Translations under genes and position numbers: made by a program
Assembly: GCA_000004985.1 (NCBI GenBank)
Contig: GG738858.1
DNA from: Naegleria gruberi
Taxonomy: Eukaryota
DNA length: 64,000 nucleotides
Strand: one strand, 5' to 3'
Shown here: piece by piece, positions 1 through 64,000 of the stretch
How the letters are laid out: each line of letters begins with the position of its first letter
How positions within the stretch are numbered: the first letter of the stretch is position 1
Notes under the pieces: model-generated
What the model saw: the letters and a program-made list of their open reading frames with translations, nothing else
Databases searched by the model: none
What the model was told of the DNA's origin: nothing

Positions 1-211
1 TACCTCCTCTTTACCCAATCACTGATGAAACTGTACTTCAAAACAAAAAACAAAAACAGCACCAAAAATTAACAAGTTTTAATGATTTTGTGGAAATGAT
101 TAATTACATTTCTGATAAAAGCAAATTAAATACAAGCAAAAATGATGAAAAATAATTGATTTTTGAATAAGCTTGGTTGATCAGATAGACTTACTATGTT
201 TTGTTATCATC

Positions 212-1276
212 TCAATTTAAATTGTGAGAGCATTGATTTAAATTAATTTGTTGAATGGAGGAAAAGTTCAATAAATTAATTAATTTGACAACTGCCTCCA
301 TAGATAAAAGGTTGCTCCTCAAATCAATCGATTCTATATTTGGATTGTATTTGTGTATCATTAAGATATTTCTCAGAATTGACTCACAAAGTAAAGGATG
401 CCAAATTGTCAAGTTACTTCCTCTATAATTAATTGATGGTAACTTGAGAATCACATTATTTCTAAATTTATAGAATGCTCCATCTTCACCCTTCCCAATT
501 TTAAAGAGTTTCGAACATGCTGATAATATTTTAGAAGCAGATTTCAAATCCAGGCGAATATTTTCAAGTTCCAACTTTCTGAAATTATTGTAAGGCTCCA
601 ATTTGTTTGCCAATAATTCAATGGACTTGTTTGTTATATTGGTATTTGATAGATCAAGTTCTAATAAATTTTGGGGTTTTTTTAAATATTTTAAAAATCC
701 ACTCATTCCACAATCAGTTATTGGCGTGGATTTAATGTATAGCTTTTCTAAATTTGGGATACTCTGTGATAGACCCACCAGAAATGAATCATTTACATCC
801 ATTATGTTGCTAAGATCCACATCCTTCAAATTGGCCAATTTATGAATTAAAGAAGAGCAAAGTTTTGTGTTGAGAGTATGTCTGCAATTATTTGAATTTG
901 ATAGAGATAGATCTATAGATGTAAAAGGTGTTATATCTATCAATCCTGAGTCTATTGCTCCATTCAGAAGTGATAATAACCTGTTTAATTCCGATTTGGT
1001 GAGATGAATCTTATTGTTTTCGTTTTGTTTGATTTTGAAGAATAATCCATCTTCGGAATCATCACAACCAATATTTTTCAAAATTAAATTAATATTGTCC
1101 ATAGGAAGCTGATTTTCCATTGTAGAATCTTGGTTATTTGTTCGAGCTTGTGGATGGTAATAATTATTGAATTGTGACTGGTTAAACTTACGAAATAGGT
1201 GTTGGATGATTATTTGTGCTCTTTTTGCGGTTGAAGAAGCAAAAAGGTCAAGCAAGGCTTCATGAGTTACTTCCAT
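212..1276 (-). CDS. Leucine-rich-repeat (RNI-like LRR) protein
   Basis: 354-aa ORF with repeated LxxLxLxxN motifs (LDLSNTNITNKSIELL, LELENIRLDL); ATG at 1276-1274. Confidence 0.55.
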   Translation of the reverse strand: MEVTHEALLDLFASSTAKRAQIIIQHLFRKFNQSQFNNYYHPQARTNNQDSTMENQLPMDNINLILKNIGCDDSEDGLFFKIKQNENNKIHLTKSELNRLLSLLNGAIDSGLIDITPFTSIDLSLSNSNNCRHTLNTKLCSSLIHKLANLKDVDLSNIMDVNDSFLVGLSQSIPNLEKLYIKSTPITDCGMSGFLKYLKKPQNLLELDLSNTNITNKSIELLANKLEPYNNFRKLELENIRLDLKSASKILSACSKLFKIGKGEDGAFYKFRNNVILKLPSINYRGSNLTIWHPLLCESILRNILMIHKYNPNIESIDLRSNLLSMEAVVKLINLLNFSSIQQINLNQCSHNLN

Positions 1277-1693
1277 TTTTTGTATTTTAAAATTCTAGTT
1301 GCTCTTATCAGAGTGTATTTACATAATCACTGCTCTGTTCACACTCTTTTTCGGATAAGTCTTTAGTATCAGTCTACCAAGCAGAACAACATGCAGAATC
1401 TAAGGTTCACACAAGGATTCCCAAAGCCCCACCGTCGTTAAGCAACGTAAACTTCAACCATTAACTAATCGTACTGAGTGTGAGAGAGAATAACCATCAT
1501 ACGGCTCTTCCTACACTAAGGTAGTATACACAAAGGTTGTTCATCATTAATAACAGCAATCAACCTCTTGAGGTTGAGTGATGGTATTTTTTTCTTGTGC
1601 AAATAAAAAGATTTATTCTTATGGTTTTTAAATAAATAAAAGAATAATTTATTGGGATATGCTTTCAACTACCCTATTGGCATATCAAAATGA

Positions 1694-3019
1694 TTATTTA
1701 GTTTCAAAATTGACCTTCAAGCCCAAATCGTTGGCGTTAACAACAATGGAAGCAATCTTAACAGCTTTTTGAGCAGCATCTTCCAGATTGTCAGCAGGAA
1801 TAACACGAATTCCACTCTTGGCCAAAATATCCTTAGCTTGTTGGACATTAGTACCTTGCAAACGAACAACAACAGGAGCTCTTAATTCAGTTTCCTTCAT
1901 AGCATTAATTAAACCTTGAGCAATAAGGTCACATCTCATAATACCACCAAAAATGTTAACAAGAATAGCTTGCACATGATGGTCATCGTTCAAAATTTTA
2001 AGAGCTTCAACAATTTGATCTTGGGAAGCACCACCACCGACATCCAAAAAGTTGGCTGGATCACCACCATATAATTTGATAATATCCATGGTTGCCATGG
2101 CTAAACCAGCACCATTGACAATACAACCAATATTACCATCAAGACCAATATAATTCAAATCATATTTAGCAGCACGAACATCACGAGGATCTTCTTGAGT
2201 GATATCTTTAAGTGCAAAAAGTTCTTTTTGACGGAAGAAAGCATTGTCATCAATGTTAACTTTAGCATCTGCACAAATAACTTTTCCGTCAGCAGTTTCA
2301 ATGAGAGGATTAATTTCCAAAAGTACAGAGTCTGTCTTCATAAACAAATTGTACAATTTTGTAATTTGGTCAACAGCTTGGTCAAGCAATTCATCACGGA
2401 AACCCAATTTACGAGCTAAACCTTCAGCTTGTGATTTGTGCAATCCTTCCTTTACACTAATAGGAATTGTATGAATTTCTTCAGGACTTTCTCTAGCAAC
2501 ATCTTCAATGGCCATACCACCTTGGGTACTACCAATTAATACAGGTCCACCAGATTGACGATCCAAAAGAATAGCCAAGTATAATTCTCTACGAGCATAT
2601 AATCTTTCTTGAACATAAACCTTGTTACATGGTTTACCTTCAGCACCAGTTTGTTTTGTAACTAGTACTTGTCCTAACATCTTTGATACGTAATCTTCAG
2701 CTTCTCCAATTGAAAGAGCCTTTTGAACACCTCCTTTAAGTCCACTCTTAAATTTACCTCTACCTCTACCACCAGCTAACACTTGAGCCTTGACAATATA
2801 ATCGACATGATTTCCCAATTCAGTGCAGGCCTTCTTGGTTTCTGTTGCACTTGTTAGCACTTTGCCTCTTGGAACGGAAATATCATAACTTCTGAACAAA
2901 TCTTGTGCTTGGTATTCGTGGAGATTGAGAAGACGTTTTTGTGTTGTGTTGGTTGAGATTTGAGAGAGGTTCTTTTTGCCCAATACTCTAAAGATACGAT
3001 TGGATGATGATGAGAACAT
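1694..3019 (-). CDS. Succinate--CoA ligase beta subunit (mitochondrial)
   Basis: ATP-grasp and ligase-CoA motifs (KAQVLAGGRGRG, GNIGCIVNGAGLAMATMD, NIFGGIMRCD); N-terminal presequence-like region; ORF-table start at 3049 is TTG, first ATG at 3019. Confidence 0.9.
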   Translation of the reverse strand: MFSSSSNRIFRVLGKKNLSQISTNTTQKRLLNLHEYQAQDLFRSYDISVPRGKVLTSATETKKACTELGNHVDYIVKAQVLAGGRGRGKFKSGLKGGVQKALSIGEAEDYVSKMLGQVLVTKQTGAEGKPCNKVYVQERLYARRELYLAILLDRQSGGPVLIGSTQGGMAIEDVARESPEEIHTIPISVKEGLHKSQAEGLARKLGFRDELLDQAVDQITKLYNLFMKTDSVLLEINPLIETADGKVICADAKVNIDDNAFFRQKELFALKDITQEDPRDVRAAKYDLNYIGLDGNIGCIVNGAGLAMATMDIIKLYGGDPANFLDVGGGASQDQIVEALKILNDDHHVQAILVNIFGGIMRCDLIAQGLINAMKETELRAPVVVRLQGTNVQQAKDILAKSGIRVIPADNLEDAAQKAVKIASIVVNANDLGLKVNFETK

Positions 3020-3327
3020 TTTTTGTTGTTGTTTTTTGTTGTTATTCAAGAATCCCGTTAGCGTATGATAAAGAGGAGCTTTCTTCGCCTTTTCTTACAA
3101 AGTTTTTAGGGCATTGTCGTCATCATTGAGAAACTTCATTTTTGCTTGTTTCACGAAAGTATGCACCTATCAAAGCACATTAGGTGATAGGATATTGTTT
3201 TTTTATCAGTCTTAGAATTAAGAGTTAATTTTGCCTTTTATCTTGTTTTTCAAAACTTAAAACATGGTTATTGTCGTGCAACTTTTAAAATCAATGATAT
3301 AAACTTCGTCAAATCAATTATAAAAAA

Positions 3328-4470
3328 ATGAAAATCTCCATTGCTGTGGTTGGTAGTGGCTTGAGTGCCTTGTCTCTTGTTAAGAAATTAATTTCTAATC
3401 CAAAATCTTCCTCACTTGTTGATGGAATCACACTCTTTGAAAAATCTAGAGGAGTTGGAGGACGAATGGCAACGAGAAGAGCAACATTGGATGGAAAAAC
3501 GGCTTATTTCGATCATGGAGCACAATATTTCACAGTCAGAAGTGAACAATTCAAGGAGCAAGTAAATCAATGGATCGATCAGAAACAAGTAATTTTATGG
3601 GATGATCCTATTGTATCATTAGAGAATGACATGACAATTAGGACAAAATCCGCCCAACTTGGCAGTTTGAGTGATAATAACTCTAACGACTTGATTTCAA
3701 GATATATTTCAACAAGTAATGGTATGAATGCTCTTTGTAAATCAATGAAATCAGAGATTTTAGACACAGCCAAAATTTCAAATGTTTATGTCAATTTTGA
3801 AATGGAAAAACTTGTGAAAACAATCTCAAAAGACATCAGTGGAAAGTGGAAAGTTGGGCTAGTTGACTCGATTTATGAACAGTTATTCGATTTAATAATA
3901 CTTAGTTGCCCTCCAGAACAAACAGCACAATTACTTCAAACAACAGAGCATCCAACCAATTTGTTAACTAAAGTTGAGAAAATGGAAATGTATCCATGTT
4001 GGTCAATGATGATTTCTTTCCCAACAAAACTTAATCAATCAACCATTAAGGGAGGAGCATTTGTTAATATGGATAATTGTTCTATATCTTGGATATGCAA
4101 TCAATCAAGCAGAAACAATGAGCAACAAGATAGAGAGATGTGGGTTGTTCATGCTTCCAAATACTGGTCTTCTACCAATTTAGAAAAATCCAGTACTGAA
4201 GTTCAACATATTCTATTCAATGATTTTATGAAACTATTAGAACGTTTTGAAAACAAGAATGGGTCTGAAATTATTACACAAGCTGCTGATCATGTCAATG
4301 TTCATAGATGGAGATATTCTATTCCATTTTCAACAAATTCAACCTACTCTGTAAGTGAATGGTATAATGATGGAATTGCCTGTATTGGTGATTGGACACA
4401 ACAGGGAAGAGTCGAAGGGGCTTACTTAAGTGGAGTTGAAATGGCTGATTTCTTAATTTCAAAATTGTAG
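3328..4470 (+). CDS. Renalase-like FAD/NAD(P)-dependent amine oxidoreductase
   Basis: Rossmann GxGxxA N-terminus (AVVGSGLSAL), FEKSRGVGGRMATRR and DHGAQYFT motifs matching the renalase family; C-terminal GDW/GRVEGA FAD-binding segment. Confidence 0.65.
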   Translation: MKISIAVVGSGLSALSLVKKLISNPKSSSLVDGITLFEKSRGVGGRMATRRATLDGKTAYFDHGAQYFTVRSEQFKEQVNQWIDQKQVILWDDPIVSLENDMTIRTKSAQLGSLSDNNSNDLISRYISTSNGMNALCKSMKSEILDTAKISNVYVNFEMEKLVKTISKDISGKWKVGLVDSIYEQLFDLIILSCPPEQTAQLLQTTEHPTNLLTKVEKMEMYPCWSMMISFPTKLNQSTIKGGAFVNMDNCSISWICNQSSRNNEQQDREMWVVHASKYWSSTNLEKSSTEVQHILFNDFMKLLERFENKNGSEIITQAADHVNVHRWRYSIPFSTNSTYSVSEWYNDGIACIGDWTQQGRVEGAYLSGVEMADFLISKL

Positions 4471-4496
4471 TTTATTTCAGTTTGTTTTTTAATAAT

Positions 4497-5873
4497 TTAA
4501 TTCTTCTTCAATAAAGCTTCAACACTTTCACGGAAAACTCTAGTATGGACATCAACATCTTCTTCAGTATGGTTAACACAAATTAAAGCCATGTTGTGGA
4601 ATGGTGTCATCAAAATACCACGATTAAGGGCATACAAGTGCATATATTGGTCCAATTCAAAGTCACAAACAGCAGCAGCTTCTCCACCATTGACTGGTTC
4701 GGTTGGTCTAAACCAATATTCAGTACGACAACCAAGACGTTTAACAATCCAAGGTAAATTGAAATCAGCAATAACCTGCTCAACACCTTCACAGAATTTC
4801 TTTGCCAGAGCAATGGTATATTCATAATTTTCTGGTGTAAGAATATTTTCCAATGTTGCACGCATTGCAGAAACTGAAAGAGCATTACCAGCCAAAGTAC
4901 CACCAATACCACCAACATCAATACCTTCAAGTTGAACAGTTTCAGATAAACGTCTGGCAACTTCGTGACTCAAACCATAAACAGCAGTTGGAACACCACT
5001 ACCAATAGCCTTACCAATAGTGAACAAATCTGGCTTTAATCCTAATTCCTTAGTCAAACCTCCTGGACCAGCAGAGATGGTATGAGTTTCGTCGATAATC
5101 AAAAGAGTACCATATTTAGTAGTGAGTTCACGGAGCTTATCTAAAAATCCTGGTTGTGGGAGAACAATACCAATGTTTGTCATGGCTGGTTCACACAAAA
5201 CAGCAGCAACATCACCAGGAGCCAAAGCTCTTTCCAAAGCTTCAACATCATTAAATTCAACAACCTTTGTGGTATTTGTTGGATTGGTTTGTGGACCAAT
5301 ATTTGTAGCACGACATTCAGCAGTAACACCATCATCAGCAAGGGTGACAAAAGCTTCATCAACAGTTCCGTGATAGCAATAGTTGAAAACAAGGATCTTT
5401 GGACGTTTGGTAATATGTCTAGCAATACGTAAAGTGAATCTGTTGGCATCAGTTGCAGAAACAGCAACTTGCCAGTATGGAAGACCAAAACGCTTCTTTA
5501 AATCATCACCAACCCAAATTGCATTTTCGTTTGGTAACATATAAGTAATACCATTATTTAATTGTTTTGAAACAAAATCAACGACAACATCAGGAGAGTG
5601 GCCAGTCATGGAACCAGTATCACCAAGGCAAAAATCGATAAATTTAACATCATCCAAGTCGGTAAAGTGACCTCCTTTAGCTTGTTTAACAAACAATGGA
5701 TGACCACCAGTCCACTTCTTCATCCAGTGCATTGGTACACCATCAAGAAGAGAGTTCTTAGCTCTTTCAAAGGCGTCACGACACTTTGGGTGATTCTTCA
5801 AGAACAAAGCTTCTTCTTCAGCATAGAGCTTCTTGAGATGTTCTCTATCGATTTGAACAAGTTGTTGAGACAT
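4497..5873 (-). CDS. Class-III PLP aminotransferase (glutamate-1-semialdehyde aminomutase-like)
   Basis: LIIDETHT and GKAIGSGVP(T)AVYG motifs typical of HemL-like class III aminotransferases; 458 aa, intronless. Confidence 0.75.
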   Translation of the reverse strand: MSQQLVQIDREHLKKLYAEEEALFLKNHPKCRDAFERAKNSLLDGVPMHWMKKWTGGHPLFVKQAKGGHFTDLDDVKFIDFCLGDTGSMTGHSPDVVVDFVSKQLNNGITYMLPNENAIWVGDDLKKRFGLPYWQVAVSATDANRFTLRIARHITKRPKILVFNYCYHGTVDEAFVTLADDGVTAECRATNIGPQTNPTNTTKVVEFNDVEALERALAPGDVAAVLCEPAMTNIGIVLPQPGFLDKLRELTTKYGTLLIIDETHTISAGPGGLTKELGLKPDLFTIGKAIGSGVPTAVYGLSHEVARRLSETVQLEGIDVGGIGGTLAGNALSVSAMRATLENILTPENYEYTIALAKKFCEGVEQVIADFNLPWIVKRLGCRTEYWFRPTEPVNGGEAAAVCDFELDQYMHLYALNRGILMTPFHNMALICVNHTEEDVDVHTRVFRESVEALLKKN

Positions 5874-5961
5874 TCGCGGCGAGAGTGTTTGGAGATTTTT
5901 TTTGGTCGATTCGGTGGAACAATTGTTTACAATTTTTCAAAACCGATTCTTCCAATATAAA

Positions 5962-7555
5962 ATGCCTACACATCAGCCAAGCGCAAGTTTCTCCAACCAC
6001 GAATCTCTGGAGATCTCTAACCCGCAAGTCTTGCCATCCACTCCAATTGCTGTTGATTGCGAAGAAAGCAATTTTTTCCAAGACCACAAGAAAAATCCAT
6101 CTAAACATTATGTAATTGTTATGGTAGGATTGCCAGCTAGAGGAAAATCCTACATTGCCAGACAGCTAACCAAATATTTGAACTGGTTGAATATTGATTG
6201 TTCAATTTTTAATGCTGGAGAGAAAAGAAGAGAAATGCTAGGAGCTGGGCAATCTTCTTTCTTCTGGGATAAGAACAATTCAGAAGGGCAAGAACAAAGA
6301 AAGAGGATTGGTCTTGTTACTCTTCAAGAGTTGATTGATTGGTTAATGTTGGATGAAACTGAAAACGAGGAATCCTCAAAGAAAATGAAATATGGTGGTG
6401 GGAATTGTGCTGAGGAATATACAAAAAGAGAGATCAAATGTGCAATTTTTGACGCAACAAACACAACCAGAGAACGAAGACAAATGATTATTGATCATTT
6501 GACAGACAAAAATCTACCAAGACCTTTGGAGCCAAATCATATTATTTTTGTGGAATCTATCTGTAACAATCCACAAATTATTGAAGCCAATGTAAGGGAT
6601 ATTAAAATCAAGTCTTCAGATTACAAAGGTGTTTCTGCAGAACAAGCAATTAACGATTTTATGCAAAGAATCAAAGCCTATGAACAAGTATATGAAACTA
6701 TTTCAGACGATGAGGAAAAGAGATTAAGTTATATTCAAATGATAGATATTGGTAAAAAATTCATCCTTAATAGAATTGGTGGATATGTACCTGGAAAAAT
6801 TAATCAGTGTTTAATGAACATTCATTTAGCTCCAAGAGTAATATGGCTTTCAAGACATGGAGAAAGTATGGATAATACAATGGGATTGTTAGGAGGAGAT
6901 TCAAACTTGACTGAAAAAGGTCAATGCTATGCTAAAGTATTATATAGATTTGTTAAGAGGATGCAAGAAGAGAGAAGGAATCAAGAAATATCAATCGAAA
7001 AACCACAATTGGACAATATGATGGTTTGGACTAGTCTTTTAAAAAGAACACAACAGACATCCTTCCATTTTAAACATGATGAAAACTTCAAAGTTGTTCG
7101 TTGGAGATGCTTAAATGAGCTAGATGCTGGCGTTTGTGAAGGAATGACATATGAAAGAGTGAAAGAAGAGCTTCCTCATGAATATGAGGCCAGAGAGGCT
7201 GACAAATTCAGATACAGACCACAAAACGGAGAAAGTTATTTAGATATGATTTATAGAATTGAACCAGCCATTGCTGAACTAGAAAGACAGAGATGCCCTC
7301 TTTTAATAATTGGTAGGTTTATTTTAGGTTTAATTTTCAATTAATCAATACTCTCAAAAAGGTCATCAAGCTGTAAATCGTATATTGTATTCATATCTCA
7401 CTGGACTACGTCCAGAAACTTGCACAAGACTTCCAATTCCATTAAACACAGTTATTGAAATAATCCCTAACGCATATGGGGTGGAGGAAAAGAGATACGA
7501 TTTAAATCAAGAGGTACAAAAAGAATACGAATTAATTATGTCTCAAAAGAAATAA
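5962..7555 (+). CDS. 6-phosphofructo-2-kinase/fructose-2,6-bisphosphatase
   Basis: GLPARGKSYIARQLTKYLNW P-loop, RHGES phosphatase motif; 2 exons (5962..7312, 7362..7555) joined across a 49-nt GT-AG intron, giving ...LLIIG-HQAVNRILYSYL; start taken as MPTHQ (the ORF-table start at 5902 lies 30 bp from the neighbouring gene's ATG). Confidence 0.85.
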
Positions 7556-7556
7556 T

Positions 7557-8552
7557 TTAATTTTTGGTCTCTTTTGAAATTTGTAAGGGAATTGGAAGAT
7601 TTCTTCTCATCATCATTTTGCTTTTTTTACATTCAGTTATTACACAAAGAGTGTGGAACCAATTATTAAATATTCCCTTATTATAGTTTCTCTTATTCTT
7701 GTTAACGTATTCATAAGTTGTTTGACCAGAAGAAATTAGAAACGAATGGAACACACTTAATGATCCAACAAAAAATTGTGAAAGGAAAATGTAAATCATA
7801 ATAATAATTCCTCCAATTGAATATCTTATTGAATTCGAAACCTTATCCAAAACCACATCATTCAAATTAAAATAATATATCCAAACTAGAACTGTGTGAG
7901 CCACACAAACCAAAATCACAAACCATGAAGTGATAGTGGTACTAAAAATAAATAATATGAATGATCTGTAGTTTCGTCTGCCAATACAAGTGCCAGTCCA
8001 AGGACAGTGATGATCAAACTTTTCTACACAATTATCACATCTCCTGCAATGAGAGGCCCTTGGGGGACGATATATTTCACACGTAGCACAGTATTTAAGC
8101 TCAACAACGTCCTTGCTGTTTAAATAAACTTTTTGGAAGGGTGGAGGTTCCATTTTTCTTGAATTGTTTTCGATTGCACCTGCAATGTTTTTGTCAAAGT
8201 ATTTTCTTCTTGGAATAATGCCTGGATCCGTAAAGCTTGTATAGAATAGGCCAACCATCATCAATATAAATCCAATCAAAGGTAAAACTAACAACACAAC
8301 CCCAACAGCAGGATGAATGAACAAAATAAAGTGTGGCATTATTACAGGGCCATAGGCTATTGCAGGGAGAAAAATTAAAACAAGTGTAATAATGAACAAT
8401 TTTCTATCGGGCCCGAGAATCAATCTTCCTTGACAACAAAGTGTATTATTTCCTATCCATCCTTCATATAACTTTAATGTTGTGTTGGCTATGATGTTTG
8501 TGGCTTCGGAATGTTCTGCATCTTGCTTTTGTTCTAACGCGACTGTGCTCAT
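7557..8552 (-). CDS. DHHC-type palmitoyltransferase
   Basis: CxxCxxxxxxRxxHCxxCxxCVxxFDHHCPW zinc-finger DHHC motif, 4 TM helices; ORF-table start 8567 is TTG, ATG at 8552. Confidence 0.85.
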   Translation of the reverse strand: MSTVALEQKQDAEHSEATNIIANTTLKLYEGWIGNNTLCCQGRLILGPDRKLFIITLVLIFLPAIAYGPVIMPHFILFIHPAVGVVLLVLPLIGFILMMVGLFYTSFTDPGIIPRRKYFDKNIAGAIENNSRKMEPPPFQKVYLNSKDVVELKYCATCEIYRPPRASHCRRCDNCVEKFDHHCPWTGTCIGRRNYRSFILFIFSTTITSWFVILVCVAHTVLVWIYYFNLNDVVLDKVSNSIRYSIGGIIIMIYIFLSQFFVGSLSVFHSFLISSGQTTYEYVNKNKRNYNKGIFNNWFHTLCVITECKKSKMMMRRNLPIPLQISKETKN

Positions 8553-8571
8553 TTTTACTCTGCACAAAAAA

Positions 8572-9411
8572 ATGGGGAAACACGCACAACTAGTGATTGG
8601 ACCTGCTGGCTCCGGAAAATCGACTTATTGCCAAACAATTCAAGAACATGGTAACAATACAAAGAGAGTTATTCATGTTGTAAATTTAGATCCTGCGGCT
8701 GAGGAGTTTAAATATCAATGTGCATTTGATATTCGTGACTTGGTAACATTGGAGGATGTCATGGAGGAGTTTCAACTTGGTCCGAACGGAGGTCTAGTTT
8801 ACTGTATGGAATATTTAATGCAAAATTTAGAAGATTGGTTCTCGGAAGAATTGAGTGATTATGAGAATGACTATTTAATCTTTGATTGTCCAGGTCAAAT
8901 TGAACTTTACAGTCATGTACCAATCATGCAGTTATTTGTAAAGGAGTTGGAACGAAGAGGATATAGGGTTTGTTGTGTCTATTGTATGGACGTACAATTT
9001 ATAGAAGATGTTACAAAATATATCAGTGGTATTACCCAGGCCCTTTCTGCAATGATTCAATTCGAGACTCCTCATGTCAATATTTTCACAAAATGTGATA
9101 CTCTAAAAGGAAATAAGGAAAGATCAAACATTTTAGAAAAGCTAAAAGTTCCTGACAAAACTGAGCTTCTCTACGCTTTAGAGAAAGAAACCAATCCCCA
9201 TAAGAGAAATTCATCTTTCTCCAAACTCAATCATGCAATTGTTTCATTAATTGACAACTTCAACATGGTTGGATTTCTTGAATTGGATATTACTGATGAA
9301 GAATCGATAGAATACATCCTCTCCTATGTTGATATGACTATTCAGTATGGTGAAGATGAAGAGGCAAAGGAACCAAAAGAAGAAACAGAAGAAAGCACTC
9401 AAGATGAATAA
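8572..9411 (+). CDS. GPN3: GPN-loop GTPase 3
   Basis: MGKHAQLVIGPAGSGKSTYC, VVNLDPAAE and GPNGG motifs; near-colinear with GPN3 over 279 aa; true ATG at 8572 (ORF-table start 8482 is not ATG). Confidence 0.9.
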   Translation: MGKHAQLVIGPAGSGKSTYCQTIQEHGNNTKRVIHVVNLDPAAEEFKYQCAFDIRDLVTLEDVMEEFQLGPNGGLVYCMEYLMQNLEDWFSEELSDYENDYLIFDCPGQIELYSHVPIMQLFVKELERRGYRVCCVYCMDVQFIEDVTKYISGITQALSAMIQFETPHVNIFTKCDTLKGNKERSNILEKLKVPDKTELLYALEKETNPHKRNSSFSKLNHAIVSLIDNFNMVGFLELDITDEESIEYILSYVDMTIQYGEDEEAKEPKEETEESTQDE

Positions 9412-9425
9412 ATTAATTCATCAGG

Positions 9426-10901
9426 TTAACTTTTTACTACGCTCTTTTTACTACATTGATTCCACCTGATGTGACTGTTCCAGTGAACCAATTTGCATGG
9501 TGATTGTATTTTGATATCTGACTGTTCCTGTTTGTGTAAGTTAGATCCTGATATTGGATCTTTACAAATATCACAAAGAACCTTAACGCCACCAGCAAAT
9601 TGTTGAAGCTCAGTTGCTAGTTCAGGTGTTATATCCGAAATATTTGAATAATTTCTGTGAATATGTAAGAGTTCTTTCTTTAGAGTCTCATTCATTGGTA
9701 ATTTTGGTAATGGTAGAGTATAAAGGAGAAGAGACATGATAATATCTAGCTTTGGAGTTTTGTAAAAAGGATATTTGGTTGAACTCGCATCTAAATGGTC
9801 TTTGATCATCTTGTACATTTCTAATTCTTTCATATTGTTGATAAGATCAAAGAAAATATACTTGTGTTGTACGCATGTGGACAATTCATTCAATAAGGTA
9901 TCACAGAATGAAAATAATAAATCTCTAACAACTCTGGATTTTGACTCCAAACCAGTAGGATTGTACATTATTGATGGAACACTGTACATACACGACTGTA
10001 TTTCAGGATCTGTTTCTCTTTCATAATCTTCTAACCTTATAATCTGATCCATGTATTCATTAAGAGTTGTTGCCTTTAGCAATTGTTCTCTTCTTGTTGG
10101 TAGATAATCATTCAATAAAAATAGACAAAATCGTCTCCAACTCATAGATGCATTTGATTTGAAGAGACGATAAAACATTGAACTTGCATTTTCAGAAGGT
10201 CTCATTGTAAAGTATCCACGCTTATTATTTGTTTGCTTGTCTATCAAAATCATGGCCTCATACAATTTCTCAACTGAAACCCAATAGGATGGATACTTGA
10301 ATCTTGCAACATCCAATAATAAAACCATATCTTCATCAGGATTATATCCTCCAATAGGACTGAAGTGGCCATCACCTGTTTGATCTAGTGCTTTTCTTGA
10401 AAAGTTTACAACAATATGAAACTTTTGATGTTTACATGAATCAATAATATGCTGTCTAAATTGTTCAATAGTACTATTTCTGAATAACTGAACATCAAGT
10501 CCAGAACAAACAGAAAGGCACCAAAATTGTTCCATCTGCAAACCTTTGGTTAATACTTGGTCTCCAGAAACACAACAATTCATTAACAGATTTTCATCAT
10601 AATATCTCCAAACACCTTTCCAAACTTGATTTGGATCACATTGTAAAGCATTTAAAATCATACTTAAACTTCCTAACCCGCAAAAAGCAGGTTCTTGTTG
10701 GGTGTGGAACTGTTCAGCTAATGAAAAATAATTTTCCATATATTGTTGTTTTAAACTTGATCTAAATAATTCTCTTCCTTTTTCCGAACTGAATGGTATT
10801 AATTTGTCAGATAATTTTCTCTTGTAAAACGAAACAGCACAAGTTGGTGCTGATTTAAAAGACCTCAAAACTTGAGTCGATTTAAATAAATTATTTGTCA
10901 T
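9426..10901 (-). CDS. Phytochelatin synthase (glutathione gamma-glutamylcysteinyltransferase)
   Basis: N-terminal catalytic domain with QQEPAFCGLGSLSMILNAL and downstream His/Asp region characteristic of PCS; 491 aa. Confidence 0.85.
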   Translation of the reverse strand: MTNNLFKSTQVLRSFKSAPTCAVSFYKRKLSDKLIPFSSEKGRELFRSSLKQQYMENYFSLAEQFHTQQEPAFCGLGSLSMILNALQCDPNQVWKGVWRYYDENLLMNCCVSGDQVLTKGLQMEQFWCLSVCSGLDVQLFRNSTIEQFRQHIIDSCKHQKFHIVVNFSRKALDQTGDGHFSPIGGYNPDEDMVLLLDVARFKYPSYWVSVEKLYEAMILIDKQTNNKRGYFTMRPSENASSMFYRLFKSNASMSWRRFCLFLLNDYLPTRREQLLKATTLNEYMDQIIRLEDYERETDPEIQSCMYSVPSIMYNPTGLESKSRVVRDLLFSFCDTLLNELSTCVQHKYIFFDLINNMKELEMYKMIKDHLDASSTKYPFYKTPKLDIIMSLLLYTLPLPKLPMNETLKKELLHIHRNYSNISDITPELATELQQFAGGVKVLCDICKDPISGSNLHKQEQSDIKIQSPCKLVHWNSHIRWNQCSKKSVVKS

Positions 10902-11020
10902 TCCGAGTTATTGAACAATTTTTCAATACAGCATATGCGACTGGATGAATGCTATTTTTTTAAAATTTGAAAATGCAAAATGGACTCCATCACGCTTTCA
11001 ATCAATCGAAAAAAAAAAAT

Positions 11021-12664
11021 GATTCAAAATTTTAAAGTTCATTCCGAAGAAGACTTTTTCGATAATGGAGAGGAAGAGGTTCTAAATTTCTACAAGATGA
11101 GGTTTGTTGATCATTATTTTGATGACAATTATAACCTTTAAAGCCGAAAATTAAAACAAGATACTCACAACATTTATGCTAGACTGCAATCAATTAAAGA
11201 AGATTCTAATTTTGTTTCCTACGTTTTTAAGTAAGCATTCAATTAATCTTTTTGTTCATAATTTCAAAGAATTTATTCACTAGTACCAAAATTTGCAAAT
11301 TTGAGATGTGGATTGTGGTATCATCATAGTTTTGATTCAACTTGTTATTTTAAATCTACTGATGGACACAGTTATCATTGGCAATTTTCATTGAATAGAT
11401 TGAATCTACATGTTTTAAAAACTGCCCTTAAGAAGGAATGTTTAATGATTGTTGACTCAACAAGAAAGGGAAAATTATTTCCTGATAGTTTTTCAAAAAC
11501 AATTCCAATATGGTGCTGTGTTATGAATAAGGTATTGAGTTATTTAAAATTTGGAGAAAAAAAATCAAATCTTAAACTTCCAACATGGGTTCATGATACA
11601 GAGAAAATTCAAATTGAAGAAAGGTTAGAGAGCTGGGTTGATTTTGTTTTAAATAGTGGTCTAGATTTGAAAGAATTTATTGAAATGTATACTAAACCTC
11701 TCCAATGTGTTTGGATAAGCAGAAGAACAGAATTGGAAAATACCTCCAAGTTTTCTCTCGAAGGGTTAGATTTTATTCCTATTATTTTAGTGAGTGCAAG
11801 TGATCCAGATCATCCAATCAAAACAACTAGTTGGGTTTATATTCAAGGTGAGTTTTATAATATTTAATTATTGATTTTCCCAATTAGGTGCCGGAGATGA
11901 TCATGGTATGTTTTACACTCTTAACTGTTTTAGTATAACTATTTTACAGAGTCTTGGGCTATGGGGCTAACACCACAATTATTTTGGAATAACCACTCTG
12001 TAATACTCTCTCAAAATGTGCACAATGGAGATGAATGTAAACAAGTTATCAACAAAATACTAGAAAATGAAAGGAAAACATCATCAATATCTGATTCTCA
12101 ACATTTACATGATTCCTGCGCCATATCAAGTCTTCATATCGACACAACAGAAAATTCAAATAATCTACTAGCTGTTAAAATTGGAAATTCTAATCTTTTA
12201 ATTGGAAATTATTCTAATTGTGAGTACTTACCATTATTTTAATTTAACAATGGCTGCATCTATTAGTTTCCTCATTCCAAAGTCTTAATAGGCATTTTGA
12301 AACGAATTTAAACCAATCTGTATTTATTTGCTGTTGTGATACAGATATTGAACTCTCACGTGGAAAATGTGTTTTCCTTATTGATAGTAAGAAGCACAAG
12401 AGGGGTTTGGAAGAAGTTTTAGGTGAAATTCTATATTTTATAGAACAAGAATTGGAAAAGGAAATGAATGTGTATGTACTTGGAAGGACTGGAAAGAATG
12501 AAGAAATTGTTGTTGGATTGGCAGCGATGTGCTCTCTTTTCGATTCAGACAGTAAGTATTCCATTTTCAAATATTTGATTAGTTTTATTTCTGAAAAGAT
12601 AATTTCGAAAAAAACAAACAAAATAGAGATTACACAAGGCAACATTTATGTGATAAACAAATGA
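11021..12664 (+). CDS. Initiator-tRNA A64 2'-O-ribosylphosphate transferase (Rit1-like), multi-exon
   Basis: Exons joined by 42- and 39-nt GT-AG introns give MIQNF...NFYKM-SRKLKQDTHNIYARLQSIKEDSNFVSYVFK-IYSLVPKFANLRCGLWY; later exons carry GAGDDHG and WAMGLTPQLFW motifs; the 3' exon structure is approximate. Confidence 0.6.
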
Positions 12665-12778
12665 TAAGAAAGAAATTAATGTACATACAATCATTTATTA
12701 ATGATGCATCTCCTTCCAGGAGCATGATGAAATCCCTCAACAGACATTTACTCTCTTAATAAAAACCATTCAAAAAAA

Positions 12779-13349
12779 ATGAGTGAAAACAAACTTGTGC
12801 TGCCATCCATTTCTGGTATGCAAATAGAGTCACGTACTGAAAAATCTTTCCCAACGGATTTTTCATCCAAAGTTAATGTTTGTATTTTCGGATTTTCAAA
12901 AGAGCAAAAGGAACCTTCCAAGACATGGCAAAAAATATTTGCTGATTTAAAACGTGATGGGGATTGGAAAGAGAAGGATATTGACTTTAATGTATTTCCT
13001 TTGTTAGTACGTTTTGAAATTTTTAGTAATTAATTATTCTTCTTTTAGCCTGAAATGTATTGGTTATTGGCAAGGTAAATTTACATTTTTATTATTTATT
13101 TGACTTTAGAATAGAGGAATTTTTGAAGCTGTAAGATATGGGACTGTGGATCAAATTATTAGAGAAAGAACCTATTTGATTCACACAGACCAAGTTAAAT
13201 TTAGACAAAGTTTACAAGTAGATTCAGATGAAAAAATCCTCATAGCTGCATTCCAAAAAGATGGAACTTTACTTTACAAATCAACTGAAGGTTCTTATGA
13301 AGCAAGCAGAGGAGAGGAAGTGATTGGAAAATTTAATGAATTATTATAA
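12779..13349 (+). CDS. Hypothetical small protein (3 exons)
   Basis: Exons joined across 42-nt and ~40-nt introns: ...NVFPLL-PEMYWLLAR-GIFEAVRYGTVDQIIRERTY...GKFNELL; no family recognised. Confidence 0.4.
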
Positions 13350-13376
13350 ATTATATTTTAATATTATTATTACTAT

Positions 13377-14186
13377 CTACACATAAAGCTCTGTACAGGC
13401 TTCCAAGAATTGATCAAAAGTAAAAGTAGCTTGTCCGTTTCTGTAAAAGTCTTTTGGTTGGAAAATATTTCTGACAATACCAACATAAACACAAAGTTCA
13501 ATGTATCCATCAAAATTTAAAGATCCCTTTTTTTGTGTATCAACAGTTTGGAATATCTTTTGCAACACAATTGGTGAAATTCTGTAGCCTGACTGAGCAA
13601 GTGCTCGTGAGATTTCATCAAAAGATAAACTTCCAGACTTGTCAGTATCTACAAACTCAAATCCTTGCTTCATTTGAAGTAAATATTGATGTAATTGCAT
13701 AAATTCCTCAAAATCAATTTCAGCATTATTATTCCTGTCAAACATTTTAATTAATCTTTTTGCACCTGTCAAAATTCTTGTACCTCATTCAATTAATAAA
13801 GACTTACATCTTTCACTGAAGACTTTTCCTGTAAATTCAGATCCTGGTTGAGTGAGTGCTTTTTGAAGCTCTATCCAAGTAATTTTTCCAGATCTATCCA
13901 AATCAACAGCATCAAAAAACGGTCTAAGTGGGTGAGATTGCATTTGTGGTTGATAAATACCATATTGTGATTGTTGATGGTTTCCGTATTGTTGTGGTTG
14001 CTGTTGATAACCTCCTACTTGTGGTTGCTGTGGTGGTTGATTGTAACCTCCTACTTGTGGTTGTTGATAACCACCATATTGTGGTGGAGGTTGTTGGTAA
14101 CCGCCATATTGTGGAGGTTGTTGATAGCCTCCTGTCTGTTGATAACCTTGAGGTGTGCCTTGTGGAGCTCTAAAGCTTTGATTCAT
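13377..14186 (-). CDS. Penta-EF-hand (ALG-2/peflin-like) calcium-binding protein
   Basis: N-terminal GGYQQPPQY repeats followed by EF-hands (DLDRSGKITWIELQ, DTDKSGSLSFDEI); 2 exons with a 43-nt intron near 13773-13815. Confidence 0.8.
13960..14165 (-). repeat. In-frame coding tandem repeat (GGYQQPPQ units) inside the PEF gene
   Basis: Direct repeats of ggttgctgttgataacctcctacttgtggtt-like units visible in the DNA. Confidence 0.6.
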
Positions 14187-14283
14187 TTTTTTTTATTTTA
14201 AATTAGAAGAAATTAGAAGGTTTATTCCTTACGTATTAAAATGCATTTTAATAAATTTACTTGATAGGAATGTTATTAATAAA

Positions 14284-14887
14284 TTATTTACTCCACCATT
14301 CACTTGCACTTCCTTTATAACAATAAACATTTTCAATGCCTAATTCAGAAAGGGTTTGAGCAGCCATTTGTGCCCTTCCTCCTAATTTGCAATAGACAAT
14401 AATCTTCTTAGAGATTGTTTCATCATCTCCAAAGATAGATTTTTTAGCTTTGGATGAAATAAAAGCATGTGAAACACCACCATAACCACTAGATGCAAGA
14501 GTAGAATCAGAGTGAACATTAGGTTTTTCAAATCCTTTACATTTTCAGTTGCTAATCAATTATTCACAACTTACCATATGTTTGTTTAAATTGCTTATTA
14601 TCCAAGGTCAAAAAAGCAGGTCCTAAATCACCTACAGGTATGTTGTAAGCTGATGAATGAATTGGAGGAAGTTCAGATGAATTAAATTCTGATGGTTCTC
14701 TCACATCAATTAAAATAAAATCTTCTACCGGAGTCTTTTCCTTGATTAGTTGTTCAACTTGTTGCTTTGTAATAAAACTGAATTGCATATTAATAGAGGA
14801 TGTATTAAATCTCCTAATGGTTCCAGTATTTATGATCAACGATTTGGAATTTATTTTAAGAATTGGTGTGGTTAAGTGTTTGAACAT
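14284..14887 (-). CDS. Single-domain rhodanese/sulfurtransferase, probably mitochondrial
   Basis: 2 exons with a 40-nt intron; active-site loop YCKLGGRA (CxxGxR); N-terminal presequence-like MFKHLTTPILKINSKS...RRF. Confidence 0.7.
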
Positions 14888-14957
14888 TTTTTTGTATTAA
14901 AAGGTACTTTAACAATAGAGAATCATCAAGCACTTATTTGTGAACGATTCTTTGTCT

Positions 14958-15677
14958 TCAACAACTCTTGAAAAACTTTACAATAAATAAATATTCACCT
15001 TGAACCCATTTCTTTAAAACAATCTTACTTGCGAAACCTCCATTCTCTTCAAGACTAAGCAATTTCATAACCTCTTGAGGTCTATTATCTTCAATAAGAA
15101 CGAAATAAAAAACACCATCTCTTGACAAAATGTCCTTAATCATTGGAATGAATTTATCAATAACTTCTCTGCCATCAATACCACCTGCATAGGCTGCTCT
15201 GACGTCATTATGTCCCATTTCGTATTGTTCGGATGGAACATATGGTGGATTAAATATAAGTAAATCTATTTTGTTCTTCATTCTTTGTTTAAATGCTGAA
15301 TGAAAATCGGTAAGGACAACATCACAACAAATTGGGACTTGTTGTGGTGTTATCTTATTATTTTCCAATGTTTTTCTTGTCATCAAAGCAGCATTTGGAT
15401 TAATATCGGAGCAAAGTAATAAAAATGAATAAGATGCATTCATTAATTGATGATTATTGTTTAATAATTTATAAAGAAATGTTGTAACATATCCACTTCC
15501 GCTTCCTATTTCAAGACAACATTTTAATCCACATTTCGAATTGAGTAAATGATTTACAATATAATCTTTTTCCAAAGCATCCACTAACAAATAAGTATCA
15601 TCATTAAATTCATAAACAAGTTTGAAATCGGAAGTTTTCATGTGGCCCATATTGGGGTCGTTGATACTTTTTGGCAT
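14958..15677 (-). CDS. HemK/N6AMT1-family protein methyltransferase (Mtq2-like)
   Basis: FNPPYVP motif and SAM-binding LEIGSGSG; ORF-table start 15734 is GTG, first ATG at 15677. Confidence 0.75.
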   Translation of the reverse strand: MPKSINDPNMGHMKTSDFKLVYEFNDDTYLLVDALEKDYIVNHLLNSKCGLKCCLEIGSGSGYVTTFLYKLLNNNHQLMNASYSFLLLCSDINPNAALMTRKTLENNKITPQQVPICCDVVLTDFHSAFKQRMKNKIDLLIFNPPYVPSEQYEMGHNDVRAAYAGGIDGREVIDKFIPMIKDILSRDGVFYFVLIEDNRPQEVMKLLSLEENGGFASKIVLKKWVQGEYLFIVKFFKSC

Positions 15678-15708
15678 TTTTATTAATAATAATTGCAAAT
15701 ATTGTAAA

Positions 15709-16681
15709 TTATCCACAACACCCTTTCTTCCCACTTGTAGGAGAGGTGTTATTTGAAGGATTTTGAAGTTGAGATATTGGTACTAGTCCAACATTACTTG
15801 GTTTAATTTCAGAGTTTTTAGCCTTTCTTTTTTCAAATTCTTCTACAATAGTGTCAAAAATAACATCAATATTCACTCCATCCTTTGAACTTGTTACAAA
15901 ATGTTTGAATACAACTCTATGTGATGACGTGAATTCCTCTACTTGTCTTTCAGATATTACAGATTTTCCAAGATCAGATTTAGTACCAACTAGTATAATG
16001 AAACAATCCTCTGCTGGAGCACTCGTTTCCAATTTATGCACCCATTTAGAAACATTTTGAAAGGTTCCTTCCTCAATCACACTATAACAAACAAGTGCTA
16101 CATTTGTGTGACGGCAGTAGAAAGAGCTATTCCATTTGAATGAATATTTAATGAACGAATACTAACCTCAAAGAATCATATCTTTCCTATTGATGAGTTA
16201 AATGATCAAGAATTTTCAATTAGCGTCAAATCTTACCTGACCAGCTTTGATGATTGATTTAGATGAATTTTAAAGCAATTACTAACCAGTATCCCAAAGT
16301 CCTAATTCTAAATGTTTTCCGTTTTTTGTTGGAATGGCTTTCTTCAAACATGTTAATAAATTCTTTCTCTCAAATACCTACTTTAAAGAATGAAGCGCCA
16401 ATAGTGGATCTTGTATTTCCGAATGTATTATTTAAAAATCTAACCAACTTTTGATCATTGTAGATTTTTACTCGTTGATGACTTACCAAACTGATTTTTC
16501 TTAGAATATTTAAATTATTTAAAAATCATACCTGGTCTACTACAGTGTTATTGTATTTACTATTAATCCCTACCTTTCCTACACCACTGTCACCTGTTTT
16601 ATTGGTTACTCAATCAGGATTTGTTTTAAACGTACCAAGCATGACAACTTTGATGTCCACTCCTTCATTCTTTTTGCTCAT
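15709..16681 (-). CDS. Rab5-family small GTPase, multi-exon with micro-exons
   Basis: Spliced reading MSKKNEGVDIKVVMLG-DSGVGK-T-SL-LVRFLNNTFGNTRSTIGASFFKV...WDTAGQERYDSL...; the C-terminal exon is ORF 15709..16080 ending GCCG; the 5' region has five 37-42-nt GT-AG introns. Confidence 0.7.
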
Positions 16682-16691
16682 TTTTTAAAAA

Positions 16692-17513
16692 ATGTCTAAC
16701 GTTGTCTTTCATTGTTCGATAGTAAAATTGCCAGATGAAACTGTGGTTGAAAACTCCTTTGATATTGATAAACCAATACACGCCCAACTCGGAAATGGGC
16801 AATTAAAGTTTTTAGATATGGAAGAAAAACTTAGTGTGATGAATCCAGGAGAAACATGTGAGATTTTAACATTAGGAGAGGATCTTGTTAAATATAAAAT
16901 TTCCATCAAACTATTACGAAAATATTCGAGTGATGGCAATGCTACGGAATGGGATTATTCAGATGAAGAGAGCTACAATATAGCTCTAAACAAAAAAGAA
17001 GATGGCAACTTATTCTTCTCTCAAAATAAGAATATTTCAGCTTCCAGATGTTATCGAAGCGGAATTAAACATGTGAGAAGGATCTCCAAATTGAAATGGG
17101 ATTTAAATAATAGAAAGGCTAGGGATTTGTTGATCACTCTGTTCAATAATCTACTCACATGTGAGTTAAAACTTAAAAGATACTCGAATGTTGTAAAGTT
17201 TAGTACTGAATGTCTTGATAATATCGGAGAAAATGTTAAAAGTTATTACAAAAGAGGTGAGGCAAATATGAATGATGGAAATTATTCTTTGGCTAATGAA
17301 GATTTCAGAAAAGCTAAAGAGCTGCTACTCACAGTTGATTCAAATGCTGAAATTTCTGTAATCAGTAAGGTTATTACAGGCTCTCCTAAGACTATTGCAG
17401 CAGATATGTACGACAAGATGATCAAACTATTAGATTCGTCAATTCAAAAGTGCACTAAACTGGATCAAGATTACAATCAAAACATGAAAAACATGTTTAA
17501 AAAGATGTTTTAA
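16692..17513 (+). CDS. FKBP-like domain plus TPR protein (AIP/FKBP-type co-chaperone-like)
   Basis: C-terminal TPR segment KKEDGNLFFSQNK...YKRGEANMNDGNYSLANEDFRKAKELL resembles the TPR region of FKBP4/5 and AIP; N-terminal ~110 aa is PPIase-like. Confidence 0.55.
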   Translation: MSNVVFHCSIVKLPDETVVENSFDIDKPIHAQLGNGQLKFLDMEEKLSVMNPGETCEILTLGEDLVKYKISIKLLRKYSSDGNATEWDYSDEESYNIALNKKEDGNLFFSQNKNISASRCYRSGIKHVRRISKLKWDLNNRKARDLLITLFNNLLTCELKLKRYSNVVKFSTECLDNIGENVKSYYKRGEANMNDGNYSLANEDFRKAKELLLTVDSNAEISVISKVITGSPKTIAADMYDKMIKLLDSSIQKCTKLDQDYNQNMKNMFKKMF

Positions 17514-17514
17514 T

Positions 17515-18910
17515 TTAAGGACATTTTTTTGCTAAACATTGAGCAGCACCCATTTCATCAAACTCTGATTTAGAAATCCACATAGATTGAAAAGATCCTA
17601 AACTAGCAAGTATTGATCCACCAATGAATGAAGCATACTTTCTTTCTTGTAGTTGAGCCACTGCTGTTTGCATTGTTGATTGGGTTGAGGAGTTACCCAT
17701 AGATGTGGAAAGTGTGTGAATATTTGCAGATATTTTTGTGTTGAGTGGATGTTTAACTTTAACATTATTTGGCGCCATTCTTATTAATTCGTGTTCATAC
17801 CTTGTTGGTACACCAGGAATTAATGTATTTCCACCAACTAACAAAATATTTGAATATAATTCCTTCCTAAGATCCACGTCACATTTGTTGATAGAATCAC
17901 ATGTCAATTTTGCAAGTCCATATTCATGGTTGAATAAACGTTCACAAATTGAGAATCTTTCAAGACCAATTTCAATATCGTTTCCATCATTTAACTCAAA
18001 GCTCACAAGTGGTGTGTTTCCTGTTTGAACAGCTCCATCCTCTGATGCTCTTAGTAGATTGATCTTCATGTCTCCAACAATTCTGTTGATTGAATAATCA
18101 TTAAAAGATTGTGTTAATCCGTCAATATGGTGTTCTACAATTTTAGTGGATTTGGAGCTTGGTTGTTGAGAGCTTCTTTGCTTAGTAAATTGATGAGGAG
18201 CAAGGATGTCCTTACCTCCCCTCTTTGTTTTAACTAGATTTCTTAGATCTTCGTCCAATACTTTTCCACAAACTTTAGTAGTTTTGATTGTGCTTTGACG
18301 AAGAGCCAAACCGTCATGCACAGATGTGACAGTTGTAGCATTATGACCACTGTCAACAACTAGGGCTGTGTATTTTCCATTTGCAAAACAGCTTAAAACT
18401 GGTTGTTTGGACAAGAAAAAACTTGGAATATTACATTTCTCAAAAACTAGAGATGCTAACTTTTCTCTTCCTGATGAAGAACAAAGAGGATCTTCTGACA
18501 TTAAAAGTGGGTGTTCGTTCGGTTTCACACCTAGTCTTTCGTCATAAATATAATTTAAAGCCTTCTCAAAATAATCAATGTTTTGAACTAAACTTCAATA
18601 AGTCAAATAATAATAAATTATCAACATACTCTCTCCAGTATCTGAATTAAAGATGTTTTGTACTTCCATGCCAGGCCTTGCGAAGGAAATTTCCTTGTTA
18701 CCCACATAATAGCTAGAAATTTTTGATTTATCATCACTGTCAAATACAGTACCAATCACCTAGTAATGTTGGTTAGAAATAGAATCTCGGAAAACTTACT
18801 GATGGGATGATCGCCTTTGGATTTTCTTCTCCTGCAAATCCAGCTTTAATTGTGTGAGTACCGACATCAATAACAACGGCTCCAACCTCGTCTCCACCAA
18901 AAGTGTTCAT
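17515..18910 (-). CDS. Actin-related protein Arp4/ACTL6 (BAF53)-like
   Basis: 3 exons (41- and 43-nt introns): MNTFGGDEVGAVVIDVGTHTIKAGFAG...; actin fold motifs (LVVDSGHN, ILLVGGNT), Arp4-like C-terminus ...LAKKCP. Confidence 0.75.
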
Positions 18911-19036
18911 GATTGTTGTTTGATGATTTAATAATTTACACTATAGTTGATTGTTGCAGAAAATTGAGACGACCCACTAGTGTGTAGTTCTTGGGTGTAT
19001 TTTTTATTTATTTTTATCTTAAAAAATTTAAATCAA

Positions 19037-19837
19037 ATGAGTATGCAGGATGTTGGTGCAATTTTGTACGTTGTTGTCTCTCGGGGAAGTAAGGGTGAGT
19101 AAACAATTAATAAATATTATTAATAATTTTAAATTATAGTTCTTGCAGAGTTTACAAATCCTACTGTAAAATATGGTAACTTTCAAAGAATAACATTAAA
19201 GATTTTGGAAAAGATACCTTTGCAAAACTCAAAGATGACCTATACATATGATAGTTATAATTTTAATTATGAGGTTTCAGATGAAATTGTATTTTTATGT
19301 ATGACTGATGGTACTTTCAGTAAGGCTCAGTCATTTAGATTTATTCAACAAATTAAAGAAGAGTAAGTAAATGAATCAATTTCAAATTAAACCTGTGAAA
19401 ACAGATGGTTCAAGGAGTATGGAGATTCTGGAAAAACTGTAGCCAATAATTATGCCATGAACAAGTCTTTCAAGTCCACTTTAAAATCAAAAATGAATTA
19501 TTTCAACAATGATCCTGAGGCTAACAAGATTCGTAAGATCAAAAATCAAATTCAAGAAATTCAAAATATTATGGTGATGAACATCGATAAAGTGATACAA
19601 AGAGGAGAGAGAATTGATATATTGGTTGGCAAAACGGATGAGCTTGTAGTTCATGCAGCTGAATTCAAAAAGAAAACTCACCAATTGAAAAATGCAATGA
19701 TTTCCAATACTGTGAAAATGGCCATTATTTGTTGCATATTTATTGTAATTCTAATATTAATAATCTTCTTTTATTTCTGTAGTGGAATATCGTGTGTTAC
19801 TGGTGGAGAGAAGGAAAGTAAAAGTGACTCAGAATAA
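19037..19837 (+). CDS. VAMP7-type R-SNARE with N-terminal longin domain
   Basis: 3 exons (introns 19095..19139, 45 nt; 19363..19404, 42 nt); longin segment FTNPTVKYGNFQRITLKILEKIP; SNARE motif with the R residue (KVIQRGERIDILV); C-terminal TM helix. Confidence 0.85.
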
Positions 19838-20065
19838 ATTATACTAAACAGCTTTATTTGAATTATTATTTTGTCCCTTGTAGAAATCGTCTTGTTACCA
19901 AATAGTCACCCCTTTTTGCTCAGTTGGTTATCAAGCTAGAATATTTGAACGGCCGTTTCTTAAATTTTTTTGTAACGTAATTGTCAGTTACATTATTGGT
20001 CGAAAATTATTTTTTTAATAAAATCTTACGAGTTTTGGCTAACGACTTTAATAAATTTAAAAAAA

Positions 20066-23000
20066 ATGCAAACACTCTCCATGCCTTCTACGCCCACAAA
20101 ACCGTTACATTCTGTTGCTCAACAACAAATTGCTGGCATGCCATCTTTCTGTGGTTCAGAACAGAATAATGGGGCCGGAACCCATCCCCACCATAATTTA
20201 TTCATGATGAACGATTATCGTCAAGAAAACAACCCTCATGGTCCGAATACTCATGGCCCACCAAGACTTCCTGCCAATAGCAACCACATTTGGGATCAAT
20301 GTTACAGTTTGCCAACTAACCCACAAATGAGTTCCTTCATTCCCAGCAATATCATGGATGATCTTTGTTTGTCTCCAACTAAGGTATCAGCTAGCTCTGG
20401 TTATTCCCCATTTGGAGGAGCTTCCAAGTCTATTTTTAATGGAAAAACAGAATCATTTCATCATACAGCAAGAAAGTTAGATTTTGACAATGTTCCATCA
20501 ACTCATTCATCCTTGTTTTCCTCTCCAACTTCCCAAGTTGCTGCTTCTTCAATTCAACAACAGGTAAGACAGAACGCAAACAGTTATGAACTTTTTACTG
20601 ATAATGGAAAGGGATCTTTTGTGAAACCAAGTATAGAGTATAATCAAACCCAATTGTTCAACAAGAGTGTTCCCAACTCCTATCATACCAATTATCATCC
20701 GCAATCACAACCAACCTGGAATAATTTCCAAATGGCAGCTAGTGCACAGCCAATTCAAATGTACAGTAATACTGGAGTTCAGTACAGACCATACCCAATC
20801 CAACCACCATTTTTGGAAAATGGTGGACAAAATCCTCATTTCCCTTCAAAGATTCCATATGCTCAACCAATGCCAATTTGTGGTTATCAAGCAATAGGCA
20901 CTGATGTTATGTCACTAACCAACTCTTTTCACCAATGTACCTTGTCTGACAACGAATTGATGCCACCACCACCTCCTGTATTTTCAAAGCCTGGAAATCA
21001 AAGCAAACTGAGAAGATCTTCTTGCAATAGTAATTCCTCTTGTGGCTTGCTCTTAACTGAAGATGAAAACCTAAACAATCCAACCATCCATCATGCCCGT
21101 GCTTCTTCTTCTGGTAGCGTAGAACTAGATGGTTCTAATTGGCATGAGCCATTCGAGAAAGCTATGCAAACCAATAACTTACATCCTAATGGTTACAGCA
21201 GTGTTCCTAACTCGCCATCTCGTCATAAAAGAAATGGTTCAAGTGGCAGTAACAATGCAAGCAACGTTGCAACATTATCAATCAACACTAATTTGGTTAC
21301 AAACAGCTCAAATGATAGCTCCACTCCAACATCCCCATCTAAGAAAGAATCAGTGGATGACAAACAAGCATTTAAAGATGTTCAGTTACTACTAAAATCT
21401 AACGAAAAGATTGGTTATGAATCATGTAGAAAAATCTTAATCAATCACCTCTACGATCCTAAATGTAAACTAGGTTCTCATATGCACTGGAGAGTTCATA
21501 TGGATCTAGCAGACCTTGCTAAAAGAGAAAATCTTTTAAACGATGCAAGAAAAGAGTTCAGTATGGTGAACAGAATGCAACCAACAGCAAGCCAAGGATG
21601 GTTGGAACACGCCAAACTCGAAGAAGAGAGTGGAAATTATGAAAAATGTGGCAAATTGTTAATTGAAGGACTTGACAAGTGTAGGAACAATGAGTCACTT
21701 CTAGTGAAGGCAATCAAGCATTTCGAACAAGTTGATGATTTAAACACTGCACGTAGTATTCTTGGCAAACTTAAAGGTCAAAAACCTGAAACTTGTTGGA
21801 AAATTCTTCTAGAAGGGGCTCTATTAGAATCTCGTGCTAATAACGTTGATGTAGCTAGAAAGGTTTTCAAATATTTAATGAAAAATGTTCCTCGTCATGG
21901 CCCAATTTACTATGAAGCATTCAAATTGGAGGAAAAGTGTGAGCAATTTGAACAAGCTCTAAATATTGTAGAGCAAGGTCTAATAGCCAATCCCCGTTAT
22001 GGTCCTTTGTGGTTTGCAGCTTTAAGACTTTATGAAAGGAAATATGACAAAGCGTATGATATCGAGACAAAAGAGTCTTGTTTAAATGACGTAAGACAAT
22101 GTATTGCAAGAGCAGCCAAAAACATTAGTAAGGAATTGAAATGGAAAGTCTATTTTGAATTGGCACAATTCGAAGAGAGAGCTACTAATTTACAACTTGC
22201 TCGCAAAGCATACAGTAAGAGTGCTGTTAAGGCGTTGGAAAATCTAAGATGGAAAGTATGGTTAGCAGGATCAAGAACAGAGCTCAATGCAGGAAACATT
22301 GAAATATCTAGAATGTTATTGAACAGAGCATTGCAAGAGGTTCCTGCTAAAACTAAAGCTGTTGTTTTGATTGAATGTGCCCGTCTCGAAGAATTTTGTA
22401 ATAATTTAGAAAAGGCAAGAGAATTTTTGAATAGAGCCAAATACGAAGCAAAACATGAATGGAAGGTGTTTTTGGAAAGCATCCTTCTTGAAATGAGAGC
22501 AGGAGATACTGACAAAGCAACTAATGAAGCTAAGGAAGCTTTGGAAATTCATAGAGGGACAGGAAGACTTTGGGCTGTTCTTATCCAACTTAAACATATG
22601 AAGGGTGATATTGCTGAGTGTTATCAAGTTTTCAAAGAAGCTCTCGAGGAAGTTCCTAAGAGTGGTGAAGTTTGGTGTGAAGGTGCCAGAATTGCTCTTA
22701 ATCCTTTATCTCCAAAATTCTCTTTGGAAAAGGCCAAAAGATATCTCAATTTTGCTATCAAGTTTACTCCTCAATACGGAGACAGTTTCATTGAGTATCT
22801 CAGATTGGAATTACTTACCAGAGGGCCATCTGTTCCAAGTAGTGCTGCTGCACCAACCAGCTCTTCAGTAACTAATAGTACTGTAGCGATTCAGGAATAT
22901 ATTGAGAACATGTGTGTCAACGCTGATCCTAACTATGGGCCTCTATGGTTCCATTGCAAGACTCATCCTTTGGATTCTACTAAACAAGTTCTCAGAAGAG

Positions 23001-23230
23001 CTAAGGACATGTTAATGGCTGAATTAGTTCAACAAAAAGAAATTTATCAAAGAGCTATTATGAATAGGCACTGTAAGAAATCCAAGAAGCCTTCCTATAA
23101 CACTTGCAGATCGTCAGATATCAAAAAGTTCATCACTGGTTTGTGTGCTCTCAATCTTATGTATAATAATCATAACTTGAGCTTTGAAATGAGGAAGAAG
23201 TATATCTACCTGAATGAAATATCTGTCTAG
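20066..23230 (+). CDS. HAT/TPR-repeat RNA-processing-type protein with long low-complexity N-terminus
   Basis: Intronless 1054 aa; C-terminal ~600 aa of HAT-like repeats (NPRYGPLWFAALRLYERK, GPLWFHCKTHP); N-terminal 430 aa rich in Q/N/S/P. Confidence 0.6.
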   Translation: MQTLSMPSTPTKPLHSVAQQQIAGMPSFCGSEQNNGAGTHPHHNLFMMNDYRQENNPHGPNTHGPPRLPANSNHIWDQCYSLPTNPQMSSFIPSNIMDDLCLSPTKVSASSGYSPFGGASKSIFNGKTESFHHTARKLDFDNVPSTHSSLFSSPTSQVAASSIQQQVRQNANSYELFTDNGKGSFVKPSIEYNQTQLFNKSVPNSYHTNYHPQSQPTWNNFQMAASAQPIQMYSNTGVQYRPYPIQPPFLENGGQNPHFPSKIPYAQPMPICGYQAIGTDVMSLTNSFHQCTLSDNELMPPPPPVFSKPGNQSKLRRSSCNSNSSCGLLLTEDENLNNPTIHHARASSSGSVELDGSNWHEPFEKAMQTNNLHPNGYSSVPNSPSRHKRNGSSGSNNASNVATLSINTNLVTNSSNDSSTPTSPSKKESVDDKQAFKDVQLLLKSNEKIGYESCRKILINHLYDPKCKLGSHMHWRVHMDLADLAKRENLLNDARKEFSMVNRMQPTASQGWLEHAKLEEESGNYEKCGKLLIEGLDKCRNNESLLVKAIKHFEQVDDLNTARSILGKLKGQKPETCWKILLEGALLESRANNVDVARKVFKYLMKNVPRHGPIYYEAFKLEEKCEQFEQALNIVEQGLIANPRYGPLWFAALRLYERKYDKAYDIETKESCLNDVRQCIARAAKNISKELKWKVYFELAQFEERATNLQLARKAYSKSAVKALENLRWKVWLAGSRTELNAGNIEISRMLLNRALQEVPAKTKAVVLIECARLEEFCNNLEKAREFLNRAKYEAKHEWKVFLESILLEMRAGDTDKATNEAKEALEIHRGTGRLWAVLIQLKHMKGDIAECYQVFKEALEEVPKSGEVWCEGARIALNPLSPKFSLEKAKRYLNFAIKFTPQYGDSFIEYLRLELLTRGPSVPSSAAAPTSSSVTNSTVAIQEYIENMCVNADPNYGPLWFHCKTHPLDSTKQVLRRAKDMLMAELVQQKEIYQRAIMNRHCKKSKKPSYNTCRSSDIKKFITGLCALNLMYNNHNLSFEMRKKYIYLNEISV

Positions 23231-23697
23231 TTATTAATAAAGAAGCTTCCTTTTTAATGTCCTCTCTAAAAAATGTCATCCTTTTTTCGGCCTAGTCTCC
23301 TCTCTAGAAGATCTGTTCCAAGTATTGATTATATTATTAAGCATCATTCAGAAAACAAAGCGGATAACCTTATCAAAGAAAATGAAAAATTAATTAATGA
23401 GGAAAAACTAGCAACCCATTCTGAAAATTGTTTCAGTTGTAATAATTTAGAATTGGATGATGAAAATACTACAGAAAATCCTGATCTTATAAGCGGAATT
23501 GAAAAAGAATAATATCAATCCTCAACAGTATATCTGTAAAAAGACATAGCTATTCTACCAATTGGTCAAAATACTCCAAACAATCCATCTGGTTTAATAA
23601 ACAAAAATTCTTTTGGTGTATCAGATTTCAAATCTATTCCAATTTTTTGTTCAATTTTTTAAGACGACTAAATTTTTCTCTCTTCATTACTTTATTT

Positions 23698-25004
23698 TTA
23701 CAAAATAAGTTTAACGGTTCTTAAAATCAAATAAGCTGACATTAATAAAAAACCAAACTGTAAAATCTTGATACTTCTTTTAGATGGAAGCCTATTGGTA
23801 TGTTCTGAAATACTTGTCAGAAAAGCTTCTCTAGTTGACATTGGACTATATCCTAATTCTGTCATAGCCTTTTCAGATGAAAATGAATGATTTTGCTCCA
23901 TACAATCTACACAGTTAATAAATAATCACAAAGTTTACCTACCGATGGTCTCCGGAGCAAACAAAAATGATGCTCTTCCAAATCCAAAAATTGTAGATCT
24001 TGTCCAATTAATAATTGGTGAAACATATTCAATAAAAACCCTAAACCATGGCAGTGGTATAGAAAATAAAGGTCTTGGCCATCCAGTAGCCTCACATGTA
24101 CAATCAATAGCCTCCTTCATTGTCATTGATTGACTTGGTCCAATTATAAACAAGTTGTTTGATGAAATATTACTCTCTAAAGCCTTATTGATGCATAGAT
24201 CAATGCCTTTGCAAACATCGTTGACATGTACAAAACTTACTTCACCTTTTGCGCAGTCTCCAGGGTAAACTATTGAATTAAGGCTGATTTTTTCAGAATG
24301 ATAATAACAGATCACTTACCCGAAAGCACTTGCTTGTATCAATTCAAATGCTGCATAAGTGTCGTTTCTTCCTGTTACTCCTGTTAATCTCAAAATATAT
24401 AAGTGCTTTGGAGATCCAGATTTCAACATATAATTGTCCATCATTTCTTGTAGTTTTTTCTCTGTTTCCAGTTTTGTCTTTCCGTATTCGAAACTAGGTT
24501 CACATACAGAAGTTTCATCCATTGGTTTTCCTCTCAATTTAGAATATCCCATAGCAGCTTCATTGTTAGAAGAAAATTTAACCCAATCTTCTTACCTTGT
24601 GTAGATGTATAAATAAACACTTTCTTTTCTTTACTATCAAGAAACTCCTCAAACATTTTGACTGATGAGTCAATGTTAATTCGTCTCATCCTTTCAACTT
24701 GCTCTTTATTAAATGGATGAAAGTCCATTATAGCAGCAAGATGAATAACAGTTTGGCTGTTCTCATTATTCTTGTCAAACAGGTTTTTGATAGATAAATG
24801 ATCATCTAGAGAAAAATTAAAATTCGAAATATTTGAGCATATTTGTGAAGAGTTAGTTCTCCTGTTTGCACTGATCACTAGATAATCCTTCTTTGCTAAA
24901 TATTCGACTAAATGTCTGCCAATAAATCCAGTAGATCCTTTGATCAAACGTTAGTGGATCACCCAAACAAAAAACCTACCTGTTACAATCACTCCTTGTC
25001 TCAT
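23698..25004 (-). CDS. NAD(P)-dependent 3-beta-hydroxysteroid dehydrogenase/epimerase family protein (NSDHL-like), multi-exon
   Basis: Exon 1 MRQGVIVTG joined to STGFIGRHLVEYLAKKDY (Rossmann); downstream exons carry 3beta-HSD-like segments; hydrophobic C-terminus; internal exon boundaries not fully resolved. Confidence 0.55.
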
Positions 25005-25053
25005 CAATAATTTTTTTTAGTTTATTTTTAGGACCATCATTTAAAAAAAAACA

Positions 25054-25677
25054 ATGCGCACAAGATATAAATCTTTCAAAAGCGAAAAAATTAAGGAAAA
25101 GAATATTGAGGTTGGTGATGAAGATGAGGATGAGGTGATGCACCCTGGTGTAAATACGAAAGAAATCAATATTGTCTCTTTGGAAGGACAAAAACAACAA
25201 CACAACAGAAATAATCTTAATACTCCTCAATTTATCAATAACCAACCACTAACAACAAACACAACTCAAAAACTTGATTCTTTTGCAGCTCTGGCCATGA
25301 GGAAAAAACAATCTCCATCAAATCTGTATACTAATAATAATTGTCCTAACAAAACATCAACCATCACACAAACCACTACAGCAGCACATGAGGAAACAAG
25401 AATACGTTCCACTAGTTCTCTACCAGCTGTTGAGCACCAACCCATGGCAGAATCAAACCCTGTGGATATTGCAACTTCCAACAAAGATGATAAGACAAAA
25501 GAAGAATCCACCACCAGAAGAAGAGCCTTTTCCCTTCAATTTTTTAAAAAGAAAAATGTGGAAGAAATTGAGCAAAAGAAGCTTGAAAAGAATGAAAAGA
25601 AGTTTGATCTGAAGAAAAAAGAAAACTTTTCCTTTGAAGATTTTTATGTAAGGGAAAAAAGCAATAAACTTCATTAA
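25054..25677 (+). CDS. Low-complexity S/T/N/K-rich protein, function unknown
   Basis: 207-aa ORF with an aaaaATG-like context; K/E-rich C-terminus; no recognisable domain. Confidence 0.35.
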   Translation: MRTRYKSFKSEKIKEKNIEVGDEDEDEVMHPGVNTKEINIVSLEGQKQQHNRNNLNTPQFINNQPLTTNTTQKLDSFAALAMRKKQSPSNLYTNNNCPNKTSTITQTTTAAHEETRIRSTSSLPAVEHQPMAESNPVDIATSNKDDKTKEESTTRRRAFSLQFFKKKNVEEIEQKKLEKNEKKFDLKKKENFSFEDFYVREKSNKLH

Positions 25678-25720
25678 AGATTACAAACACAGGTGAAGAA
25701 TTTTTTGTTTATTTAGTCAT

Positions 25721-26875
25721 TTAGAGTTGGAGAGTCTTTGGTTGTTCCCATGGGAATTCGCTTCTACCAAAGTGACCATAAGCAGCAGTTGGTGAGTAGA
25801 TTGGGTTCATCAAGTTCAAATCCTTAATGATGTGATATGGTCTCAAATCAAAGTTCTTATTGACAATAGCCAAAATATCAGCATCAGTCTTACCGTTCAA
25901 AGCAGTACCATAGGTATCAACGTGAACAGACAATGGGTGAGCAATACCAATAGCATAGGCAACTTGAACCAAACATCTCTTAGCCAAACCAGCAGCAACG
26001 ACGGACTTAGCAACCCATCTTGCAGCATAAGAAGCAGATCTATCGACCTTAGATGGATCCTTACCAGAGAAAGCACCACCACCGTGAGCACCCCAACCAC
26101 CATAAGTATCAACAATAATCTTTCTACCAGTAAGACCAGCATCACCTTGTGGACCTCCGATAACGAATCTTCCAGATGGGTTAAGATGGTAAATAGTAGC
26201 ATCATCCAACAAATTGGCTGGAATAACTGGAACAATGACGTGTTCCTTCAATGACTTTTGGATTTCTTCGTTGGAAACAACTTCGTCGTGTTGAGTAGAA
26301 ATCAAGAGGGTAGAAACTCTCTTTGGAGTGAGGTTACCACCTTCCTTAACATATTCAACGGTGACTTGAGTCTTACCGTCAGGTCTCAACCATGGGAGAG
26401 TACCATTCTTTCTGACTTCAGTAAGTCTAGCAGCCAACTTGGAGGCCAACAAGTGAGACAATGGCATCAATTCTGGAGTTTCATCAGAAGCATAACCGAA
26501 CATGAGACCTTGATCACCAGCACCTAATTCTTCTTCAGTACGACCAACGTGGACACCACCAGCAATATCAGGTGATTGTTGTTCAATAGCAACCAAAACG
26601 TTACAAGTCTTATAATCGAAACCCTTGCTTGAGTCATCGAAACCAATCTTCTTGACAGCTTCTCTGACAATCTTTTGGAAGTCCAAAATAGCCTTGGTGG
26701 TAATTTCACCGAAAACCAAGATCATACCAGTCTTACAACAGGTTTCACAAGCAACCTTGGAGTATGGATCAAGAGCCAAACAAGCATCGAGGACAGCATC
26801 AGAGATTTGGTCGCAAATCTTATCTGGGTGACCTTCAGTAACAGATTCTGAGGAGAAGTGGAAAGTTTCAGGCAT
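25721..26875 (-). CDS. S-adenosylmethionine synthetase
   Basis: Full-length colinear MAT: [38 protein letters not shown]-terminal ...[11 protein letters not shown]; intronless. Confidence 0.95.
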
Positions 26876-27475
26876 TTTATATGTGGTGTTTTTTTTTCAA
26901 CGAACAAAAACAAATTTTCGGGTTTGCTGCGAGTTTTTCAACTCAACAACATTACTGAACAAGTGACCGCTTTGAAGAACAACGCAGCATCGTTCTAAAG
27001 AGCATCACTGCGAAAATTTCACTCATGTCATCTTGTTATCTTTGAAAATTGTAATAATATATTGAAAGAAGAATGAATATGTGGAAATTCACAAGGGTGT
27101 GTGAAAAATTCAACTTTATCATTGAAGGCACAAATGTACTATGGAAATATCAATGTACAGGTGGTGACCGCAACAAGATCTCTCAAAAAAAAGCTCCCGG
27201 CCACGTCAGAAATGCAAGTTTACTATTGTAAAAACGGTGGTTGGCCGTTAAAAACTTTTTGATTGGATCTTCTCGGACTTGTAAAATTTCCATGGAAATT
27301 TTTCGTGGTTGGGAAATTTGACAATTTTACAGTAATTTAGAAGCCTCAATAGGAATAATTGAAGCTGGTGGAAATACTTCTTAATACTCATCATGCTCAA
27401 TTATGATTAATTCACAGTGAACTAATTTAATACAATAATATAATATTTATTAATAGAATCAATTTTGAAAAAAAA

Positions 27476-28093
27476 ATGGGATTTGAATTTAGAAGATTTA
27501 AACCACTCACTTCCGAAGAGTTTCATCACAACTTTACTGAATATCAAAAAATGGAAGAGAAAAATGATGTGTATTTAATTGTTGTGGATAAGGAGGGAAA
27601 TAGTGTTATTCCCGAAACTATTGGAATTAAACTTGCTTACATGTCACAATTTGAAATTAAAATTCGTAAAAAGAGAAAGAAATCTGGCATTGAAAAATGG
27701 AAGAAAATTCACTGTTTTTCAGAGAAGGTTGATTTATCTGATCAGGATAATCTACTCAAGAGTATAGAGAACCAATTAAAGATGAATCAAGTTTCGGATC
27801 TGGCACTCAGTTCAAATCATCACAGGGTTGTCTCAGCTAAAACTTGTAAAATTAGAAGAAATTATAGAAATTATGAGATTGCTTTCTTTTCATTGAAATT
27901 TGAGGATATGAACGAAACTCTTTATTTTAAATCAGTAAATATTGAGGGAGAGAAAAAGTTTAAAAAAATTGATAAGCAACTAGTTGAAAAGGATCTACCA
28001 CTCTCATCTCAGGATGCTCAGGTTTTAACTTGTGGTTATCCAGAATTGCTTTTAAGGAAATATTTGAGTGTAAAATCAAATATTCTAAATTAA
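27476..28093 (+). CDS. Hypothetical protein
   Basis: 205-aa ORF with an aaaaATG context; no recognisable domain. Confidence 0.4.
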   Translation: MGFEFRRFKPLTSEEFHHNFTEYQKMEEKNDVYLIVVDKEGNSVIPETIGIKLAYMSQFEIKIRKKRKKSGIEKWKKIHCFSEKVDLSDQDNLLKSIENQLKMNQVSDLALSSNHHRVVSAKTCKIRRNYRNYEIAFFSLKFEDMNETLYFKSVNIEGEKKFKKIDKQLVEKDLPLSSQDAQVLTCGYPELLLRKYLSVKSNILN

Positions 28094-29540
28094 ATAGTCC
28101 AAGCTTCCAATAATTCCTCAAGTCTAACTCTAGGATTCTTTCCATCACTATCAAATTTAATCTTACTTGCAATAGAACCAGAATTTTCATGTTTGAACAA
28201 CATGACTTTGGATCTCATATCTTGATCTTCTTCAAGATCATTCAAGAATGCATCATAATCATTTCCTTCAGGGTCCATACAGAAATGGTGTAACTTCCAA
28301 ATTCTTTGAGTTTCCCATTCATACTTCTTTTTAACAATAATAACATCTGGTAAAACAAGTTTCTTGTAACTTGCAAGGTCATCACTATTGAGATTAGCAT
28401 TCTTCAAATCATATCCATAAACAGTATCTCCAACTTCTAGCAATTGAGTAATGTGACAGAATGTTTGAACATCTGGAGCAACACCTAATTCTGATGTCTT
28501 GACAAGAGACACTTCACTGAGTTGGAATCTGCCAGCTTGAGCAGAAATTGGCCTTCCTTTTTGATTCTTTTTCACCTCAATATCATTGATAGTATATTCA
28601 GCAAGTTGGGTAACTGACAATAGAGCTCTAAATGGTGATTGGAAATAGTTTTGAGCAGTAATTTCAAAATCTATAATTTTTCGTATTAATTGATATTTGA
28701 ATAATTTAAAACATACTCTTGAGTGTGTATGGATCAATGAAGAATAAGCTATTTGTCACCTTATAACAAATAACAAGAGGACTATTTTCAAATTTCAGAA
28801 ATCAATTAAAATTGATTAAATACATACCCAATTTGTCCACTACTGTTAAATAATCTTTGTGGTAAACAAACCAAATCTCCTACACAAATTGGAGCTATTT
28901 CAATGAAATATTGCTCATTGTGTTCAGTTGTAGGTCCTTCCAATGATGATGCCCCTCCAACAGCACCAATTCCTCCTCCTAATTTACCTTTTTGGAATGC
29001 ACCTGTCATTACTGACTTATTTTCCAAATCTCTTATTGGCATTAAATTATTGATTAATTTGATAAACTTGATGACATTTGAACCTTCTTCTTGTGATTGA
29101 TTTTCTCCACCTCCTTCTTTTTGCATTTCCTCGTTCAATTCAGAATAGGCATTTGGTTTATAATAAATATCAAAACCATGAGCAACTTTTTCAAAATGTA
29201 AATGTGGGAATTTTCTTGTAATTTGATGTTTTAACATTAATTGTTCAAAGAAGAATAAATTTCTTTCGTGAGATATCTTTTGACGAATTTGTACTACCGG
29301 CTTATCGGAAGAGTCAACAGTAACCTTCTTCTTTTTCTGATTAACACGATTGGCCTTCTTTCTCTTTTTTGAAGTGAAAGCTTGTTCTTGATAATTATTA
29401 CCTTCATGTACTTCAGTATCTTCAAATTCTGAAATATTCATCATGTCCACATTCTTTCTCTTTTGAGTGTTTGCCTTTTCCGATGGCTGTTTCTTGGTTG
29501 GTGGTTTTTTGTGGCCTTTACCAGTTGCTTTTTGTCTCAT
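28090..29540 (-). CDS. Hypothetical basic, nuclear-type protein (at least 2 exons)
   Basis: K/R-rich N-terminus (KKPPTKKQPSEKANTQKRK); upstream ORF 28806..29540 appears to splice via gtatgt to the downstream ORF 28090..28737; exact junction unresolved; stop overlaps the stop of the 27476 gene. Confidence 0.4.
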
Positions 29541-29888
29541 GTTTTTTTTTGAAGTTGGTTTTTTGAATTTTTATTATTTTCTATCGATTTTAAAGAGAAT
29601 TGATTCACAAACCACAATAAAAGAGTGTTGCATGGGAGAATAAGATTTTGGAGAGTTTGATATTTTAGAGAATACTTGATTTTCTAATGATGATAGACAA
29701 AGTTAAATTCATGCGTGTCAACAGATGTACCTTGATAGATAATACTCATTCCATTCCTGATATTTTTCACTTTTTGCGATAACTATTCCATGGAAGAAAT
29801 GCAATAGTATTCAAGTTGTGCCAAGAATAAATTCAAGAGAATGAAAGAATATATTAAATAATTATATTATTGTTACAATGGGGTTTGA

Positions 29889-31054
29889 TTATTGTGAACT
29901 AGATCCATTTTGACCATTCTCTTCTGTTGGACGATTTCGAAATTCGTTCAAATATACAATAAACTTAAATATTTGTTTCAAATAACGTTCTACAGACATT
30001 ATTTCCAATATGTTGTTGTGACCGGCATAGTCAATAAATAGAGGTGTATATTTGTATTTCACTTTTTGTTGAAGTGATTCTCCATGATCGAAAGGAACTA
30101 CTTCATCTACCTTTCCGTGGATTATAAATACTGGACATTTAACCTTGTCTATCCTATCTATATTTCGGAACATATCAAAGAAAATCTTCTTGCTTGTGTT
30201 CACTTTTATACGCACTACTGATGTGAATGGACTTTGCAGAATAACTCCTCTAAAGTTTGAATTTTCTTTTGAGGCAATATACGTGCTTGGTCCCGTTCCA
30301 AGAGATGTTCCAAACCTATTGTTTTTTCATATTGTTGTTATCATCATTATCATCAAGAAAATGTTATTGTTGTTGTTATTATTATTATTATAATGAAAAG
30401 ATATTGGATCATCACAAGAAAGAGGATATGTCAACACTCATAGATTAAATACTTACACTATGATTCTATCCTCTGAGAAACCTCTTTCTTTCTTTAAATA
30501 TTTAACAGCTGCTTCTATACTTGCGTAAACTCTAGGCTCAGAGCAAGTCACTTTTGGTTCTGAAATACCATAACCTTGGTATTCATATCCACAAACGTTG
30601 ATCTTAAGTGAACTTCTAAGTAATTCCAGATAGGGCATTGTTTGACCCAAATCTGTGGCATTACCATGACTATACAATAAACAAAGATCAGATCTGTTTA
30701 TCATCCAAAATTCATGATGGAATGACCATCCGAAAGTAATGACGTTGTATTTTAATTATCATCACATAATAATTAAAATATTTTAAACCAGGTCATTCAA
30801 TTAGCCATCATATTACAAATAATAATAATATCATTATTAAAATATTGTTGTTGTTGTTCGTACGAGAGGTAATCAAAAATTTGATCTTACCCTTTACATT
30901 CCAAAAAAACAAGTGGTACCTTGACATTAACTTTCTGTCCTCTTTCATCTACTACTTTCTTATCTTCACATTCCAGAAAGATGTACTTGTCGCTCTTCGT
31001 ATAACTTGCAGGTTCTGGAGGTTGAAATAATAGACGAGAAATGAGACCGCCCAT
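29889..31054 (-). CDS. Alpha/beta-hydrolase (ABHD17/ABHD13-like), 3 exons
   Basis: Exons ~31054..30845, 30704..30453, 30215..29889; motifs YSHGNATDLGQ, GxSxG-type segment, FIIHGKVDEVVPFDHG. Confidence 0.6.
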
Positions 31055-31715
31055 TTTTTTAATTATTTTAAATTAAAAAATCAATTTTCCAACAGACAAA
31101 CAACTTCTTTCGAACATCGAAAGTCATTGACCTTCTCTCTCAAGACCAAACACAGGAAAATCAATCTAAACAAGTGCATGTACTAAAGTATTTCCCCTCA
31201 TTGCTATGATCAGTTAAGATCTCAAGTATTAGTTGAATTTTTTGAATCAAACTTAAGGCACAAAGTATTATATCCTTGAACGATCGGACGAACATTTTAT
31301 TGATCGAATTGGAGAGTTTTGTCTCCGTTACTCAATCTTCTCCAAAGTTCCTTGTCAACATGGTCTTTACAATTATTGATGGGCAAAATTATGCCAAGCA
31401 GGTTTGAAGACATCTCGATGAATTGTTTTCTGAAAATGCATTCTTAATAGATTTGCTCATGTATTGTCCAAAGAAAGGCAAGTTTATCTTTTAATCGAAC
31501 CGAATTGGCAACCTTTCCTAGTTAAAACGATTCATCTACAATTTTCTCATTCTTTTCAATTCTTCCAATAATCTTTGAATAACAAAAAATTCATTGAATT
31601 TTAGTAACTAAAGATTGCATTCGATCTTCTTGAATAAGAGAAACAAAAACTCTTCACAATTTTTCATCATGATTTCTAAACAAATCAAAATCACTTCAAC
31701 AAAATTGAATAAAAA

Positions 31716-32440
31716 ATGACTCATCACCCTACAGGAAATTCTCAACATGACAACTCTAATAATTCGGAACAAGGAGGAGCACCTCTTTCATCGGATGTTA
31801 ATAGTAGTAGTAATGGACAAGCAGTTGTTAAAAATCAAGAACCTTTTTATAAAAGTGTAGATTTTAAAAGATTTTTGAGATTTGGAATTATTGATACTTC
31901 TATTTTGATGCTTTCTCTTGTTGCTGGTGTGTCAATTGAAGGATATATTGCCAAGAGAATTGGAGTGAGTGGATTTGGTACTATTGTTGGAGGTTAGTGT
32001 TTTTTAAAGTGTGTTGTCATTGATTCAAATTGAAATTTTTAGCTGCTATTGGTAATTCAGCAAGGTTAGTATTTGTTTTGGAACTATGAGAGTGTTAACA
32101 CAACATTTTGAAAAAGTGATACAATTGCTGCCATGCCAGAAGGTTGGAAGGCATCTATGGTAAGTGATACTCAAAATAGAGTTTATTAATGATGATTTTA
32201 ATAGGGTAAGTTTATTTTAAATATATTAAGTAATAATATCGAAACTCTATTTCAATCAATTGCCATCGTACTACAGGAGCTTTCACTGGAAGTATTTCTC
32301 CAACAATCCCAATTTTTGCATGTTTATTCATGAAGCGACCACTCAATAATAGAACCAAATTCATTATTGGAGCATCAAGTGTTGGACTCTTAATTCCAAC
32401 CTTTTTCATCAATGTCCCTTCTGGAAGTTCTCATCATTAG
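31716..32440 (+). CDS. Small multi-pass membrane protein, multi-exon
   Basis: Exon 1 31716..~31995 (MTHHPTGN...GFGTIVGG); downstream short exons encode AAIGNSAR..., SDTIAAMPEGWKAS, GAFTGSISPTIPIFACLFMKRPLNNRTKFIIGASSVGLL. Confidence 0.4.
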
Positions 32441-32642
32441 AATTTGAGATTATTTGATAAAATTCTAAGGATTTAATACAATAGTATGAGTTACTTGAAA
32501 AAGAGAGAATGTAGGATGATTGAGATAGTCAACCAACATGTTGATGCAAATACTAGGAATTCAAAAATAAATTATTTTATGTACATAAGTGAAATATTTT
32601 ACAATGCTAATAAAACCATGAATCTTAATTATGATTAGTCCA

Positions 32643-33594
32643 TTAAGCAATAATACAACCTCCTCCACTGCTACTTTGCGAACTGGATGACGCTGGTTTA
32701 TACTCATTCAATCCAACAAGAATTGCTGTTTGGAGAACATTTTGTAAATTATCAGCAGTATAGGCAGAGCATTCCAAATAGGCAGCAGCTTTAAGTTCCT
32801 TTGCCAGCTTTTCTCCATCTTCCTTTGTTGTTGGCACTTGTCCTTCCTTTTTGAGTTTACTCAAAGTTTCTTCATCATTTCTCAAATCTGTTTTTAATCC
32901 ACAAATAACAATTGGTGTTTTTGGAACATGTTTCTTAATTTCAGGATACCAAACAGTTTTGACGTTGTCGTAGGAATCTGGAGACACAACTGAAAAACAA
33001 ATTAAAATCACATCTGAATTAGGATAAGATAGAGGTCTCAAATTCTCATAACCCTCTAAAATAATTTTCAATCATCTCAATAAATATTTAAAAAAGTAAA
33101 TTTTTAAAATTACCTTGACCAGCAGTATCCCAAAGAGAAAGAGTCACATATTGTCTTGGTTTATACTCAACACTCGAATCACTATAAATTATTAAAAACT
33201 CTGTCCAGAGAGAGGAAAGGGAGCAAAACTTACTAATTTTCAAAAATTGTAGGAACATATTTGGCTGGAAATTCGCCTTTGGCATATCTAATTAATAAAC
33301 CTATTTAAAATATTCCAATAAATAGTTTCGAATACAATTGTTCATTGTTATTATCATCAATCCAATCAATATAATTACATCATCATTAAATTATCCAACC
33401 TCTTTGAAAACTTACAAGTCTTTCCAACAGCACCATCACCAACAGCAACACATTCTATTCGAAATATTAAACTTTGCCATCACTTTCTAATAAAACTTAC
33501 TGCATCGTTTTTCAGTATCTAGCCACACAAACCAAGGCCGAACAAGCACACATTGTCAACCACACAATGAAAAGAACAATCATCACTTACCCAT
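32643..33594 (-). CDS. Rac/Rho-family small GTPase, multi-exon (CAAX CIIA)
   Basis: Spliced reading ...[70 protein letters not shown]...CIIA; introns 52, 58 and ~117 nt; the first exon is possibly only ATGG (33591..33594), so the N-terminus is uncertain. Confidence 0.75.
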
Positions 33595-34011
33595 TTTTTT
33601 CTTATCGTGTTGTTGTTTAATAGCTTTTGCTTTTATTTAGAAGTATTCGGTTGTTTATTTTCCTAAACGTTTGACAAGCAGGATCCCGTAAGCACATAAA
33701 AGAGTTCTCTCTCAATGATATTTGGCTGATCTACCAAAGCAATCTTTCACTTTGAATTGTCAGTTGTTTAATAGTAATTACTTGCTTGTATGAAGAACAT
33801 GCTTTTGATGATGAAGATAATTGTTGTGTTATTTTGGTACCCACCTGGAAATGTTTTGACTTTGAAAAAAATTGTGTGATCATTAAATTGATATTATTAT
33901 TATTATTTTTGCTTATTGTTGCATTCCAGGAGTTGGTTGTTTTTCATAGTGCGGAATTGATTATTGGAAGAAGAAATAATAACATATATAATTAAATTAA
34001 TAGTAGTAGTA

Positions 34012-34784
34012 ATGAAAAATATAATAGGATCTGAAGCTGAGGAAACGAACGATCCTAAGGATTGTACTCGGAGAAAAAAGTTTAGAAAAAGAACAGCATT
34101 TGCACCTAACAAGTTAGCCTATTTGGCATATACAGCAGGACAGCATGCCAAAAGTAGGAGGTTAGAAATAGGTATGAATTTTAAATAGTATTAATAGTAG
34201 TAATAATTAATTTAATAATAGCAAACCAGTTAAGAAACGAGGAAAATGTAAATAGTGATGAGTATTTATTTGAAAATGTAAATAGTAATGCAGATTTTTT
34301 GGATAATATTTCACAAAATTCGAGTGGAAGCGAATTATCACCACGTTCACCAATTAATTGTGGAAATTCAATATCAAGCACACCAACTTCATCTTTCTTA
34401 CAGGATGATGATGAATTTATAGAAAATTTAGACGTGACAAATCAATCAGGAGAAGAAGGAGAAGAGGAGACACCTGTTTTTATATTCGATATTAAAGGAA
34501 TTAATTCATTGAATCTTGGAATTAATATACCGAATGGAGCAGAAGATTTGATAAGCAATAAGGCCATTTTAAAAAAGGATTATCATTTGGTTCATTTCCT
34601 TCAAAATCTGAAAAAGAGAAGACACAAAGAATGGTTTAGAGCATTTAGAGATTTTACCAATTCGAAACGATCACAAAATCAAGGTGAAACCTCACTCGTT
34701 CTTGCTTCAGATTCAGTAATGGAAGAAAGAATTGATAATCTGATCAAAATGTTCTCAAGACAATTCTCAATTAAAAAAAAATGA
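34012..34784 (+). CDS. Hypothetical acidic S/N-rich protein (2 exons)
   Basis: Exon 1 MKNIIGSEAE...RRLEIG joined across a ~50-nt intron to ANQLRNEENVNSDEYLF...; no family recognised. Confidence 0.45.
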
Positions 34785-34850
34785 AAATTCTTGTCACACT
34801 CATTCAACTAATTCTATCCAATCAAAAATTATCTGTTGTAAATAAATATT

Positions 34851-35662
34851 TTATTGAGATACCACCCCTAGTGATTGTCTCAAAACTGTAGCATACGAAG
34901 CATTTCCTTGAACCATTTCTGGACCTACTTGTTGAAAGAGTTCATCCCTCTTTTCGTCCATACTACTATTAGAAGCACTGTCACTCGAGGAAGATCTTGA
35001 TGAATTTGTTGGTGAGCGAGAATTTTTAGCTCCTCTTTGGTTTGATTTTATGATTTTTGAGATTGGTATCTCAGAAATTGAATTTGTTGGTGAAGTACTA
35101 GTATTTGGAGATTTGACCTGATCATCCTTTTCGTGATTTACTCTGTTTTGAATGGTTGGATGGAAGAATTTGCAATGATAGCCATATTTACATCCCTGCT
35201 TATATGAATAGTGACAGGTACAAAATGTTAAACTATAAGGAATTTCAAATAAAATGTACAAACCTTTCCACTCAAATAAAATGTACAAACTTTAGGTTGG
35301 TAAAATGACACCTCTTCGTCACCATCTTCAAACACTTCACTGTACATACTGATATTTGGTGGAACATATTTTTGTTGATGGTGATGATGATGAGTATTGG
35401 TATTGTGATGATAAGAGTTAGGGGAAGTGAGTTGTTGTTGATTTACAAAATAGGCAGGAGGTTGTGGCATGACTTGACAATAAGGAATCATTGGAGGATT
35501 TGAAATTAATTGTTCTCTTAACAAGATATTATAGTATATCATGAATTCGTTTGGTTGAGGGTGATAGTAAGAGCATTCGATTCCATTCTTACAATATCCA
35601 TTCATAAAATATTTACAAGCAACATTATATTGCTTTGGGTCGATATCATTCATTGGGTTCAT
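34851..35662 (-). CDS. Tandem CCCH zinc-finger protein
   Basis: Two C-x8-C-x5-C-x3-H fingers (CKYFMNGYCKNGIECSYYHP and CTCHYSYKQGCKYGYHCKFFHP) separated by one short intron. Confidence 0.6.
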
Positions 35663-35976
35663 AATGATTGACACACTTGTCTGATTGTGTTGTTTTTGAG
35701 ATGAAGAACCACGAAGATAATATTGATTGGTTTTTTTCAATGTGTGTGAGGAAATTCCCCATATGAATGAATCGCTATCGGCAATACAGTCAATTTGTCG
35801 CCGCAACAATTTTCTTTCATCTCAACCTCACTAATTGACCATTTTGATTGACTCTTCTTCATTTGAATGCAAAGTCAATCTATTAGGTTCTTTTTGACTT
35901 GTTGTATAAACAGGATATTGAGATAAACATTGTTGAAAGGTTCATTCATATCACGAACCGAACGATTCATATTGTT

Positions 35977-36130
35977 GGGAAAATGTAAACACACTCCCAG
36001 AACAAGGATTCTCTTCTTATTTTTCAACTTATTAAGAACACAGTCTGGAAATGGTAATTTTTGAAAGTGTGAAAACGGGACTCGAAAAAAATTGGCGCTA
36101 AATCTCTGATGGAGTGTGTTTACATTTTCT
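35977..36130. repeat. Inverted repeat pair (20/20-nt arms) bounding ~150 bp; MITE-like or hairpin element
   Basis: gggaaaatgtaaacacactccc at 35977-35998 versus its reverse complement ggagtgtgtttacattttct at 36111-36130. Confidence 0.5.
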
Positions 36131-36670
36131 CAGTACATTTATGTATTGTTTGCAATTCTTGAGATGCCTTAGACAAATCGGCTTTTCATCTGATGAGGAA
36201 TTTTTGAAGGAACGAATTAAGGAGGAAATTTATCATTTTTTAAAAATAAGGGAATTGATTACATGTAGATAGCATTCGATGGTGTTGCTTCATTATTTGA
36301 TGGAACTGGACCCGATTTTCCACTAGGTGTTGAAGAAGGCACGTTAAATGTTGTTGAGACAGAATTAGATGGACTGGTTAAATTGGTCGTTGGTACAGGA
36401 GTTGGAGATGTGACAAAGGGTCTATTAGATGGAGGTGATGTTGGAGAGGAATTATTCATGTTATTGTTATTGTAATTTGGAAAATAATTGTTATGATGAG
36501 AATTTGGAATATTTTGTGTTCATTTAAATAGTATTAAGGTTCATTGGAAAGGAATGCTGGTAGCAAAGAACAGTTTGGTTGAATGAGTGTTGTTTGGAAT
36601 AATTGATTTTAATATTTTTATTGATTACGAAAATGATAATCAAAATTTAATAATATCATCTTGAAAAAAA

Positions 36671-37213
36671 ATGACAGGAACAACTGACAGCATGCCACGG
36701 TCAGCTACATCGGGAAGATTTTTAGTGATGATACTTCTTGTTGTTGTTGTTTGTTTGATGACAACACAATCGGCTAACTGTAAAAAAATTGATGTTTTTG
36801 ATGTTCTGGTAAAATATTTGAGGAAACCAGCAAGAAAAGCCAAAACAATGAATGCTGCAAAGGCCACAGACTCTTGTACTCTTCAATGCTCATCCGGTTC
36901 TACTGGACAACATGAATATCAAAAATGTGTAGACTTGTGTAAAGTTCAAATTCCTACAAAGAAAAGAAGCTCTGGAAATACAGAACTTTATGATACTTTG
37001 GCAAGCAAGATTTTGAAATTTAGCCAATTCAAGAAATTGATCGAAGGACCAGAAAATAAGACAAAAGAAGTGTCTGAAAATTGCCAAAAGTGTTTGGATG
37101 TTTGCATCAAAGATAAGAGAGGACCAGCTTGTTATGGACAATGTGGATTGAAATCTTATTGTACATTTGAGGATATCAGTATTGCACCAAATCTCTTAAA
37201 TTTTGTCAATTAA
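36671..37213 (+). CDS. Secreted cysteine-rich small protein with an internal CxxC-D-xC duplication
   Basis: Signal peptide (FLVMILLVVVVCLMTTQSANC); 12 Cys; repeated EYQKCVDLCK / ENCQKCLDVCIK. Confidence 0.5.
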   Translation: MTGTTDSMPRSATSGRFLVMILLVVVVCLMTTQSANCKKIDVFDVLVKYLRKPARKAKTMNAAKATDSCTLQCSSGSTGQHEYQKCVDLCKVQIPTKKRSSGNTELYDTLASKILKFSQFKKLIEGPENKTKEVSENCQKCLDVCIKDKRGPACYGQCGLKSYCTFEDISIAPNLLNFVN

Positions 37214-37507
37214 GTTGATATGTTATTATGACAATTTTGGACAATTCTTTTAAAAGAAAGTTTTTGAGAAGGAATTTCATAATTTCTTTCGATTTAATCT
37301 TTCACATTTTCATCGTTTTCAAAAACAACACAACATTAAATTCTTTAATCTCGATTCATAATCAATTACATTCTCAACAAATTTTGTGCACTCCATAAAT
37401 CGAAAATCAAATAATAGAACTTCTTGATTACAAAAGGAGTTTTAACATTGAACGAATGGTGGATTCTCTCTTAGCGTGCGAACAATTTAAAAAGCAAAAT
37501 CAAAAAA

Positions 37508-39578
37508 ATGTCTAATCAACCTCAACAGGTATCGGATGAGGAGAGTATTGGTGGAGCAGGTGATCAGGAGTTTACACGAACACAATCATCAACACACGCT
37601 GAGAGAGAAAATATTTCGGAAGAGGAAGAAGCTGATTTATCATCAATTCATGAAATTGTTCAACCCCAACAAAAAAGTTTATTCAGGAGATTATTTATAT
37701 TTGCTGATTATCCTATTGCTACATGGTTTATTATAATTAATGAATTATGTGAGAGATTTGCTTTTTATGGATTTAAAACAATCTTGTCATTATATTTAAA
37801 GAAGTATTTGCTTTTTTCTGAGGATAACGCAACTGTAATTGTACACTCATTTGTATTTTTAGCTTATTGTAAGTGTTATTATGAAATGTTAAATATATTG
37901 AAATTATCTTAGTCACTCCATTGATTGGAGGTTTTTTGGCAGATGCTGTTTTAGGAAAATATTGGACTATTGTAATTTTGAGCTGTATGTTAAATGATTA
38001 TTTAAATATTCAAATAATTAATTAATCGAATAGCCATTTATTGTCTTGGACAAATGGTTATCAGTGTAACTGCTATTGATGGGTTGACTGGAACACCACC
38101 TCATTGGTGGGGATGTGTGGTCGGTTTGATTTTGGTTGCAATTGGAACAGGAGGAATTAAATCTTCTGTTAGTACAATGTATGTTTATTGTTCACAAATG
38201 TAAAATATTGATTCAAATATTTGGAATTTTTCATTTATACTCAATCTTTGGTAATATTAGGGGTGGTGATCAATTTAAGGAGAATCAAACCGAATTAATT
38301 GCTTCATTCTTTGCTGTATTCTATTTTAGTATTAATCTTGGATCAACTGTTTCATCATTTGTTTCTCCAATTATTAGAACTAGTTTTGGTTATGCAGTAG
38401 CCTTTGCTGTTCCAGGTAAGTACATACACCCTTTCCTTTCACATCAATACTTCTTTCTTCAACTTCAAAAGCTGTATTATTGGTTATTGCTACCGCCATC
38501 TTTGCCCTTGGTAAGAGATGGTATGTCATAGTTCCTCCAACTGGATTCAAAAACAATCCACTTTTCAAATTTTGCAAAGTATTGGCCACAGCATTCTCAT
38601 TATTATTCAAGAGAGGAAACCAACAACCAATTCAAGACGAATCATCTGAAACTGTACCACTAGATGATGAACCAAAGAATTGGATTGATAGGGCTGTAGT
38701 TAAGCACTCAAAGAAGGATGTCTATGATGCCAAATGTGTTTGGAGTGTATGTGTAATGTTATTGCCAATTATTGTGTTTTGGAGTTTGTTCGATCAACAT
38801 TCGAGTAGATTCGTATTCCAAGCTGAATTGATGGACAGAAAAGTTGGTACATATGAATTTGGAGCTGATCAAATTACCACTTTAAATCCTGTTCTTATTA
38901 TCTTTTTGGTCATTATATTCGATAGAGTAATTTACAAATTCCTCAACAAGTTTGTAAGTATTAAGGAATATTAATTTATATGAAATAACACAAACCCTTT
39001 GAATCCTTCTAGTTCAATTTGACTCCATTGAAGAAGATTTCAATTGGTATGGTAATTGCTACTCTGTCATTTGTTTGTGCTGCTATTGTTGAGACCTTTG
39101 TTAGAATGCGTCCTCATCAAGTTCACGTTGCTTGGCAAATTCCTCAATATGTTTTATTGTCTGTTGGTGAAATTTTGGTTTCTGTTACTGGTAAGTAGTA
39201 GAATTCAAGTTAACATTCTCATCCATTCATTCATGTACATCAGGTATCGAATTTGCCTATTCACAAGCTCCAAAAGAAATGAAATCTCTCATGCAAGCCT
39301 ATTACTTGCTCACTGTTAGTATGGGTAATGTAGTTGTGGTTATCGTTGCATCAATTCCACTTCCTGAAGCTCAATTCAAACAAGTTTATGAATTCTCTTT
39401 CTTTGCCTTCTTGATGATTGTTGCCCTTGTTATTCATTTGATAATGTCTAGAAAATATCACTACAGAAAAATCAAAACTTTCACAGAGAATGGAGATGAA
39501 GTTAAGCCAACCATAGCCTCACCACCATCCAACATATCACTCGATCAACAAGTTGAATTGGATGATAAGGATCTCTAA
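37508..39578 (+). CDS. Proton-dependent oligopeptide transporter (POT/PTR2 family), multi-exon
   Basis: ERFAFYGFKTILSLYL; GGDQFKENQ...FYFSINLGS (PTR2 signature) and multiple TM segments spread over ~7 exons. Confidence 0.75.
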
Positions 39579-40051
39579 AAGAATCTCTTTTACAAATACT
39601 CAACATCATTTCCTCAATATAAATTTGTGCTTAATATATTCTATCACTCAATCTCACACAAATAATAATTGTTGCGTTTGTGGGCATTCATTGATTTTCA
39701 ATCTCGGTTATGATCAAGTGCAAGATTGTTCTATGCTAGGAGTTTATCGCTTTGGTTTTGTCCATCATCAAAAAAATCCACAAAAGTCCGTTCCCTCGGC
39801 CACACCAAAATTCTTCTTCTTGAAAAACCCTCAAATTCTAACAAGTGGTAGTGTTGTTGGTCCTATTCTTCTTCGCCACACAATACTTCACAATTGATTT
39901 TTTATTTCAAATCCTTCGGAGGAGGTAATATTTAGATTAGCGATAAATATTGTGTTGATCATCACGTTCTTCTCCACCCACAAACGTTCAAAATACAATT
40001 ATATTTACAATAGCAGCACAACAACAACAAGAAAATATATTAAATAAGAGG

Positions 40052-42102
40052 ATGGGAAACAGTGCAACAAAACCAGGTTTAATATCTAAAATTGCCACAT
40101 CAACAAGTACCGACTATAATGCTGCTCGGTTGATGATGGCCGAAGAAGATTATGATGATGAAACTGTAGAACCAGGCTTGATGATTGATTGCAAAGATCA
40201 ACTATTGAAATGTGGGCAAATGGTGGATGGACAATATAAAATTGAAAAGCTCATTGGAAAGGGAACATATGCTCAAGTTTATAAGGCAGAAAAGAAGAGT
40301 GGTAATTATGGAGAAAAATCAAATGTAGCAATCAAGTGTTGCTATTCGAGAAATGATCAGGATTGGAAATTAATTACCTCAGAAATTTTAGCAATGAAGA
40401 GCCTTAACCACACCAATGTTCTTGAGTTTTACGAGTATTTTGAAATCAAAAAAGATCAAACAATAGATACACCAACCACTACAGAGGATTGCACCCAAAG
40501 GAATGAACCACTTGTTGGTATTGTTATGGAATATTGCAATAATGGATCGATTGGAGATTTTCTTAAAAGAAACAAGCATGTGAATGCCGATTTTTTAACA
40601 ATGATCGATTGGTTTATACAGTCAGTCAAGGGATTAAGCTATTGTCACAAAATGAATTTGTGTCACAGAGATATCAAACCACAGTAAGTTATTCTTCGCT
40701 TCCAATCAAAAATCTCAATACCAAATACAGTAACATTCTCATACACTTGCCTCCAGACTCAACCAGTCAGGTAATTAAGTTGTGTGATTTTGGGCTTAGC
40801 TCACTTCTTCAAGATAAGAAAGAAAAACTCAATACTTTCTGTGGATCTCCGATCTATGCTGCTCCTGAAATTAATAGACTTTGCTATACTCTTTCTGTTG
40901 ACATTTATAGTTTGGGAATTTCGTTTCTAGAACTCTTCTCTAAAATTGAAAATAAGGAATTTCATAGTAGAATGTACAATAAGAGTAGAGACGTATCAGT
41001 TCTAACAAAAGTAATTTCAAACATACCTTTAAAATGTTTGCAAAAGATAATTACAGCCATGACCCTATTTGAACCCAAGGAAAGAATAACTGGAGAGGAA
41101 CTACTTGCTCATCCAATAATAAGAGCTCTCGAATCTACAATATTAATGTCCAAAGGTCTATATTCTGCAGATAACTTGGAGAATGCCAATGAAGAATATA
41201 TTGAAACAATATGCGAATTATTAGGGTTTTACCATAATGATACTTCAAGATTTGAGGTTCTATTCCAGCAACTTACCCAATTATTTGAGTACAAACCTCG
41301 ATTATTTGTGGATGTTGTTACCAAACAAATTAATCAAATTGGAGACGAATTTCTTTTCACCCAAGGAGTTTCTTTAGAAGCTCAATCATGTATATTATTC
41401 ATTCTAATTTCAGTTGCTATTACTCTTTGCTCACAAGAGACGCCAGTTCCAAAACGTCATTCCAGTTTAATGGACAAAAAATCCTCACTGTATAATGTTT
41501 TTGTAGATAGTTTAACGGTAATTAGTGAACATTCACCTCATATTGGCGAAGATGTTGAGCTATTGAAAACTAACATTCATCTAATTGCGAATATTAAGCA
41601 ATTTATACTCGAGTTTGCAAATATTGCAGGTGAAACTATTCAGACCACTATTCTAAGCTTCCTAATTCAAACACTAATGATGGATACAGCAAATAGATCT
41701 CCAAACAATTCATCCAATAACTCACCAAAAAATAGCTCTCCTACCTCATTATTTACAATTGATGATAAGTCATTTGTTTTCAATTTGATTAGAGAAATGG
41801 TCATTCGATTTGAAGCATGTAAAGAAATTGTAATTTTAAAAAACAAACAAATGCCAACTCCTTCTACCACAACAATGACAAGCGATCACTACGCTGCTAA
41901 CAGAATTTCACATTCATTTGGATCATCAACGACTGAATACCTAGTAGCTCATGAAGAAACAACGACCACAACCACTACAGCATCAATAGTGGATCCGGAT
42001 GAAACAGCAAATGAGATACTATCCTCAGAGGCATCTATTGAACTGAGAGTTGCTTTCCTTCGTGCTATTCACCAACGATTACTATCCAGTCAAACGTGGT
42101 GA
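40052..42102 (+). CDS. Ser/Thr protein kinase with N-terminal myristoylation signal (MGNSATK), 2 exons
   Basis: Kinase subdomains VAIKCC, HRDIKP-HNILI, DFG, GSPIYAAPE; 46-nt intron 40685..40730. Confidence 0.8.
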
Positions 42103-42168
42103 GGGAAATAGGAACTATGTGGAACTTAATAAACACAAGAGATCAATCAGATTTTGTAAAGAAAAAAA

Positions 42169-43149
42169 ATGTCACATCAAACCAACAAGATTAAATTTCC
42201 AAATCAACTCGATAATTTACAGGTACTTTGCGAATTGGTTGGATCATCAAAACCAAAGAAAGTTCAATGTCCGGAAACAAATAATACATTTGTGATGAAA
42301 ATTGGATTTAATGCAGAACATATGCTGAATGAATTTAGAGTAAACTTGTGTTATTCGAGTTTCGGATGCAATATTCCTCAAACAGCCATTTATTTAAATG
42401 ATAAATTGTCAGATCTGACACAGGTTGAGAAGGCACTGAAATCTGACTCCTCCTCACAAGTGACAGTCCTCTCTCAATTTATTGAAAACGCTAAAACATG
42501 GAACGAATTCCAAAAAACAAAATCAAAAGAGGAGTGTAATATCGTCAGAAGAGAAATTAGTCGACATTTTGTTCTTGATTGTTTATTTGCAAATAGAGAT
42601 GTTATTGGAATGGATGATAGCAATATTCTCATTTCTGAAACTGTAGGGCATACTCCCCAATTCATTGCCTATCGAATTGATAATGGTGGAGCACTAAGTT
42701 TTAGAGCTCAGGGAAAGAAGAAAGATGTTGGAGAGTGGCAAGAGTTTGTCTCTGAAATTAATCTCTTCTGTGATGAATCATTTAACAAAAACACAGGGAA
42801 TATGTTCTCTGGATTTGTAAATCAAGATTCCATTCTCCAACAAACTCTCGAAATTATGAGTAATGCAGAGAGATTGATATTTCCATTCCTGGAACCAACT
42901 GATGTTCAAATAGTCCAGCAACGATTGGATTATCTTCAGAATATTCTTGGAATGTTTGCTGTTTCTTCATCAGCTCTCAGTTCCAATACTTTGGGAATTG
43001 TGGATGATCAATTTGATGAGGCAACAGAAGTCAATCAACAACTCGTTGCCTCTCTCATGGAAATGGGATTCTCCAGAGAGCAAAGTGAGATGGCACTCAT
43101 AGCCTCAAACAATAATATTGAAACAGCTCTTTCATTCCTCTTTAATTAA
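42169..43149 (+). CDS. UBA-domain protein with N-terminal atypical-kinase-like region (actin-fragmin-kinase-like?)
   Basis: C-terminal UBA (EATEVNQQLVASLMEMGFSREQSEMALIASNNNIETALSFL); the N-terminal similarity is weak (ANRDVIGMDDSNILI). Confidence 0.5.
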   Translation: MSHQTNKIKFPNQLDNLQVLCELVGSSKPKKVQCPETNNTFVMKIGFNAEHMLNEFRVNLCYSSFGCNIPQTAIYLNDKLSDLTQVEKALKSDSSSQVTVLSQFIENAKTWNEFQKTKSKEECNIVRREISRHFVLDCLFANRDVIGMDDSNILISETVGHTPQFIAYRIDNGGALSFRAQGKKKDVGEWQEFVSEINLFCDESFNKNTGNMFSGFVNQDSILQQTLEIMSNAERLIFPFLEPTDVQIVQQRLDYLQNILGMFAVSSSALSSNTLGIVDDQFDEATEVNQQLVASLMEMGFSREQSEMALIASNNNIETALSFLFN

Positions 43150-43233
43150 ACAAACTCTTGATGGTTCAATAAAATCTGACAACACACACAATTTCTTGTT
43201 TGCGCCATTTTTGTTTTTTAAATTCAAAAAAAA

Positions 43234-44348
43234 ATGAATCTTCTTCTGAGTCGCTTGAAGTTATTGTTGTTCGCTAAGGCAACTTTTGTATTCAACTTGT
43301 TGGGAATTGTTTTTCTCGTCCTTACCTATAAACCTTACTGCTCTGATAATGGTAAGTTATTCGGATCAGATTTAATTTATTTAAAACAATTAAAGCACAA
43401 GGATCATCACTCTTTAAAAAAGTTTGTGTGCCTTGCCCTGAAAATTCTCTCTGCAGTTTCCGTAAAGTGATTGCATGTTCATATGGATACAGCTTTAGAC
43501 CTGAAAATCAAATTTGCATCAAGGATAGCAAGCAATCTCTTGAAGCCCATCAACTCTCTCTTCGTGCTCAAAGATTTATTGAAGAATCAGCCTTCCGATA
43601 TGAATGTATTGGTGATAAGAATGCTTCTTCTATGATTAGTGAAGATGAATTGTTTGAATATTCAATCTCTGAAACAACAGGATCAGAAACCTATTTGAAC
43701 AAATTATTTGATGAAACATTGTCATTGATGATGAAACATTCAAAGGTTTATCAAATTGCAACTGATGGATCCCAAAATTATTATTCATTCAAGTTCCAAA
43801 GTCTTGGTGCTTGTTTGTTGGATACTTATGAATTCACTAGAGAAGCAGATCCTTCCTATAAGAAGAAGGCAACAATTGTTTCAAGAACTAAGGCTGCAAT
43901 CCCTTCAACATCCTCTAATGATGTTGTTCCTTCTGAAAAACTCCAAAGTTTGGAACAAGAAAAGAAGGAATTGAACAATCAACTCAAACAAACCAAATCT
44001 GATATGAACAAATTGGAAAGAGAAAAGATCTTGTTGGACAATCAACTCAAACAAGATAAGTCGGACAAGGAAAAGTTAGCAAAAGAAAAGGCTTCTTTGG
44101 AAGCTCAATTGAATAAGGTTGTTAAGAGTTCAGGAGAAGAATCATCCAAAAAGGCTGAGGAATTAAGATCTGAATTGGAAAAGAAGAAACAAGAATATGA
44201 TGCTTTAATTGAAGAAGAAAGAGCTAAAGCCATCAAGAAACAACAAGCTCTAGAAAATGAAATTAAACAACTCAAAGAGCTCAAGACCAAGTTAGAAGCT
44301 GAAGTTAAAGCAATTAACACTAAGAAAGAATCTGATGATTACTTTTAA
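43234..44348 (+). CDS. Membrane-anchored coiled-coil protein
   Basis: N-terminal hydrophobic segment then heptad-rich K/E repeats (KKELNNQLKQTKSDMNKLEREKILLDNQLKQDKSDKEKLAKEK); probable short intron after the first exon. Confidence 0.45.
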
Positions 44349-44489
44349 AAATTCCTAGGCTGTAATAAATAATTATTATTTACATAATTTCAGGTTTAAT
44401 TAAATCAATCCTGAACAAAATTATTGTACAAATACAATTTAAACTCTAGGGGTATTTAGCTATGTACATGATGATGTGTGATAATAGAA

Positions 44490-44870
44490 TTATTCGTCCT
44501 TCTTTTCTTCTTTCTTTGTTGATTTCTTACCACCACCTCTCTTCTTCTTAGGAGCGTCAGCTGCTTTTTGTCTCTTTTCGTGAGAGTTATTACTTGTTCT
44601 AGATGACTTGGTTGCTTCTCCCTTCTTGTAGTCAATATTGGCTCTTCTTCTTGTACCAGTGACAATATTTGAAGCATCAATTGAACAGGAAATCTTCTTT
44701 TCTGGATCGCTTGGCTTTTTGACCTTCTTTTGTTTCTTCACACCCTTTGTAGTTTTTTCAGTACTTGGTGTTTCTTCTTCAGAAGCACTAGCAGCTTCCT
44801 TTTCTTCTTTCTTATTCTTCTTGGCAGCAGGCATTTTGTTGGTGGTGATCAATCCGATAAACAAACACAA
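44490..44870 (-). CDS. Lysine-rich low-complexity nuclear-type protein
   Basis: 126 aa, KK-rich at both termini; no domain. Confidence 0.35.
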   Translation of the reverse strand: MCLFIGLITTNKMPAAKKNKKEEKEAASASEEETPSTEKTTKGVKKQKKVKKPSDPEKKISCSIDASNIVTGTRRRANIDYKKGEATKSSRTSNNSHEKRQKAADAPKKKRGGGKKSTKKEEKKDE

Positions 44871-45673
44871 TGAGTGTAGTGATTGAGGTTTTTTTTTTGA
44901 GTATTAAGAGCTACTTCGCGATTGACGAGTTTAACGGTTTTTACAATTTACCAAGCCTTTGACCGTTACAAAAAAAAGGTGTCTCCAAATGTTCAACACA
45001 AACTGCCCTTAGGAAGAACCAAGCGTAAAATACAGTTTCCAAAAATTTGAAGCTCTTCACTGTTGTGAATGAATCAGAGCAAGATGAACCATCAGACATC
45101 ATCTAGATGAGATCTAACTGTGTAATTATGATACAGATAGTTATCTTTGATCGGAGGGATTATATTAATTGATAATAATAATTATATTTAATAGTGATTA
45201 AATGTTGTTAATAATTAACTAACATGGCAATTTTGATGAACAATCTCTTCTCATTAATCAATATATTAAATTAGAAATGGATATTAGACAGTTCTATCAC
45301 ATATTTCATCAGCCGGCACTTTGATAAAGGGAGATTGAATGTGCCACTTCTCCTATCAATAGTTGTCTAATGATTCATCTCTTCGCGTTAGTTGGATTAA
45401 TCTATTTGAGTGCGATTGACTATGAAAGCACAGATACCAACACAACTTCTATCATCAATTGTTGTTTGTATGGGTAGAGATTGTATTTATCTCAAGAAAA
45501 AGACTTAACAAGAAACATCTATTATCATTGCAATAATAATAATATTATCAAATTGATAAAGAGGAAGTTAGAATTAAATCTTCATCATCAAATCCTTTAT
45601 TCTCTCTTGGAAGGAGTAATAATAGTATTAATATTAATAACAATAATAGGAAAAACACAAAGGAGAGGAAATA

Positions 45674-47968
45674 ATGTCCTCCTCATCTCTAGTACTGAAT
45701 TCCATAGAGGAATCTGGAAGAAATATTACACTGGATGAATTTAGAACATCGATTTCTTCACCACATGTTGGCACGCCTGGAGAAGGAATGGATATTTCCA
45801 TTCACTTCTCAATGGAACCAGTAGTTAAAACAACACCCGCTCATGTCTATGCCCTTAGTGACGGTGAAGGATCCATTACAGAGAGACATTTTCCTTCGTC
45901 TCCTCTTTCTACATCAAGTAGTCATGTAAAACGAGTTTCTAAAACTCTCGTTGCTCTTTCTAAATGTATACTAGTGAATGGTAATAACAACAATGTTTCT
46001 TCCCCTAGCTCACCAACTAAAAAGGAGCAATTGAATGGAAGTTTCTATGCTGATAATGATTGTGTTATTGTAGTTCCTCCAGGATCTGTTGCTGAGTCTT
46101 TCAATTCATTGAGTCCTCGTGCTCCAGAACTATCACCAATATTGTCGAGTAGTGGTAACATTGATGCTAAACTGGTGATTGATAGACTTACTGAAATGAT
46201 TAAAAATAATGAAATGCCCTCAACGAGAAAAGTGACACCTCAAACATATTCCTGCCCAAGCTCTCCAAAGTCTCCTTGCTCTGACTCTTGTAGTACATTC
46301 AGTCAGGACGATGATTGTGATGGTACTCTCATTGGACCGAGTGTTATACAATGTATTACTAATGAAATGTTATGGCCTCAACACTCTTTTTGTTCCTTAT
46401 GCCATTTAGCGGCCAAGTATAATAGTGTAGAAGTTTTGGGATGGTTAAAGGATTGTTGTTGTGATGAGGAATGTACTGGTAGCCATTCAACTACTACTGA
46501 AATGCTTGTAGAACATACGGTTCCAACTCCTGTCGATGCGTCAGCTGTTCAATCTGTCTCCCCTTACTCTATCAACGATTGTCAGTCACCACTCTCAGGC
46601 AAGCCAACTCCAACAAATGATACTTTTTCTACTAACTCTGTAATTTCCAACACTACCTCTTATATGTCTGGTCATTTTCATAATAATGATCATCAACATA
46701 ATTCCTCTTCATCGCCTTCTCATCAAGCTCACCACTCTAATAGCTGTTTGAATAGACAGAGAGAGTTATGGAGTATTGTAGATAATCAGTCCTCATCACC
46801 ATTAATGTATGCCGTTCATTCAGGATCTCATGATGCTTCCGTTTTTCTTTGTTCTCAGCCAACTGTACAGAATCAACTCAATTTTACACGAGATAAGTTT
46901 GGAAATCTTCCCATTGTTCTAGCATTGAAAAAGAGAGATTTTGAGTTGTGTGACATTCTTCAATTATTTGGAGCCAAGATAGATACTATAGGTGGAGTTC
47001 AATTGGGAGAAAGTTTACTTCATTCTGCTTTGAGAGAAAGAGATGTGACTACAGCCGAATATTTAATAAGAAAGAATCCAAAAATTATACTGAAGAAAAA
47101 TCAAAGAGATGAAATCCCATTATTTAGATGTCTTACAGATAATAGACCTACCAGTGTGAATAAGCTAATTACCATTAGTCTTCCTGGAGATTCTCAAAAA
47201 TCTCCCAGTCTTAGATCGAATAGGGTTTCAATTAGAGAGACTCATAAGGTTGGAGAGCACTCTCTTGCACTTTCTCAATTTTTGCAGAAATCAACCGAGT
47301 GGATTGATATCGAGCTCATTGAAAAGTCAATCAGCTCTAAAAATTCGTTTGGAAGAAACTTACTTTTGGAGGCTGTTGCAATCAATGATGTTGACTCGAC
47401 TAAGGTGATTTGTGAGTTTATCAGCCAAAACTATTCTTCATTTGAAACACAAAGCAATTCAAAAAGAGTCAAATCTTACGAGGACATTATTTTAGATACA
47501 GATAAGATTTACTTTATGAATATAATTCAAACAGCAGTTTCTTCAAGCTTACAAGTTATACAGAACAGAAGAGAGGAATTTTTATATGTATTTGCTGGAT
47601 TGAAATGGTTGATAGACTGGTTAGATAGCATGTTTAATCAACCATTCAGCACAATATCTTTGCATGGTATGTTGGCCTTCAAAGATTCGAGAGGGTTAAC
47701 TGCTTTTGATATGGCGAGTAAGGATAAGGAATCTTGTGCGTTCAGTACAATAATGTCTCAATTTCTTGTTGAGACAGAATCAAGGTGGAAACCAACCAAA
47801 GCACAACACCAATCAATGGTTCTTACAAAACGACGTTCATCTATTAGTTTATCTGCCAAAAGTACTTCCTCAACTCCCAACAGTCCTTCTTCTCCATCAA
47901 GTGGTGGACTATTCTCAAAGCTCAAATCTAAATTTCACAAGCACACATCTTCAAGGCAGTTAAAATAA
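45674..47968 (+). CDS. Ankyrin-repeat protein with S/T-rich N-terminal half
   Basis: ANK-like repeats in the C-terminal half (LMYAVHSGSHDASVFL..., GESLLHSALRERDVTTAEYLIRK); 764 aa, intronless. Confidence 0.6.
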   Translation: MSSSSLVLNSIEESGRNITLDEFRTSISSPHVGTPGEGMDISIHFSMEPVVKTTPAHVYALSDGEGSITERHFPSSPLSTSSSHVKRVSKTLVALSKCILVNGNNNNVSSPSSPTKKEQLNGSFYADNDCVIVVPPGSVAESFNSLSPRAPELSPILSSSGNIDAKLVIDRLTEMIKNNEMPSTRKVTPQTYSCPSSPKSPCSDSCSTFSQDDDCDGTLIGPSVIQCITNEMLWPQHSFCSLCHLAAKYNSVEVLGWLKDCCCDEECTGSHSTTTEMLVEHTVPTPVDASAVQSVSPYSINDCQSPLSGKPTPTNDTFSTNSVISNTTSYMSGHFHNNDHQHNSSSSPSHQAHHSNSCLNRQRELWSIVDNQSSSPLMYAVHSGSHDASVFLCSQPTVQNQLNFTRDKFGNLPIVLALKKRDFELCDILQLFGAKIDTIGGVQLGESLLHSALRERDVTTAEYLIRKNPKIILKKNQRDEIPLFRCLTDNRPTSVNKLITISLPGDSQKSPSLRSNRVSIRETHKVGEHSLALSQFLQKSTEWIDIELIEKSISSKNSFGRNLLLEAVAINDVDSTKVICEFISQNYSSFETQSNSKRVKSYEDIILDTDKIYFMNIIQTAVSSSLQVIQNRREEFLYVFAGLKWLIDWLDSMFNQPFSTISLHGMLAFKDSRGLTAFDMASKDKESCAFSTIMSQFLVETESRWKPTKAQHQSMVLTKRRSSISLSAKSTSSTPNSPSSPSSGGLFSKLKSKFHKHTSSRQLK

Positions 47969-47974
47969 ACAATA

Positions 47975-48958
47975 TTAGATTTTGCTCAAGTCAACTTCTG
48001 CTAGAATTCCCAAATGGTCCGAGACAAGAATTTCCGAACCATTCTCCAATTTGGTTTTCCACTCAATAAGTTTGTAGGATAACTTGTCATCATTTGTTTG
48101 TTTTGGTACTGTAACTAGCACTCTATCCAAACATTCATCTTTGTGAGTTTCTGGATGTGTAGATCTATCACCCAAAACATCTCTAAATTCATATTTTTCA
48201 TGGTATTGACTACACACTCTTTCATTCAATTTTCCCATAATTTCCTCATAGAAAGGATCTGATCTCGAACAAATATTGAAATCACCAGCAATTACAATAG
48301 ACTGCTTTTCATGTTTGTTTTTTAAAAAGCTTGGCATGGTACATTCTCTAACAAATGTTGTGAGCTCATCAAGTTGACCTCTTCTAACTTCTGTATCGTG
48401 TGCATCCATATGAAGAGTGAAAAGAAAGATAATTCCTTCTTGTGGATGTCTCACTTTTGTGAACAAAATTCCTTTAGCAGTGACATAATCATTCCACGAA
48501 GCATTTTGAAAAACATAATTCTTACATGTCATGATTGGAAATTTACTCAAAATAACCAATCCAGAATCTTGACACATTGGTGATGGATCATCACTAATGG
48601 CCACATGATAATTCAATTTCAATGCCTTCTTCACCAATGTTGAGTGATAGGAATTACTAAACATTTCCATCCAAACATTTCCAAATCTAAAAACTTCTTG
48701 CAAACAAACAAAATCAAATTCTGGACAAATAAATTGTTTAGGAACAGGTCGTGTAGGAGTCTTTCGTATTGCTTTTCCATTATTATTCTTCGGAAGAGTT
48801 TTTTCCGATTGACTTTCATCATCTGTTATTTTCACAGTACATCCCTCCTCTTTCAACTTTTGCATAAATCCTTCGGTTCTTTCCTGTTTGTGTGGAGGTG
48901 GTGCTTTACGGATCGCCAAGGAATTGATGAGCCATAAATTCTGTGTGAGTACTTTCAT
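47975..48958 (-). CDS. Endonuclease/exonuclease/phosphatase-fold enzyme, neutral-sphingomyelinase-like
   Basis: MKVLTQNLW N-terminus, catalytic-type D/N/H residues and C-terminal ...VSDHLGI typical of Mg-dependent nSMase-type enzymes; start taken at the ATG with aaaaATG context (ORF table 48985). Confidence 0.5.
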   Translation of the reverse strand: MKVLTQNLWLINSLAIRKAPPPHKQERTEGFMQKLKEEGCTVKITDDESQSEKTLPKNNNGKAIRKTPTRPVPKQFICPEFDFVCLQEVFRFGNVWMEMFSNSYHSTLVKKALKLNYHVAISDDPSPMCQDSGLVILSKFPIMTCKNYVFQNASWNDYVTAKGILFTKVRHPQEGIIFLFTLHMDAHDTEVRRGQLDELTTFVRECTMPSFLKNKHEKQSIVIAGDFNICSRSDPFYEEIMGKLNERVCSQYHEKYEFRDVLGDRSTHPETHKDECLDRVLVTVPKQTNDDKLSYKLIEWKTKLENGSEILVSDHLGILAEVDLSKI

Positions 48959-49067
48959 TTTTTTTAATTTGGTTTTTAGAATCACATTGTAAACAAGTTC
49001 ATTATTTCAATAATTTAAATAATTATTGAGTTTAGTGTATTATAATTATGTGAAAGAGCTAATAAAT

Positions 49068-49847
49068 TTAGGGATAGATAATGTATCTGGTCCATGATGA
49101 ATCATCAGTATTCTTTTCATAGACAATTCTGTCAGCCATTCTGTGAAGACCTTCCTGATAGAATTCGAAACGTGTTGGTTTGACAATGTATCCACACCAA
49201 TAATCTGGACATTCTGATAAATCCTTATGGGAATTTTCTTCAAACTTCTCCCACATGCCTTCTCTTCCCATTTCACATCGATCTGATTGAGGACATGTGT
49301 TAATATTAACTCGATATTCTGGAACTTCATTCTTATAATTTTCAATGACCTTTTCTCTGGAAACTTGATGGGCAATTCCTTCAACTCTGACTTGTCTAAT
49401 AATTGGCAATGTAAACATAAAATTGAGAGCTACCTTATTATTTGTCTGAATATCAATTCCCTTTCTTGATTGACCATTCGTAAAGAATGTAAATCCTTCA
49501 TCATTAATTTCCTTACAAATAATCTTTCTACTCGAAGGTTGCAAACTTTGTGCATTACAAGTAACAAAATCAGCCGAAATATTAGCAATCATCAATTTTG
49601 TAAGCATGGATTGCTTTTCAATAATTCCATTCGATTCGGAAATGTTCATATTTTGTTTAATAAAATCATTACTCAAACCCAACCAATACTTGTACTTTCC
49701 AATCGGATCCTGACTATAAACATCTTGATCTTCATTATTCAATGGAATTTGATTTTTCCATTCATCGGCACTCGATAAAAATCCAAGCGTTAAGCCACGT
49801 GGAAGATTGGTCTGATTCATTTTTTTTTTGATTTTACAATGAAGCAT
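49068..49847 (-). CDS. Pyridoxamine 5'-phosphate oxidase
   Basis: IIRQVRVEGIAHQVSREKVIENY and C-terminal EFYQEGLHRMADRIVY motifs match the PNPOx family. Confidence 0.85.
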   Translation of the reverse strand: MLHCKIKKKMNQTNLPRGLTLGFLSSADEWKNQIPLNNEDQDVYSQDPIGKYKYWLGLSNDFIKQNMNISESNGIIEKQSMLTKLMIANISADFVTCNAQSLQPSSRKIICKEINDEGFTFFTNGQSRKGIDIQTNNKVALNFMFTLPIIRQVRVEGIAHQVSREKVIENYKNEVPEYRVNINTCPQSDRCEMGREGMWEKFEENSHKDLSECPDYWCGYIVKPTRFEFYQEGLHRMADRIVYEKNTDDSSWTRYIIYP

Positions 49848-50077
49848 AGTTGTGGTTACTTTGTGCTGTGTGGTTACTGTTAAGTTTGTTAATGAGGAAC
49901 GAATGAAGAGAAGGTTCGGATGTTACCTTATTAGTAGATAATTTACAGTTCTTAATAAGATATGAATCCGATGCAACTCTATGTGTTGTGGAATTTTGAA
50001 ATTTGTCTGTATTCATTAATATTCCTGATAAGAAATGCTCTTTTTAAATTGATTGATTCATATTACATTCATACTAC

Positions 50078-50863
50078 ATGGTGTATGTAACATTTTCTCC
50101 AGATTCCATTTCAAAAAAAATGTTTAGACAAGGAAAAGTGGGTCCATTCGCTCTCAAGTTAAAATCATCATCCAGTAGAAGATTCTATTCTAATCAATTT
50201 GATAAGAATGATGAAATTACTTATTCACTCTATGAACAAGGAATTAAAATCAAACATTGGACTTGCCTTCCAGCTAATCGGAGTATTCCATTTGCTGAGA
50301 TAAAGGAAATTGTCATTCCAAATTATAGTGCACGAAGTAATAATTCATATTTGTGTGCGATAGCAAAGTATGATAGGGAGATTTATGAGGTGAGAACTCG
50401 ATTGAATGAAATTTATTCACTTTCACCAAGAACATGTTTGGAATTACCTCAATTTAGCAAGTGGTATAAGATTTTTACAGAACGCCAAATTCCAATTTAT
50501 GATCAAGGATCTGATTGCATTTGGAAAGATATTAACAAACCATTTCTTTTTGATAAAAAGGTCACAATAAGTGAAAATATTGAATTATTACATGAGCATT
50601 ACAAAATTCCAAAACAAGAATTGAAAGAATTATATGAAAAAATTGAAAATCCAATGAATGAGTATGTGAAATTGAATATTGAGAAGTTCTGCACTCCCCT
50701 CTATTCAGATCTTTACATAAAAAAGGAATGGATTGAGTTGGGATTTTCAGATACATTGGCAGCCATGCAAAGTTCAGAATTTAATCAATTTGCTATTGAG
50801 TTTACTCTTAAATATGAGGATAGATCAAATTGGAAGATTGTAAATGGTGTTAATGTTTTATAA
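50078..50863 (+). CDS. Hypothetical protein
   Basis: 261-aa ORF; no recognisable family; start ambiguous (MVYV... or MFRQG...). Confidence 0.35.
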   Translation: MVYVTFSPDSISKKMFRQGKVGPFALKLKSSSSRRFYSNQFDKNDEITYSLYEQGIKIKHWTCLPANRSIPFAEIKEIVIPNYSARSNNSYLCAIAKYDREIYEVRTRLNEIYSLSPRTCLELPQFSKWYKIFTERQIPIYDQGSDCIWKDINKPFLFDKKVTISENIELLHEHYKIPKQELKELYEKIENPMNEYVKLNIEKFCTPLYSDLYIKKEWIELGFSDTLAAMQSSEFNQFAIEFTLKYEDRSNWKIVNGVNVL

Positions 50864-51071
50864 ACCATGTTAATGAGATTATTCTTAAATATTTTTACAT
50901 CATGTAAGGTCGCAATTCAACAACTTTCGGATATTGATAAAAGGGAGGATAATTCGGACTGTTTGATATCCTTACAATCAATTTATTCGAAATAGAATTG
51001 AGAAAATAGAAGAAACAATACTTGGTTAATAAATTATTTAATTGGTGCCTTTGTACAAAATTTAAATCTCT

Positions 51072-51677
51072 TTACTCATCAGTATATTTGGAAGGTGAAA
51101 AGAATGAAAATATTTCCTCATTCATTAAATAAAAGTTTCTATTATCATAAACTTCCATCATTATTTTAGAAAATGCTTCTGATCTTTGTTTGATAATTTC
51201 ATCAGTTTTCCAATTGATTAATGAATCCCATTTTTCCTTTTCTGGAAAAGTTAATGTTTCATTATTATATACAATTTGTCCTTGTTTCAATCCAACCATT
51301 CTATCAAACAATTCCTTGAAATGAGTATATCTTCTCCTCAGTGTATAGGAAACAATTTCCTTCTCCAACAAGTAACTCACTTTCACCAAATAATAAACCG
51401 AATGTTGATTGGAAAAGAATGAAAATCCATCTCCTTCACTGCCACCCATCTTTTCAGTTCCTGCAACTTGAAACGATTGGAAATTTTGAATCTTTCTCTG
51501 TAAATCATTACCTCCAACTACTGATGGAGTAGATAGGGACCCTCCGATGGAAATACTTGTCGTGTTGTTGTTGGCAGTAGTACTACCTTGAGAAGCCAAT
51601 GTTGTTGTTGATGAGGATGTCTCATCCTGTAAAGGAATATTAACAATAACTGATGAAGAATCTTCTTGGGGCATCAT
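51072..51677 (-). CDS. PX-domain (sorting-nexin-like) protein
   Basis: YTLRRRYTHFKELFDRM matches the PX consensus RRYSDF..L; 201 aa. Confidence 0.55.
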   Translation of the reverse strand: MMPQEDSSSVIVNIPLQDETSSSTTTLASQGSTTANNNTTSISIGGSLSTPSVVGGNDLQRKIQNFQSFQVAGTEKMGGSEGDGFSFFSNQHSVYYLVKVSYLLEKEIVSYTLRRRYTHFKELFDRMVGLKQGQIVYNNETLTFPEKEKWDSLINWKTDEIIKQRSEAFSKIMMEVYDNRNFYLMNEEIFSFFSPSKYTDE

Positions 51678-51949
51678 TTTTTGATTTTTTTTGAGTTTTA
51701 GTTTTTCAAAGTTTTCTGAGGGAAGAGAAATCGAACGCTCGGGGTTGATGTTTTAGTCCGATTATGGCGATTGATTATTAATCCTGTAGTGCGGTTCATT
51801 GAGTGAGTGGATTCGTGTTTTTGCATGTGCTGTTGTGAGGATTGTAATGATGGAGGGGATTTACGGTTAATTTCTTCAAAAATTGGATATTGAGCTCAGT
51901 ACTGAGGTTTGTTGTTTACAATGTTTGTAAAAACATGTTAATTTATTTC

Positions 51950-52354
51950 CTACCATGAATCACTCACTTCAAAATAAAGCATAAAAACTTTAGGAATTCC
52001 AATATATCTGTGTTCTTCTCTAAATCCACCTCCATAAGAATTGTAACTAAAATAAAACTTGAAACTTTGTAAAGTAGTTGGATTGATATTGCAATCATTT
52101 CTCAAAATTTCCTTCAATCTTGCAAACCATTCAAACTTTTCAAACTCTTCCAAAGTATTCACTTCCACCAGATCGGATTTATCACCAAAATCTCTGTTCA
52201 TAATCTTACCCAAACTTTCTGCATTAAATTTTGTAAAATTGGTAACTTCTCCTTCTCTCAAATCAAAGAATTTAGTGATTTTATCGTTTGTGTTCATCAC
52301 TGTTGGATTTTCTTCTTGAATTTGTGAGAGGTGATGATAAAGTGATTGCGACAT
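51950..52354 (-). CDS. Hypothetical protein
   Basis: 134-aa ORF with an aaaaATG context. Confidence 0.35.
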   Translation of the reverse strand: MSQSLYHHLSQIQEENPTVMNTNDKITKFFDLREGEVTNFTKFNAESLGKIMNRDFGDKSDLVEVNTLEEFEKFEWFARLKEILRNDCNINPTTLQSFKFYFSYNSYGGGFREEHRYIGIPKVFMLYFEVSDSW

Positions 52355-52522
52355 TTTTTTTAAAGTTTTTTTGCAATTAGATGAACTTGGGAACAGGAAT
52401 CAAAATGATGTTCAAGTGATAAATTTATTGAAATCAAATTGATTGATTGGAGAATGAGAGAATTTTTTGTACACAATGAAAAGAAGACGAGTTTATTGTC
52501 GATTTTGAAGTGTTGTTTTAGT

Positions 52523-54727
52523 TTACATTTCAAAGGTTTCTCTGTGAATGTGAAAATGAACACCACTTTCTTTGGCAACTTTTCTGGAGGCATTGTAGAC
52601 ATCGATATTCATTTGATTTGGACCACAAACAATGATTGCAGCGCTGTTATCAAAGCATCCAACTGTTTCTGATATTAAAGTGAGATATTCTACAAAGTTA
52701 GGTCTTGAATTATAGTGAACTCGATTATTGTAAGCATCTGATGAGTTGATTTTCAAAGAATTTGATGCAGAAGAGGTTACGTAAAAGGATTGTTTCACAT
52801 TCGAATACCTTTCGAGTAGTGATGGGAACATAGTCATGAGGTTTTCATCTTTCATTGTCCAAATAACAAAGATATTCTTTTGTAATGCGTGTTTTGAGTT
52901 ATTGGTCAACTCTTCAAATATTGCATTAATTGGAGTCACTCCAATTCCACCAGCAATCAATACAACATTCGAATAAGAATTGACATCAAGAGATAACTTT
53001 CCATAAGGACCTTCAACTCGTGCAAATATTGATGAAGCACAACATTTTCTCTTGACTGCAAAATCTGCAACATCTTTCGACCATCCCTTTCCATTATTTT
53101 TCACATGGCAAGTAAATTCAACGCTCTGAGGTAGCTTTTCATAGCTGCTGATTGTTAATGGATGTGATTGGAAGAGTGAAACTCCTGGAATGCAAACATG
53201 GACAAACTTGGCCATTCCCAAGCTTTCAGTTGACCACATGCCAAGGTTTGATTTCTCAAAAACAATCTTTGTCACTTGGCACTTTTCATCATATTCCATT
53301 TTGACAACCTTTGTTGGAAGAACATAACCAAAAACGAAACGAAGTAAATAGTCAACTAGTAGCAAACCGATCGCAACACCAAGAACTGGCAATGTTCTTT
53401 CCCAACCTCTTGCATGAATTGAAGAGAAAACCAAAACAACAGGAGCCAAGATGACATGAACAACCTTGAATAGTTCCCAACACTTTCGTCTGATTATTTC
53501 AATTGAGAATAAACTCATAATGACCATGGCAATCCATGCTATTGTTCCAAACAAGATATATCCATTAGCTCTCACACTGACAAGTCTTTCCAGATTTCCT
53601 TTCATTCCCATTGGTATGGCCATGAATATTCCATGGAGTGTGGTTACAAGGAGAGTCAACAAGGAACACCACTTGTGATATTTGATTGCTCTTTCGAAAG
53701 AGATACCAAATATAAAGACAAATGCTGAGTATCTTGTGATTGGTAGGATGGTTGTTGTAAGAGTAATGACACTTGCGTAACCAAACGCTTTCCCAATTTT
53801 GGATAAAATTGGTGAAGAGTTGTTGAAATAGCCGAAACAAAACCAGACAGAAGTAAGCATGAGATGAATGATAATGAGTGTAATTTCACCAATGGTCAAC
53901 TCTAAAATGGGATTCAACCACGAACCAATAAATTCGTTTCTAATCAAATTTGAAAATTTTGTGTGAAAAACTAAACTGATGAAGAAGTTCTTTTCCTTCC
54001 TTGAAATGAACACATAGGACATTCCAGCTAGGGTCATTAAAAGTGCCACAGAACCTGTTGCAATCAGATGGAACTGTATCAATGGTTGTTTAATCAAGTT
54101 TAGGATACCAACATGAGTCATTAAATTAATGTTGAATTGACCATATGAAGAATGAACTTTTGTGACATCAATTGAGTTGGAATTGATTGCCCAACTTATT
54201 CCCACAGTTGCATTTCTTATTGGTTTGTCTGCCAGAACATCACCTGTATCAACCTTTCGAATAAATTTCAATGTAGTTACCCCATTCACAAATGAACCTG
54301 TGACTTGCAAAATATCATTGGTACCTCCAAATATCGAATCATTCTTTGGAATTGATTTACCAGGCATCCAATCATCATAAAGAATTGGCAAATTATTCTC
54401 CTGGTCAAAGAATCCAATAAAACAATCGGCTTGATTCATTCCAGTCTTGTTAAAATCTAAACCAATCGAAAGCCATCCACGAGTTTTAGCCACTATGGCC
54501 ATCTCGATAATGTCATCACCTTGTATAATTCCTGTTTGCTGAGTGTGAAATTTCCAATAGAAACTTAGCATATCTGTTTGGACACTTGATGGATATTCAT
54601 TGGTAGACACAGTGATAGTGTTCATGTCTGAGAGGATGTTTGCAATGAGCATGCATAGTGATATGAGAAGGAGGACTAATTGTTGAACATTCCATGAAAG
54701 ATTTCTTCTGCAACTTGTAGATGACAT
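52523..54727 (-). CDS. NOX/ferric-reductase-type transmembrane oxidoreductase with N-terminal extracellular DOMON-like domain
   Basis: Signal peptide plus ~200-aa DOMON-like segment (WLSIGLDFNKTGMNQADCFIGFF); heme-binding His pairs in TM helices; FAD motif HPLTISS; NADPH motif VVLIAGGIGVTP. Confidence 0.75.
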   Translation of the reverse strand: MSSTSCRRNLSWNVQQLVLLLISLCMLIANILSDMNTITVSTNEYPSSVQTDMLSFYWKFHTQQTGIIQGDDIIEMAIVAKTRGWLSIGLDFNKTGMNQADCFIGFFDQENNLPILYDDWMPGKSIPKNDSIFGGTNDILQVTGSFVNGVTTLKFIRKVDTGDVLADKPIRNATVGISWAINSNSIDVTKVHSSYGQFNINLMTHVGILNLIKQPLIQFHLIATGSVALLMTLAGMSYVFISRKEKNFFISLVFHTKFSNLIRNEFIGSWLNPILELTIGEITLIIIHLMLTSVWFCFGYFNNSSPILSKIGKAFGYASVITLTTTILPITRYSAFVFIFGISFERAIKYHKWCSLLTLLVTTLHGIFMAIPMGMKGNLERLVSVRANGYILFGTIAWIAMVIMSLFSIEIIRRKCWELFKVVHVILAPVVLVFSSIHARGWERTLPVLGVAIGLLLVDYLLRFVFGYVLPTKVVKMEYDEKCQVTKIVFEKSNLGMWSTESLGMAKFVHVCIPGVSLFQSHPLTISSYEKLPQSVEFTCHVKNNGKGWSKDVADFAVKRKCCASSIFARVEGPYGKLSLDVNSYSNVVLIAGGIGVTPINAIFEELTNNSKHALQKNIFVIWTMKDENLMTMFPSLLERYSNVKQSFYVTSSASNSLKINSSDAYNNRVHYNSRPNFVEYLTLISETVGCFDNSAAIIVCGPNQMNIDVYNASRKVAKESGVHFHIHRETFEM

Positions 54728-55016
54728 TGTGTTGTTTCGTATGGTTTTGTTTGGGTTTTTTCAAAGTGGAGTAATGATATTAAAGGGTCAAAAAACCAAA
54801 TTCTTTTTTAATAAGAATGCAATAAACTAAAGCTTTCGTCTGGAGAATTTAAACAATTTTCACAGATTTTGAGAATTGTAAGGAGGCCGCTTTTGTAATT
54901 CCTCCAGATTTTTAGATGGATTTTTGTTGAGTGGAAATATTGAGTTGTTACTAGAGGCATGAAAGTTCTACAAATGGAGTTCCATGATTATTAAATAAGT
55001 TGTAGAAACTGTATTC

Positions 55017-56489
55017 GAAATTCTAAGTTTGGACAAAAAGTGTTTCGTGCAAGTTACATGGTCATAAATTAAACCTAACTGGGATTCATACGGATTCCAT
55101 GGTATTGAAATTTCCTTAATGGGAAGTCTACAGTTTGTTTGTCAACTATGAGTACGGACTGCATGACAAGGTCAACTTACAATTGGTTCCTCAACACTTT
55201 TAAACAAATTCCATTTTATTAATCACAAAGCTTACAATCTAACATGTTTCAGTGCACAAAATAATCTCTGTCAGAAAAATAAGCTTACTGGTACAGTTAT
55301 ATCTGCATACCAAATCAATTAATTTGGACGGTTGATATAGAACACAATTATGAGAGAACCAATAGAAAGTATGAATATTTGCAAGACCAGATACACAAAT
55401 CCATTTAGAATTTTAAAAAGATATTTTCTGTTTATCCGACTACACACCAATAAATACGAAAATAATGAGCTTTATTCTACACGCGCAATATATGATGTAA
55501 ACAACTTTGACATCATACCCATTCCACTTGAACTGTTTCAAAGAAATTTCATGAAATGCATACAGTCTTTTAAGAATTCAAGTTTGACGCCTCCTGTCCC
55601 TTTACCAATTTTAACCTGTAATTTGCACAAACCTAAATGGTACTTTTTGAGATAATTAAAAATGTGTCCTTGGATACGGTTAGAAAATAGGAAACCCATG
55701 CCATTTCATTTTCATGAATACTATAAAGGTTTTTTATAATGGAGTTTTAAAAGTAATTCAAGTTTGGACAAAAAGTGTTTCGTGTAAGTTACATGATCAT
55801 AAATTAAACCTAACTGGGATTCACACGGATTCCATGGTATTGAAATTTCCTTACTGGGAAGTCTACTGTTTGTTTGTCAACTGAGTACGGACTGCATGAC
55901 AAGGTCAACTTACAATTGGTTCCTCAACAATTTTAAACAAATTCCATTTTATTAATCACATAGCTTACAATCTAACATGTTTCAGTGCACAAAATAATCT
56001 CTGTCAGAAAAAAAAGCTTACTGGTACAGTTATATCTGCATACCAAATCAATTAATTTGGACGGTTGATATAGAACACAATTATGAGAGAACCAATAGAA
56101 AGTATGAATATTTGCAAGACCAGATACACAAATCCATTTAGAATTTTAAAAAGATATTTTCTGTTTATCCGACTACACACCAATAAATACGAAAATAATG
56201 AGCTTTATTCTACACGTGCCATATATGATGTAAACAACTTTGACATCATACCCATTCCACTTGAACTGTTTCAAAGAAATTTCATGAAATGCATACAGTC
56301 TTTTAAGAATTCAAGTTTGACGCCTCCTGTCCCTTTACCAATTTTAACCTGTAATTTGCACAAACCTAAATGGTACTTTTTGAGATAATTAAAAATGTGT
56401 CCTTGGATACGGTTAGAAAATAGGAAACCCATGCCATTTCATTTTCATGAATACTATAAAGGTTTTTTATAATGGAGTTTTAAAAGTAA
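55017..56489. repeat. Tandem direct duplication: 2 copies of a ~733-bp unit plus an 11-nt partial third start
   Basis: Copy 1 ~55017-55748, copy 2 ~55749-56482; each holds an identical 101-aa ORF (55350..55655, 56083..56388); junction motif aattcaagttt. Confidence 0.9.
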
Positions 56490-56539
56490 TTCAAGTTTAC
56501 AACCGGATGACATCCAGGTTACAATAAAATTAAAAAAAA

Positions 56540-57288
56540 ATGAAACAAGCAATCAAGCAACTCATTCGCACTTCCAAATCTTGTAAATTTTCTCCTCTTG
56601 CATCTACAAGTACATGCTTGTCAAGTACAGTGTCGATGACATCATCATCATTGAATAATATTTCTCGCAATTTTCATTCCGATCTTATTCATGAAGCCTT
56701 GCAAGAAAATTCCGAACAAGCACAAAAAACAACACACTATGCTACAACATCACTCGGAAAAACAACCAAAACACCAACAATATTCTATCAACGATCACCT
56801 GAGGAATGGGTTAAATTATTTAAATTGAGACAAGAATATGGAATTATTGGTCATATGGGATTTAGAATTGTAGATATTCCAAAAGGTGAGTTTGAATTAA
56901 AATTATATTGATGGAAGTTTGTTAAATATTGGTGGAAAAAGAGGGTGAATTGATTGCTGAAATGACAGCTTCTCAATTCCACATGGCTCCAAATCAATAC
57001 ATGCATGCTGCTTCGATTGTGTTTTTGGCTGATACTGCTGCTGGATTTGGATGCTATTGTAATTTACCAAGTACACATCACAAATTTACAACAATTGAAT
57101 TGAAATCCAATTTTATTTCATCATCAAAGGTTGGAAAACGTGTGGTTTGTAGAGCTCAATTAGTTCATGCTGGTAAATCAACTCAAGTGTGGGATGCTCT
57201 TGTTTTTGAAGATGAATTGGATAGTGGAAAATTGATGGCTACCTTTAGATGCACCCAAATTGTAATGGATTCTAGAGATAAACAATAA
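56540..57288 (+). CDS. Hotdog-fold acyl-CoA thioesterase (THEM2/PaaI-like), probably mitochondrial, 2 exons
   Basis: Exon 1 56540..56885 (...HMGFRIVDIPKG) joined across a 56-nt intron (56886..56941) to EGELIAEMTASQFHMAPNQYMHAASIVFLADTAAG...; S/T-rich presequence-like N-terminus. Confidence 0.65.
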
Positions 57289-57378
57289 CAGAGCAGCTCA
57301 GTTTGAAAATAAATCAATAGAAACCAGATTATTGAAACAGGTAATCTAATTCAATAGTAAGATTTTAAGGAAGTGCAT

Positions 57379-57496
57379 GGCTACGGCCATATCACGATGA
57401 AAGCACCTCATCCCGTCCGATTTGAGAAGTTAAGCATCGTCGAGCCACATCAGTACTGAGGTTGGAGACAACTTGGGAACCTGTGGTGCTGTAGTC
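57379..57496 (+). rRNA. 5S ribosomal RNA
   Basis: GGCTACGGCCATATCACGATGAAAGCACC...CCCGTCCGAT...AGTTAAGC...GGTTGGAGACAAC...GTGCTGTAGTC; 5'/3' helix I complementarity; ~118 nt; followed by TTTTT. Confidence 0.9.
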
Positions 57497-57501
57497 TTTT
57501 T
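57497..57501 (+). terminator. Pol III T-run terminator of the 5S gene
   Basis: TTTTT immediately after the 5S 3' end. Confidence 0.7.
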
Positions 57502-57528
57502 ACTTCATAGTCAATAGTCAACCAATAA

Positions 57529-58818
57529 ATGATGTGCAAGGTTTTTTACAAAATAAAAAAAATGTCTTTACAACCTCTCAAAGAAACCATCACAATAGGA
57601 CTTATAGGGGATTATTCTTATTTTGCTGAACGATTTTTCAAGCAATTTAAACTAATTTCAAAATCCAGAACCATCAATTTCGATCACATTGTTTCCGATA
57701 CGAGTAAATTAATTCAATTTGTGAGCATTGCACCTTTTCAATGCTCCATCACAAATATGAACAAGGCTTTGGTAGTCTCGGATTATGCTATTATAATTGT
57801 AGGAACTAATGTTGATGAGGATATCATGAAAAAACGATTAGTAGATTGTATTCGAATGGTGAATTATTCGTTAATGGATAGAATTTTATTGGTGGTGGAT
57901 GATTATAGGAATGGTAAATATGATGATGATAGAGGTTACGATTGGATTAGAGAAGTGATTAGAAAGGAATCAATGGTTGAATTTACCTATGATATATTAT
58001 ATTGGAATTCATTTGACAAATTAAATGATTGGATCAAGTCGTTGCCTGTTAAAAAGGATATTGAACGATTGGCTTCTCAACCTGTAAGAGTGCGAATGTT
58101 GCAAACTGTTTATGCTTATGGTAGAAAGTATAGGCAGTTTAGTTATTGTCTTTTTAAAGTATTAAGTGGAATAGTTCATCAAGGTCAGGACATTTGTTTT
58201 AATACCAACAATGGAGAAAAAAAATTTAAAGTGAATGGCCACTATAATTACTCAGCTCTATCTAATAATATTGAAAGGCCAAAAGTATTTCTACCAGGTC
58301 AAATATTCTGTGTTGCCAATTGTTTAATGGAATTGATTCCTGAAGATAGTTGTACGGAGTATAAACACTTTATTAGTGGAAATTACTACTCTGAAATGAC
58401 CAAGAAAATTAAGGTAGACTCTTTTTGGATTGAATATACTCATTTCGGCTCAAACAATATCAGTAAGGAAATATTTGTAAATAGAATATGTTTGATTTTT
58501 TGCAACTCGAAACTATGTGGACGAATAGAACGAATAAAAAATTCTGAAGGAAAGGGAATGAGAATTGAGATTAAGGTGTTTGACAGGGTTCAATCAGGGC
58601 ACGACAGGTTATTTTCTCAACATGGCTTCCTAACAACATTCGAAAAGAGTTTCCAATTTGGAAGGGTTTTACTAGGTAATAGAAAGGAAATGATTGGCTT
58701 TGGAAAAGTAATATCAGTAATTTATCAAGACATGGACACGAATACCTTGCTTATTGAACATCCCATAAGCTTATTTTCAAAAATTCCAAAGCACTTAAAA
58801 GATATTCATATTGTGTAA
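57529..58818 (+). CDS. Hypothetical protein, possibly a degenerate translational-GTPase (EF-Tu/eIF2-gamma-like) fold lacking canonical GTP-binding motifs
   Basis: 429-aa ORF; GLIGDYSYFAERF at the P-loop position, IIIVGTNVDED at the NKxD position, then beta-barrel-like segments (GQIFCVANCL, GRIERIKNSEGKGMRIEIKVFD); tentative. Confidence 0.45.
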   Translation: MMCKVFYKIKKMSLQPLKETITIGLIGDYSYFAERFFKQFKLISKSRTINFDHIVSDTSKLIQFVSIAPFQCSITNMNKALVVSDYAIIIVGTNVDEDIMKKRLVDCIRMVNYSLMDRILLVVDDYRNGKYDDDRGYDWIREVIRKESMVEFTYDILYWNSFDKLNDWIKSLPVKKDIERLASQPVRVRMLQTVYAYGRKYRQFSYCLFKVLSGIVHQGQDICFNTNNGEKKFKVNGHYNYSALSNNIERPKVFLPGQIFCVANCLMELIPEDSCTEYKHFISGNYYSEMTKKIKVDSFWIEYTHFGSNNISKEIFVNRICLIFCNSKLCGRIERIKNSEGKGMRIEIKVFDRVQSGHDRLFSQHGFLTTFEKSFQFGRVLLGNRKEMIGFGKVISVIYQDMDTNTLLIEHPISLFSKIPKHLKDIHIV

Positions 58819-58854
58819 TGTTATTATCTAAGAGTTAATTAAGCCAAAAGGATT

Positions 58855-58937
58855 TGCCAGCGGTGGGGTTCGAACCCACGAACCCATTCGGGATAAGATC
58901 TTAAGTCTTACGCATTTGACCACTCTGCTACGCGGGC
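58855..58937 (-). tRNA. tRNA-Leu (anticodon UAA), type II with long variable arm
   Basis: Minus strand reads GCCCGCGTAGCAGAGTGGTCAAATGCGTAAGACTTAAGATCTTATCCCGAATGGGTTCGTGGGTTCGAACCCCACCGCTGGCA: D-arm, anticodon loop CTTAAGA, variable stem-loop CCCGAATGGG, T-arm GTGGGTTCGAACCCCAC; one C-T mismatch in the acceptor stem. Confidence 0.85.
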
Positions 58938-59013
58938 TGGTGATAACGAATAATTTTTCTATTTCAAACACACACGATCTAGGATAAAGGTTTTGATTTT
59001 CATAATTATCCCT

Positions 59014-60027
59014 TTAATAATTTACAAAAGTTGCTTTTCTCTTTGTCTTTGGTGGAGGTTTAACACTAAATGACGAAACTGCATTCTTTCCATATTGATA
59101 AGTCGCATATTCCTCTAGCTCATTACTATCCCACAATTCATCGTTATCGTCATCATGCTCCTCTTTTTGACAACCTACAATCTGCCCCACTTTTAAGAAT
59201 AATTGTCTATAGATAGTATCCAATAATTCAAAATGATGAAACGACTCATCGATTCCATCATATCCAACTGGCTCATAACCAATATCAAATACACTCTGCA
59301 TGTTACTCACAATATACTTTGAATTGTTCTTGTAGAAATTACTCCCAATTGCATGATCATTTCTATTCATATGGTATTTTAAATTGTTGATTAGCACATA
59401 ACCTTTATCCGTTAGTGAAAATTTAAGAACTACAGGAAATCCACAATAGGAAAAGATAATGCATTCAGTTTCTTTCAGATCTTGTGAGAGTAAATAAACC
59501 CAACAGTGGGCATTAATTATTTTGAATTCAATGTCACATATATCCATAAATTTGACACTTTCAAAATCTTGCAATAAATATTTCATTTCATTTGCCTCAT
59601 TGACTTTCCTTACCATCTCCTTCAAGTATTTCACATTATTCTTCTTTCTACTATTAAAAGAAGCGAATATGTCCCCAATTTTAGAATATTTTCCTCGTTC
59701 ACCAGGTGTTTTATAAACCTTGATGAGTAAGTTCAATAATTCAACATGACTTTTCAAATTATTCACAAGAGAAGGTCCTCTAATGTTGCTCCTGTCAGTG
59801 CTAGTATTAAACTCAAAGCCTAAACTCAACAAAATTCTCAGCCTTTCCTTCGCATCATTGTTTAATTGGAAGAAATGATGTAAATAGTCCCTTGCAAAAT
59901 TTTCATCACGACAAATGGTAAACCAGTGTTTGTTTACGAGTTGGATGCTGGCTAGTTGATATGGGCAGAGGTAGAGAAACAGCATTTGTAGCAAATCGTC
60001 ATAGAGTGGATGGCGGAGTAATGACAT
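59014..60027 (-). CDS. F-box-like protein
   Basis: N-terminal LYDDLLQMLFLYLCPYQLASIQLVNKHWFTICRD fits the F-box consensus; 337 aa. Confidence 0.45.
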   Translation of the reverse strand: MSLLRHPLYDDLLQMLFLYLCPYQLASIQLVNKHWFTICRDENFARDYLHHFFQLNNDAKERLRILLSLGFEFNTSTDRSNIRGPSLVNNLKSHVELLNLLIKVYKTPGERGKYSKIGDIFASFNSRKKNNVKYLKEMVRKVNEANEMKYLLQDFESVKFMDICDIEFKIINAHCWVYLLSQDLKETECIIFSYCGFPVVLKFSLTDKGYVLINNLKYHMNRNDHAIGSNFYKNNSKYIVSNMQSVFDIGYEPVGYDGIDESFHHFELLDTIYRQLFLKVGQIVGCQKEEHDDDNDELWDSNELEEYATYQYGKNAVSSFSVKPPPKTKRKATFVNY

Positions 60028-60523
60028 TTTTTTTTAAAATGTTTATTTTTTGGAAGAGTTTACAATATCCATCACGAACTGGATAATTAGCATCGAGAAA
60101 AAAGACTTTATTAATTATTCTAAATTAATATTAAAATATTTCATAGCAAGTTAAATAATAAACGAGGAAAATTATTCTGTTAAGAAGATTTTTGCGGTCT
60201 CATAGTTTACAGGGCAACCATATATGGAATTGACTCATTTGGAAGGATAATGGAAGAAATAATAGAAAGTACAGTTTATAGATATTACTTTACAATCTCA
60301 ACGTTTTTCAAGCTGTTTACTATCAACTGGTTAATAGATGGCCAGCTTTTTGGAATCTTATTCGAAACTCACATCAACACTAAAATAAGGTGGCATTGCC
60401 CTTCAAATATTGTTTTCACTTGGGTTGTCAAGTTAAGTTCTAATTACAACAGAAATATATGTTTCAGGCATGGGGGAAATGTGGAGTTTTGTCTGAGAAT
60501 GCTCTGGAAGAATCTAGAAAAAA

Positions 60524-61579
60524 ATGTCAGACAATACAAATCTTGTAGCAGACGACATGTTAACAAGTTATGGTACCTCTACATGTAAAGGTATGGATGG
60601 ACATACCCAGAAGAGAAGGAGAATACTGCAGTCTAATTCATTTCTGGATTCACTACTTTGTCAGTTTTTTGGTATTTCACATGCAATATTTATTGTGAAA
60701 ACATGTGCCACAAAGAAGAGATTCACACAATTCATCAAGTACTTGATAAGACTCTTTCTATTTCTCATCTTTTTTGGAGTTTCTTCAATGATTGGTAAGA
60801 TAGTCACCATGGTATTCGTTGTGCCAAGAGTTGATGTGCATGCACCACCTGCTTCTGATATTTTACTGGATACTTTTTCACATGCAAATCCTCAAGCATT
60901 CAAAGCAACAGAAATCATGACAGCTTGTTTGGTTTTTCTACTGGTTATCATTAGTGTTGTGCATGGAAGGGAGAGGAGTTTTATTCTGTATAGATTCTTG
61001 TTTATTAGTGGAACCCTAATCAATTTGAGAACTCTATGTATTAGTATAACAACATTTAGTATTCCGTCGAGGGAGCTCTCTCATCAGTGCTCCAAACTCC
61101 AAGAGCTGACTCAAGACAAGTTGTTGTGGAAATCTGTTAACTTTTTCGAGTTTAGTGAAACATGTGGTGATTATGTCTTCTCTGGACATGCCACAGCACT
61201 CATCATTGTAGCATGGTTTGTTTGGTATTATGGAAGGAGTATTTCAATAGTGTCATCGAAATTCCCACCAGTGTTCAACAAGTTGATGAATTTCCTCTTG
61301 GTGAGTTTGGTGATTGTTGGATGCATGTGTATTCTGTTTGCTAAGGAACATTATTCGGTCGATGTGGTTTTAGGAGGAGTGATATCGATCATGTGGTGTA
61401 TACTGTATCATTTGTTGTTGGAAGGATATAGAAGACAATGTGAGGAGAAACATGTCGGAGAGGAAATTGAGAAGTGCGGAAAATGTTCTGTACAGTTGTG
61501 TATCCATTTATGGTTTAGAATGGTAGAAGGCAATTGGAAGAAGCACGAGGATTCAGAAAGTGTTTATAATATCCTTTGA
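60524..61579 (+). CDS. Sphingomyelin-synthase-family (SMS/SMSr-like, PAP2-C fold) membrane protein
   Basis: SMS D3/D4 motifs CGDYVFSGHATALIIVAWF and HYSVDVVLGG plus 6 TM helices; an upstream 5' exon near 60250-60400 is possible. Confidence 0.7.
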   Translation: MSDNTNLVADDMLTSYGTSTCKGMDGHTQKRRRILQSNSFLDSLLCQFFGISHAIFIVKTCATKKRFTQFIKYLIRLFLFLIFFGVSSMIGKIVTMVFVVPRVDVHAPPASDILLDTFSHANPQAFKATEIMTACLVFLLVIISVVHGRERSFILYRFLFISGTLINLRTLCISITTFSIPSRELSHQCSKLQELTQDKLLWKSVNFFEFSETCGDYVFSGHATALIIVAWFVWYYGRSISIVSSKFPPVFNKLMNFLLVSLVIVGCMCILFAKEHYSVDVVLGGVISIMWCILYHLLLEGYRRQCEEKHVGEEIEKCGKCSVQLCIHLWFRMVEGNWKKHEDSESVYNIL

Positions 61580-62133
61580 TTCCTAACTATTCAAAATATC
61601 TTCAATCTAAGCCCAAAACTGCTTACTAGCATCTCTCCCAGAACCAATGAATACAAATATCAGTACACATCTCTCAAACAGTTCATAAAGCAAAAGATTT
61701 AATATAATAATTTGAAACACATGATATTTAGACAAAAACTGAAATACTTGGCACGTTTTTGGAAAATTCAATCACTCTCTCGGATACTCCAAATAATTGT
61801 ATTACATCTATTGTAAAAAACTTCCATTATTATTGTACATCTTTATAATAATTTGAGAGAGATTGAAAACATTTCAAATATCCTTCGGTTTAAAGCAAGC
61901 ATTACTTTCCCGCCAAAACTTCTTCAGTTCTCGAAATTCTAAAAATCCTCAAAAAAAAACAAGTCAATTAAGAGAGAGATTGTTCTTCGTTGGAGATTGA
62001 ATAGGCATTATCAAGTAAAACTGAGGATTTTCTAATAGGAAGAGGATCCATTCCGACTTTGTTCATTTAGTGTATATAGAATTGTTTCAAAAAACTCGAG
62101 TTTCTAATTCTTGTTCCATCGATTGGAAACATC

Positions 62134-63150
62134 ATGTCCTTAATGGTTAGGAATGTTCAGAAGAGAAGGTCGTTTCAAATGGCTTTCTTACTTGTAATAG
62201 TAGTAATTTTGAATTCAATCATCAATCAGCATTCAACATGTTTCGGAATGAAGTTGAACATTAATTTACAAGGAGGTGTGCAAGTGGCCGATTCTTTAGA
62301 GTTTCCCTTTATGGCCTCTCTTCAATATTCATCAGATCCTGCAGTGAATGCTCCAAATCATCGTTGTGGAGGAACCATCATTGCAAAGAAGTGGATTCTC
62401 ACTGCTGGACATTGTGTTGTGATGGATAGGAAAACTCTGGCAGCTGAAAAACTAACAGTGATGGTTGGGTCGAACAAATTGTCGACGTGTAGCTTGATTG
62501 GATTCTTTGATAAGAGTCAGTCAATTCTCAGATTTTGGAATTGTGTGAGAGCTAGAGTGAAGAATGTGATTGTGCATCCAACTTATTTGAGCTCTTTTAG
62601 TATTGCTGATGTGGCCTTATTGGAATTGTATGATGAGCTTCCGTTTAGTGCAACTATTCAACCTATTGCATTGACCCTGAAGAGGCCATCCTTTGATGTT
62701 CCTCATGTGGTCTCTGGTTGGGGTTATCATGATGAAACCAATAAGGTTGCTGATGTTTTGAGGAAGGGTTACCTCCCAATTGTTCCCGATGACAAGTGTA
62801 ATGCCTTGAGATTGGGAATGTCAACAGCAAGAGGACAAACTTGTGCTGGAGCTGGAGAAGGAGTGGATACATGTGCTGGTGATTCAGGTGGACCATTATT
62901 CTTCTTTCAAAACAGTAAATGGACTCAAACTGGATTGACCAGTTATGGACCAGCAGGTTGTGGAACAACAGCAAGTTATAGCAATCGAGGAGTTTACACC
63001 TCAGTCGATTTCTTTAGTAGTTGGATTATGCAACAGACCAACATTACTGCTCAGGGAAATGTTACAAGAATATTGTACAGTTCGAGCCCTAGAGCACCTT
63101 TACACATTTTTGCCTTACTACTTTCAATCGTTTTAGCATTTTTGATATAG
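62134..63150 (+). CDS. Secreted trypsin-like (S1A) serine protease with C-terminal hydrophobic tail
   Basis: Signal peptide; catalytic triad contexts TAGHC, D in DVALLEL, GDSGGP; C-terminal APLHIFALLLSIVLAFLI suggests a GPI anchor or TM. Confidence 0.8.
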   Translation: MSLMVRNVQKRRSFQMAFLLVIVVILNSIINQHSTCFGMKLNINLQGGVQVADSLEFPFMASLQYSSDPAVNAPNHRCGGTIIAKKWILTAGHCVVMDRKTLAAEKLTVMVGSNKLSTCSLIGFFDKSQSILRFWNCVRARVKNVIVHPTYLSSFSIADVALLELYDELPFSATIQPIALTLKRPSFDVPHVVSGWGYHDETNKVADVLRKGYLPIVPDDKCNALRLGMSTARGQTCAGAGEGVDTCAGDSGGPLFFFQNSKWTQTGLTSYGPAGCGTTASYSNRGVYTSVDFFSSWIMQQTNITAQGNVTRILYSSSPRAPLHIFALLLSIVLAFLI

Positions 63151-63214
63151 GTTTTGTAAATAACAAATGAGAATGTAAATAATAACAACAAATAAAATCT
63201 TATTAATTTGATCT

Positions 63215-63982
63215 TTAAAGACCTTTGAACATTCCTCCTGAAAAGGTCTCTCTTCCTTCTGTGCAGTTCTTGATAATCTTGAATGGCTCTGAGATGTGGA
63301 ATCTGCTATAGGTATCAAGTAAATTGTAAATTAATTCAATTTCCAAATTATCCATTATTGAACTTAATTCGTTCTTGTCAATAGAATCAAAATCCAAAAC
63401 TTCAATTTGAGTACACCAGTGCTCGAAGGAAACACGAGTTCTGGCAGAAATATTTACAGTCATTGGACTTCCGTTTTGAATGTACAAGTATTTCCACTCC
63501 AATACTTCTTTTTTAAAGTCTGGCCAAGTTTTGATGGACTCCTCAGAATTGTTAACCCACATTTCTTGATATTTTTTAGCTTGGAATGTTCTAAGCCAAA
63601 GGGATAGATTCTCCAATGAAAACTCAGACTTGCAAAATGCTTTGAAAATCTTCATTAAATGTTGCGACTCAATCAAAGAGTAAATTTCTGCAAATTCTGT
63701 CTTTGAATTTCTAATCCTTGTTTCCATTACCTTAATTTTGCTAGTAGCATATTTTGAATACAAAGAGGCAACGACTGCCACACCTCCATAAACTCCAATA
63801 AAGCAACAAGTCATTAATATTTCAAATGTATAGCTCAAGGAATCAAGAGTCAATAATTGATACACCTGCACCTCTGTCAACCCAGTATTGTACCTAAAAT
63901 CAAGACTTCTAAATCCTACAATATATGAGGCGATGAAAAATAGCATTCCAATAGTATAGATAACTGCGTCTACTCTAAACAA
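63215..63982 (-). CDS. RGS-domain protein with N-terminal TM helices (7TM-RGS-like); 5' end may lie beyond the window
   Basis: Hydrophobic helices then an RGS core (FCKSEFSLENLSLWLRTFQAKKY); ORF starts near the window edge. Confidence 0.5.
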   Translation of the reverse strand: MFRVDAVIYTIGMLFFIASYIVGFRSLDFRYNTGLTEVQVYQLLTLDSLSYTFEILMTCCFIGVYGGVAVVASLYSKYATSKIKVMETRIRNSKTEFAEIYSLIESQHLMKIFKAFCKSEFSLENLSLWLRTFQAKKYQEMWVNNSEESIKTWPDFKKEVLEWKYLYIQNGSPMTVNISARTRVSFEHWCTQIEVLDFDSIDKNELSSIMDNLEIELIYNLLDTYSRFHISEPFKIIKNCTEGRETFSGGMFKGL

Positions 63983-64000
63983 TAATCGGTCGTTTGTAAT

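Follow-up and report, generated by a model that had tools for sequence, protein, structure and literature searches.

Adjacent 5- and 4-nt micro-exons are almost certainly needed to encode the nucleotide-binding loop of a probable Rab24-like GTPase in Naegleria gruberi

Comparison with two orthologues indicates that two consecutive micro-exons of 5 and 4 nt (ACCAG and TTTG) are almost certainly needed to encode the nucleotide-binding loop (P-loop) of a Rab gene of Naegleria gruberi. Together they supply Thr-Ser-Leu, which covers the Ser/Thr of GxxxxGK[ST] and the beginning of helix α1. This Ser/Thr coordinates Mg2+ in every Ras-superfamily GTPase. We consider it highly probable from the same comparison that the locus is a functional, intron-dense Rab24-like gene, in which an ancestral 9-nt micro-exon for Thr-Ser-Leu was split by a 41-nt intron in the N. 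gruberi lineage. The gene lies in a 64,000-nt stretch of N. gruberi nuclear DNA (~33% GC), the whole of which was analysed and is referred to as the window. The best match to the spliced product in a protein search is P0001, 'rab family small GTPase [Naegleria gruberi]', whose exon sequences are identical to the window.

The minus strand was read from 16900 to 15600 and each piece of the gene was placed by script. The resulting model has nine coding exons and eight introns of 37-50 nt and encodes 213 aa. The pieces, in order of transcription, are as follows.

16636-16681, minus strand: exon 1, coding part, 46 nt, ATG at 16681, ends ..CTTG; encodes MSKKNEGVDIKVVML and the G of Gly16
16594-16635, minus strand: intron 1, 42 nt, gtacgt..aaacag, phase 1; N. 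fowleri and W. magna are split at the equal position
16574-16593, minus strand: exon 2, 20 nt, GTGACAGTGGTGTAGGAAAG, encodes G-DSGVGK; a 20-nt exon is found here in all three species
16537-16573, minus strand: intron 2, 37 nt, gtaggg..gtagtag; wrongly read through in the public model P0001
16532-16536, minus strand: micro-exon 3, 5 nt, ACCAG; Thr23 and bases 1-2 of Ser24
16491-16531, minus strand: intron 3, 41 nt, gtatga..aatcag; its boundaries are also used by P0001
16487-16490, minus strand: micro-exon 4, 4 nt, TTTG; last base of Ser24, and Leu25
16448-16486, minus strand: intron 4, 39 nt, gtaagt..caaaag; position kept in N. fowleri and W. magna
16382-16447, minus strand: exon 5, 66 nt, LVRFLNNTFGNTRSTIGASFFK, end of helix α1 and switch I; begins TTGGTTAGA
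16342-16381, minus strand: intron 5, 40 nt, gtaggt..ttgaag, phase 0; position conserved
16287-16341, minus strand: exon 6, 55 nt, KAIPTKNGKHLELGLWDT and G; omitted by the public model
16245-16286, minus strand: intron 6, 42 nt, gttagt..tcaaag
16237-16244, minus strand: micro-exon 7, 8 nt, CTGGTCAG; completes Ala and encodes Gly-Gln of DTAGQ
16187-16236, minus strand: intron 7, 50 nt, gtaaga..caatag
16167-16186, minus strand: exon 8, 20 nt, ERYDSL and AG; also a 20-nt exon in N. fowleri
16127-16166, minus strand: intron 8, 40 nt, gttagt..gaatag
15709-16126, minus strand: exon 9, coding part, 418 nt to the stop TAA; TKSD G4 motif and C-terminal GCCG; product identical to the C-terminal 139 aa of P0001

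The N terminus encoded by exon 1, which includes ATGAGCAAAAAGAATGAAGGAG, matches those of N. fowleri and W. magna (VDIKVVMLG). Joining of ACCAG and TTTG yields GDSGVGK-TSL-LVRF, and the product reads MSKKNEGVDIKVVMLGDSGVGKTSLLVRFLNNTFGNTRSTIGASFFK. The minus-strand layout proposed in the first-pass annotation (ACCAG at 16536-16532, TTTG at 16490-16487, introns of 37, 41 and 39 nt) was reproduced in this reading. Exon 5, which starts at the nucleotide level with TTGGTTAGATTTTTAAATAAT.., has a 66-nt counterpart in each of the other two species. The residue following FFK, earlier taken as V, is K, with the donor AAA/gtaggt at the equal position in both orthologues. The 8-nt micro-exon 7 is identical in N. 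fowleri (L001 3487-3494) and is not a separate exon in W. magna.

Introns 1-4 are all of the GT..AG type. The donors around the micro-exons are GTAGGG, GTATGA and GTAAGT and the acceptors are TAG, CAG and AAG, giving consensus-like flanks for both exons (tagtag/ACCAG/gtatga and aatcag/TTTG/gtaagt), as had been claimed from the letters alone. These donors all have GTA and a G at +5, features common to 12 of the 13 tabulated N. gruberi introns. Intron 2 ends in the tandem gTAGTAG, of which the distal (second) AG is the productive acceptor; use of the proximal AG would add an in-frame stop. A branch-site motif (nTRAY) at a fixed distance was not consistently present in 25 introns, and no clear consensus could be defined. 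The predicted pre-mRNA structure from exon 2 to exon 5 is unremarkable overall (MFE -32.2 kcal/mol, z = -0.10).

The orthologous loci of N. fowleri (L001) and Willaertia magna (L002), the two orthologues available, were compared with the N. gruberi gene. The N. fowleri locus reads GGAAAG/gcaagt..tgtag/ACGAGCTTG/gtaggt..tcaag/CTGGTCCGATTT, with a GC donor in the intron upstream of the 9-nt exon, and the W. magna locus reads GGAAAG/gtacga..aattag/ACAAGTTTA/gtaagt..ataaag/TTAATACGATTT. Thus, in both species Thr-Ser-Leu is carried by a single 9-nt micro-exon, flanked by exons of 20 and 66 nt as in N. gruberi. ACCAG is the counterpart of its first 5 nt (ACGAG in N. fowleri, ACAAG in W. magna), and TTTG is the counterpart of its last 4 nt (CTTG and TTTA). 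The three codons are ACC AGT TTG in N. gruberi, ACG AGC TTG in N. fowleri and ACA AGT TTA in W. magna, differing only at third positions, whereas the introns flanking the micro-exon or micro-exons differ in length and sequence and cannot be aligned among the three species. Such wobble-only changes in the exon together with divergent introns are characteristic of sequence that is translated. Exact reproduction of P0002, the public protein of W. magna (..GDSGVGKTSLLIRFLENTF..), is possible only with the 9-nt exon; therefore, the public annotation of an orthologue already relies on it. Over the full length, the corrected proteins of N. gruberi and N. fowleri share 72% identity, and the N. gruberi protein shares 61.5% with that of W. 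magna. The earlier claim that consecutive exons of 5 and 4 nt rebuild the P-loop gains its main support from this single T-S-L exon in both orthologues; the comparative support covers the 9-nt unit in two species, and the division into 5 and 4 nt is seen in one genome only, that of N. gruberi. In the more distant Acrasis kona the TSL site is not interrupted by an intron.

All GT/GC..AG paths from exon 2 to exon 5 were enumerated, with introns of at least 25 nt and up to four introns. Twelve stop-free in-frame products keep GDSGVGK and RFLNN, and only one of these, that of the path through both micro-exons, contains GKTSLLVRF and matches the orthologue spacing GKTSLL[VI]RF. The sequences implied by this path are GGAAAGACCAGTTTGTTGGTTAG and GGTGTAGGAAAGACCAGTTTGTTGGTTAGATTT. 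A contiguous 9-nt exon is not possible between exons 2 and 5 of N. gruberi. The statement in the first-pass annotation that any other splice pattern loses the Ser/Thr or meets a stop was too strong, because several of the 12 paths keep the Thr; what holds is that the orthologue spacing is unique to the joining of 5 and 4 nt. One of the paths that keep the Thr after GK splices ACCAG directly into exon 5, giving GKTRFLNN.

The inclusion of the micro-exons is not forced by the reading frame alone, since skipping of both is also in frame and stop-free. A single 126-nt intron (16573-16448) would then give GDSGVGK/LVRF without the P-loop Ser/Thr (implied sequences GGAAAGTTGGTTAG and GGTGTAGGAAAGTTGGTTAGATTT), and the gene would then be dead or in decay, or would produce a regulated inactive isoform beside the full one. 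Such short exons should be difficult to recognise, and the neighbouring Rho gene does have introns of 72-115 nt. However, all eight modelled introns of the Rab gene measure 37-50 nt, and this splicing would remove the residue that coordinates Mg2+ in Ras-superfamily GTPases from a gene in which all other exons are intact and whose protein is 72% identical to its N. fowleri orthologue. It would also leave the exact orthologous codons, with perfect splice sites, inside an 'intron'. This last coincidence was quantified by shuffling the 126 nt between exons 2 and 5 with the dinucleotide content preserved. Some GT..AG path leaving 9 nt was found in ~35% of 20,000 shuffles, a P-loop-compatible [ST][STC][LIVM] in 48 (0.24%), and TSL in four (0.02%; P about 2e-4). 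The arrangement of 5 and 4 nt exceeds chance, and we regard the skipping of both pieces as improbable.

Still less probable is the use of ACCAG together with a 13-nt second exon (AAAAATCAGTTTG, acceptor tctaag), which would give GKTRKISLLVRF. Although this path is in frame, free of stops and keeps the Thr after GK (implied sequences GGAAAGACCAGAAAAATCAGTTTGTTGG and ACCAGAAAAATCAGTTTG), it would add three residues where helix α1 begins, a place at which N. fowleri and W. magna (GKTSLL) and all the listed Rab relatives covering that stretch (GKT[SC][LI]..) have no insertion. The 32-nt intron that it needs is shorter than any of the 25 tabulated introns. The preferred joining of the 5- and 4-nt exons has no such insertion.

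A loose scan for micro-exons across the window (donor pattern, NAG acceptor, introns of 33-80 nt, stop-free flanks) was nondiscriminating: 333 candidates on the plus strand alone compared with 329-571 in shuffled sequence with both strands combined. Candidates were about as many in shuffled sequence, so splice dinucleotides alone are uninformative and the protein-level match carries the case.

The public N. gruberi model P0001 (185 aa) was rebuilt exactly from the window as 16681-16636, 16593-16532, 16490-16487, 16244-16237, 16186-16167 and 16126-15709. This model translates through intron 2, removes intron 3, places TTTG in a different frame and leaves out exons 5 and 6 (implied sequences GACCAGTTTGCTGGTCAGG and GTAGTAGACCAGTTTGCTGGTCAGGAAAG). 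As the deposited annotation, free of stops and exactly reproduced, the model might be taken as it stands; however, its product GKVGINSKYNNTVVDQFAGQ is without the P-loop Ser/Thr, switch I and WDT, and 121 nt that are highly conserved in both orthologues are lost, so there is hardly any likelihood that intron 2 is coding. Judged against the orthologues, P0001 is wrong at this locus, bearing out the earlier remark that annotation pipelines miss micro-exons. Both public N. fowleri models retrieved for the Rab24-like gene are also wrong. P0003 uses the 9-nt and 8-nt exons and skips exons 2, 5 and 6, with exon 2 being the exon whose intron has the GC donor, and P0008 is also frame-shifted. The errors are traceable to micro-exons and the GC donor. 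Faulty Rab models of this kind affect the Rab inventories used for reconstructing early eukaryotic membrane traffic.

The 213-aa model matches the Pfam Ras family over residues 11-173 (E = 4e-44). GDSGVGKT depends on the 5- and 4-nt micro-exons and WDTAGQ on the 8-nt exon, and TKSD is present; the Ras-superfamily G-domain motifs G1 (GxxxxGK[ST]), G3 (DxxGQ) and G4 ([NT]KxD) are thereby all found. The C terminus (..KKGCCG) is a double-cysteine prenylation motif, and the proteins of N. fowleri, W. magna and Acrasis end alike. The protein had been labelled Rab5. However, among named proteins its nearest relatives are 'rab24' of Acrasis and Anaeramoeba, and it has VD[IL]KVV[ML]LG and the unusual TKxD (not NKxD) in common with a crustacean Rab24-like protein, whereas the Rab5C-like match has NKSD. 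Animal Rab24-like and Rab5C-like proteins give equal bit scores (119 vs. 120). The protein is thus probably Rab24-like rather than Rab5, an assignment that falls short of proof. Rab24 and Rab5 both belong to Rab group II (PMC3425129). No Rab24 structure was found in the PDB.

Intron 3 is absent from both L001 and L002 and is specific to N. gruberi, where it divides the 9-nt exon into 5 and 4 nt. With W. magna, which we take to be the outgroup to N. gruberi and N. fowleri, a single gain in the N. gruberi lineage would be more parsimonious than two independent losses, on a comparison of three taxa only. A profile scan of metagenome contigs for closer relatives that might date the intron gave only homologues of 30-39% identity, and the additional contigs obtained for P0004 proved to be from N. 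fowleri, with 0-1 differences in 620 nt. Within the 64-kb window, BLAST with intron 3 as the query gave only short, AT-rich chance matches and no repeat family, and showed no sign of its duplication from introns 2 or 4. The intron has 15% GC and an 8-bp terminal inverted repeat (TGATTTTT/AAAAATCA, P = 0.026, uncorrected). Among the compared introns, a terminal inverted repeat is present in intron 3 alone. It could be a hint of the origin of the intron, an aid in bringing its ends close to each other, or chance.

The structure of the locus suggests how the transcript could be processed. The ancestor of Naegleria and Willaertia would already have had Thr-Ser-Leu after the P-loop lysine on a 9-nt micro-exon, and in the N. 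gruberi lineage an extra spliceosomal intron of 41 nt would sit within it. The mRNA would be assembled as ..GGAAAG/ACCAG/TTTG/TTGGTT.., with each ~40-nt intron presumably recognised by intron definition, as one unit. Neighbouring introns are only 4-5 nt apart, so that U1 at one 5' splice site and the 3' splice-site machinery of the intron upstream can hardly coexist; simultaneous assembly of spliceosomes on such introns is sterically implausible, and the introns are probably removed sequentially. Each removal would lengthen a neighbouring exon, from 5+4 to 9, from 20+5 to 25, or from 4+66 to 70 nt. The tandem acceptor of intron 2, the inconsistent branch-site motif and the ordinary overall structure of the region are complications for this scheme.

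The junction 26-mer GGAAAGACCAGTTTGTTGGTTAGATT had no exact match in metagenome contigs. Neither the full model nor its N-terminal 95 aa, searched against 5.8 billion protein clusters, recovered a 100%-identical spliced N. gruberi product. P0001 has no record in the contig index. RNA-seq data of N. gruberi exist (PRJEB23822; PMC6142364). In the literature searched, nothing was found on micro-exons of Naegleria.

A neighbouring Rho/Rac-like gene had been credited with a 4-nt first exon, ATGG. Its 5' part was placed as follows.

33591-33594, minus strand: coding start ATGG, 3' end of exon 1, donor gtaagt; the W. magna equivalent is ATGAATG/gtacgt
33519-33590, minus strand: intron 1, 72 nt, gtaagt..ggctag
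33501-33518, minus strand: 18-nt exon ATACTGAAAAACGATGCA; gives MDTEKRCK-CVAVGDG and matches the W. magna N terminus MNEKRCKCVAIGDG
33455-33500, minus strand: intron 2, 46 nt, gtaagt..gaatag; absent in W. magna
33416-33454, minus strand: exon 3, 39 nt, AA-CVAVGDGAVGKT-T

The ATGG coding start and its GTAAGT donor stand, but the 18-nt exon had been missed and the direct join to AATGTG.. is wrong. With the 18-nt exon the spliced sequence is AAAATGGATACTGAAAAACGATGCAAATGTGTTGCTG and the product MDTEKRCKCVAVGDG; the direct join gives ATGGAATGTGTTGCTG and ME-CVAVGDG. ATGG is the coding end of a first exon with a 5' UTR and hence does not count as a micro-exon for splicing. In the Naegleria-like contig L011 (Logan SRR636569; 83% aa identity), (G)KT(C) of the Rho P-loop is encoded by a 9-nt exon, GAAAAACAT, flanked by introns of 37 and 38 nt; at this site the Rho gene of N. 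gruberi is uninterrupted. By these gene models, very short exons in the P-loop regions of GTPases recur in the clade, and the 8-nt exon of the Rab gene and the 18-nt exon of the Rho gene are further cases of micro-exons there. The possibility that the divergent FKBP/TPR gene has an upstream exon that overlaps the 5' region of the Rab gene was considered and rejected: the 20 residues by which the N. fowleri protein is longer at its N terminus are low-complexity, and the N. gruberi protein aligns from residue 3.

The chances seem evenly balanced that a wider pattern holds, in which the intron was gained inside the 9-nt exon with the 5- and 4-nt exons still faithfully joined, and in which genes of Naegleria and Willaertia, notably in small-GTPase P-loop regions, contain a hidden population of exons below 10 nt between ~40-nt introns that annotations systematically mishandle. 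If true, the clade would lend itself naturally to studying how splicing by intron definition manages exons of almost no length. Two neighbouring exons of 5 and 4 nt would be close to the smallest that a spliceosome has been seen to handle, in a lineage distant from plants and animals. The three-species comparison, with an intron present or absent inside a micro-exon, offers a clean case for intron gain or loss and for the order of removal. Plants are already known to have micro-exons as small as 1 nt as well as adjacent ones, and the present case is not a new kind of biology; its main value lies in the corrected gene model, the presence or absence of an intron in a micro-exon, and a caution on Naegleria annotations.

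The closest known counterparts are the 9-nt exons of W. magna (P0002) and N. fowleri, which resemble the N. gruberi arrangement in gene, position, phase, T-S-L, flanking exons and short GT(GC)..AG introns. However, these exons are undivided, and the 41-nt intron lies inside that of N. gruberi alone. Introners are transposon-derived introns, and intron 3 resembles them in being lineage-specific, unlike its neighbours in composition, and bounded by the 8-bp terminal inverted repeat. The repeat is only marginally significant before correction, however, and with no second copy of the intron in the window and no target-site duplication established, an assignment as an introner is not supported. Recursive splice sites, or zero-length exons, as in Drosophila Ubx, leave nothing in the mRNA. 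The N. gruberi locus is similar in that a 3' splice site nearly abuts a 5' splice site (..tagACCAG/GTATGA), implying a stepwise order; unlike in recursive splicing, the 5 and 4 nt must remain, and use of accAG as an acceptor would shift the frame. Human RPS24 has consecutive microexons of 3, 18 and 22 nt that are alternatively spliced and poorly detected by standard tools (PMC12207440). Its exons are likewise very short and in a row, whereas inclusion in N. gruberi is presumed to be constitutive and essential for the fold. In plants, ultra-short microexons of 1-15 nt include a validated adjacent pair of 5 and 12 nt in rice, and plant microexons are constitutive, coding, conserved across species, located in conserved domains and pervasively misannotated (Yu et al. 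2022, PMC8831610). The adjacency of this pair is as in N. gruberi, but the plant pair was shown by RNA-seq and RT-PCR, whereas the N. gruberi pair is known from sequence, occurs in a heterolobosean amoeba, and consists of two exons that are both no longer than 5 nt.

The DTAGQ motif of the Rab24-like protein requires a third micro-exon:

Window 16237-16244, minus strand: third micro-exon of the Rab24-like gene, CTGGTCAG, 8 nt

An identical copy of this exon is found in the orthologous locus of N. fowleri (L001 3487-3494), and in W. magna its counterpart is not a distinct exon. In Acrasis kona, a 19-nt exon in the 'rab24' annotation (L003 2250-2340) places the extra residues GEDYLI after GQ and ahead of ERY. 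Compared with the sequence DTAGQERYDSL of Naegleria and Willaertia, this insertion looks doubtful.

The 5-nt and 4-nt micro-exons are separated by an intron restricted to N. gruberi:

Window 16491-16531, minus strand: intron 3, N. gruberi-specific

Intron 3 has the highest AT content among the eight introns of the Rab24-like gene (15% GC vs. 24-31% elsewhere), and it alone among the eight carries a terminal inverted repeat of 8 bp, TGATTTTT..AAAAATCA (P = 0.026, shuffle test, uncorrected). No second copy of intron 3 was found within the 64-kb window.

The upstream intron 2 of N. gruberi ends in a tandem acceptor, gTAGTAG (window 16537-16543, minus strand). The distal AG is the sole productive acceptor; use of the proximal AG would introduce an extra in-frame TAG stop codon. 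The N. fowleri intron 2 has a GC donor:

L001 3166-3216: N. fowleri Rab24-like intron 2, GGAAAG|gcaagt..tgtag

The exon preceding this intron is missing from the two public N. fowleri models, and both are frame-shifted. Despite the frame shift, the 9-nt exon is present in both.

The Rab24-like gene (ATG at 16681, minus strand) and the FKBP/TPR (AIP-like) gene (ATG at 16692, plus strand) form a divergent pair with 10 nt between the start codons:

Window 16679-16694: region of the two start codons, TTTTTAAAAA

The 5' UTRs of the two genes must be tiny or overlap the coding sequence of the partner. The N. fowleri pair is separated by 139 nt.

Short exons also occur in the Rho genes:

L011 133-141 (Logan contig, SRR636569): 9-nt exon of a Naegleria-like Rho gene, GAAAAACAT
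Window 33501-33518, minus strand: 18-nt exon of the N. gruberi Rho/Rac-like gene

The 9-nt exon, flanked by introns of 37 and 38 nt, encodes the P-loop residues (G)KT(C); the N. gruberi Rho gene is intronless at this position. The intron 3' of the 18-nt exon is absent from W. magna. The 18-nt exon restores the N. gruberi N-terminus MDTEKRCKC.., which matches MNEKRCKC.. of W. magna.

What the first reader, a model, noticed from the sequence alone, without database searches (positions are those of the whole stretch)
16670..16700. Head-to-head genes whose start codons sit 10 bp apart inside a perfect palindrome CATTTTTTAAAAAATG
The Rab gene (minus) starts with the ATG complementary to 16679-16681, and the FKBP/TPR gene (plus) starts at 16692. 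Both ATGs are the ends of the 16-nt palindrome CATTTTTTAAAAAATG, so each gene has the favoured aaaaATG context and no room remains for separate promoters or 5' UTRs. The DHHC (ATG 8552, minus) and GPN3 (ATG 8572, plus) pair is separated by 19 bp (CATttttactctgcacaaaaaaATG). The aminotransferase and PFK2 starts are 88 bp apart. Either the 5' UTRs are near-leaderless or only a few nt long, or transcription initiates inside the neighbouring coding region.
Basis: seen in the sequence. Interest (0 to 1): 0.6.

Follow-up and report, generated by a model that had tools for sequence, protein, structure and literature searches.

The report
Two Naegleria genes starting 10 bp apart
In the amoeba Naegleria gruberi, two real genes on opposite strands begin only 10 bases apart; the palindrome there is a by-product of the species' A-rich start-codon context, and each gene's promoter must lie on the other gene's coding DNA, as already known in Giardia and microsporidia.

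Summary
CATTTTTTAAAAAATG sits at 16679-16694. It is bounded by the start codon of a Rab GTPase gene (minus strand, ATG at 16681) and that of an AIP-like FKBP/TPR gene (plus strand, ATG at 16692). The DHHC/GPN3 spacer (19 nt) and the aminotransferase/PFK2 spacer (88 nt) are also as described.

The window is Naegleria gruberi. Both focal ATGs are the true starts. Each has an in-frame TAA two codons upstream. The Rab N-terminus is conserved in N. fowleri, N. lovaniensis and Willaertia. Conserved FKBP codons lie upstream of the next Met.

The palindrome carries no signal of its own:
- 15 of 32 other starts in the window have AAAAA-ATG, so two abutting contexts give it about 22% of the time.
- T5A5 is not enriched in the window.
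- Its RNA hairpin is negligible (-0.5 kcal/mol).

The Rab/FKBP head-to-head pair is conserved in the genus, but the spacer is 157 nt in N. fowleri, 60 nt in N. lovaniensis and 10 nt in N. gruberi, which also lost about 17-21 N-terminal FKBP codons.

ATG depletion upstream of 67 starts is confined to about 20-30 nt, which implies short leaders. Upstream ATGs cap the leaders of the focal pair at about 30-38 nt.

Transcription start sites could not be tested. This is an ordinary extreme of genome compaction, and of modest interest.

The parts
16679..16694 (.). 16-nt perfect palindrome CATTTTTTAAAAAATG. Both start codons plus the 10-nt T5A5 spacer (16682-16691).
   Evidence: Read directly. Single exact copy in the window. 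T5A5 is not enriched. The RNA hairpin is only -0.5 kcal/mol.
15709..16681 (-). Rab-family small GTPase gene. It has 9 exons and 8 introns of 32-50 nt. Exon 1 is 16681-16636 (MSKKNEGVDIKVVMLG). The stop is at 15711-15709.
   Evidence: Splice model. Homologs, and the N. gruberi annotation XP_002679389.1, use the same ATG. An in-frame TAA lies 2 codons upstream.
16692..17513 (+). AIP/AIPL1-like FKBP-TPR protein gene. Single exon, 273 codons, N-terminally shorter than its orthologs.
   Evidence: ORF. Orthologs are 47-56% identical. The profile matches AIPL1/AIP at E 7e-21. Pfam hits to FKBP_C and TPR are weak. The exact product is absent from the protein collection.
16641..16688 (+). Potential 15-codon uORF, antisense to Rab exon 1. 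It is in frame with the FKBP ATG and ends 3 nt before it. A second ATG lies at 16653. Together these cap an AUG-free FKBP leader at 38 nt.
16710..16712 (-). Nearest upstream ATG for the Rab gene (-31, out of frame). It opens a uORF that overlaps the Rab start and caps an AUG-free Rab leader at 30 nt.
7557..8552 (-). DHHC palmitoyltransferase gene, 331 codons.
   Evidence: Pfam DHHC 8.9e-39. Translation. There is no in-frame ATG upstream within the ORF.
8553..8571 (.). 19-nt spacer between the DHHC and GPN3 start codons.
8572..9411 (+). GPN-loop GTPase 3 gene, 279 codons.
   Evidence: 100% identical over its full length to the annotated N. gruberi GPN3. Pfam 2.7e-79.
4497..5873 (-). Class-III aminotransferase gene.
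   Evidence: Pfam 2.3e-41.
5874..5961 (.). 88-nt spacer between the aminotransferase and PFK2 start codons.
5962..7344 (+). 6-phosphofructo-2-kinase / fructose-2,6-bisphosphatase gene.
   Evidence: Pfam 6PF2K 8.5e-71 and His_Phos_1 1.1e-22.
15678..15708 (.). 31-nt tandem spacer between the Rab stop codon and the ATG (15677) of the downstream methyltransferase gene (14958-15677, minus strand).
17514..17514 (.). Single base separating the FKBP/TPR stop (17511-17513) from the stop of the convergent actin-related gene (17515-18910, minus strand).
18911..19036 (.). 126-nt spacer of the next head-to-head pair: actin-related gene (ATG 18910, minus) and longin/synaptobrevin gene (ATG 19037, plus). The same pair has a 33-nt spacer in N. 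lovaniensis.

Best explanation
This is a genuine head-to-head gene pair in Naegleria gruberi, a Rab GTPase gene and an AIP-like FKBP/TPR gene, with the intergenic spacer reduced to 10 bp.

How it arose:
- The pair is ancestral to the genus Naegleria.
- In the N. gruberi lineage, about 100-200 bp were lost. This covered the old spacer and about 17-21 poorly conserved N-terminal codons of the FKBP gene.
- That left two A5-ATG translation-start contexts back to back. Their juxtaposition produces the palindrome automatically.

How it most likely works (inferred, not shown):
- Naegleria mRNA leaders are short, mostly about 20-30 nt or less.
- Each gene therefore starts transcription in the A/T tract or within roughly the first ten codons of its partner. 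For Rab the window is 16682-16711; for FKBP it is 16654-16691.
- An RNA polymerase II pre-initiation complex contacts some 30-40 bp upstream of its start site. Each gene's core promoter must therefore lie on the other gene's 5' coding DNA. The result is an interleaved, shared bidirectional promoter region.
- The 3' ends are equally squeezed, with 1 nt to the convergent neighbour of the FKBP gene and 31 nt from the Rab stop to the next gene's ATG. Transcripts of adjacent genes must overlap.
For: Shown here:
- The coordinates and both ATGs, each with an in-frame stop two codons upstream.
- The organism is N. gruberi; GPN3 is 100% identical to the annotated protein.
- The Rab start is shared by the N. 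gruberi annotation and by orthologs. Differences in the VDIKVV codons are synonymous.
- FKBP residues 4-40 are conserved upstream of the next Met. There is no AG dinucleotide between the upstream stop and the conserved VVFH codons, so no upstream exon is possible.
- Head-to-head Rab/FKBP synteny, with spacers of 157 nt in N. fowleri, 60 nt in N. lovaniensis and 10 nt in N. gruberi.
- Willaertia and a metagenome relative lack the adjacency and carry longer FKBP N-termini.
- The A-rich start context is general. AAAAA-ATG precedes 15 of 32 other starts.
- Other very short spacers exist: 19, 88 and 126 nt for divergent pairs, 1 and 14 nt for convergent pairs, 31 nt for a tandem pair. N. lovaniensis has a 33-nt divergent spacer.
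- ATG is depleted relative to its letter permutations only within about 20-30 nt upstream of 67 heterolobosean starts: 1 observed against 6.4 in -1..-20, and no depletion beyond -31.
- The nearest upstream ATGs lie at -31 for Rab and at -39 and -51 for FKBP.

Precedents:
- Giardia has AT-rich initiators, leaders of about 3-25 nt and inherently bidirectional promoters (PMC1885649).
- E. cuniculi has 5' UTRs shorter than 7 nt and overlapping transcription (PMC2803860).
Against: - No transcription start site, RNA-seq or EST evidence could be reached for any of these genes.
- The FKBP/TPR product, and my DHHC model, are absent from the protein collection. They are either unannotated or modelled differently in N. 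gruberi, so expression of the FKBP gene is not shown.
- The upstream-ATG argument assumes conventional cap-dependent scanning. It rests on 67 starts, half of them automatic annotations from relatives, and its significance is modest (Poisson p of about 0.01 for -1..-20, my arithmetic from the counts).
- The pre-initiation complex footprint is taken from general knowledge of other eukaryotes, not measured in Naegleria.
- Whether the 10-nt state is derived was inferred only from the longer N-termini of outgroup proteins.
Confidence: 0.7

Rival explanations
1. The T5A5 tract is itself a symmetric, self-sufficient bidirectional initiator. Transcription would start at the T-to-A junction on each strand, giving capped mRNAs with about 5-nt all-A leaders. 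Naegleria would then routinely translate near-leaderless mRNAs.
For: - Many starts in the window and in relatives show TT(T/G)A5-9ATG, with the tract beginning 8-14 nt before the ATG.
- No ATG occurs within 20 nt upstream of the 32 window starts.
- In Giardia, transcription starts inside the AT-rich tract next to the ATG. Microsporidia have leaders of 1-7 nt.
- The deletion in N. gruberi removed the whole ancestral spacer, yet the FKBP ORF stayed intact.
Against: - The 12-15-fold enrichment of TTTAAAAA and TTGAAAAA upstream of starts matches that of every other xA-run word. It reflects the A-run, not a T/A junction motif.
- The base before the A-run is T in only about half of the cases, as composition predicts (my count from the listing).
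- T5A5 is not enriched in the window, and its other three copies do not precede any gene start identified here.
- Some starts have no A-tract at all.
- No TSS data exist.
Confidence: 0.18
2. Transcription of one or both genes starts deep inside the neighbour's coding region or introns, more than 40 nt upstream. The two mRNAs would then have long, mutually antisense 5' UTRs that contain upstream ORFs.
For: - There is no non-coding room for a conventional promoter.
- Microsporidia and Giardia produce transcripts that start in or run across neighbouring genes.
- A TTTTAAAC tract lies in Rab intron 1, about 67 nt upstream of the FKBP ATG.
Against: - Such leaders would carry upstream AUGs. For FKBP this is a 15-codon uORF from -51 ending 3 nt before the start. 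For Rab it is an out-of-frame uORF from -31 that overlaps the start.
- For GPN3, in-frame ATGs at -78 and -81 would add an N-terminal extension that no ortholog has.
- ATG depletion across 67 starts stops at about -30.
Confidence: 0.1
3. The tight spacing is tolerated because the FKBP/TPR gene is no longer functional or expressed in N. gruberi. On this view it is a recently truncated, decaying gene, and only the Rab gene needs a promoter.
For: - No N. gruberi protein matching this ORF is in the searched collection.
- The N-terminus is 16-50 residues shorter than in orthologs and lacks the GD of the conserved GDxVVFH.
- Pfam FKBP_C and TPR scores fall below the curated cut-offs.
Against: - The ORF has 273 intact codons in a 33% G+C genome. 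The chance of no stop in unconstrained sequence is about 6e-10 (my calculation from base composition).
- It is 56% identical to the N. lovaniensis ortholog, with 80 invariant columns across five sequences and a fully conserved C-terminal half.
- The N-terminal extension in orthologs is itself unconserved low-complexity sequence.
- The DHHC/GPN3 pair shows that a 19-nt spacing also occurs between two plainly functional conserved genes.
Confidence: 0.06

Closest known systems
Giardia lamblia AT-rich core promoters (initiator-like tract at the start site, very short 5' UTRs, inherent bidirectionality; PMC1885649)
   Same: - A compact protist genome with an A/T tract immediately before the ATG.
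- Head-to-head genes served by one short region.
- Leaders of a few to about 25 nt, so promoter function must sit next to or over coding DNA.
   Different: - The documented Giardia ran/phd pair has a 153-bp spacer, against 10 bp here.
- Giardia has a reduced and divergent set of general transcription factors; whether Naegleria does was not examined here.
- No TSS or reporter data exist for this locus.
- A second AT-rich element about 30 bp upstream is not evident here, because those positions are coding sequence.
Microsporidian (Encephalitozoon cuniculi) gene expression: 5' UTRs under 7 nt, promoter signals abutting the start codon, overlapping and read-through transcripts (PMC2803860)
   Same: Intergenic spacers are too short for separate promoters or UTRs. 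Start-proximal signals and overlap of neighbouring transcripts are implied.
   Different: - Naegleria is a free-living amoeboflagellate, not a reduced intracellular parasite.
- This locus is intron-rich: the Rab gene has 8 introns.
- The start-proximal signal here is an A-run, not the CCC-like or AAATTT motifs.
- Nothing has been measured here.
Shared bidirectional promoters of head-to-head gene pairs in yeast and mammals, including poly(dA:dT) tracts acting in both directions (e.g. yeast HIS3-PET56; from my own knowledge)
   Same: Two divergent protein-coding genes with conserved adjacency, and a homopolymeric A:T tract between them that could disfavour nucleosomes for both.
   Different: - In those systems the two start sites are typically 100-1000 bp apart and the tract lies upstream of both.
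- Here the whole ATG-to-ATG distance is 10 bp, so the start sites must abut or cross.
- Spacer length is not conserved across Naegleria species (10, 60 and 157 nt).

Membership tests
Head-to-head gene pair with a shared (bidirectional) promoter region | Two protein-coding genes on opposite strands with adjacent 5' ends (under 1 kb apart). | tested here: met
   The ATGs are 10 nt apart, and both genes are supported by homology.
Head-to-head gene pair with a shared (bidirectional) promoter region | The arrangement is conserved in related species. | tested here: met
   The Rab(-)/FKBP(+) adjacency is present in N. lovaniensis and N. fowleri and absent in Willaertia. By contrast, the DHHC/GPN3 adjacency is not conserved.
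Head-to-head gene pair with a shared (bidirectional) promoter region | Mapped divergent transcription start sites, or co-expression from the shared region. | not testable with these tools
   No transcript or TSS data could be reached. Exact-product look-ups found no N. gruberi contigs. The metagenome scans were empty. The literature searches found nothing.
Giardia-type AT-rich initiator with an ultrashort leader | An A/T-rich tract containing the start site within a few nt of the ATG. | tested here: inconclusive
   The tract is present, and A-runs before the ATG are general. The start site is unknown. ATG depletion suggests leaders of about 20-30 nt or less.
Giardia-type AT-rich initiator with an ultrashort leader | A second AT-rich (TATA-like) element about 30 bp upstream. 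| tested here: inconclusive
   The -30 regions are the partner's coding sequence. The one upstream of FKBP is pyrimidine-rich (ATTCTTTTTG), and the one upstream of Rab is not AT-rich.
Near-leaderless eukaryotic mRNA | A 5' UTR shorter than about 10 nt on the mature mRNA. | not testable with these tools
   This requires 5' RACE, CAGE or direct RNA sequencing.
Rab family small GTPase | Ras-type GTPase domain with P-loop GDSGVGKT, WDTAGQE, a TKxD motif and a C-terminal CC prenylation motif. | tested here: met
   All motifs are present in the spliced product. Homologs carry PF00071, and the N. gruberi entry is annotated as a Rab.
AIP/AIPL1-like FKBP-TPR co-chaperone | An N-terminal FKBP-type domain followed by a TPR domain. 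| tested here: inconclusive
   A profile of the five orthologs matches AIPL1 (8eoa_C) in both domains, with E 7.4e-21 overall and 1.4e-4 for the FKBP-like part. The single-sequence Pfam scores for FKBP_C (19.1, cut-off 21.1) and TPR_2 (19.3, cut-off 27) are below cut-off. The N. gruberi protein starts at the equivalent of AIPL1 residue ~53, so the FKBP-like domain is truncated.
GPN-loop GTPase 3 | A full-length ATP_bind_1 domain with an N-terminal GPxGSGKST motif. | tested here: met
   Pfam 2.7e-79 over profile positions 1-240. 100% identical to the annotated N. gruberi GPN3, with orthologs of 277-282 aa.
DHHC palmitoyltransferase | A DHHC cysteine-rich domain. | tested here: met
   Pfam 8.9e-39. 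The DHHC motif is visible in the translation.

The most novel reading that the evidence does not exclude
The 10-bp T5A5 tract is a complete, symmetric bidirectional initiator. RNA polymerase II would start at the T/A junction on both strands, giving two capped mRNAs with about 5-nt poly(A) leaders. That would mean a free-living heterolobosean routinely translates near-leaderless mRNAs and needs no dedicated non-coding promoter DNA, with all upstream promoter contacts made on the partner gene's codons.
Probability: 0.15. Interest if true: 0.6.

Novelty: new member of a known kind. Interest (0 to 1): 0.35.

Why it matters
If start-site mapping confirms it, this locus would be a natural minimal case for asking how little non-coding DNA a eukaryotic RNA polymerase II promoter needs. 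Two conserved genes would be expressed from 10 bp of spacer, with each promoter written over the other gene's first codons.

It would also extend ultrashort leaders and interleaved promoters from reduced parasites (Giardia, microsporidia) to a free-living, intron-rich amoeboflagellate.

There is a practical side. Tight spacing like this appears to defeat automatic annotation. The FKBP/TPR gene has no matching N. gruberi protein in the collection, and the published Rab model is mis-spliced. The A5-ATG context and the short-leader rule could guide re-annotation and the design of expression constructs for Naegleria.

Tried and rejected
- **T-run/A-run promoter motif.** TTTAAAAA and TTGAAAAA are 12-15-fold enriched in the 80 nt upstream of starts. 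Every other xA-run word is enriched to the same degree, the base before the A-run is T only as often as composition predicts, and T5A5 is not enriched in the window. I dropped it as a distinct motif.
- **T5A5 as a conventional TATA box at -30.** Rejected. Start sites 30 nt downstream would fall inside both coding regions, upstream of codons that are conserved as protein.
- **RNA hairpin sequestering the AUG.** The hairpin is -0.5 kcal/mol and the flanks fold no better than shuffles.
- **Internal start codons or an upstream exon.** Rejected on conservation, on the in-frame stops and on the absence of any AG acceptor.
- **Direct transcript evidence.** Exact-product look-ups for the N. gruberi FKBP and GPN3 genes found no contigs. 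The Logan and ENA contigs found for N. fowleri are 5-49 kb and carry several genes on both strands, so they read as genomic DNA rather than transcripts.
- **Metagenome scans.** One with the exact 27-mer and one with the FKBP alignment; both found nothing.
- **Literature.** Nine of ten searches found no Naegleria TSS, 5' UTR or core-promoter data. The 1988 alpha-tubulin paper is held only as abstract and references.
- **MAFFT alignment of the three spacers.** It aligned Rab exon 1 well but misplaced the N. gruberi FKBP side because of the large deletion. I computed the distances by hand.
Full report
**1. The observation**

The sequence is as described. CATTTTTTAAAAAATG occupies 16679-16694. CAT at 16679-16681 is the complement of the first codon of a minus-strand gene. 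ATG at 16692-16694 opens a 273-codon plus-strand ORF that ends at 17513. The spacer is 10 nt, TTTTTAAAAA.

The second pair is also correct. The DHHC gene starts at 8552 on the minus strand and GPN3 at 8572 on the plus strand, 19 nt apart. The aminotransferase (5873, minus) and PFK2 (5962, plus) starts are 88 nt apart.

Pfam confirms GPN3 (2.7e-79), DHHC (8.9e-39), the class-III aminotransferase (2.3e-41) and 6PF2K (8.5e-71).

**2. Organism and gene models**

The GPN3 product is 100% identical over its full length to the annotated Naegleria gruberi protein. It is 91% identical to the N. fowleri and N. lovaniensis orthologs and 81% identical to that of Willaertia magna. The window is therefore N. 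gruberi nuclear DNA at about 33% G+C.

The Rab gene runs from 16681 to 15709 and has eight GT-AG introns of 32-50 nt, with micro-exons of 4-8 nt. Its product has GDSGVGKT, WDTAGQE and a C-terminal GCCG.

The annotated N. gruberi Rab (XP_002679389.1, 185 aa) begins with the same MSKKNEGVDIKVVMLGDSGVGK but skips the switch-I exons.

The plus-strand ORF has four homologs at E of 0.001 or better, in N. lovaniensis, N. fowleri, Willaertia and one metagenome contig, at 47-56% identity. No N. gruberi entry is among them, and the exact sequence is not in the 15-billion-sequence collection. A profile of the five sequences matches AIPL1, AIP and FKBP4/5 (best E 7.4e-21, both domains).

**3. Are the two ATGs the real starts?**

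Yes, as far as sequence evidence can show.
- Each ATG has an in-frame TAA two codons upstream.
- For the Rab gene, the N-terminus is MSKKNEGVDIKVVMLG in N. gruberi, MSNNKKSGEVDIKVVMLG in N. lovaniensis, MSNTKKTGDVDIKVVMLG in N. fowleri and MATKGRDVDIKVVMLG in Willaertia.
- The VDIKVV codons differ only at synonymous third positions. They are therefore translated, and the next Met (M14) cannot be the start.
- For the FKBP/TPR gene, invariant residues F6, I10, E20, D26, P28, G34, Q37 and F40 lie before the next Met at position 43.
- There is no AG dinucleotide between the upstream stop and the conserved VVFH codons, which rules out an upstream exon.
- GPN3 starts exactly where all its orthologs do.
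- The DHHC ORF has no other in-frame ATG upstream, and its next Met lies at residue 72, well inside the protein.

**4. Is the palindrome meaningful?**

No.
- In 32 window starts, A occupies 78-88% of positions -1 to -5 and 59% of positions -6 and -7.
- Exactly AAAAA precedes 15 of 32 other starts. Two starts 10 nt apart will therefore form this perfect palindrome about 22% of the time.
- T5A5 occurs four times in the window against 1.9 expected. The other three copies do not precede any gene start identified here.
- As RNA the hairpin is worth -0.5 kcal/mol.
- The apparent enrichment of TTTAAAAA and TTGAAAAA upstream of starts is shared by all xA-run words, so it reflects the A-run itself.

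**5. Evolution of the spacing**

The Rab(-)/FKBP(+) pair is conserved in N. lovaniensis and N. fowleri, together with the convergent actin-related gene and the HAT-repeat gene further downstream. The ATG-to-ATG spacer is 60 nt in N. lovaniensis and 157 nt in N. fowleri.

I measured from the Rab start codon to the conserved GTT of VVFH. The gap is 19 nt in N. gruberi, 117 nt in N. lovaniensis and 226 nt in N. fowleri.

Orthologs carry 16-50 extra N-terminal residues, which are unconserved and His/Gln-rich. Willaertia and the metagenome relative have long N-termini and a different upstream neighbour.

The most economical reading is a deletion of about 100-200 bp in the N. gruberi lineage. It would have removed the spacer and the dispensable N-terminal codons.

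Spacer length is not conserved at other loci either. The actin-related/longin pair is 126 nt apart in N. gruberi but 33 nt in N. lovaniensis. The DHHC/GPN3 adjacency is specific to N. gruberi.

**6. Context: the whole neighbourhood is squeezed**

| Arrangement | Genes or positions | Spacer |
|---|---|---|
| Convergent | FKBP stop / actin-related stop | 1 nt |
| Convergent | GPN3 / phytochelatin synthase | 14 nt |
| Convergent | two ORFs at 28090-28093 | overlap |
| Tandem | Rab stop to methyltransferase ATG | 31 nt |
| Divergent | window pairs | 10, 19, 88, 126, then about 220-840 nt (upper bounds) |

The 10-nt case is the tail of a continuous distribution, not a separate class.

**7. Where can transcription start?**

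This could not be measured. Two indirect constraints apply.

First, across 67 start codons from the window and the relatives' loci, ATG is depleted relative to its five letter permutations only close to the start. There is 1 ATG against 6.4 expected in -1..-20, 4 against 6.8 in -21..-30, and no depletion beyond -31 (window alone). This suggests that most leaders are shorter than about 20-30 nt.

Second, at the focal pair the nearest upstream ATGs cap AUG-free leaders at 30 and 38 nt:
- For Rab, the ATG at -31 is out of frame and opens a uORF that overlaps the start.
- For FKBP, the ATGs at -39 and -51 belong to an in-frame uORF, 16641-16688, that ends 3 nt before the start.

Whichever start site is used, general knowledge of RNA polymerase II pre-initiation complexes applies: they contact roughly 30-40 bp upstream of the start. 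That places each gene's core promoter on the partner's first codons. This last step is inference.

**8. Comparison with known systems**

The closest mechanistic precedents are two.
- Giardia has an AT-rich initiator at the ATG, leaders of about 3-25 nt, inherently bidirectional promoters and a 153-bp ran/phd head-to-head unit (PMC1885649).
- Encephalitozoon cuniculi has 5' UTRs under 7 nt, start-proximal signals and overlapping transcripts (PMC2803860).

In the searched library I found no description of transcription start sites, leader lengths or core promoters for Naegleria. One paper notes possible problems with TSS annotation in Naegleria (PMC12695648).

**9. Verdict**

The palindrome is a by-product.

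The finding is a new example, in a free-living heterolobosean, of a known kind of extreme head-to-head compaction. The mechanism is still untested. Interest is modest (0.35). It would rise if start-site mapping showed about 5-nt leaders from the T/A junction.

Noticed in passing
window 15709-16681 (minus strand): The Rab gene has eight introns of 32-50 nt and micro-exons of 5 nt (ACCAG, 16536-16532), 8 nt (16244-16237) and probably 4 nt (TTTG, 16490-16487). An alternative acceptor 9 nt upstream would give a 13-nt exon and an RKI insertion that orthologs lack. The published model XP_002679389.1 (185 aa) skips the switch-I exons.
   Followed up: partly
window 16692-17513 (plus strand) and 7557-8552 (minus strand): The AIP-like FKBP/TPR ORF has no matching N. 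gruberi protein in the 5.8-billion-cluster collection. The exact 331-aa DHHC product is also absent. Both tightly packed genes appear to be unannotated or modelled differently in the public N. gruberi gene set.
   Followed up: partly
window 17511-17517: The stop codons of the convergent FKBP/TPR and actin-related genes are separated by a single base, so their 3' UTRs must run antisense into each other's coding regions. Similar cases: 9411/9426 (14 nt), 47968/47975 (6 nt), and an overlap at 28090-28093.
   Followed up: no
window 15678-15708: Only 31 nt separate the Rab stop from the ATG of the next same-strand gene, a methyltransferase (14958-15677). The only AATAAA lies at about 15681-15686, directly before that ATG, so the Rab poly(A) site probably falls inside the methyltransferase coding region.
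   Followed up: no
window 8491-8571 (plus strand): The GPN3 reading frame stays open upstream into the DHHC coding region, with in-frame ATGs at -78 and -81 (8494, 8491). A transcript starting that far upstream would encode a 26-27-residue N-terminal extension that no ortholog has.
   Followed up: partly
window 13377-14186 (minus strand): Two same-frame ORFs are separated by a single stop. The upstream one is a Gly/Tyr/Gln/Pro-rich repeat region and the downstream one is EF-hand-like. Together they look like one penta-EF-hand (ALG-2/peflin-like) gene with a small stop-containing intron at the junction.
   Followed up: no
L006 7292-7324 (N. lovaniensis): The actin-related and longin/synaptobrevin genes are head to head with a 33-nt spacer (GACGACAATATTTTTTTTTTAAACTTTTAAAAA). 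This is much tighter than the 126 nt at the same pair in N. gruberi, so the tightest spacer falls at different loci in different species.
   Followed up: yes
window 9426-10901 (minus strand): A full-length phytochelatin synthase gene (Pfam 4.1e-87) lies 14 nt from the end of GPN3.
   Followed up: no

Follow-up and report, generated by a model that had tools for sequence, protein, structure and literature searches.

Where can two convergent mRNAs end when the stop codons of their genes are a single nucleotide apart, and does any resulting antisense overlap have a function? This question is raised by the FKBP/TPR and Arp4-like genes on a nuclear scaffold of Naegleria gruberi NEG-M. It was addressed within a window of 64 kb, the whole stretch of DNA analysed here, in which the gene models were built by hand. 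The two genes and their junction are organised as follows:

16692 to 17513, plus strand: FKBP/TPR gene (AIP-like peptidyl-prolyl isomerase), 273 aa, intronless.
17515 to 18910, minus strand: gene for an Arp4-like (ACTL6A-like) actin-related protein, with about 3 exons, of which the terminal one is 17515-18594.
17511 to 17517, both strands: TAA-T-TTA junction, with the FKBP/TPR TAA at 17511-17513 (plus strand) and the Arp4-like TAA, read as TTA on the plus strand, at 17515-17517 (minus strand), gap of 1 nt.

FKBP/TPR has orthologues with 47-56% identity over 99% of its length, which bear the PPIase_AIP and TPR Pfam domains and among which the C-terminus ..YNQNMKNMFK..F* is conserved. The Pfam Actin match of the Arp4-like protein extends to profile position 409 out of 410, at the penultimate residue. 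In the PDB it matches Actin-like protein 6A best, and its C-terminus ..GAAQxLxxKCP* is conserved. Both C-termini are conserved across N. lovaniensis, N. fowleri and an environmental Naegleria-like contig, in which the gap between the two stop codons is 3, 6 and 4 nt, respectively. Counting N. gruberi, the gap is kept at 1, 3, 4 and 6 nt across four Naegleria lineages whose FKBP protein identity is about 52-56%.

A preliminary description of this DNA had listed seven convergent pairs with near-touching stops, and all seven were found in the sequence at the positions given there. The six other tight junctions are:

7553 to 7559: PFK2/DHHC, again TAA-T-TTA; PFK2 stop at 7553-7555 (plus strand), DHHC stop at 7557-7559 (minus strand), gap of 1 nt.
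47966 to 47977: ankyrin-repeat/nSMase-like; ankyrin stop at 47966-47968 (plus strand), nSMase-like stop at 47975-47977 (minus strand), gap of 6 nt.
9409 to 9428: GPN3/phytochelatin synthase (PCS); GPN3 stop at 9409-9411 (plus strand), PCS stop at 9426-9428 (minus strand), gap of 14 nt.
4468 to 4499: renalase-like/class-III aminotransferase; renalase-like stop at 4468-4470 (plus strand), aminotransferase stop at 4497-4499 (minus strand), gap of 26 nt.
13347 to 13379: 12779 gene/penta-EF-hand (PEF); 12779 gene stop at 13347-13349 (plus strand), PEF stop at 13377-13379 (minus strand), gap of 27 nt.
28090 to 28093: TTAA with overlapping stops; 27476 gene stop at 28091-28093 (plus strand), NMD3-like stop at 28090-28092 (minus strand). 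Inside TTAA, 2 nt are common to both stop codons, and the overlap of the CDS intervals is 4 nt.

Such junctions could be annotation artefacts, one ORF of each pair being spurious or its true stop lying elsewhere, and the preliminary description had itself raised the mis-annotation of one pair member. Three partners (FKBP/TPR, the 12779 gene and the 27476 gene) indeed have no Pfam match at E<=0.001-0.01, and the protein database holds no N. gruberi entry for FKBP/TPR or the 12779 gene. However, orthologues of these three in other Naegleria species cover 94-99% of their length with matching C-termini. The 12779 gene (exons 12779-13006, 13049-13074 and 13115-13349) encodes a 162-aa product that gave no match in a PDB search and that matches its N. 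lovaniensis orthologue through ..NELL*. For the 27476 gene, we found an N. gruberi entry of 205 aa with 99% identity, plus a paralogue and an N. lovaniensis orthologue located at a contig end. For the other eleven genes, support comes from domains that extend to the C-terminus or from identity with proteins already deposited. Models identical to deposited N. gruberi proteins are those of PFK2, spliced over a 49-nt intron (7313-7361) into 514 aa (EFC46521), GPN3 (8572-9411, EFC46522), the class-III aminotransferase (EFC46639) and the ankyrin protein (EFC46533). The Exo_endo_phos profile is reached to position 225/225 near the C-terminus of the nSMase-like protein, and the Amino_oxidase profile to 440/443 at residue 374 of 380 of the renalase-like protein. 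The DHHC Pfam domain and the Phytochelatin domain lie within uninterrupted ORFs (7557-8552 for DHHC and 9426-10901 for PCS). The PEF gene, with a 42-nt intron spliced, encodes EF-hand domains up to the C-terminus, and the NMD3 OB-fold domain is present in the NMD3-like product of the gene ending at 28090.

The junctions themselves were also searched elsewhere. The ankyrin/nSMase-like junction is identical in a metagenome strain of 98.7% identity. A scan of the JGI metagenomes with GPN3 matched only relatives of 51-60% identity from other eukaryotes, with no PCS or DHHC gene adjoining. The recurrence of the FKBP/Arp4 junction across four lineages argues further against an artefact, which we regard as extremely improbable. 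Mis-annotation is borne out for none of the 14 genes; judged from C-terminal Pfam domains, deposited proteins and orthologue C-termini, all 14 are real and terminate at the stops listed above. The public N. gruberi proteome appears to miss two conserved partners, FKBP/TPR and the 12779 gene product.

Inter-gene spacings were then compared between orientations. Among the 15 convergent junctions definable in the window, 7 have a gap of at most 27 nt (range -4 to 27 nt), against 1 of the 25 tandem or divergent spacers (Fisher p = 0.002). The median spacer is 35-43 nt for convergent (n=15), about 198 nt for tandem (n=16) and about 496 nt for divergent genes (n=9), the tandem and divergent distances resting on the approximate start codons of the hand-built models, and one convergent junction (PRP or g23270 versus epimerase) being ambiguous at 35, 185 or 467 nt. 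Convergent gaps are shorter than the other spacers (Mann-Whitney p = 6e-5 to 3e-4). Annotated N. lovaniensis loci gave a convergent median of 37 nt versus 176 and 155 nt for the other orientations, and convergent gaps in N. fowleri were 3 and 6 nt. The larger spacers of the window are partly occupied, one by a tRNA gene and one by a 5S rRNA gene. Other orientations are squeezed too: only 19 nt separate one pair of ATGs, and 31 nt separate one stop from the ATG of the following gene. The C-terminal codons of the tight pairs are not more AT-rich than those of other genes (GC of 0.32 vs 0.33, p = 0.82) and their stop choice is not distinctive (12 TAA, 2 TAG).

With such gaps, any 3' UTR of normal length must oppose the UTR, the stop or the last codons of the partner, as had been proposed in the preliminary description. 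The very short UTRs that it invoked agree with the median of 39 nt obtained for N. gruberi by direct RNA sequencing (PMC11529991). In the same data, AAUAAA sits about 15-20 nt upstream of cleavage, and 11-13% of stops are "dual-use", sharing bases with AAUAAA, and have a 22-nt median UTR (PMC11529991). Published RNA data also indicate a U-rich downstream element at N. gruberi 3' ends. The following candidate signals were located at the tight junctions, with cleavage positions predicted from the published distances:

9407 to 9412, plus strand: AATAAA over the GPN3 stop (dual-use); predicted cleavage at about 9433, on or just inside the PCS stop and last codons.
47964 to 47969, plus strand: AATAAA over the ankyrin stop (dual-use); predicted cleavage at about 47990, within the last 4 or so nSMase-like codons.
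4471 to 4476, minus strand: AATAAA of the aminotransferase, in the spacer and abutting the renalase-like stop; predicted cleavage at about 4451, inside the renalase-like CDS.
4510 to 4515, plus strand: AATAAA, putative signal of the renalase-like gene, antisense in the aminotransferase codons Ala-Leu-Leu; predicted cleavage at about 4535.
17509 to 17514, minus strand: ATTAAA directly past the Arp4-like stop, covering the FKBP stop and last codon; weak candidate signal only.

For ankyrin, the distance used was the 22-nt median UTR of dual-use sites; for GPN3, this median was used together with the published signal-to-cleavage distance, and for the aminotransferase the latter alone. The predicted aminotransferase and renalase-like ends would give these two mRNAs about 85 nt of complementarity to each other. 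Candidate poly(A) signals embedded in coding sequence, another element of the preliminary description, are present on these two dual-use stops and, for the renalase-like gene, within the codons of its partner. AATAAA overlaps the stop at these 2 of the 14 tight-pair ends and at none of the other 12. Over the window, 4 of the 49 genes (GPN3, ankyrin, SNARE and CCCH) have such a stop, to be compared with the published 11-13%, which holds for any register.

Could the two mRNAs merely abut, a possibility already raised in the preliminary description, with cleavage a few nucleotides past each stop and a 3' UTR of about 0-5 nt? The unusual shortness of N. gruberi UTRs, both in general and at dual-use stops, goes in this direction. 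Nevertheless, a signal-to-cleavage distance of 15-20 nt implies a UTR of about 22 nt even when the hexamer lies on the stop, and five junctions leave a spacer of at most 14 nt common to two genes. Moreover, every stop codon is already complete in the genomic sequence and does not have to be created by polyadenylation. Absence of overlap is very unlikely in our view. From the gene positions and the published distances, we strongly infer that the mRNAs of the tight junctions would overlap by tens of nucleotides.

An AATAAA-based mechanism is visible in the sequence for only 4 of the 14 ends. The 10 others lack AATAAA within 70 nt, their first AATAAA being found at +166 to +1071 nt, or not at all within 1.5 kb. 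At the FKBP, NMD3-like, nSMase-like and PCS ends, no recognisable variant hexamer was found either. ATTAAA, AATAAT or TATAAA overlap five more tight-pair stops and their use is doubtful. For instance, the ATTAAA at 17509 to 17514 is not conserved in the other species compared, and AUUAAA is described in the literature as mostly a coding-sequence hexamer in N. gruberi. Near the FKBP and Arp4 stops, AATAAA is absent in all four lineages.

Ends of this kind might run hundreds of nucleotides through the partner, as long antisense read-through, up to the first usable signal. Besides the ten ends devoid of a nearby AATAAA, and the FKBP/Arp4 junction devoid of it in four lineages, this possibility draws on the frequency of AATAAA on the antisense strand of coding sequences, where 71 copies were counted in the window (1.47 per kb) versus 5 on the sense strand. 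Yet the published median UTR of 39 nt speaks against it, and several of these ends carry one-off variants on the stop (AATAAT, TATAAA, ATTAAA). About 60% of all window genes likewise have no AATAAA within 45 nt, so that other signals must be in general use. Long read-through is unlikely. Near stops AATAAA is enriched, being found at -2 to +45 of 18 out of 49 window stops vs 7-11% expected (p about 2e-6), and the 45 nt that follow the stops of tight pairs have a higher U content (0.44 vs 0.36, p = 0.005). In assembled public runs, no RNA-derived contig was recovered for any tight-pair protein looked up; the sole RNA-seq (Logan) contig found, that of SAM synthetase, extends just 7 nt beyond its stop codon and has no poly(A).

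These results are quite probably explained by tight junctions being the passive end state of Naegleria genome compaction. A convergent spacer needs no promoter and so deletions could shrink it until they reach both stop codons, the extreme case being two stops sharing one TTAA. The very short 3' UTRs of Naegleria mRNAs would make this tolerable. The cleavage and polyadenylation signal could be placed on the stop itself, in the few spacer bases, or opposite the last codons of the partner, on a strand that is naturally rich in U and from which AATAAA is not purged. Each mRNA would then terminate about 20-65 nt beyond its stop, inside the 3' end of its partner, and a stretch of tens of nucleotides would be complementary between the two mature mRNAs. 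In this scheme, the length of the UTR, the identity of the signal and its distance to cleavage are those of the literature, and the cleavage sites at the 14 ends are predicted positions. We infer that the overlap is a by-product without function.

The overlap could conversely have been selected, linking the expression of the partners through dsRNA feeding RNAi or through transcriptional interference and so keeping the pairs together. The adjacency and 1-6 nt gap of FKBP/Arp4 in four lineages are in line with this idea, and could reflect selection as an alternative to rearrangement simply having no room; candidate homologues of Dicer and of Argonaute exist in N. fowleri (PMC13315211). On the other hand, synteny with N. 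lovaniensis is not kept in 2 of the 3 comparable pairs, the aminotransferase and the 12779 gene having different neighbours there. Similarly, the PRP/epimerase junction spans 3-13 nt in two species vs 467 nt in the window. The partners are functionally unrelated, and compaction is by itself expected to conserve gene order as a side effect (PMC2387174). No excess of synonymous conservation was detected in the last 25 codons of FKBP (0.55 vs 0.42, p = 0.53) or Arp4 (0.33 vs 0.42, p = 0.62), as would be the case if these ends harboured no precise element. Selected coupling is unlikely on this evidence. It is likewise unlikely that the pairs are functional units with obligate 3' duplexes over stops and C-terminal codons, coupled by Dicer/Argonaute or by interference, in which FKBP/Arp4 would use a shared non-canonical bidirectional 3'-end element.

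Such tight packing has practical consequences. Gene finding and RNA-seq quantification in Naegleria must allow abutting or overlapping convergent genes, and unstranded RNA-seq mis-assigns reads at the 3' ends of tight pairs. In the design of N. fowleri transgenes, the few hundred bases past a stop are often the coding sequence of a neighbour and not "UTR". The junctions also supply a concrete set of genes whose 3' ends must be formed although no AAUAAA lies nearby. They do not overturn current understanding.

Tight convergent pairs are what one would expect to see in a densely packed eukaryotic genome and do not constitute a new kind of system. Our literature searches returned no account of convergent or antisense overlap specific to Naegleria. 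In compacted genomes such as those of microsporidia and nucleomorphs, the transcription of adjacent genes overlaps (Williams et al. 2005 PNAS, as cited in PMC2387174). As far as that citing account goes, they resemble Naegleria in having spacers down to a few bases, transcripts entering neighbours and a stable gene order as a side effect. Unlike them, Naegleria is neither a reduced parasite nor a relic nucleus but a free-living amoeboflagellate, with introns and thousands of genes. The limit-case packing of reduced parasites is also found in this free-living, gene-rich eukaryote. The overlap predicted in Naegleria concerns tens of nucleotides at 3' ends, whereas multigene or very long read-through is not implied. 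Giardia and Spironucleus combine a dual-use stop/poly(A) signal with ultrashort 3' UTRs, a feature also published for N. gruberi (PMC11529991) and matched by the AATAAA on the GPN3 and ankyrin stops; the signal is WGURAA with a cleavage distance of 8-9 nt in Giardia, versus AAUAAA and 15-20 nt in Naegleria. Owing to this longer distance, a dual-use stop in Naegleria would still push the mRNA end into the neighbour. Yeasts, plants and animals have tail-to-tail cis-natural antisense pairs, whose opposite-strand mRNAs are complementary at their 3' ends and for some of which a regulatory use, for instance through siRNA, is documented. There, it is generally long UTRs that overlap, with hundreds of nucleotides between the coding sequences, whereas in Naegleria the coding sequences nearly touch and the overlap must include the stops and the C-terminal codons.

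All seven convergent gene pairs that the preliminary description had reported as having almost touching stop codons were located in the sequence where it had placed them, and the observation is confirmed.

Stop-to-stop junctions of the seven tight pairs
FKBP/TPR and Arp4-like: gap of 1 nt, TAA-T-TTA
PFK2 and DHHC: gap of 1 nt, heptamer identical to that of FKBP/Arp4 (TAA-T-TTA)
Ankyrin and nSMase-like: gap of 6 nt
GPN3 and phytochelatin synthase (PCS): gap of 14 nt
Renalase-like and aminotransferase: gap of 26 nt
12779 gene and PEF: gap of 27 nt
27476 gene and NMD3-like: 2 nt of a TTAA common to both stops, CDS intervals overlapping by 4 nt

The window has a G+C content of 31-38%, and the ORF blocks treated as coding make up ~76% of it. 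Several ORF products were identical to Naegleria gruberi NEG-M proteins deposited from one 782,252-bp scaffold, namely SAM synthetase (EFC46648), EFC46525, ankyrin (EFC46533), aminotransferase (EFC46639), PFK2 (EFC46521) and GPN3 (EFC46522).

The genes and stops of the tight pairs are genuine in 14 of 14 cases. Pfam matches reached the extreme C-terminus of Arp4 (Actin, 409/410), nSMase-like (225/225) and renalase-like (440/443), and further Pfam identities among pair members were 6PF2K/His_Phos, DHHC, ATP_bind_1, Phytochelatin, Aminotran_3, EF-hands and the NMD3 OB fold. The closest PDB relatives of the Arp were Actin-like protein 6A. A 49-nt intron (7313-7361) joins the last exon of PFK2, yielding the 514-aa product EFC46521, and the two parts of PEF are joined across a 42-nt intron. 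The Pfam search gave no match at E<=0.001 for FKBP/TPR; orthologues sharing its C-terminus and bearing PPIase_AIP and TPR domains were found in N. lovaniensis, N. fowleri, Willaertia magna and an environmental contig. An N. lovaniensis protein of 162 aa matches the product of the 12779 gene, 26-nt micro-exon (13049-13074) included, as far as the terminal ..NELL*. For the 27476 gene, N. gruberi has a copy at 99% identity as well as a paralogue, and N. lovaniensis has an orthologue. A spurious ORF in each pair is ruled out by Pfam domains, deposited identities or orthologues for all fourteen; the mis-annotation envisaged in the preliminary description as grounds for rejection therefore fails.

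Very short spliceosomal introns of 40-49 nt were seen at 7313-7361, 13766-13807, 13007-13048 and 13075-13114, and the gene starting at 31716 and ending at 32440 apparently has several tiny exons. In the NMD3-like region (28090-29540, -), the OB-fold and C-terminal parts were seen and the Cys-rich N-terminal NMD3 domain was not found. The upstream ORF (28806-29540) combines a Lys-rich N-terminus with an NMD3-like '..DLVCLP..' stretch; the region may hold one spliced gene or two. FKBP/TPR (16692-17513, +) and the 12779 gene (12779-13349, +) are conserved in other Naegleria species, with no N. gruberi entry among their matches in a 5.8-billion-protein database. Both look like unannotated genes, possibly missed through abutting a neighbour. 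Between GPN3 and PRP, four plus-strand genes were found where the accession numbering leaves two slots only (EFC46523-4).

Spacer lengths were compared by orientation. The 15 convergent junctions definable in the window had gaps of 26, 1, 14, 27, 1, 35 (or 185 or 467), 43, -4, 202, 66, 141, 6, 208, 195 and 64 nt, with a median of 35-43 nt, as against estimated medians of ~198 nt for tandem stop-to-ATG spacers (n=16) and ~496 nt for divergent ATG-to-ATG spacers (n=9) (Mann-Whitney p = 6e-5 to 3e-4). Gaps of 27 nt or less were found in 7/15 convergent and 1/25 other spacers (p = 0.002). A like bias was obtained for annotated N. lovaniensis loci (convergent median 37 nt versus 176 and 155); elsewhere, convergent gaps were 3 and 6 nt in N. 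fowleri and 65 nt for the one in W. magna. Close spacing also occurs in other orientations. The divergent ATGs of DHHC (8552, -) and GPN3 (8572, +), the latter start being confirmed by identity to EFC46522, are separated by 19 nt (ttttactctgcacaaaaaa); the promoters and 5' UTRs of both must lie largely within the other gene. On the minus strand (15677-15711), the Rab-like gene has its stop at 15709, and the next gene, EFC46644, an N6-adenine/HemK-type methyltransferase, has its ATG at 15677, 31 nt downstream of that stop. An AATAAA ends 3 nt ahead of this ATG, so that the Rab-like mRNA should be cleaved within EFC46644 coding sequence.

RNA genes occupy part of two larger spacers. A tRNA-Leu(UAA) (58855-58937, -) is located where g57529 and an F-box gene converge, in a spacer of 195 nt, at distances of 36 and 76 nt from the two stops, and a complete, dispersed 5S rRNA gene (57379-57497, +; Rfam 106 bits) between the PaaI-like thioesterase gene and g57529. 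The long divergent spacer of the NOX-like and PaaI-like genes contains a two-copy tandem duplication (55025-56388; period ~733 nt, identity 96-100%), each copy carrying an identical 104-aa ORF (55341-55655, 56074-56388).

Direct RNA sequencing of N. gruberi gave a median 3' UTR of 39 nt and an AAUAAA signal 15-20 nt upstream of cleavage, with UGUA upstream and U-rich elements downstream; coding sequence avoids AAUAAA, which overlaps 11-13% of stops, the median UTR there being 22 nt (PMC11529991). In the window, 18/49 stops have an AATAAA beginning between -2 and +45, with 7-11% expected (p about 2e-6). Across ~48 kb of coding sequence it occurs 5 times in sense and 71 times in antisense, a 14-fold asymmetry, much stronger than that of ATTAAA in the same blocks (34 versus 53), in agreement with the published claim that AAUAAA is the only strong signal in N. 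gruberi.

AATAAA hexamers at the tight pairs
GPN3 and ankyrin: on own stop codon
Aminotransferase: 4471-4476 (-), in the spacer, abutting the renalase-like stop
Renalase-like: 4510-4515, antisense of Ala-Leu-Leu near the aminotransferase C-terminus

From the published distances, cleavage is predicted at ~9433 for GPN3, ~47990 for ankyrin, ~4451 for aminotransferase and ~4535 for renalase-like, each site falling in the stop or the final 2-12 codons of the partner; with these sites the renalase-like and aminotransferase mRNAs would be complementary over ~85 nt. Gene geometry and the published RNA data (PMC11529991) support the earlier argument that such stops would entail very short UTRs, signals in coding sequence and/or pervasive antisense overlap.

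For 10/14 tight-pair ends, no AATAAA was found within 70 nt of the stop; the FKBP, NMD3-like, nSMase-like and PCS ends showed no recognisable variant hexamer either, and AATAAA is missing from the FKBP/Arp4 pair in 4/4 lineages compared. Either these ends use non-canonical A/U-rich signals, or some of the mRNAs extend a long way into the neighbouring gene. U content downstream of tight-pair stops is 0.44 versus 0.36 elsewhere (p = 0.005) because A-rich coding sequence lies on the opposite strand, and the U-rich stretch could act as a downstream element. None of the tests revealed a specialised embedded element or an adaptation: the last 25 codons of FKBP and Arp4 showed no excess synonymous conservation, and G+C was unshifted in the C-terminal codons of tight pairs. 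Separately, a Logan contig, probably RNA-seq (L002), shows an Illumina adapter and immediately after it AA and the ATG of SAM synthetase (1-30), which hints at a 5' UTR of ~2 nt; its 3' end departs from the genome 5 nt past the stop, and it may be an artefact.

The Rab-like, FKBP/TPR, Arp4, SNARE, PRP and epimerase genes form a syntenic block in N. lovaniensis and also in N. fowleri, where SNARE was not called. In N. gruberi a single nucleotide separates the FKBP and Arp4 stops; the corresponding gap measures 3 nt in N. lovaniensis, 6 nt in N. fowleri and 4 nt in an environmental Naegleria-like contig, with spacer sequences unrelated between lineages. In Willaertia the neighbour differs and the gap is 65 nt. 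The aminotransferase and 12779 genes have other neighbours in N. lovaniensis than in N. gruberi. The PRP and epimerase stops are 13 nt apart in N. lovaniensis (locus L005, 12281-12295), 3 nt in N. fowleri (locus L006, 12471-12475) and 467 nt in N. gruberi (23231-23697). Tight packing is genus-wide, single pairs not being uniformly kept. The extra N. gruberi DNA carries an orphan ORF (23273-23512) with an AAAATG context, coding-like codon usage and no Pfam match, and may represent an insertion or a gene particular to this lineage.

Any 3' duplexes could conceivably have a regulatory use in Naegleria, since N. fowleri has candidate Dicer and Argonaute homologues (PMC13315211), but the present analysis lends such a use no support. 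Our literature search found no paper describing convergent stops that nearly touch, or antisense overlap of 3' ends, in Naegleria itself. Such stops should not surprise a specialist; the tight pairs are useful for annotation and as loci for studying AAUAAA-independent 3'-end formation. They represent, in a free-living heterolobosean, a further case of an outcome already known to follow from genome compaction. Dual-use stop/poly(A) signals are established in Giardia and Spironucleus and reported for N. gruberi (PMC11529991). Microsporidia and nucleomorphs are established cases in which compaction forces transcription to overlap, with conserved gene order as a side effect (PMC2387174, citing Williams et al. 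2005).

What the first reader, a model, noticed from the sequence alone, without database searches (positions are those of the whole stretch)
55017..56489. 733-bp tandem duplication carrying a small ORF whose only inter-copy differences are synonymous
Two head-to-tail copies (~55017-55748 and ~55749-56482) are followed by an 11-nt partial third start (aattcaagttt), a motif that also recurs inside each unit. The 5' third of the unit differs at about 10 positions, including a 2-bp indel (~3% divergence), while the 3' two-thirds differ at only two. That 3' part contains a 101-aa ORF (MREPIESMNICKTRY...) and the ~90 bp downstream of it. Both differences are third-position synonymous changes (cgc/cgt Arg, gca/gcc Ala), so the two ORF copies encode identical proteins. 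This may be purifying selection on a small lineage-specific protein, a recent gene-conversion tract, or chance (n=2). The repeat lies immediately upstream of the Pol III gene cluster.
Basis: seen in the sequence. Interest (0 to 1): 0.55.

Follow-up and report, generated by a model that had tools for sequence, protein, structure and literature searches.

The report
Noncoding tandem duplication in Naegleria
A 0.73-kb stretch of noncoding spacer DNA between two Naegleria gruberi genes was copied head to tail at a short 11-12-base repeat, and the 101-codon reading frame it carries looks like a chance frame rather than a gene, so the finding is real but ordinary.

Summary
Two head-to-tail copies (55019-55754, 736 bp; 55755-56487, 733 bp) are followed by an 11-nt third start (56488-56498). 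They differ by 10 substitutions plus a 1-bp and a 2-bp indel. Ten of these 12 differences lie in the first 262 bp. The other two (55484, 55487) are synonymous third-position changes in a duplicated 101-aa ORF.

The window is Naegleria gruberi nuclear DNA. The repeat fills the spacer between a divergently oriented DOMON-NADPH-oxidase gene and a thioesterase gene.

The ORF does not behave like a gene:
- Its codon and dicodon scores fall with spurious ORFs.
- It shows no GC periodicity across codon positions.
- It has no credible homologue among 1.84 billion representative proteins, and no Pfam, PDB or PHROG match.
- No public gene model covers it, and its predicted fold has pLDDT 43.

The low-divergence tract also covers 166 bp outside the ORF with zero differences, so selection on a protein does not explain it.

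Best reading: a neutral tandem duplication formed at the direct repeat AATTC(T)AAGTTT. The 3' two-thirds were either homogenised later by gene conversion or inherited from unevenly diverged alleles. Two synonymous changes out of two is compatible with chance (p about 0.04-0.07, or about 0.2-0.27 if they are one event). Interest is low.

The parts
55019..55754 (+). Tandem copy 1 (736 bp). It begins with AATTCTAAGTTT.
55755..56487 (+). Tandem copy 2 (733 bp). It begins with AATTCAAGTTT and is 98.2% identical to copy 1.
56488..56498 (+). Partial third start, AATTCAAGTTT. This is the right-hand copy of the short direct repeat that bounds the duplicated segment; unique sequence follows it.
55019..55030 (+). 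Left-hand copy of the boundary direct repeat, AATTCTAAGTTT (one extra T).
55019..55280 (.). Divergent 5' part of the unit (paired with 55755-56013). It carries 8 substitutions plus a 1-bp and a 2-bp indel, about 3.8% divergence. In the longest open minus-strand frame here, four of the five substitutions it spans change the amino acid.
55281..55754 (.). Low-divergence tract (paired with 56014-56487). It has only two differences, at 55484 and 55487. It covers the ORF plus 69 bp upstream and 99 bp downstream of it. It is a candidate gene-conversion or homogenised tract.
55350..55655 (+). 101-codon ORF, copy 1. Most likely a chance ORF in noncoding DNA.
56083..56388 (+). 101-codon ORF, copy 2. Its product is identical to that of copy 1.
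55575..55585 (+). Internal exact copy of AATTCAAGTTT in unit 1. About 24 nt around it are 83% like the end of the unit.
56308..56318 (+). Internal exact copy of AATTCAAGTTT in unit 2.
52523..54727 (-). Left flanking gene: DOMON + ferric-reductase/NADPH-oxidase. Residues 34-733 are 100% identical to a Naegleria gruberi predicted protein. Its start codon faces the repeat.
56540..57288 (+). Right flanking gene: 4HBT/hotdog thioesterase, seen as two ORFs in different frames and so probably split by one short intron. Its ATG lies 41 bp after the end of the repeat.

Best explanation
This is a neutral, fairly recent tandem duplication of noncoding spacer DNA in the Naegleria gruberi nuclear genome. 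The ancestral spacer between the divergently transcribed NADPH-oxidase and thioesterase genes held one roughly 0.73-kb segment bounded by two copies of the short direct repeat AATTC(T)AAGTTT. Unequal exchange or replication slippage between those two copies gave the structure repeat-body-repeat-body-repeat (inferred from the anatomy). The junction copy is a hybrid: its left context matches the unit end and its right context matches the unit start. The 101-codon ORF is a chance open frame that was simply copied along. The mosaic divergence (about 3.8% in the 5' 262 bp, about 0.4% in the 3' 474 bp) reflects recombination, not selection on a protein. Either a later gene-conversion or unequal-exchange event homogenised the 3' two-thirds, or the two copies came from two alleles that were already unevenly diverged. 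The two remaining differences, 3 nt apart, are synonymous by chance.
For: Shown:
- The repeat structure, the boundary 11-12-mer at all three unit starts and the hybrid junction.
- The organism and the flanking genes.
- This is the only copy pair in the 64 kb.

The ORF looks noncoding:
- Codon log-odds is -0.018 per codon. Real-gene 101-codon windows average +0.233 (SD 0.123, first percentile +0.015), and spurious ORFs average -0.04.
- Dicodon score is -0.145. Held-out exon-like ORFs score +0.07 to +0.79, and ORFs lying out of frame inside real genes score -0.9 to 0.0.
- GC at codon positions 1/2/3 is 0.30/0.33/0.33, against 0.42/0.34/0.29 in the window's genes. Unit GC is 0.317, against 0.28-0.35 in the window's other noncoding gaps of 300 bp or more.
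- Four ORFs of 102-112 aa with negative scores lie out of frame inside real genes in this same window.
- A random 734-bp sequence of this composition contains an ATG ORF of at least 101 aa 2.4-2.6% of the time.

No sign of a protein family or a gene model:
- No homologue in the word-indexed 5.8-billion-protein search.
- One artefactual hit in the exhaustive search of 1.84 billion representatives.
- No match in Pfam, PHROGs or PDB sequences.
- No relative in viral or metagenome contigs.
- No public protein matches any open segment of at least 35 aa in the spacer.
- AlphaFold2 mean pLDDT is 42.7.

The divergence pattern:
- The change-point test gives p = 0.003-0.045.
- Zero differences in 166 non-ORF bp inside the tract has P = 0.002-0.006 at the 5' rate.
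- Divergence in ORF versus non-ORF sequence within the tract gives Fisher p = 0.54.
- P(both changes synonymous) is 0.04-0.07.
Against: - The spacer is the longest stretch without coding-like signal in the window. It is about 1.77 kb, or about 1.04 kb with one copy removed, against a median gap of 123 bp and a next-longest gap of 746 bp. Something unannotated could therefore reside there.
- A 101-codon ORF in 734 bp is moderately unlikely by chance on its own (about 2.5%).
- Both differences in the ORF are synonymous.
- A young or de novo gene would not be expected to show host codon bias or homologues, so the negative tests do not exclude one.
- No transcript, read-level or population data could be examined. 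The rest of the N. gruberi genome was not available to search for further copies.
- The internal third occurrence of the 11-mer (expected about 0.001-0.002 by my own composition estimate) is not explained by a single duplication event.
Confidence: 0.7

Rival explanations
1. The 101-aa ORF is a real, lineage-specific (orphan or de novo) small protein gene that was recently duplicated, and purifying selection keeps both copies identical at the protein level.
For: - The ORF is intact in both copies and the only two differences are synonymous.
- A chance ORF of this length in 734 bp has p about 0.025.
- The spacer is unusually long for this compact genome.
Against: - Codon, dicodon and GC-periodicity profiles are those of noncoding DNA.
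- No homologue, family or confident fold.
- Absent from public N. gruberi gene models.
- Conservation is equally complete in 166 bp outside the ORF.
- With only two events, or perhaps one, the synonymous pattern has p about 0.04-0.27.
Confidence: 0.06
2. The 3' two-thirds of the unit carry a functional noncoding element, such as an unannotated RNA gene or a shared regulatory region of the divergent gene pair. Selection on that element keeps both copies alike.
For: - Low divergence spans ORF and non-ORF sequence alike.
- This is the longest noncoding gap in the window.
- The unit end lies only 41 bp from the thioesterase ATG.
Against: - No Rfam family matches, even at E <= 1.
- Whole-unit folding z-scores are -1.3 and -1.1.
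- The best of 70 local 120-nt windows has z = -2.0, as expected by chance.
- Selection would have to act equally on both copies of a fresh duplicate.
- No comparative data are available.
Confidence: 0.08
3. The unit is a copy, or a solo LTR or fragment, of a dispersed repetitive or mobile element that happens to sit in tandem here.
For: - About 5% of the N. gruberi genome is repeats (PMC9928731).
- The unit is flanked by short direct repeats.
- From general knowledge of Ty3 and the Dictyostelium TRE elements, some retroelements insert near Pol III genes. Here 5S rRNA and tRNA-Leu genes lie 0.9-2.4 kb away.
Against: - No other copy in the 64 kb.
- No terminal inverted repeats.
- No transposase, reverse-transcriptase or other family hit in any frame.
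- The structure repeat-body-repeat-body-repeat is that of a local duplication, not of two insertions.
Confidence: 0.05
4. The second copy is an assembly artefact: two alleles of a heterozygous single-copy segment were placed in tandem.
For: The copies differ by SNPs and small indels at about 1.6%, which could be an allelic level of divergence. The window matches the public N. gruberi reference gene model exactly.
Against: The junction is a clean hybrid at a short direct repeat, with no gap or Ns, and the sequence is contiguous. Reads could not be examined, so this was not tested.
Confidence: 0.07

Closest known systems
Tandem duplication formed at short direct repeats (microhomology-mediated unequal exchange or replication slippage)
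   Same: Two head-to-tail copies. The same 11-12-nt repeat sits at the left end, at the junction and at the right end. The junction copy has the left context of the unit end and the right context of the unit start. No foreign sequence is inserted.
   Different: The left repeat copy has one extra T. The same 11-mer also occurs once inside each unit, which a single event does not require.
Gene conversion / concerted evolution between tandem paralogous segments
   Same: A contiguous run of at least 474 bp of near identity abuts a 262-bp block at about 3.8% divergence within one repeat pair. The break is supported by a change-point test and is independent of ORF boundaries.
   Different: With only two copies and no outgroup, the direction and even the occurrence of conversion cannot be shown. 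A mosaic inherited from two alleles at the time of duplication gives the same picture.
Orphan / de novo small protein genes
   Same: A 101-codon ATG-to-stop ORF with no homologue, in a spacer, intact in two copies.
   Different: No coding signature, no annotation, no fold, and no ORF-specific conservation. Expression is untested.

Membership tests
Microhomology-bounded tandem duplication | Two adjacent head-to-tail copies of one segment | tested here: met
   98.2% identity over 734 columns, with offsets of 733-736 bp.
Microhomology-bounded tandem duplication | The same short direct repeat at the left end, the junction and the right end, with a hybrid junction | tested here: met
   AATTCTAAGTTT at 55019; AATTCAAGTTT at 55755 and 56488. 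The alignment of the three boundaries shows the junction sharing its left context with the right boundary and its right context with the left boundary.
Microhomology-bounded tandem duplication | A single-copy ancestral state at the orthologous locus | not testable with these tools
   The only related locus retrieved (N. fowleri, L001) shares the oxidase gene but not the neighbourhood. No other N. gruberi-clade DNA was available.
Gene-conversion tract between repeats | Divergence along the repeat pair that is non-uniform, with a contiguous low-divergence block | tested here: met
   Change-point permutation p = 0.003-0.045, with the best cut after 55280 in three of the four counting schemes.
Gene-conversion tract between repeats | Shared derived states in the tract relative to an outgroup | not testable with these tools
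   No outgroup sequence for this spacer.
Protein-coding gene of N. gruberi | Codon and dicodon usage and GC1>GC2>GC3 periodicity like the genome's genes | tested here: not met
   Codon score -0.018 against +0.233 (SD 0.123). Dicodon score -0.145 against +0.07 to +0.79. GC1/2/3 of 0.30/0.33/0.33 against 0.42/0.34/0.29.
Protein-coding gene of N. gruberi | A homologue, a family assignment or a public gene model | tested here: not met
   Searches were all negative. The single HMMER hit, P0009, is a translated tandem satellite whose score is the sum of seven 20-26-bit matches.
Protein-coding gene of N. gruberi | Conservation specific to the ORF (fewer non-synonymous than synonymous changes, and ORF more conserved than flanks) | tested here: inconclusive
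   2 of 2 changes are synonymous (p 0.04-0.07, or about 0.2-0.27 as one event). The flanks inside the tract are at least as conserved (0 differences in 166 bp; Fisher p = 0.54).
Protein-coding gene of N. gruberi | Transcription and translation | not testable with these tools
   No expression data are accessible here.
Known structured RNA family (Rfam) | A covariance-model match or unusual thermodynamic stability | tested here: not met
   No Rfam hit at E <= 1 over 54700-57600 other than the 5S rRNA gene. Folding z-scores of -1.3 and -1.1, with a local minimum of -2.0.
Transposable element / LTR | Terminal inverted repeats or LTR termini, element-encoded protein remnants, multiple dispersed copies | tested here: inconclusive
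   No terminal inverted repeats, no protein remnant and no other copy in the 64 kb. Genome-wide copy number could not be tested.

The most novel reading that the evidence does not exclude
The 101-codon ORF is a newborn (de novo) Naegleria-specific small protein gene caught just after tandem duplication, with both copies still under protein-level constraint. Alternatively, the conserved 3' tract is an undescribed RNA gene occupying the largest noncoding gap of this compact region.
Probability: 0.08. Interest if true: 0.4.

Novelty: new member of a known kind. Interest (0 to 1): 0.12.

Why it matters
As it stands it matters little. It is one more local tandem duplication in a protist genome, and a reminder that an intact duplicated ORF with only synonymous differences is weak evidence for a gene when there are just two changes. 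It has modest use as a worked example of a duplication formed at a short direct repeat, possibly with later homogenisation, in a heterolobosean. If the ORF were shown to be translated, it would be a clean case of a very young orphan gene with a datable duplication.

Tried and rejected
- Exact-sequence look-ups of the ORF and of three neighbouring or related N. gruberi proteins found no record, so no N. gruberi DNA beyond the window could be fetched.
- The N. fowleri oxidase locus (L001) was fetched to compare the spacer. It shares only the oxidase gene, so no orthologous spacer is available.
- The exhaustive HMMER search gave one hit (P0009, E = 1e-6). I rejected it as homology. P0009 is a translated 52-aa tandem satellite, and the score is the sum of seven copies of one 38-residue, 20-26-bit match.
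- Viral-contig and metagenome scans with the protein, and a metagenome scan with a 21-nt DNA word, found nothing.
- A concatenate of all open segments of at least 35 aa in the spacer matched no public protein. Pfam and PHROG scans of those segments gave only noise.
- Rfam scans, global and local RNA folding, and the bacterial promoter/terminator scan (not applicable to a eukaryote) gave nothing.
- A search for an older internal periodicity in the unit found only a 24-nt, 83% match around the 11-mer (E about 0.5).
- Tandem Repeats Finder misses the array because its longest period is 500.
- The 2010 N. gruberi genome paper is not held in the library.

Full report
**1. What is in the sequence**

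The window is AT-rich (31-38% GC) and densely packed with long ORFs. The ORF at 52523-54727 (minus strand) encodes a DOMON + ferric-reductase/NADPH-oxidase protein. Its residues 34-733 are 100% identical (700/700) to a 'predicted protein [Naegleria gruberi]'. The window is therefore nuclear DNA of Naegleria gruberi.

The reported repeat lies in the spacer between this gene and a 4HBT/hotdog thioesterase gene. The oxidase start codon faces the repeat. The thioesterase gene (56540-57288, plus strand) is seen as two ORFs in different frames, so it probably has one short intron. A 5S rRNA gene (57379-57497, +) and a tRNA-Leu(UAA) gene (58855-58937, -) lie further downstream. The repeat is therefore near the two Pol III genes but not immediately upstream of them.

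**2. The duplication**

Reading the sequence, gapped alignment, BLASTN against the window and the motif search give this structure:
- Copy 1 is 55019-55754 (736 bp).
- Copy 2 is 55755-56487 (733 bp).
- An 11-nt third start, AATTCAAGTTT, is at 56488-56498, followed by unique sequence.

The copies differ by ten substitutions (55050, 55061, 55089, 55119, 55132, 55197, 55228, 55280, 55484, 55487), a 1-bp indel (55024) and a 2-bp indel (55147-55148). No other copy exists in the 64 kb, and this is the only large repeat in the window. Tandem Repeats Finder does not report it because its longest period is 500.

**3. How the duplication formed (inferred from anatomy)**

Aligning the left boundary, the junction and the right boundary shows one short direct repeat at all three places. 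It reads AATTCTAAGTTT on the left and AATTCAAGTTT at the junction and on the right. The junction shares its upstream context (…GGAGTTTTAAAAGT) with the right boundary and its downstream context (GGACAAAAAGTG…) with the left boundary.

This repeat-body-repeat-body-repeat layout is the expected product of unequal exchange or replication slippage between two short direct repeats that flanked a single ancestral segment.

One detail is unexplained. The exact 11-mer also occurs once inside each unit (55575, 56308) and nowhere else in the window. From base composition I estimate about 0.001-0.002 expected internal matches. Only about 24 nt around it resemble the unit end (83%, E about 0.5). It may be the trace of an older event at the same motif.

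**4. Is the ORF a gene?**

The ORF (55350-55655 and 56083-56388) gives identical 101-aa products. Every test I could run places it with noncoding sequence.

*Composition.*
- Its codon log-odds, trained on the window's 20 long ORFs, is -0.018 per codon. Real 101-codon windows average +0.233 (SD 0.123, first percentile +0.015). Spurious ORFs nested in real genes average -0.04.
- Its dicodon score is -0.145. ORFs held out of training that do not overlap the long training ORFs mostly score +0.07 to +0.79. ORFs lying out of frame inside real genes score -0.9 to 0.0.
- The window's genes show the usual GC1 > GC2 > GC3 gradient (0.42/0.34/0.29). The ORF is flat (0.30/0.33/0.33). The unit's GC (0.317) lies within the 0.28-0.35 range of the window's other noncoding gaps of 300 bp or more.

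*How surprising is the length?*
- A random 734-bp sequence of the same composition contains an ATG ORF of at least 101 aa in 2.4-2.6% of simulations.
- Four spurious ORFs of 102-112 aa are visible in this same window.

*Similarity searches.*
- No candidate in the word-indexed search of 5.8 billion proteins, which includes the N. gruberi proteome.
- No Pfam, PHROG or PDB-sequence match.
- No relative in viral or metagenome contigs, and no DNA match for a 21-nt word.
- The exhaustive HMMER search of 1.84 billion representatives returned one protein, P0009 (E = 1e-6). This is the translation of a 52-aa tandem satellite. Its score is the sum of seven copies of one 38-residue match worth 20-26 bits each. 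I do not accept it as homology.
- A concatenate of every open segment of at least 35 aa in the spacer, in all frames, matched no public protein. No public gene model therefore uses this DNA. Pfam on those segments gave only noise.

*Structure.* AlphaFold2 on the single sequence gave mean pLDDT 42.7 with no residue above 70. This is uninformative at best.

**5. The divergence pattern**

Ten of the twelve differences fall in the first 262 bp (about 3.8%) and two in the remaining 474 bp (about 0.4%). A likelihood-ratio change-point test with permutation, which corrects for the free choice of breakpoint, gives p = 0.003-0.045 depending on how events are counted. The best cut falls after 55280 in three of the four counting schemes. 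The mosaic is probably real.

It does not track the ORF:
- The low-divergence tract includes 69 bp upstream and 99 bp downstream of the ORF, with no differences at all. At the 5' rate, 5-6 differences would be expected (P of zero = 0.002-0.006).
- Within the tract, ORF and non-ORF sequence do not differ (Fisher p = 0.54).
- In the divergent 5' part, the longest open minus-strand frame shows four amino-acid changes from five substitutions, as expected for noncoding DNA.

The two differences inside the ORF are only 3 nt apart (ACACGCGCAATA versus ACACGTGCCATA). The chance that two independent substitutions in this ORF are both synonymous is 0.04-0.07. If they are one clustered event, the chance is about 0.20-0.27.

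Protein-level purifying selection is therefore neither needed nor sufficient to explain the pattern. Two neutral accounts remain, and I cannot separate them:
- A conversion or unequal-exchange event homogenised the 3' two-thirds after an older duplication.
- The duplication arose between two alleles that were already unevenly diverged.

**6. Other possibilities examined**

*A structured RNA gene.* There is no Rfam match even at E <= 1. Whole-unit folding z-scores are -1.3 and -1.1. The best of 70 local 120-nt windows reaches only z = -2.0.

*A mobile element.* There are no terminal inverted repeats, no protein remnants and no other copy in the window. Genome-wide copy number could not be tested, because no N. 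gruberi DNA beyond the window could be retrieved.

*An orthologous spacer for comparison.* The N. fowleri oxidase locus is not syntenic.

*An assembly artefact.* This cannot be excluded without reads. The clean hybrid junction argues against it.

One fact keeps a small door open for an unannotated function. The spacer is the longest stretch without coding-like signal in the window. It is about 1.77 kb, or about 1.04 kb with one copy removed. The median gap is 123 bp and the next-longest is 746 bp.

**7. Comparison with known kinds, and verdict**

The feature meets the tested defining features of a tandem duplication formed at short direct repeats. It has the pattern expected of partial homogenisation between tandem paralogous segments, although conversion itself is not demonstrable without an outgroup. 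It fails the tested criteria for an N. gruberi protein-coding gene. Expression remains untested.

It is a new instance of a well-known kind of event and of low interest. Public long-read, RNA-seq and chromatin datasets for strain NEG-M exist (PMC12344493) and would settle the remaining questions quickly.

Noticed in passing
window 54629-54727 (-): The public N. gruberi model of the DOMON-NADPH-oxidase gene (P0001, 700 aa) starts at Met34 of the ORF. The 33 extra N-terminal residues (MSSTSCRRNLSWNVQQLVLLLISLCMLIANILS) include a hydrophobic, signal-peptide-like stretch, so the public model may be truncated at its N-terminus.
   Followed up: partly
window 57379-58937: Pol III and Pol II genes are packed very tightly. 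The 5S rRNA gene (57379-57497, +) starts 90 bp after the thioesterase stop and ends 31 bp before the ATG of a 429-aa ORF (57529-58818) that has no Pfam match. The tRNA-Leu(UAA) gene (58855-58937, -) lies 36 bp after that ORF's stop.
   Followed up: no
window 54761-56533: The oxidase-thioesterase spacer is the longest stretch without coding-like signal in the 64 kb, even after one repeat copy is removed (about 1.04 kb, against a median gap of 123 bp and a next-longest gap of 746 bp). No reason for its length was found.
   Followed up: partly
window 55575-55585 and 56308-56318: The boundary 11-mer AATTCAAGTTT recurs exactly once inside each unit and nowhere else in the window. About 24 nt around it are 83% like the unit end. 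It may be a trace of an earlier event at the same motif.
   Followed up: partly
protein P0009 (library hit, not in the window): A 434-aa 'protein' in the representative library is the translation of a 52-aa (156-bp) tandem satellite. It yields an inflated E-value (1e-6) against the ORF by summing seven weak repeats.
   Followed up: yes
window 43950-44090 (+): A 63-bp tandem repeat (about 1.9 copies, 71-75% identity) lies within the span of the ORF at 43428-44348. Its unit is a multiple of three and encodes a Lys/Glu-rich, coiled-coil-like sequence.
   Followed up: no
window 13944-14126: A cluster of overlapping 24-36-bp tandem repeats (TTGTGGTTGATAACC-like) lies in a region of short exon-like ORFs on the minus strand.
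   Followed up: no
window 52523-54727 and proteins P0002-P0007: The DOMON-NADPH-oxidase has a 65%-identical paralogue in N. gruberi, homologues at 50-52% identity in N. fowleri and in a JGI metagenome, and three at 35-44% in Willaertia magna. It appears to be a small heterolobosean gene family.
   Followed up: no

What the first reader, a model, noticed from the sequence alone, without database searches (positions are those of the whole stretch)
57379..58937. Dispersed Pol III gene pair (5S rRNA and tRNA-Leu UAA) bracketing a protein-coding gene
A single chromosomal 5S rRNA gene with a T-run terminator ends 32 bp before the start codon of a protein-coding gene (57529), so the 5S body lies in that gene's promoter region. 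A type-II tRNA-Leu(UAA) lies on the opposite strand 37 bp past the same gene's stop and ~75 bp past the stop of the convergent F-box gene. The 5S gene is solo rather than in a 5S array or linked to the large rDNA unit, which is informative about rDNA organisation in this lineage. The tight interleaving of Pol III and Pol II units may mean the tDNA and 5S act as boundary or terminator elements. The tandem repeat at 55017-56489 is ~900 bp upstream.
Basis: partly seen in the sequence, partly recalled or inferred. Interest (0 to 1): 0.5.

Follow-up and report, generated by a model that had tools for sequence, protein, structure and literature searches.

The report
Ordinary 5S and tRNA-Leu genes, Naegleria
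The window is Naegleria gruberi chromosomal DNA, and the finding is one intact 5S rRNA gene and one intact tRNA-Leu gene squeezed between tightly packed protein genes, which is the normal and already documented arrangement in this amoeba.

Summary
Rfam finds a full-length 5S rRNA gene at 57379-57497 (+) scoring 106 bits against a threshold of 38. Rfam and ARAGORN find a tRNA-Leu(UAA) at 58855-58937 (-). Both are followed by T-runs, and they are the only RNA genes in the 64 kb.

The window is Naegleria gruberi nuclear DNA. In this organism the 18S/5.8S/28S genes sit on an extrachromosomal plasmid. A 2012 paper lists 279 chromosomal 5S copies. I re-analysed its table: the copies lie on 117 scaffolds with a median spacing of 34 kb. 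A solo 5S gene is therefore the known norm here.

The 5S copy is 119/119 identical to one in unrelated flanks on an environmental Naegleria-like contig, so it is the canonical sequence and not a pseudogene.

The closeness to protein genes fits genome compaction. Convergent genes in this window are a median of 54 nt apart without any Pol III gene between them. Nothing supports a boundary or terminator role.

A paralog indicates the flanked gene starts at 57562, not 57529. The tRNA has one C4:U69 acceptor-stem mismatch.

One small new point: both RNA genes carry AATAGNAA at -26 to -19, a possible shared TATA-like element.

Low interest; already known.

The parts
57379..57497 (+). 5S rRNA gene, full length (119 nt)
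   Evidence: RF00001 scores 106.3 bits against a gathering score of 38, covering model positions 1-120. The fold is the canonical three-helix junction. It is 119/119 identical to the 5S on environmental contig L001.
57497..57501 (+). T5 run, Pol III terminator of the 5S gene
   Evidence: Read directly from the sequence. The L001 copy has a T4 run at the same place.
57428..57435 (+). 5S internal promoter Box A (AGTTAAGC, +50 to +57)
   Evidence: Matches the Box A consensus N(G/C)(C/T)(C/T)AANC quoted in PMC3369914.
57458..57475 (+). 5S Box C-equivalent region (GAGGTTGGAGACAACTTG, +80 to +97)
   Evidence: By position this is equivalent to Box C. By my reading it has two departures from the consensus NNG(G/A)TGGGNG(T/A)CCN(C/T)NNG, so there is no exact match. 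PMC3369914 reports an internal control region in N. gruberi 5S genes.
57353..57360 (+). AATAGTAA at -26 to -19 of the 5S gene; candidate TATA-like upstream element
   Evidence: The same AATAGNAA motif sits in the same register upstream of the tRNA gene. The motif has only 34 sites on both strands of the 64 kb window. PMC3369914 reports a TATA box upstream of N. gruberi 5S genes. Its function here is inferred.
58855..58937 (-). tRNA-Leu(UAA) gene, type II (long variable arm), no intron, no encoded CCA
   Evidence: RF00005 scores 57.8 bits. ARAGORN calls Leu with anticodon taa. The A box is at 58920-58930 and the B box at 58866-58876. Rfam flags one acceptor-stem pair as non-standard; by my reading this is C4:U69.
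58846..58849 (-). T4 run, Pol III terminator of the tRNA gene (6-9 nt past the discriminator base)
   Evidence: The 3' trailer reads AATCCTTTTGG.
58956..58963 (-). AATAGAAA at -26 to -19 of the tRNA gene; candidate TATA-like upstream element
   Evidence: One search gives the position and one search gives the leader sequence. Its function is inferred.
57562..58818 (+). Flanked protein-coding gene (418 aa from the ATG at 57562; the ORF opens at 57529). Lineage-restricted, possibly a translational-GTPase-like pseudo-GTPase.
   Evidence: It is 100% identical to an NCBI 'predicted protein [Naegleria gruberi]' that is annotated from M77 only. Paralog P0002 begins at the position of M12. There is no Pfam or PDB sequence hit. 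A low-confidence structure model matches only EF-Tu, aIF2-gamma, Ski7 and Hbs1 type proteins.
59014..60027 (-). F-box protein gene, same strand as the tRNA, with its stop codon 76 nt upstream of the tRNA 5' end
   Evidence: ORF. PF00646 F-box scores 20.8 bits against a cut-off of 20.5.
56540..57288 (+). Upstream 4HBT thioesterase gene (exons 56540-56885 and 56942-57288, with a 56-nt GT..AG intron); its stop codon is 90 nt before the 5S gene
   Evidence: ORFs. PF03061 matches at E 8e-13. The intron was read from the sequence.

Best explanation
These are two ordinary, independently transcribed RNA polymerase III genes in the compact nuclear genome of Naegleria gruberi.

The 5S gene is one of roughly 260-280 dispersed chromosomal copies. 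Together these supply 5S rRNA to ribosomes whose other rRNAs come from the roughly 4000-copy extrachromosomal rDNA plasmid. It is inferred to be driven by an internal control region (Box A at +50, a Box C-like region at +80 to +97), probably helped by a TATA-like element at -26 to -19. It ends at a T5 run.

The tRNA-Leu(UAA) gene is inferred to be driven by internal A and B boxes, with the same upstream AATAGNAA element, and ends at a T4 run.

Their closeness to protein genes is a by-product of very short intergenic spacers, not a sign of a special regulatory role.

Shown here: identity and integrity of both genes, the organism, and the dispersed genome-wide arrangement. Inferred: transcription and the role of the promoter elements.
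For: Covariance-model scores are far above threshold and both matches are full length. ARAGORN agrees on the tRNA. The 5S fold is canonical. The internal promoter boxes and T-runs are present.

The organism is identified by a 100% protein match to N. gruberi.

PMC3369914 Table S1 lists 279 5S copies. My analysis places them on 117 scaffolds, with a median same-scaffold spacing of 33.9 kb and only 22 of 162 spacings under 3 kb. The 18S/5.8S/28S genes are on the plasmid.

The 5S copy is 119/119 identical to one in unrelated flanks on a Naegleria-like environmental contig.

The window is compact. The median convergent stop-to-stop gap is 53.5 nt, and six of ten gaps are 64 nt or less with no Pol III gene.

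AATAGNAA sits at -26 to -19 of both genes, against 34 sites in 128,000 strand positions.
Against: There is no expression data for this copy.

The tRNA has a C4:U69 mismatch in the acceptor stem, so its function is not certain.

The Box C region departs at two positions from the consensus used in the literature.

PMC3369914 found no TFIIIA in N. gruberi, so how the internal control region is read there is unclear.

The only two Pol III genes in 64 kb lie 1.36 kb apart, roughly a 5% chance under uniform placement. Some clustering of Pol III genes is therefore not excluded.
Confidence: 0.88

Rival explanations
1. The 5S and tRNA genes, bound by TFIIIC and TFIIIB, also serve as insulators or roadblock terminators. 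They would separate the thioesterase gene from the downstream gene, and the two convergent genes from each other.
For: The tRNA lies exactly between two convergent stop codons. The 5S lies between tandem genes, 90 nt after one stop and 64 nt before the next start. tRNA genes and TFIIIC sites act as barriers in yeasts and animals (PMC2040200 and the PMC12409998 review). Both genes have intact internal boxes.
Against: There is no direct evidence. Six of ten convergent pairs in the window are 1-64 nt apart with no Pol III gene, so such an element is not generally needed. With about 280 5S genes and many tRNA genes in a 41 Mb genome with short spacers, every one must lie next to Pol II genes. A related locus lacks the 5S next to the orthologous gene.
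Confidence: 0.07
2. The 5S copy is a dead, dispersed pseudogene or a 5S-derived retroposed (SINE-like) element and not a working gene.
For: The 5S copies are dispersed in N. gruberi. Fifteen of the 279 listed entries are shorter than 110 nt, so decayed copies do exist.
Against: This copy is full length at 106 bits and has a canonical fold. It has an intact Box A and a T5 terminator. It is 100% identical to a copy at an unrelated locus. There is no poly-A tail. The longest direct repeat between the flanks is no more than chance, being reached in 492 of 2000 shuffles.
Confidence: 0.03
3. The tRNA-Leu(UAA) copy is a weakly functional or non-functional variant because of its C4:U69 acceptor-stem mismatch.
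For: Rfam marks one acceptor-stem pair as a non-standard, negatively scoring pair. A single-sequence fold does not recover the full cloverleaf (z = -0.8).
Against: The score of 57.8 bits is double the threshold. The A and B boxes are perfect, and G37, discriminator A73 and the T4 terminator are all present. Single acceptor-stem mismatches occur in working tRNAs (own knowledge).
Confidence: 0.1

Closest known systems
Dispersed chromosomal 5S rRNA genes of Naegleria gruberi (279 putative copies; PMC3369914, Table S1)
   Same: Same organism and about the same gene length (most table entries are 117 nt; 119 nt here by Rfam). As in that paper, there is a T-run terminator, an internal control region and an upstream TATA-like element, and no linkage to the 18S/5.8S/28S unit. 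This copy is almost certainly one of the listed entries.
   Different: Nothing substantive. I could not map the window to a specific table row. The paper's Table 1 summarises the arrangement as 'tandem', but its own coordinates show dispersal with a median spacing of 34 kb.
Extrachromosomal rDNA plasmid (CERE) of Naegleria (PMC5805870 and related announcements)
   Same: It is the other half of the same rRNA gene organisation. It explains why the 5S gene cannot be linked to the large rRNA genes.
   Different: The plasmid carries 18S, 5.8S and 28S only. These papers state that no rRNA genes are in nuclear DNA, a statement that overlooks the chromosomal 5S genes such as this one.
Other protist 5S arrangements: Entamoeba tRNA/5S tandem arrays (PMC2652664) and Diplonema SL RNA-5S-U2 tandem repeats (PMC10161547)
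   Same: In these too, 5S is unlinked from the large rDNA unit and is found near other small-RNA genes.
   Different: Those are head-to-tail repeat units. Here the 5S and tRNA are single copies on opposite strands, 1.36 kb apart, with a protein gene between them.
tRNA-gene / TFIIIC chromatin barriers and insulators (for example fission yeast centromere 1, PMC2040200)
   Same: An intact B-box-containing Pol III gene is positioned between Pol II units.
   Different: Barrier activity is defined experimentally, at heterochromatin or domain borders. Nothing of that kind is known or shown for this locus.

Membership tests
5S rRNA (Rfam RF00001) | Covariance-model score at or above the gathering threshold over the full model | tested here: met
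   106.3 bits against 38, positions 1-120 of 120.
5S rRNA (Rfam RF00001) | Three-helix-junction secondary structure with a loop E region (AGUA / GAA strands) | tested here: met
   The minimum-free-energy structure is the canonical Y shape, z = -2.7. AGUAC and GGGAAC are present at the expected places.
Eukaryotic type 1 Pol III gene | Internal control region (Box A, intermediate element, Box C) | tested here: inconclusive
   Box A matches exactly at +50. The Box C region has two departures from the published consensus, and the intermediate element is too loosely defined to test.
Eukaryotic type 1 Pol III gene | Oligo-T terminator directly after the gene | tested here: met
   TTTTT at 57497-57501.
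Eukaryotic type 1 Pol III gene | Transcription by Pol III and incorporation into ribosomes | not testable with these tools
   No expression data are available. Identity to a second copy in unrelated flanks argues only indirectly for function.
tRNA-Leu, type II (Rfam RF00005) | Cloverleaf covariance-model score above threshold, long variable arm, Leu anticodon | tested here: met
   57.8 bits against 29. ARAGORN calls Leu(taa). The variable arm is CCCGAAUGGG.
tRNA-Leu, type II (Rfam RF00005) | Fully paired acceptor stem | tested here: not met
   Rfam flags one acceptor-stem pair as non-standard; by my reading this is C4:U69. The six other pairs are standard. This does not exclude function.
Type 2 Pol III gene | A box, B box and downstream T-run | tested here: met
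   TAGCAGAGTGG at +8, GGTTCGAACCC at +62, and TTTT 6-9 nt past the 3' end.
5S tandem array or 5S linked to the 18S-28S unit | Several head-to-tail 5S units, or 5S adjacent to large rRNA genes | tested here: not met
   One 5S and no other rRNA in 64 kb, even at relaxed E-values. Genome-wide spacing has a median of 34 kb.
5S-derived retroposon / pseudogene | Truncation or decay, poly-A or LINE-like tail, target-site duplication | tested here: not met
   The copy is full length and identical to another copy. There is no A-tail. The flank repeat is no more than chance, reached in 492 of 2000 shuffles.
Pol III-gene insulator / barrier element | TFIIIC/TFIIIB occupancy together with demonstrated blocking of Pol II read-through or of chromatin spreading | not testable with these tools
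   Only the sequence prerequisites (intact boxes) can be seen. The window statistics give no need for such a role.

The most novel reading that the evidence does not exclude
In Naegleria's compact genome the dispersed Pol III genes might be more than passengers. Two untested possibilities remain. First, 5S and tRNA genes may share a common TATA-like upstream element (AATAGNAA at -26 to -19) that positions TFIIIB in a system where no TFIIIA has been found. Second, they may tend to co-localise and act as roadblocks that keep closely packed Pol II units apart. A related open question is how roughly 260 scattered 5S copies stay identical without arrays. That would imply frequent gene conversion between dispersed copies, or turnover of copies.
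Probability: 0.1. Interest if true: 0.45.

Novelty: already known. Interest (0 to 1): 0.1.

Why it matters
It matters little beyond annotation. The locus is a clean example showing that Naegleria does carry rRNA genes (5S) on its chromosomes. [quoted passage not shown]

It also shows that the 2012 summary of the N. gruberi 5S genes as 'tandem' does not match that paper's own coordinates.

If the shared upstream AATAGNAA element held up across all copies, it would give a simple handle on Pol III promoter architecture in a deep-branching eukaryote where TFIIIA has not been found. The boundary-element idea would be interesting only with functional data.

Tried and rejected
1. Exact-sequence look-ups of the window's proteins and of the two N. 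gruberi database proteins found no contigs. I therefore could not fetch other N. gruberi 5S loci or the paralog's neighbourhood.

2. The Naegleria genome paper (Cell 2010) and Clark & Cross 1987 are not held in the library.

3. Mobile-element origin of the 5S copy. By eye, TCAATAGT flanks the gene at 57351-57358 and 57511-57518. But a shared 8-mer between the 80-nt flanks occurs in 25% of shuffles, and the second copy (L001) shows nothing comparable. Rejected.

4. Positional conservation of 5S. The gene next to the 5S on L001/L002 has a 58%-identical ortholog on L004/L005 with no 5S nearby. The upstream neighbour also differs, so this is only weak evidence for turnover.

5. Sequence-based annotation of the flanked protein failed against Pfam and PDB. 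An exhaustive profile search found only one further distant relative, itself unannotated. The structure model has low confidence (pLDDT 42.8), so the translational-GTPase resemblance is only a lead.

6. The bacterial-type promoter and terminator scan is uninformative for a eukaryote.

Full report
**What is there.** Rfam covariance models find exactly two RNA genes in the 64 kb window, and a relaxed E-value scan adds none.

The first is a 5S rRNA gene at 57379-57497 (+). It scores 106.3 bits against a gathering score of 38 and covers model positions 1-120 of 120. Folded alone, it gives the canonical three-helix junction (-40.9 kcal/mol, z = -2.7). It contains AGTTAAGC at +50, an exact match to the Box A consensus quoted in PMC3369914. 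It has a Box C-equivalent stretch at +80 to +97 with two departures from that consensus, and the loop E strands AGUAC and GGGAAC. A TTTTT run at 57497-57501 follows directly.

The second is a tRNA at 58855-58937 (-), scoring 57.8 bits against 29. ARAGORN independently calls it tRNA-Leu with anticodon UAA. It has a long variable arm, an A box TAGCAGAGTGG at +8 and a B box GGTTCGAACCC at +62. Discriminator A73 is present, no CCA is encoded, and a TTTT run lies 6-9 nt into the trailer. Its one blemish is a non-standard pair in the acceptor stem flagged by Rfam, which I read as C4:U69.

**Neighbours.**
- Upstream is a 4HBT thioesterase gene (PF03061, E 8e-13). Its exons are 56540-56885 and 56942-57288, joined across a 56-nt GT..AG intron. 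Its stop codon is 90 nt before the 5S gene.
- Downstream is the ORF 57529-58818. A paralog (P0002, 59-63% identical) begins at the residue aligned with M12 of this ORF, and residues 12-76 are conserved between the two. The likely start is therefore the ATG at 57562, 64 nt after the 5S gene. It is not 57529, and it is not the NCBI model's M77.
- The tRNA lies 36 nt past this gene's stop codon. It is 76 nt downstream of, and on the same strand as, an F-box gene at 59014-60027 (PF00646, 20.8 bits against a cut-off of 20.5).
- The tandem duplication at 55017-56489 is real: two copies of about 735 bp, aligned at 99% mean column identity.

**Which organism, and what is already known.** The flanked ORF is 100% identical to an NCBI 'predicted protein [Naegleria gruberi]' on a 782 kb contig. 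The 33% G+C content and dense, mostly intron-poor genes fit this.

In Naegleria the 18S, 5.8S and 28S genes are carried on 3000-5000 copies of a 14 kb extrachromosomal circle.

A 2012 comparative study (PMC3369914) searched the N. gruberi assembly and listed 279 putative 5S genes. It reported that they are not located with the rDNA unit, and that they have an internal control region, an upstream TATA box and T-run terminators. It found no TFIIIA in N. gruberi.

I transcribed its Table S1 and analysed it:
- The 279 entries lie on 117 scaffolds; 15 of them are shorter than 110 nt.
- The 162 same-scaffold spacings have a median of 33.9 kb.
- Only 22 spacings are under 3 kb, and the smallest is 462 bp.

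These are dispersed genes with a few loose clusters, not head-to-tail arrays, even though that paper's Table 1 ticks 'tandem'. A solo 5S gene between protein genes is thus the documented norm in this species. The N. fowleri genome paper also reports 5S rRNAs on the nuclear genome.

**Is this copy functional?** A metagenome scan with a 37-nt stretch of the gene found one environmental contig (L001; a longer version is L002). It carries a 5S gene that is 119/119 identical to the window copy, in completely unrelated flanks. There it sits 166 nt from the start of a divergent ABHD11-like hydrolase gene. That gene's nearest named relatives are from Willaertia and Naegleria lovaniensis.

Identity across unrelated loci, full length, an intact Box A and a terminator all argue that the window copy is the canonical sequence and not a decayed pseudogene. 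There is no poly-A tail. The longest direct repeat between the flanks is matched in 492 of 2000 shuffles, so nothing suggests a retroposed or transposed copy. A 58%-identical ortholog locus of the hydrolase gene (L004/L005) has no 5S. This hints at turnover of copies, but synteny there is not conserved either.

**How it most likely works.** Both genes are standard Pol III units. Their proximity to Pol II genes follows from compaction. Among ATG-ORFs of at least 150 aa in the window, the median gaps are as follows:

| Orientation of neighbours | Median gap | n |
|---|---|---|
| Convergent, stop to stop | 53.5 nt | 10 |
| Divergent, ATG to ATG | 308 nt | 7 |
| Tandem, stop to ATG | 450 nt | 8 |

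Six of the ten convergent gaps are 1-64 nt with no Pol III gene. The tRNA-bearing gap is 195 nt, which is roughly the 83-nt tRNA plus a normal spacer. The 5S-bearing tandem gap is 273 nt, below the tandem median.

With some 280 5S genes plus the tRNA genes in a 41 Mb genome (size), every Pol III gene must lie within tens to hundreds of bases of a Pol II gene. The boundary or terminator idea borrows a real phenomenon from yeasts and animals. But nothing in the sequence supports it here, and most tightly packed gene pairs in the window manage without such an element. I give it about 7%.

**Small points that go beyond the finding.**
- Both Pol III genes carry AATAGNAA at exactly -26 to -19 (57353-57360 on + and 58956-58963 on -). 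The motif has 34 sites in 128,000 strand positions.
- The L001 copy has TTATAGAA about 4 nt closer to the gene.
- This fits a shared TATA-like element that positions TFIIIB, in line with the TATA box claimed in PMC3369914, but three sequences cannot establish it.
- The only two Pol III genes in 64 kb are 1.36 kb apart, about a 5% chance under uniform placement. That is a hint of clustering which only a genome-wide count can test.

**The flanked protein.** It has no Pfam or PDB sequence match. In an exhaustive profile search it has only three relatives: the truncated NCBI model of itself, the paralog, and one unannotated distant protein, P0032.

An AlphaFold model built from a two-sequence alignment has low confidence (pLDDT 42.8). 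Even so, all 50 listed Foldseek PDB hits (E about 1e-9 to 6e-8, TM about 0.3) are translational GTPases or complexes containing them, such as EF-Tu, aIF2-gamma, SelB, Hbs1, Ski7 and eRF3. By my reading, the segment ITNMNKALVVSDYAIIIV resembles the switch II region of EF-Tu/EF-1-alpha, while the P-loop, DxxG and NKxD motifs appear absent. It may be a lineage-specific pseudo-GTPase. This is a lead only and is unrelated to the Pol III question.

**Verdict.** This is an already known arrangement in N. gruberi and is of low interest.

Noticed in passing
window 57562-58818 (+): The gene between the 5S and the tRNA belongs to a tiny lineage-restricted family: itself, one N. gruberi paralog and one distant unannotated protein, P0032. 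A low-confidence AlphaFold model (pLDDT 42.8) matches only translational GTPases such as EF-Tu, aIF2-gamma, Ski7, Hbs1 and eRF3 (Foldseek E about 1e-9, TM about 0.3). By eye the GTP-binding motifs are degenerate, so it may be a pseudo-GTPase. The NCBI gene model (353 aa, starting at M77) appears truncated at the N-terminus; the paralog supports a start at 57562.
   Followed up: partly
window 57353-57360 (+) and 58956-58963 (-): AATAGNAA sits at exactly -26 to -19 upstream of both the 5S and the tRNA-Leu gene. The motif has only 34 sites in the window on both strands. The identical 5S on L001 has TTATAGAA about 4 nt closer to the gene. This may be a TATA-like upstream element shared by Pol III genes.
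   Followed up: partly
window 55017-56489: A tandem duplication of about 735 bp in two copies (99% mean column identity) lies in the divergent spacer between the ferric reductase gene and the thioesterase gene. Each copy carries an identical 101-aa ORF (55350-55655 and 56083-56388). The two nucleotide differences inside the ORF are both synonymous. No Rfam match.
   Followed up: partly
PMC3369914 Table 1 versus Table S1; PMC5805870: The 2012 paper summarises N. gruberi 5S genes as tandemly arranged, but its own coordinates show 279 entries on 117 scaffolds with a median spacing of 34 kb. [quoted passage not shown]
   Followed up: yes
L001 539-657 (-) / L002 1375-1493 (-): Environmental Naegleria-like contigs carry a 5S gene 119/119 identical to the window copy. 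It sits in unrelated flanks, 166 nt from the start of a divergent ABHD11-like gene. A 58%-identical ortholog locus (L004, L005) has no 5S.
   Followed up: partly
window 58855-58937 (-): The tRNA-Leu(UAA) has a C4:U69 mismatch in its acceptor stem. Everything else about it is canonical.
   Followed up: no
whole window, e.g. 17513/17515, 47968/47975, 9411/9426: Convergent genes often have stop codons only 1-64 nt apart (six of ten pairs). Their 3' untranslated regions must therefore overlap or be extremely short.
   Followed up: partly
window 56886-56941: The thioesterase gene upstream of the 5S has a 56-nt GT..AG intron joining ORFs 56540-56885 and 56942-57288.
   Followed up: partly
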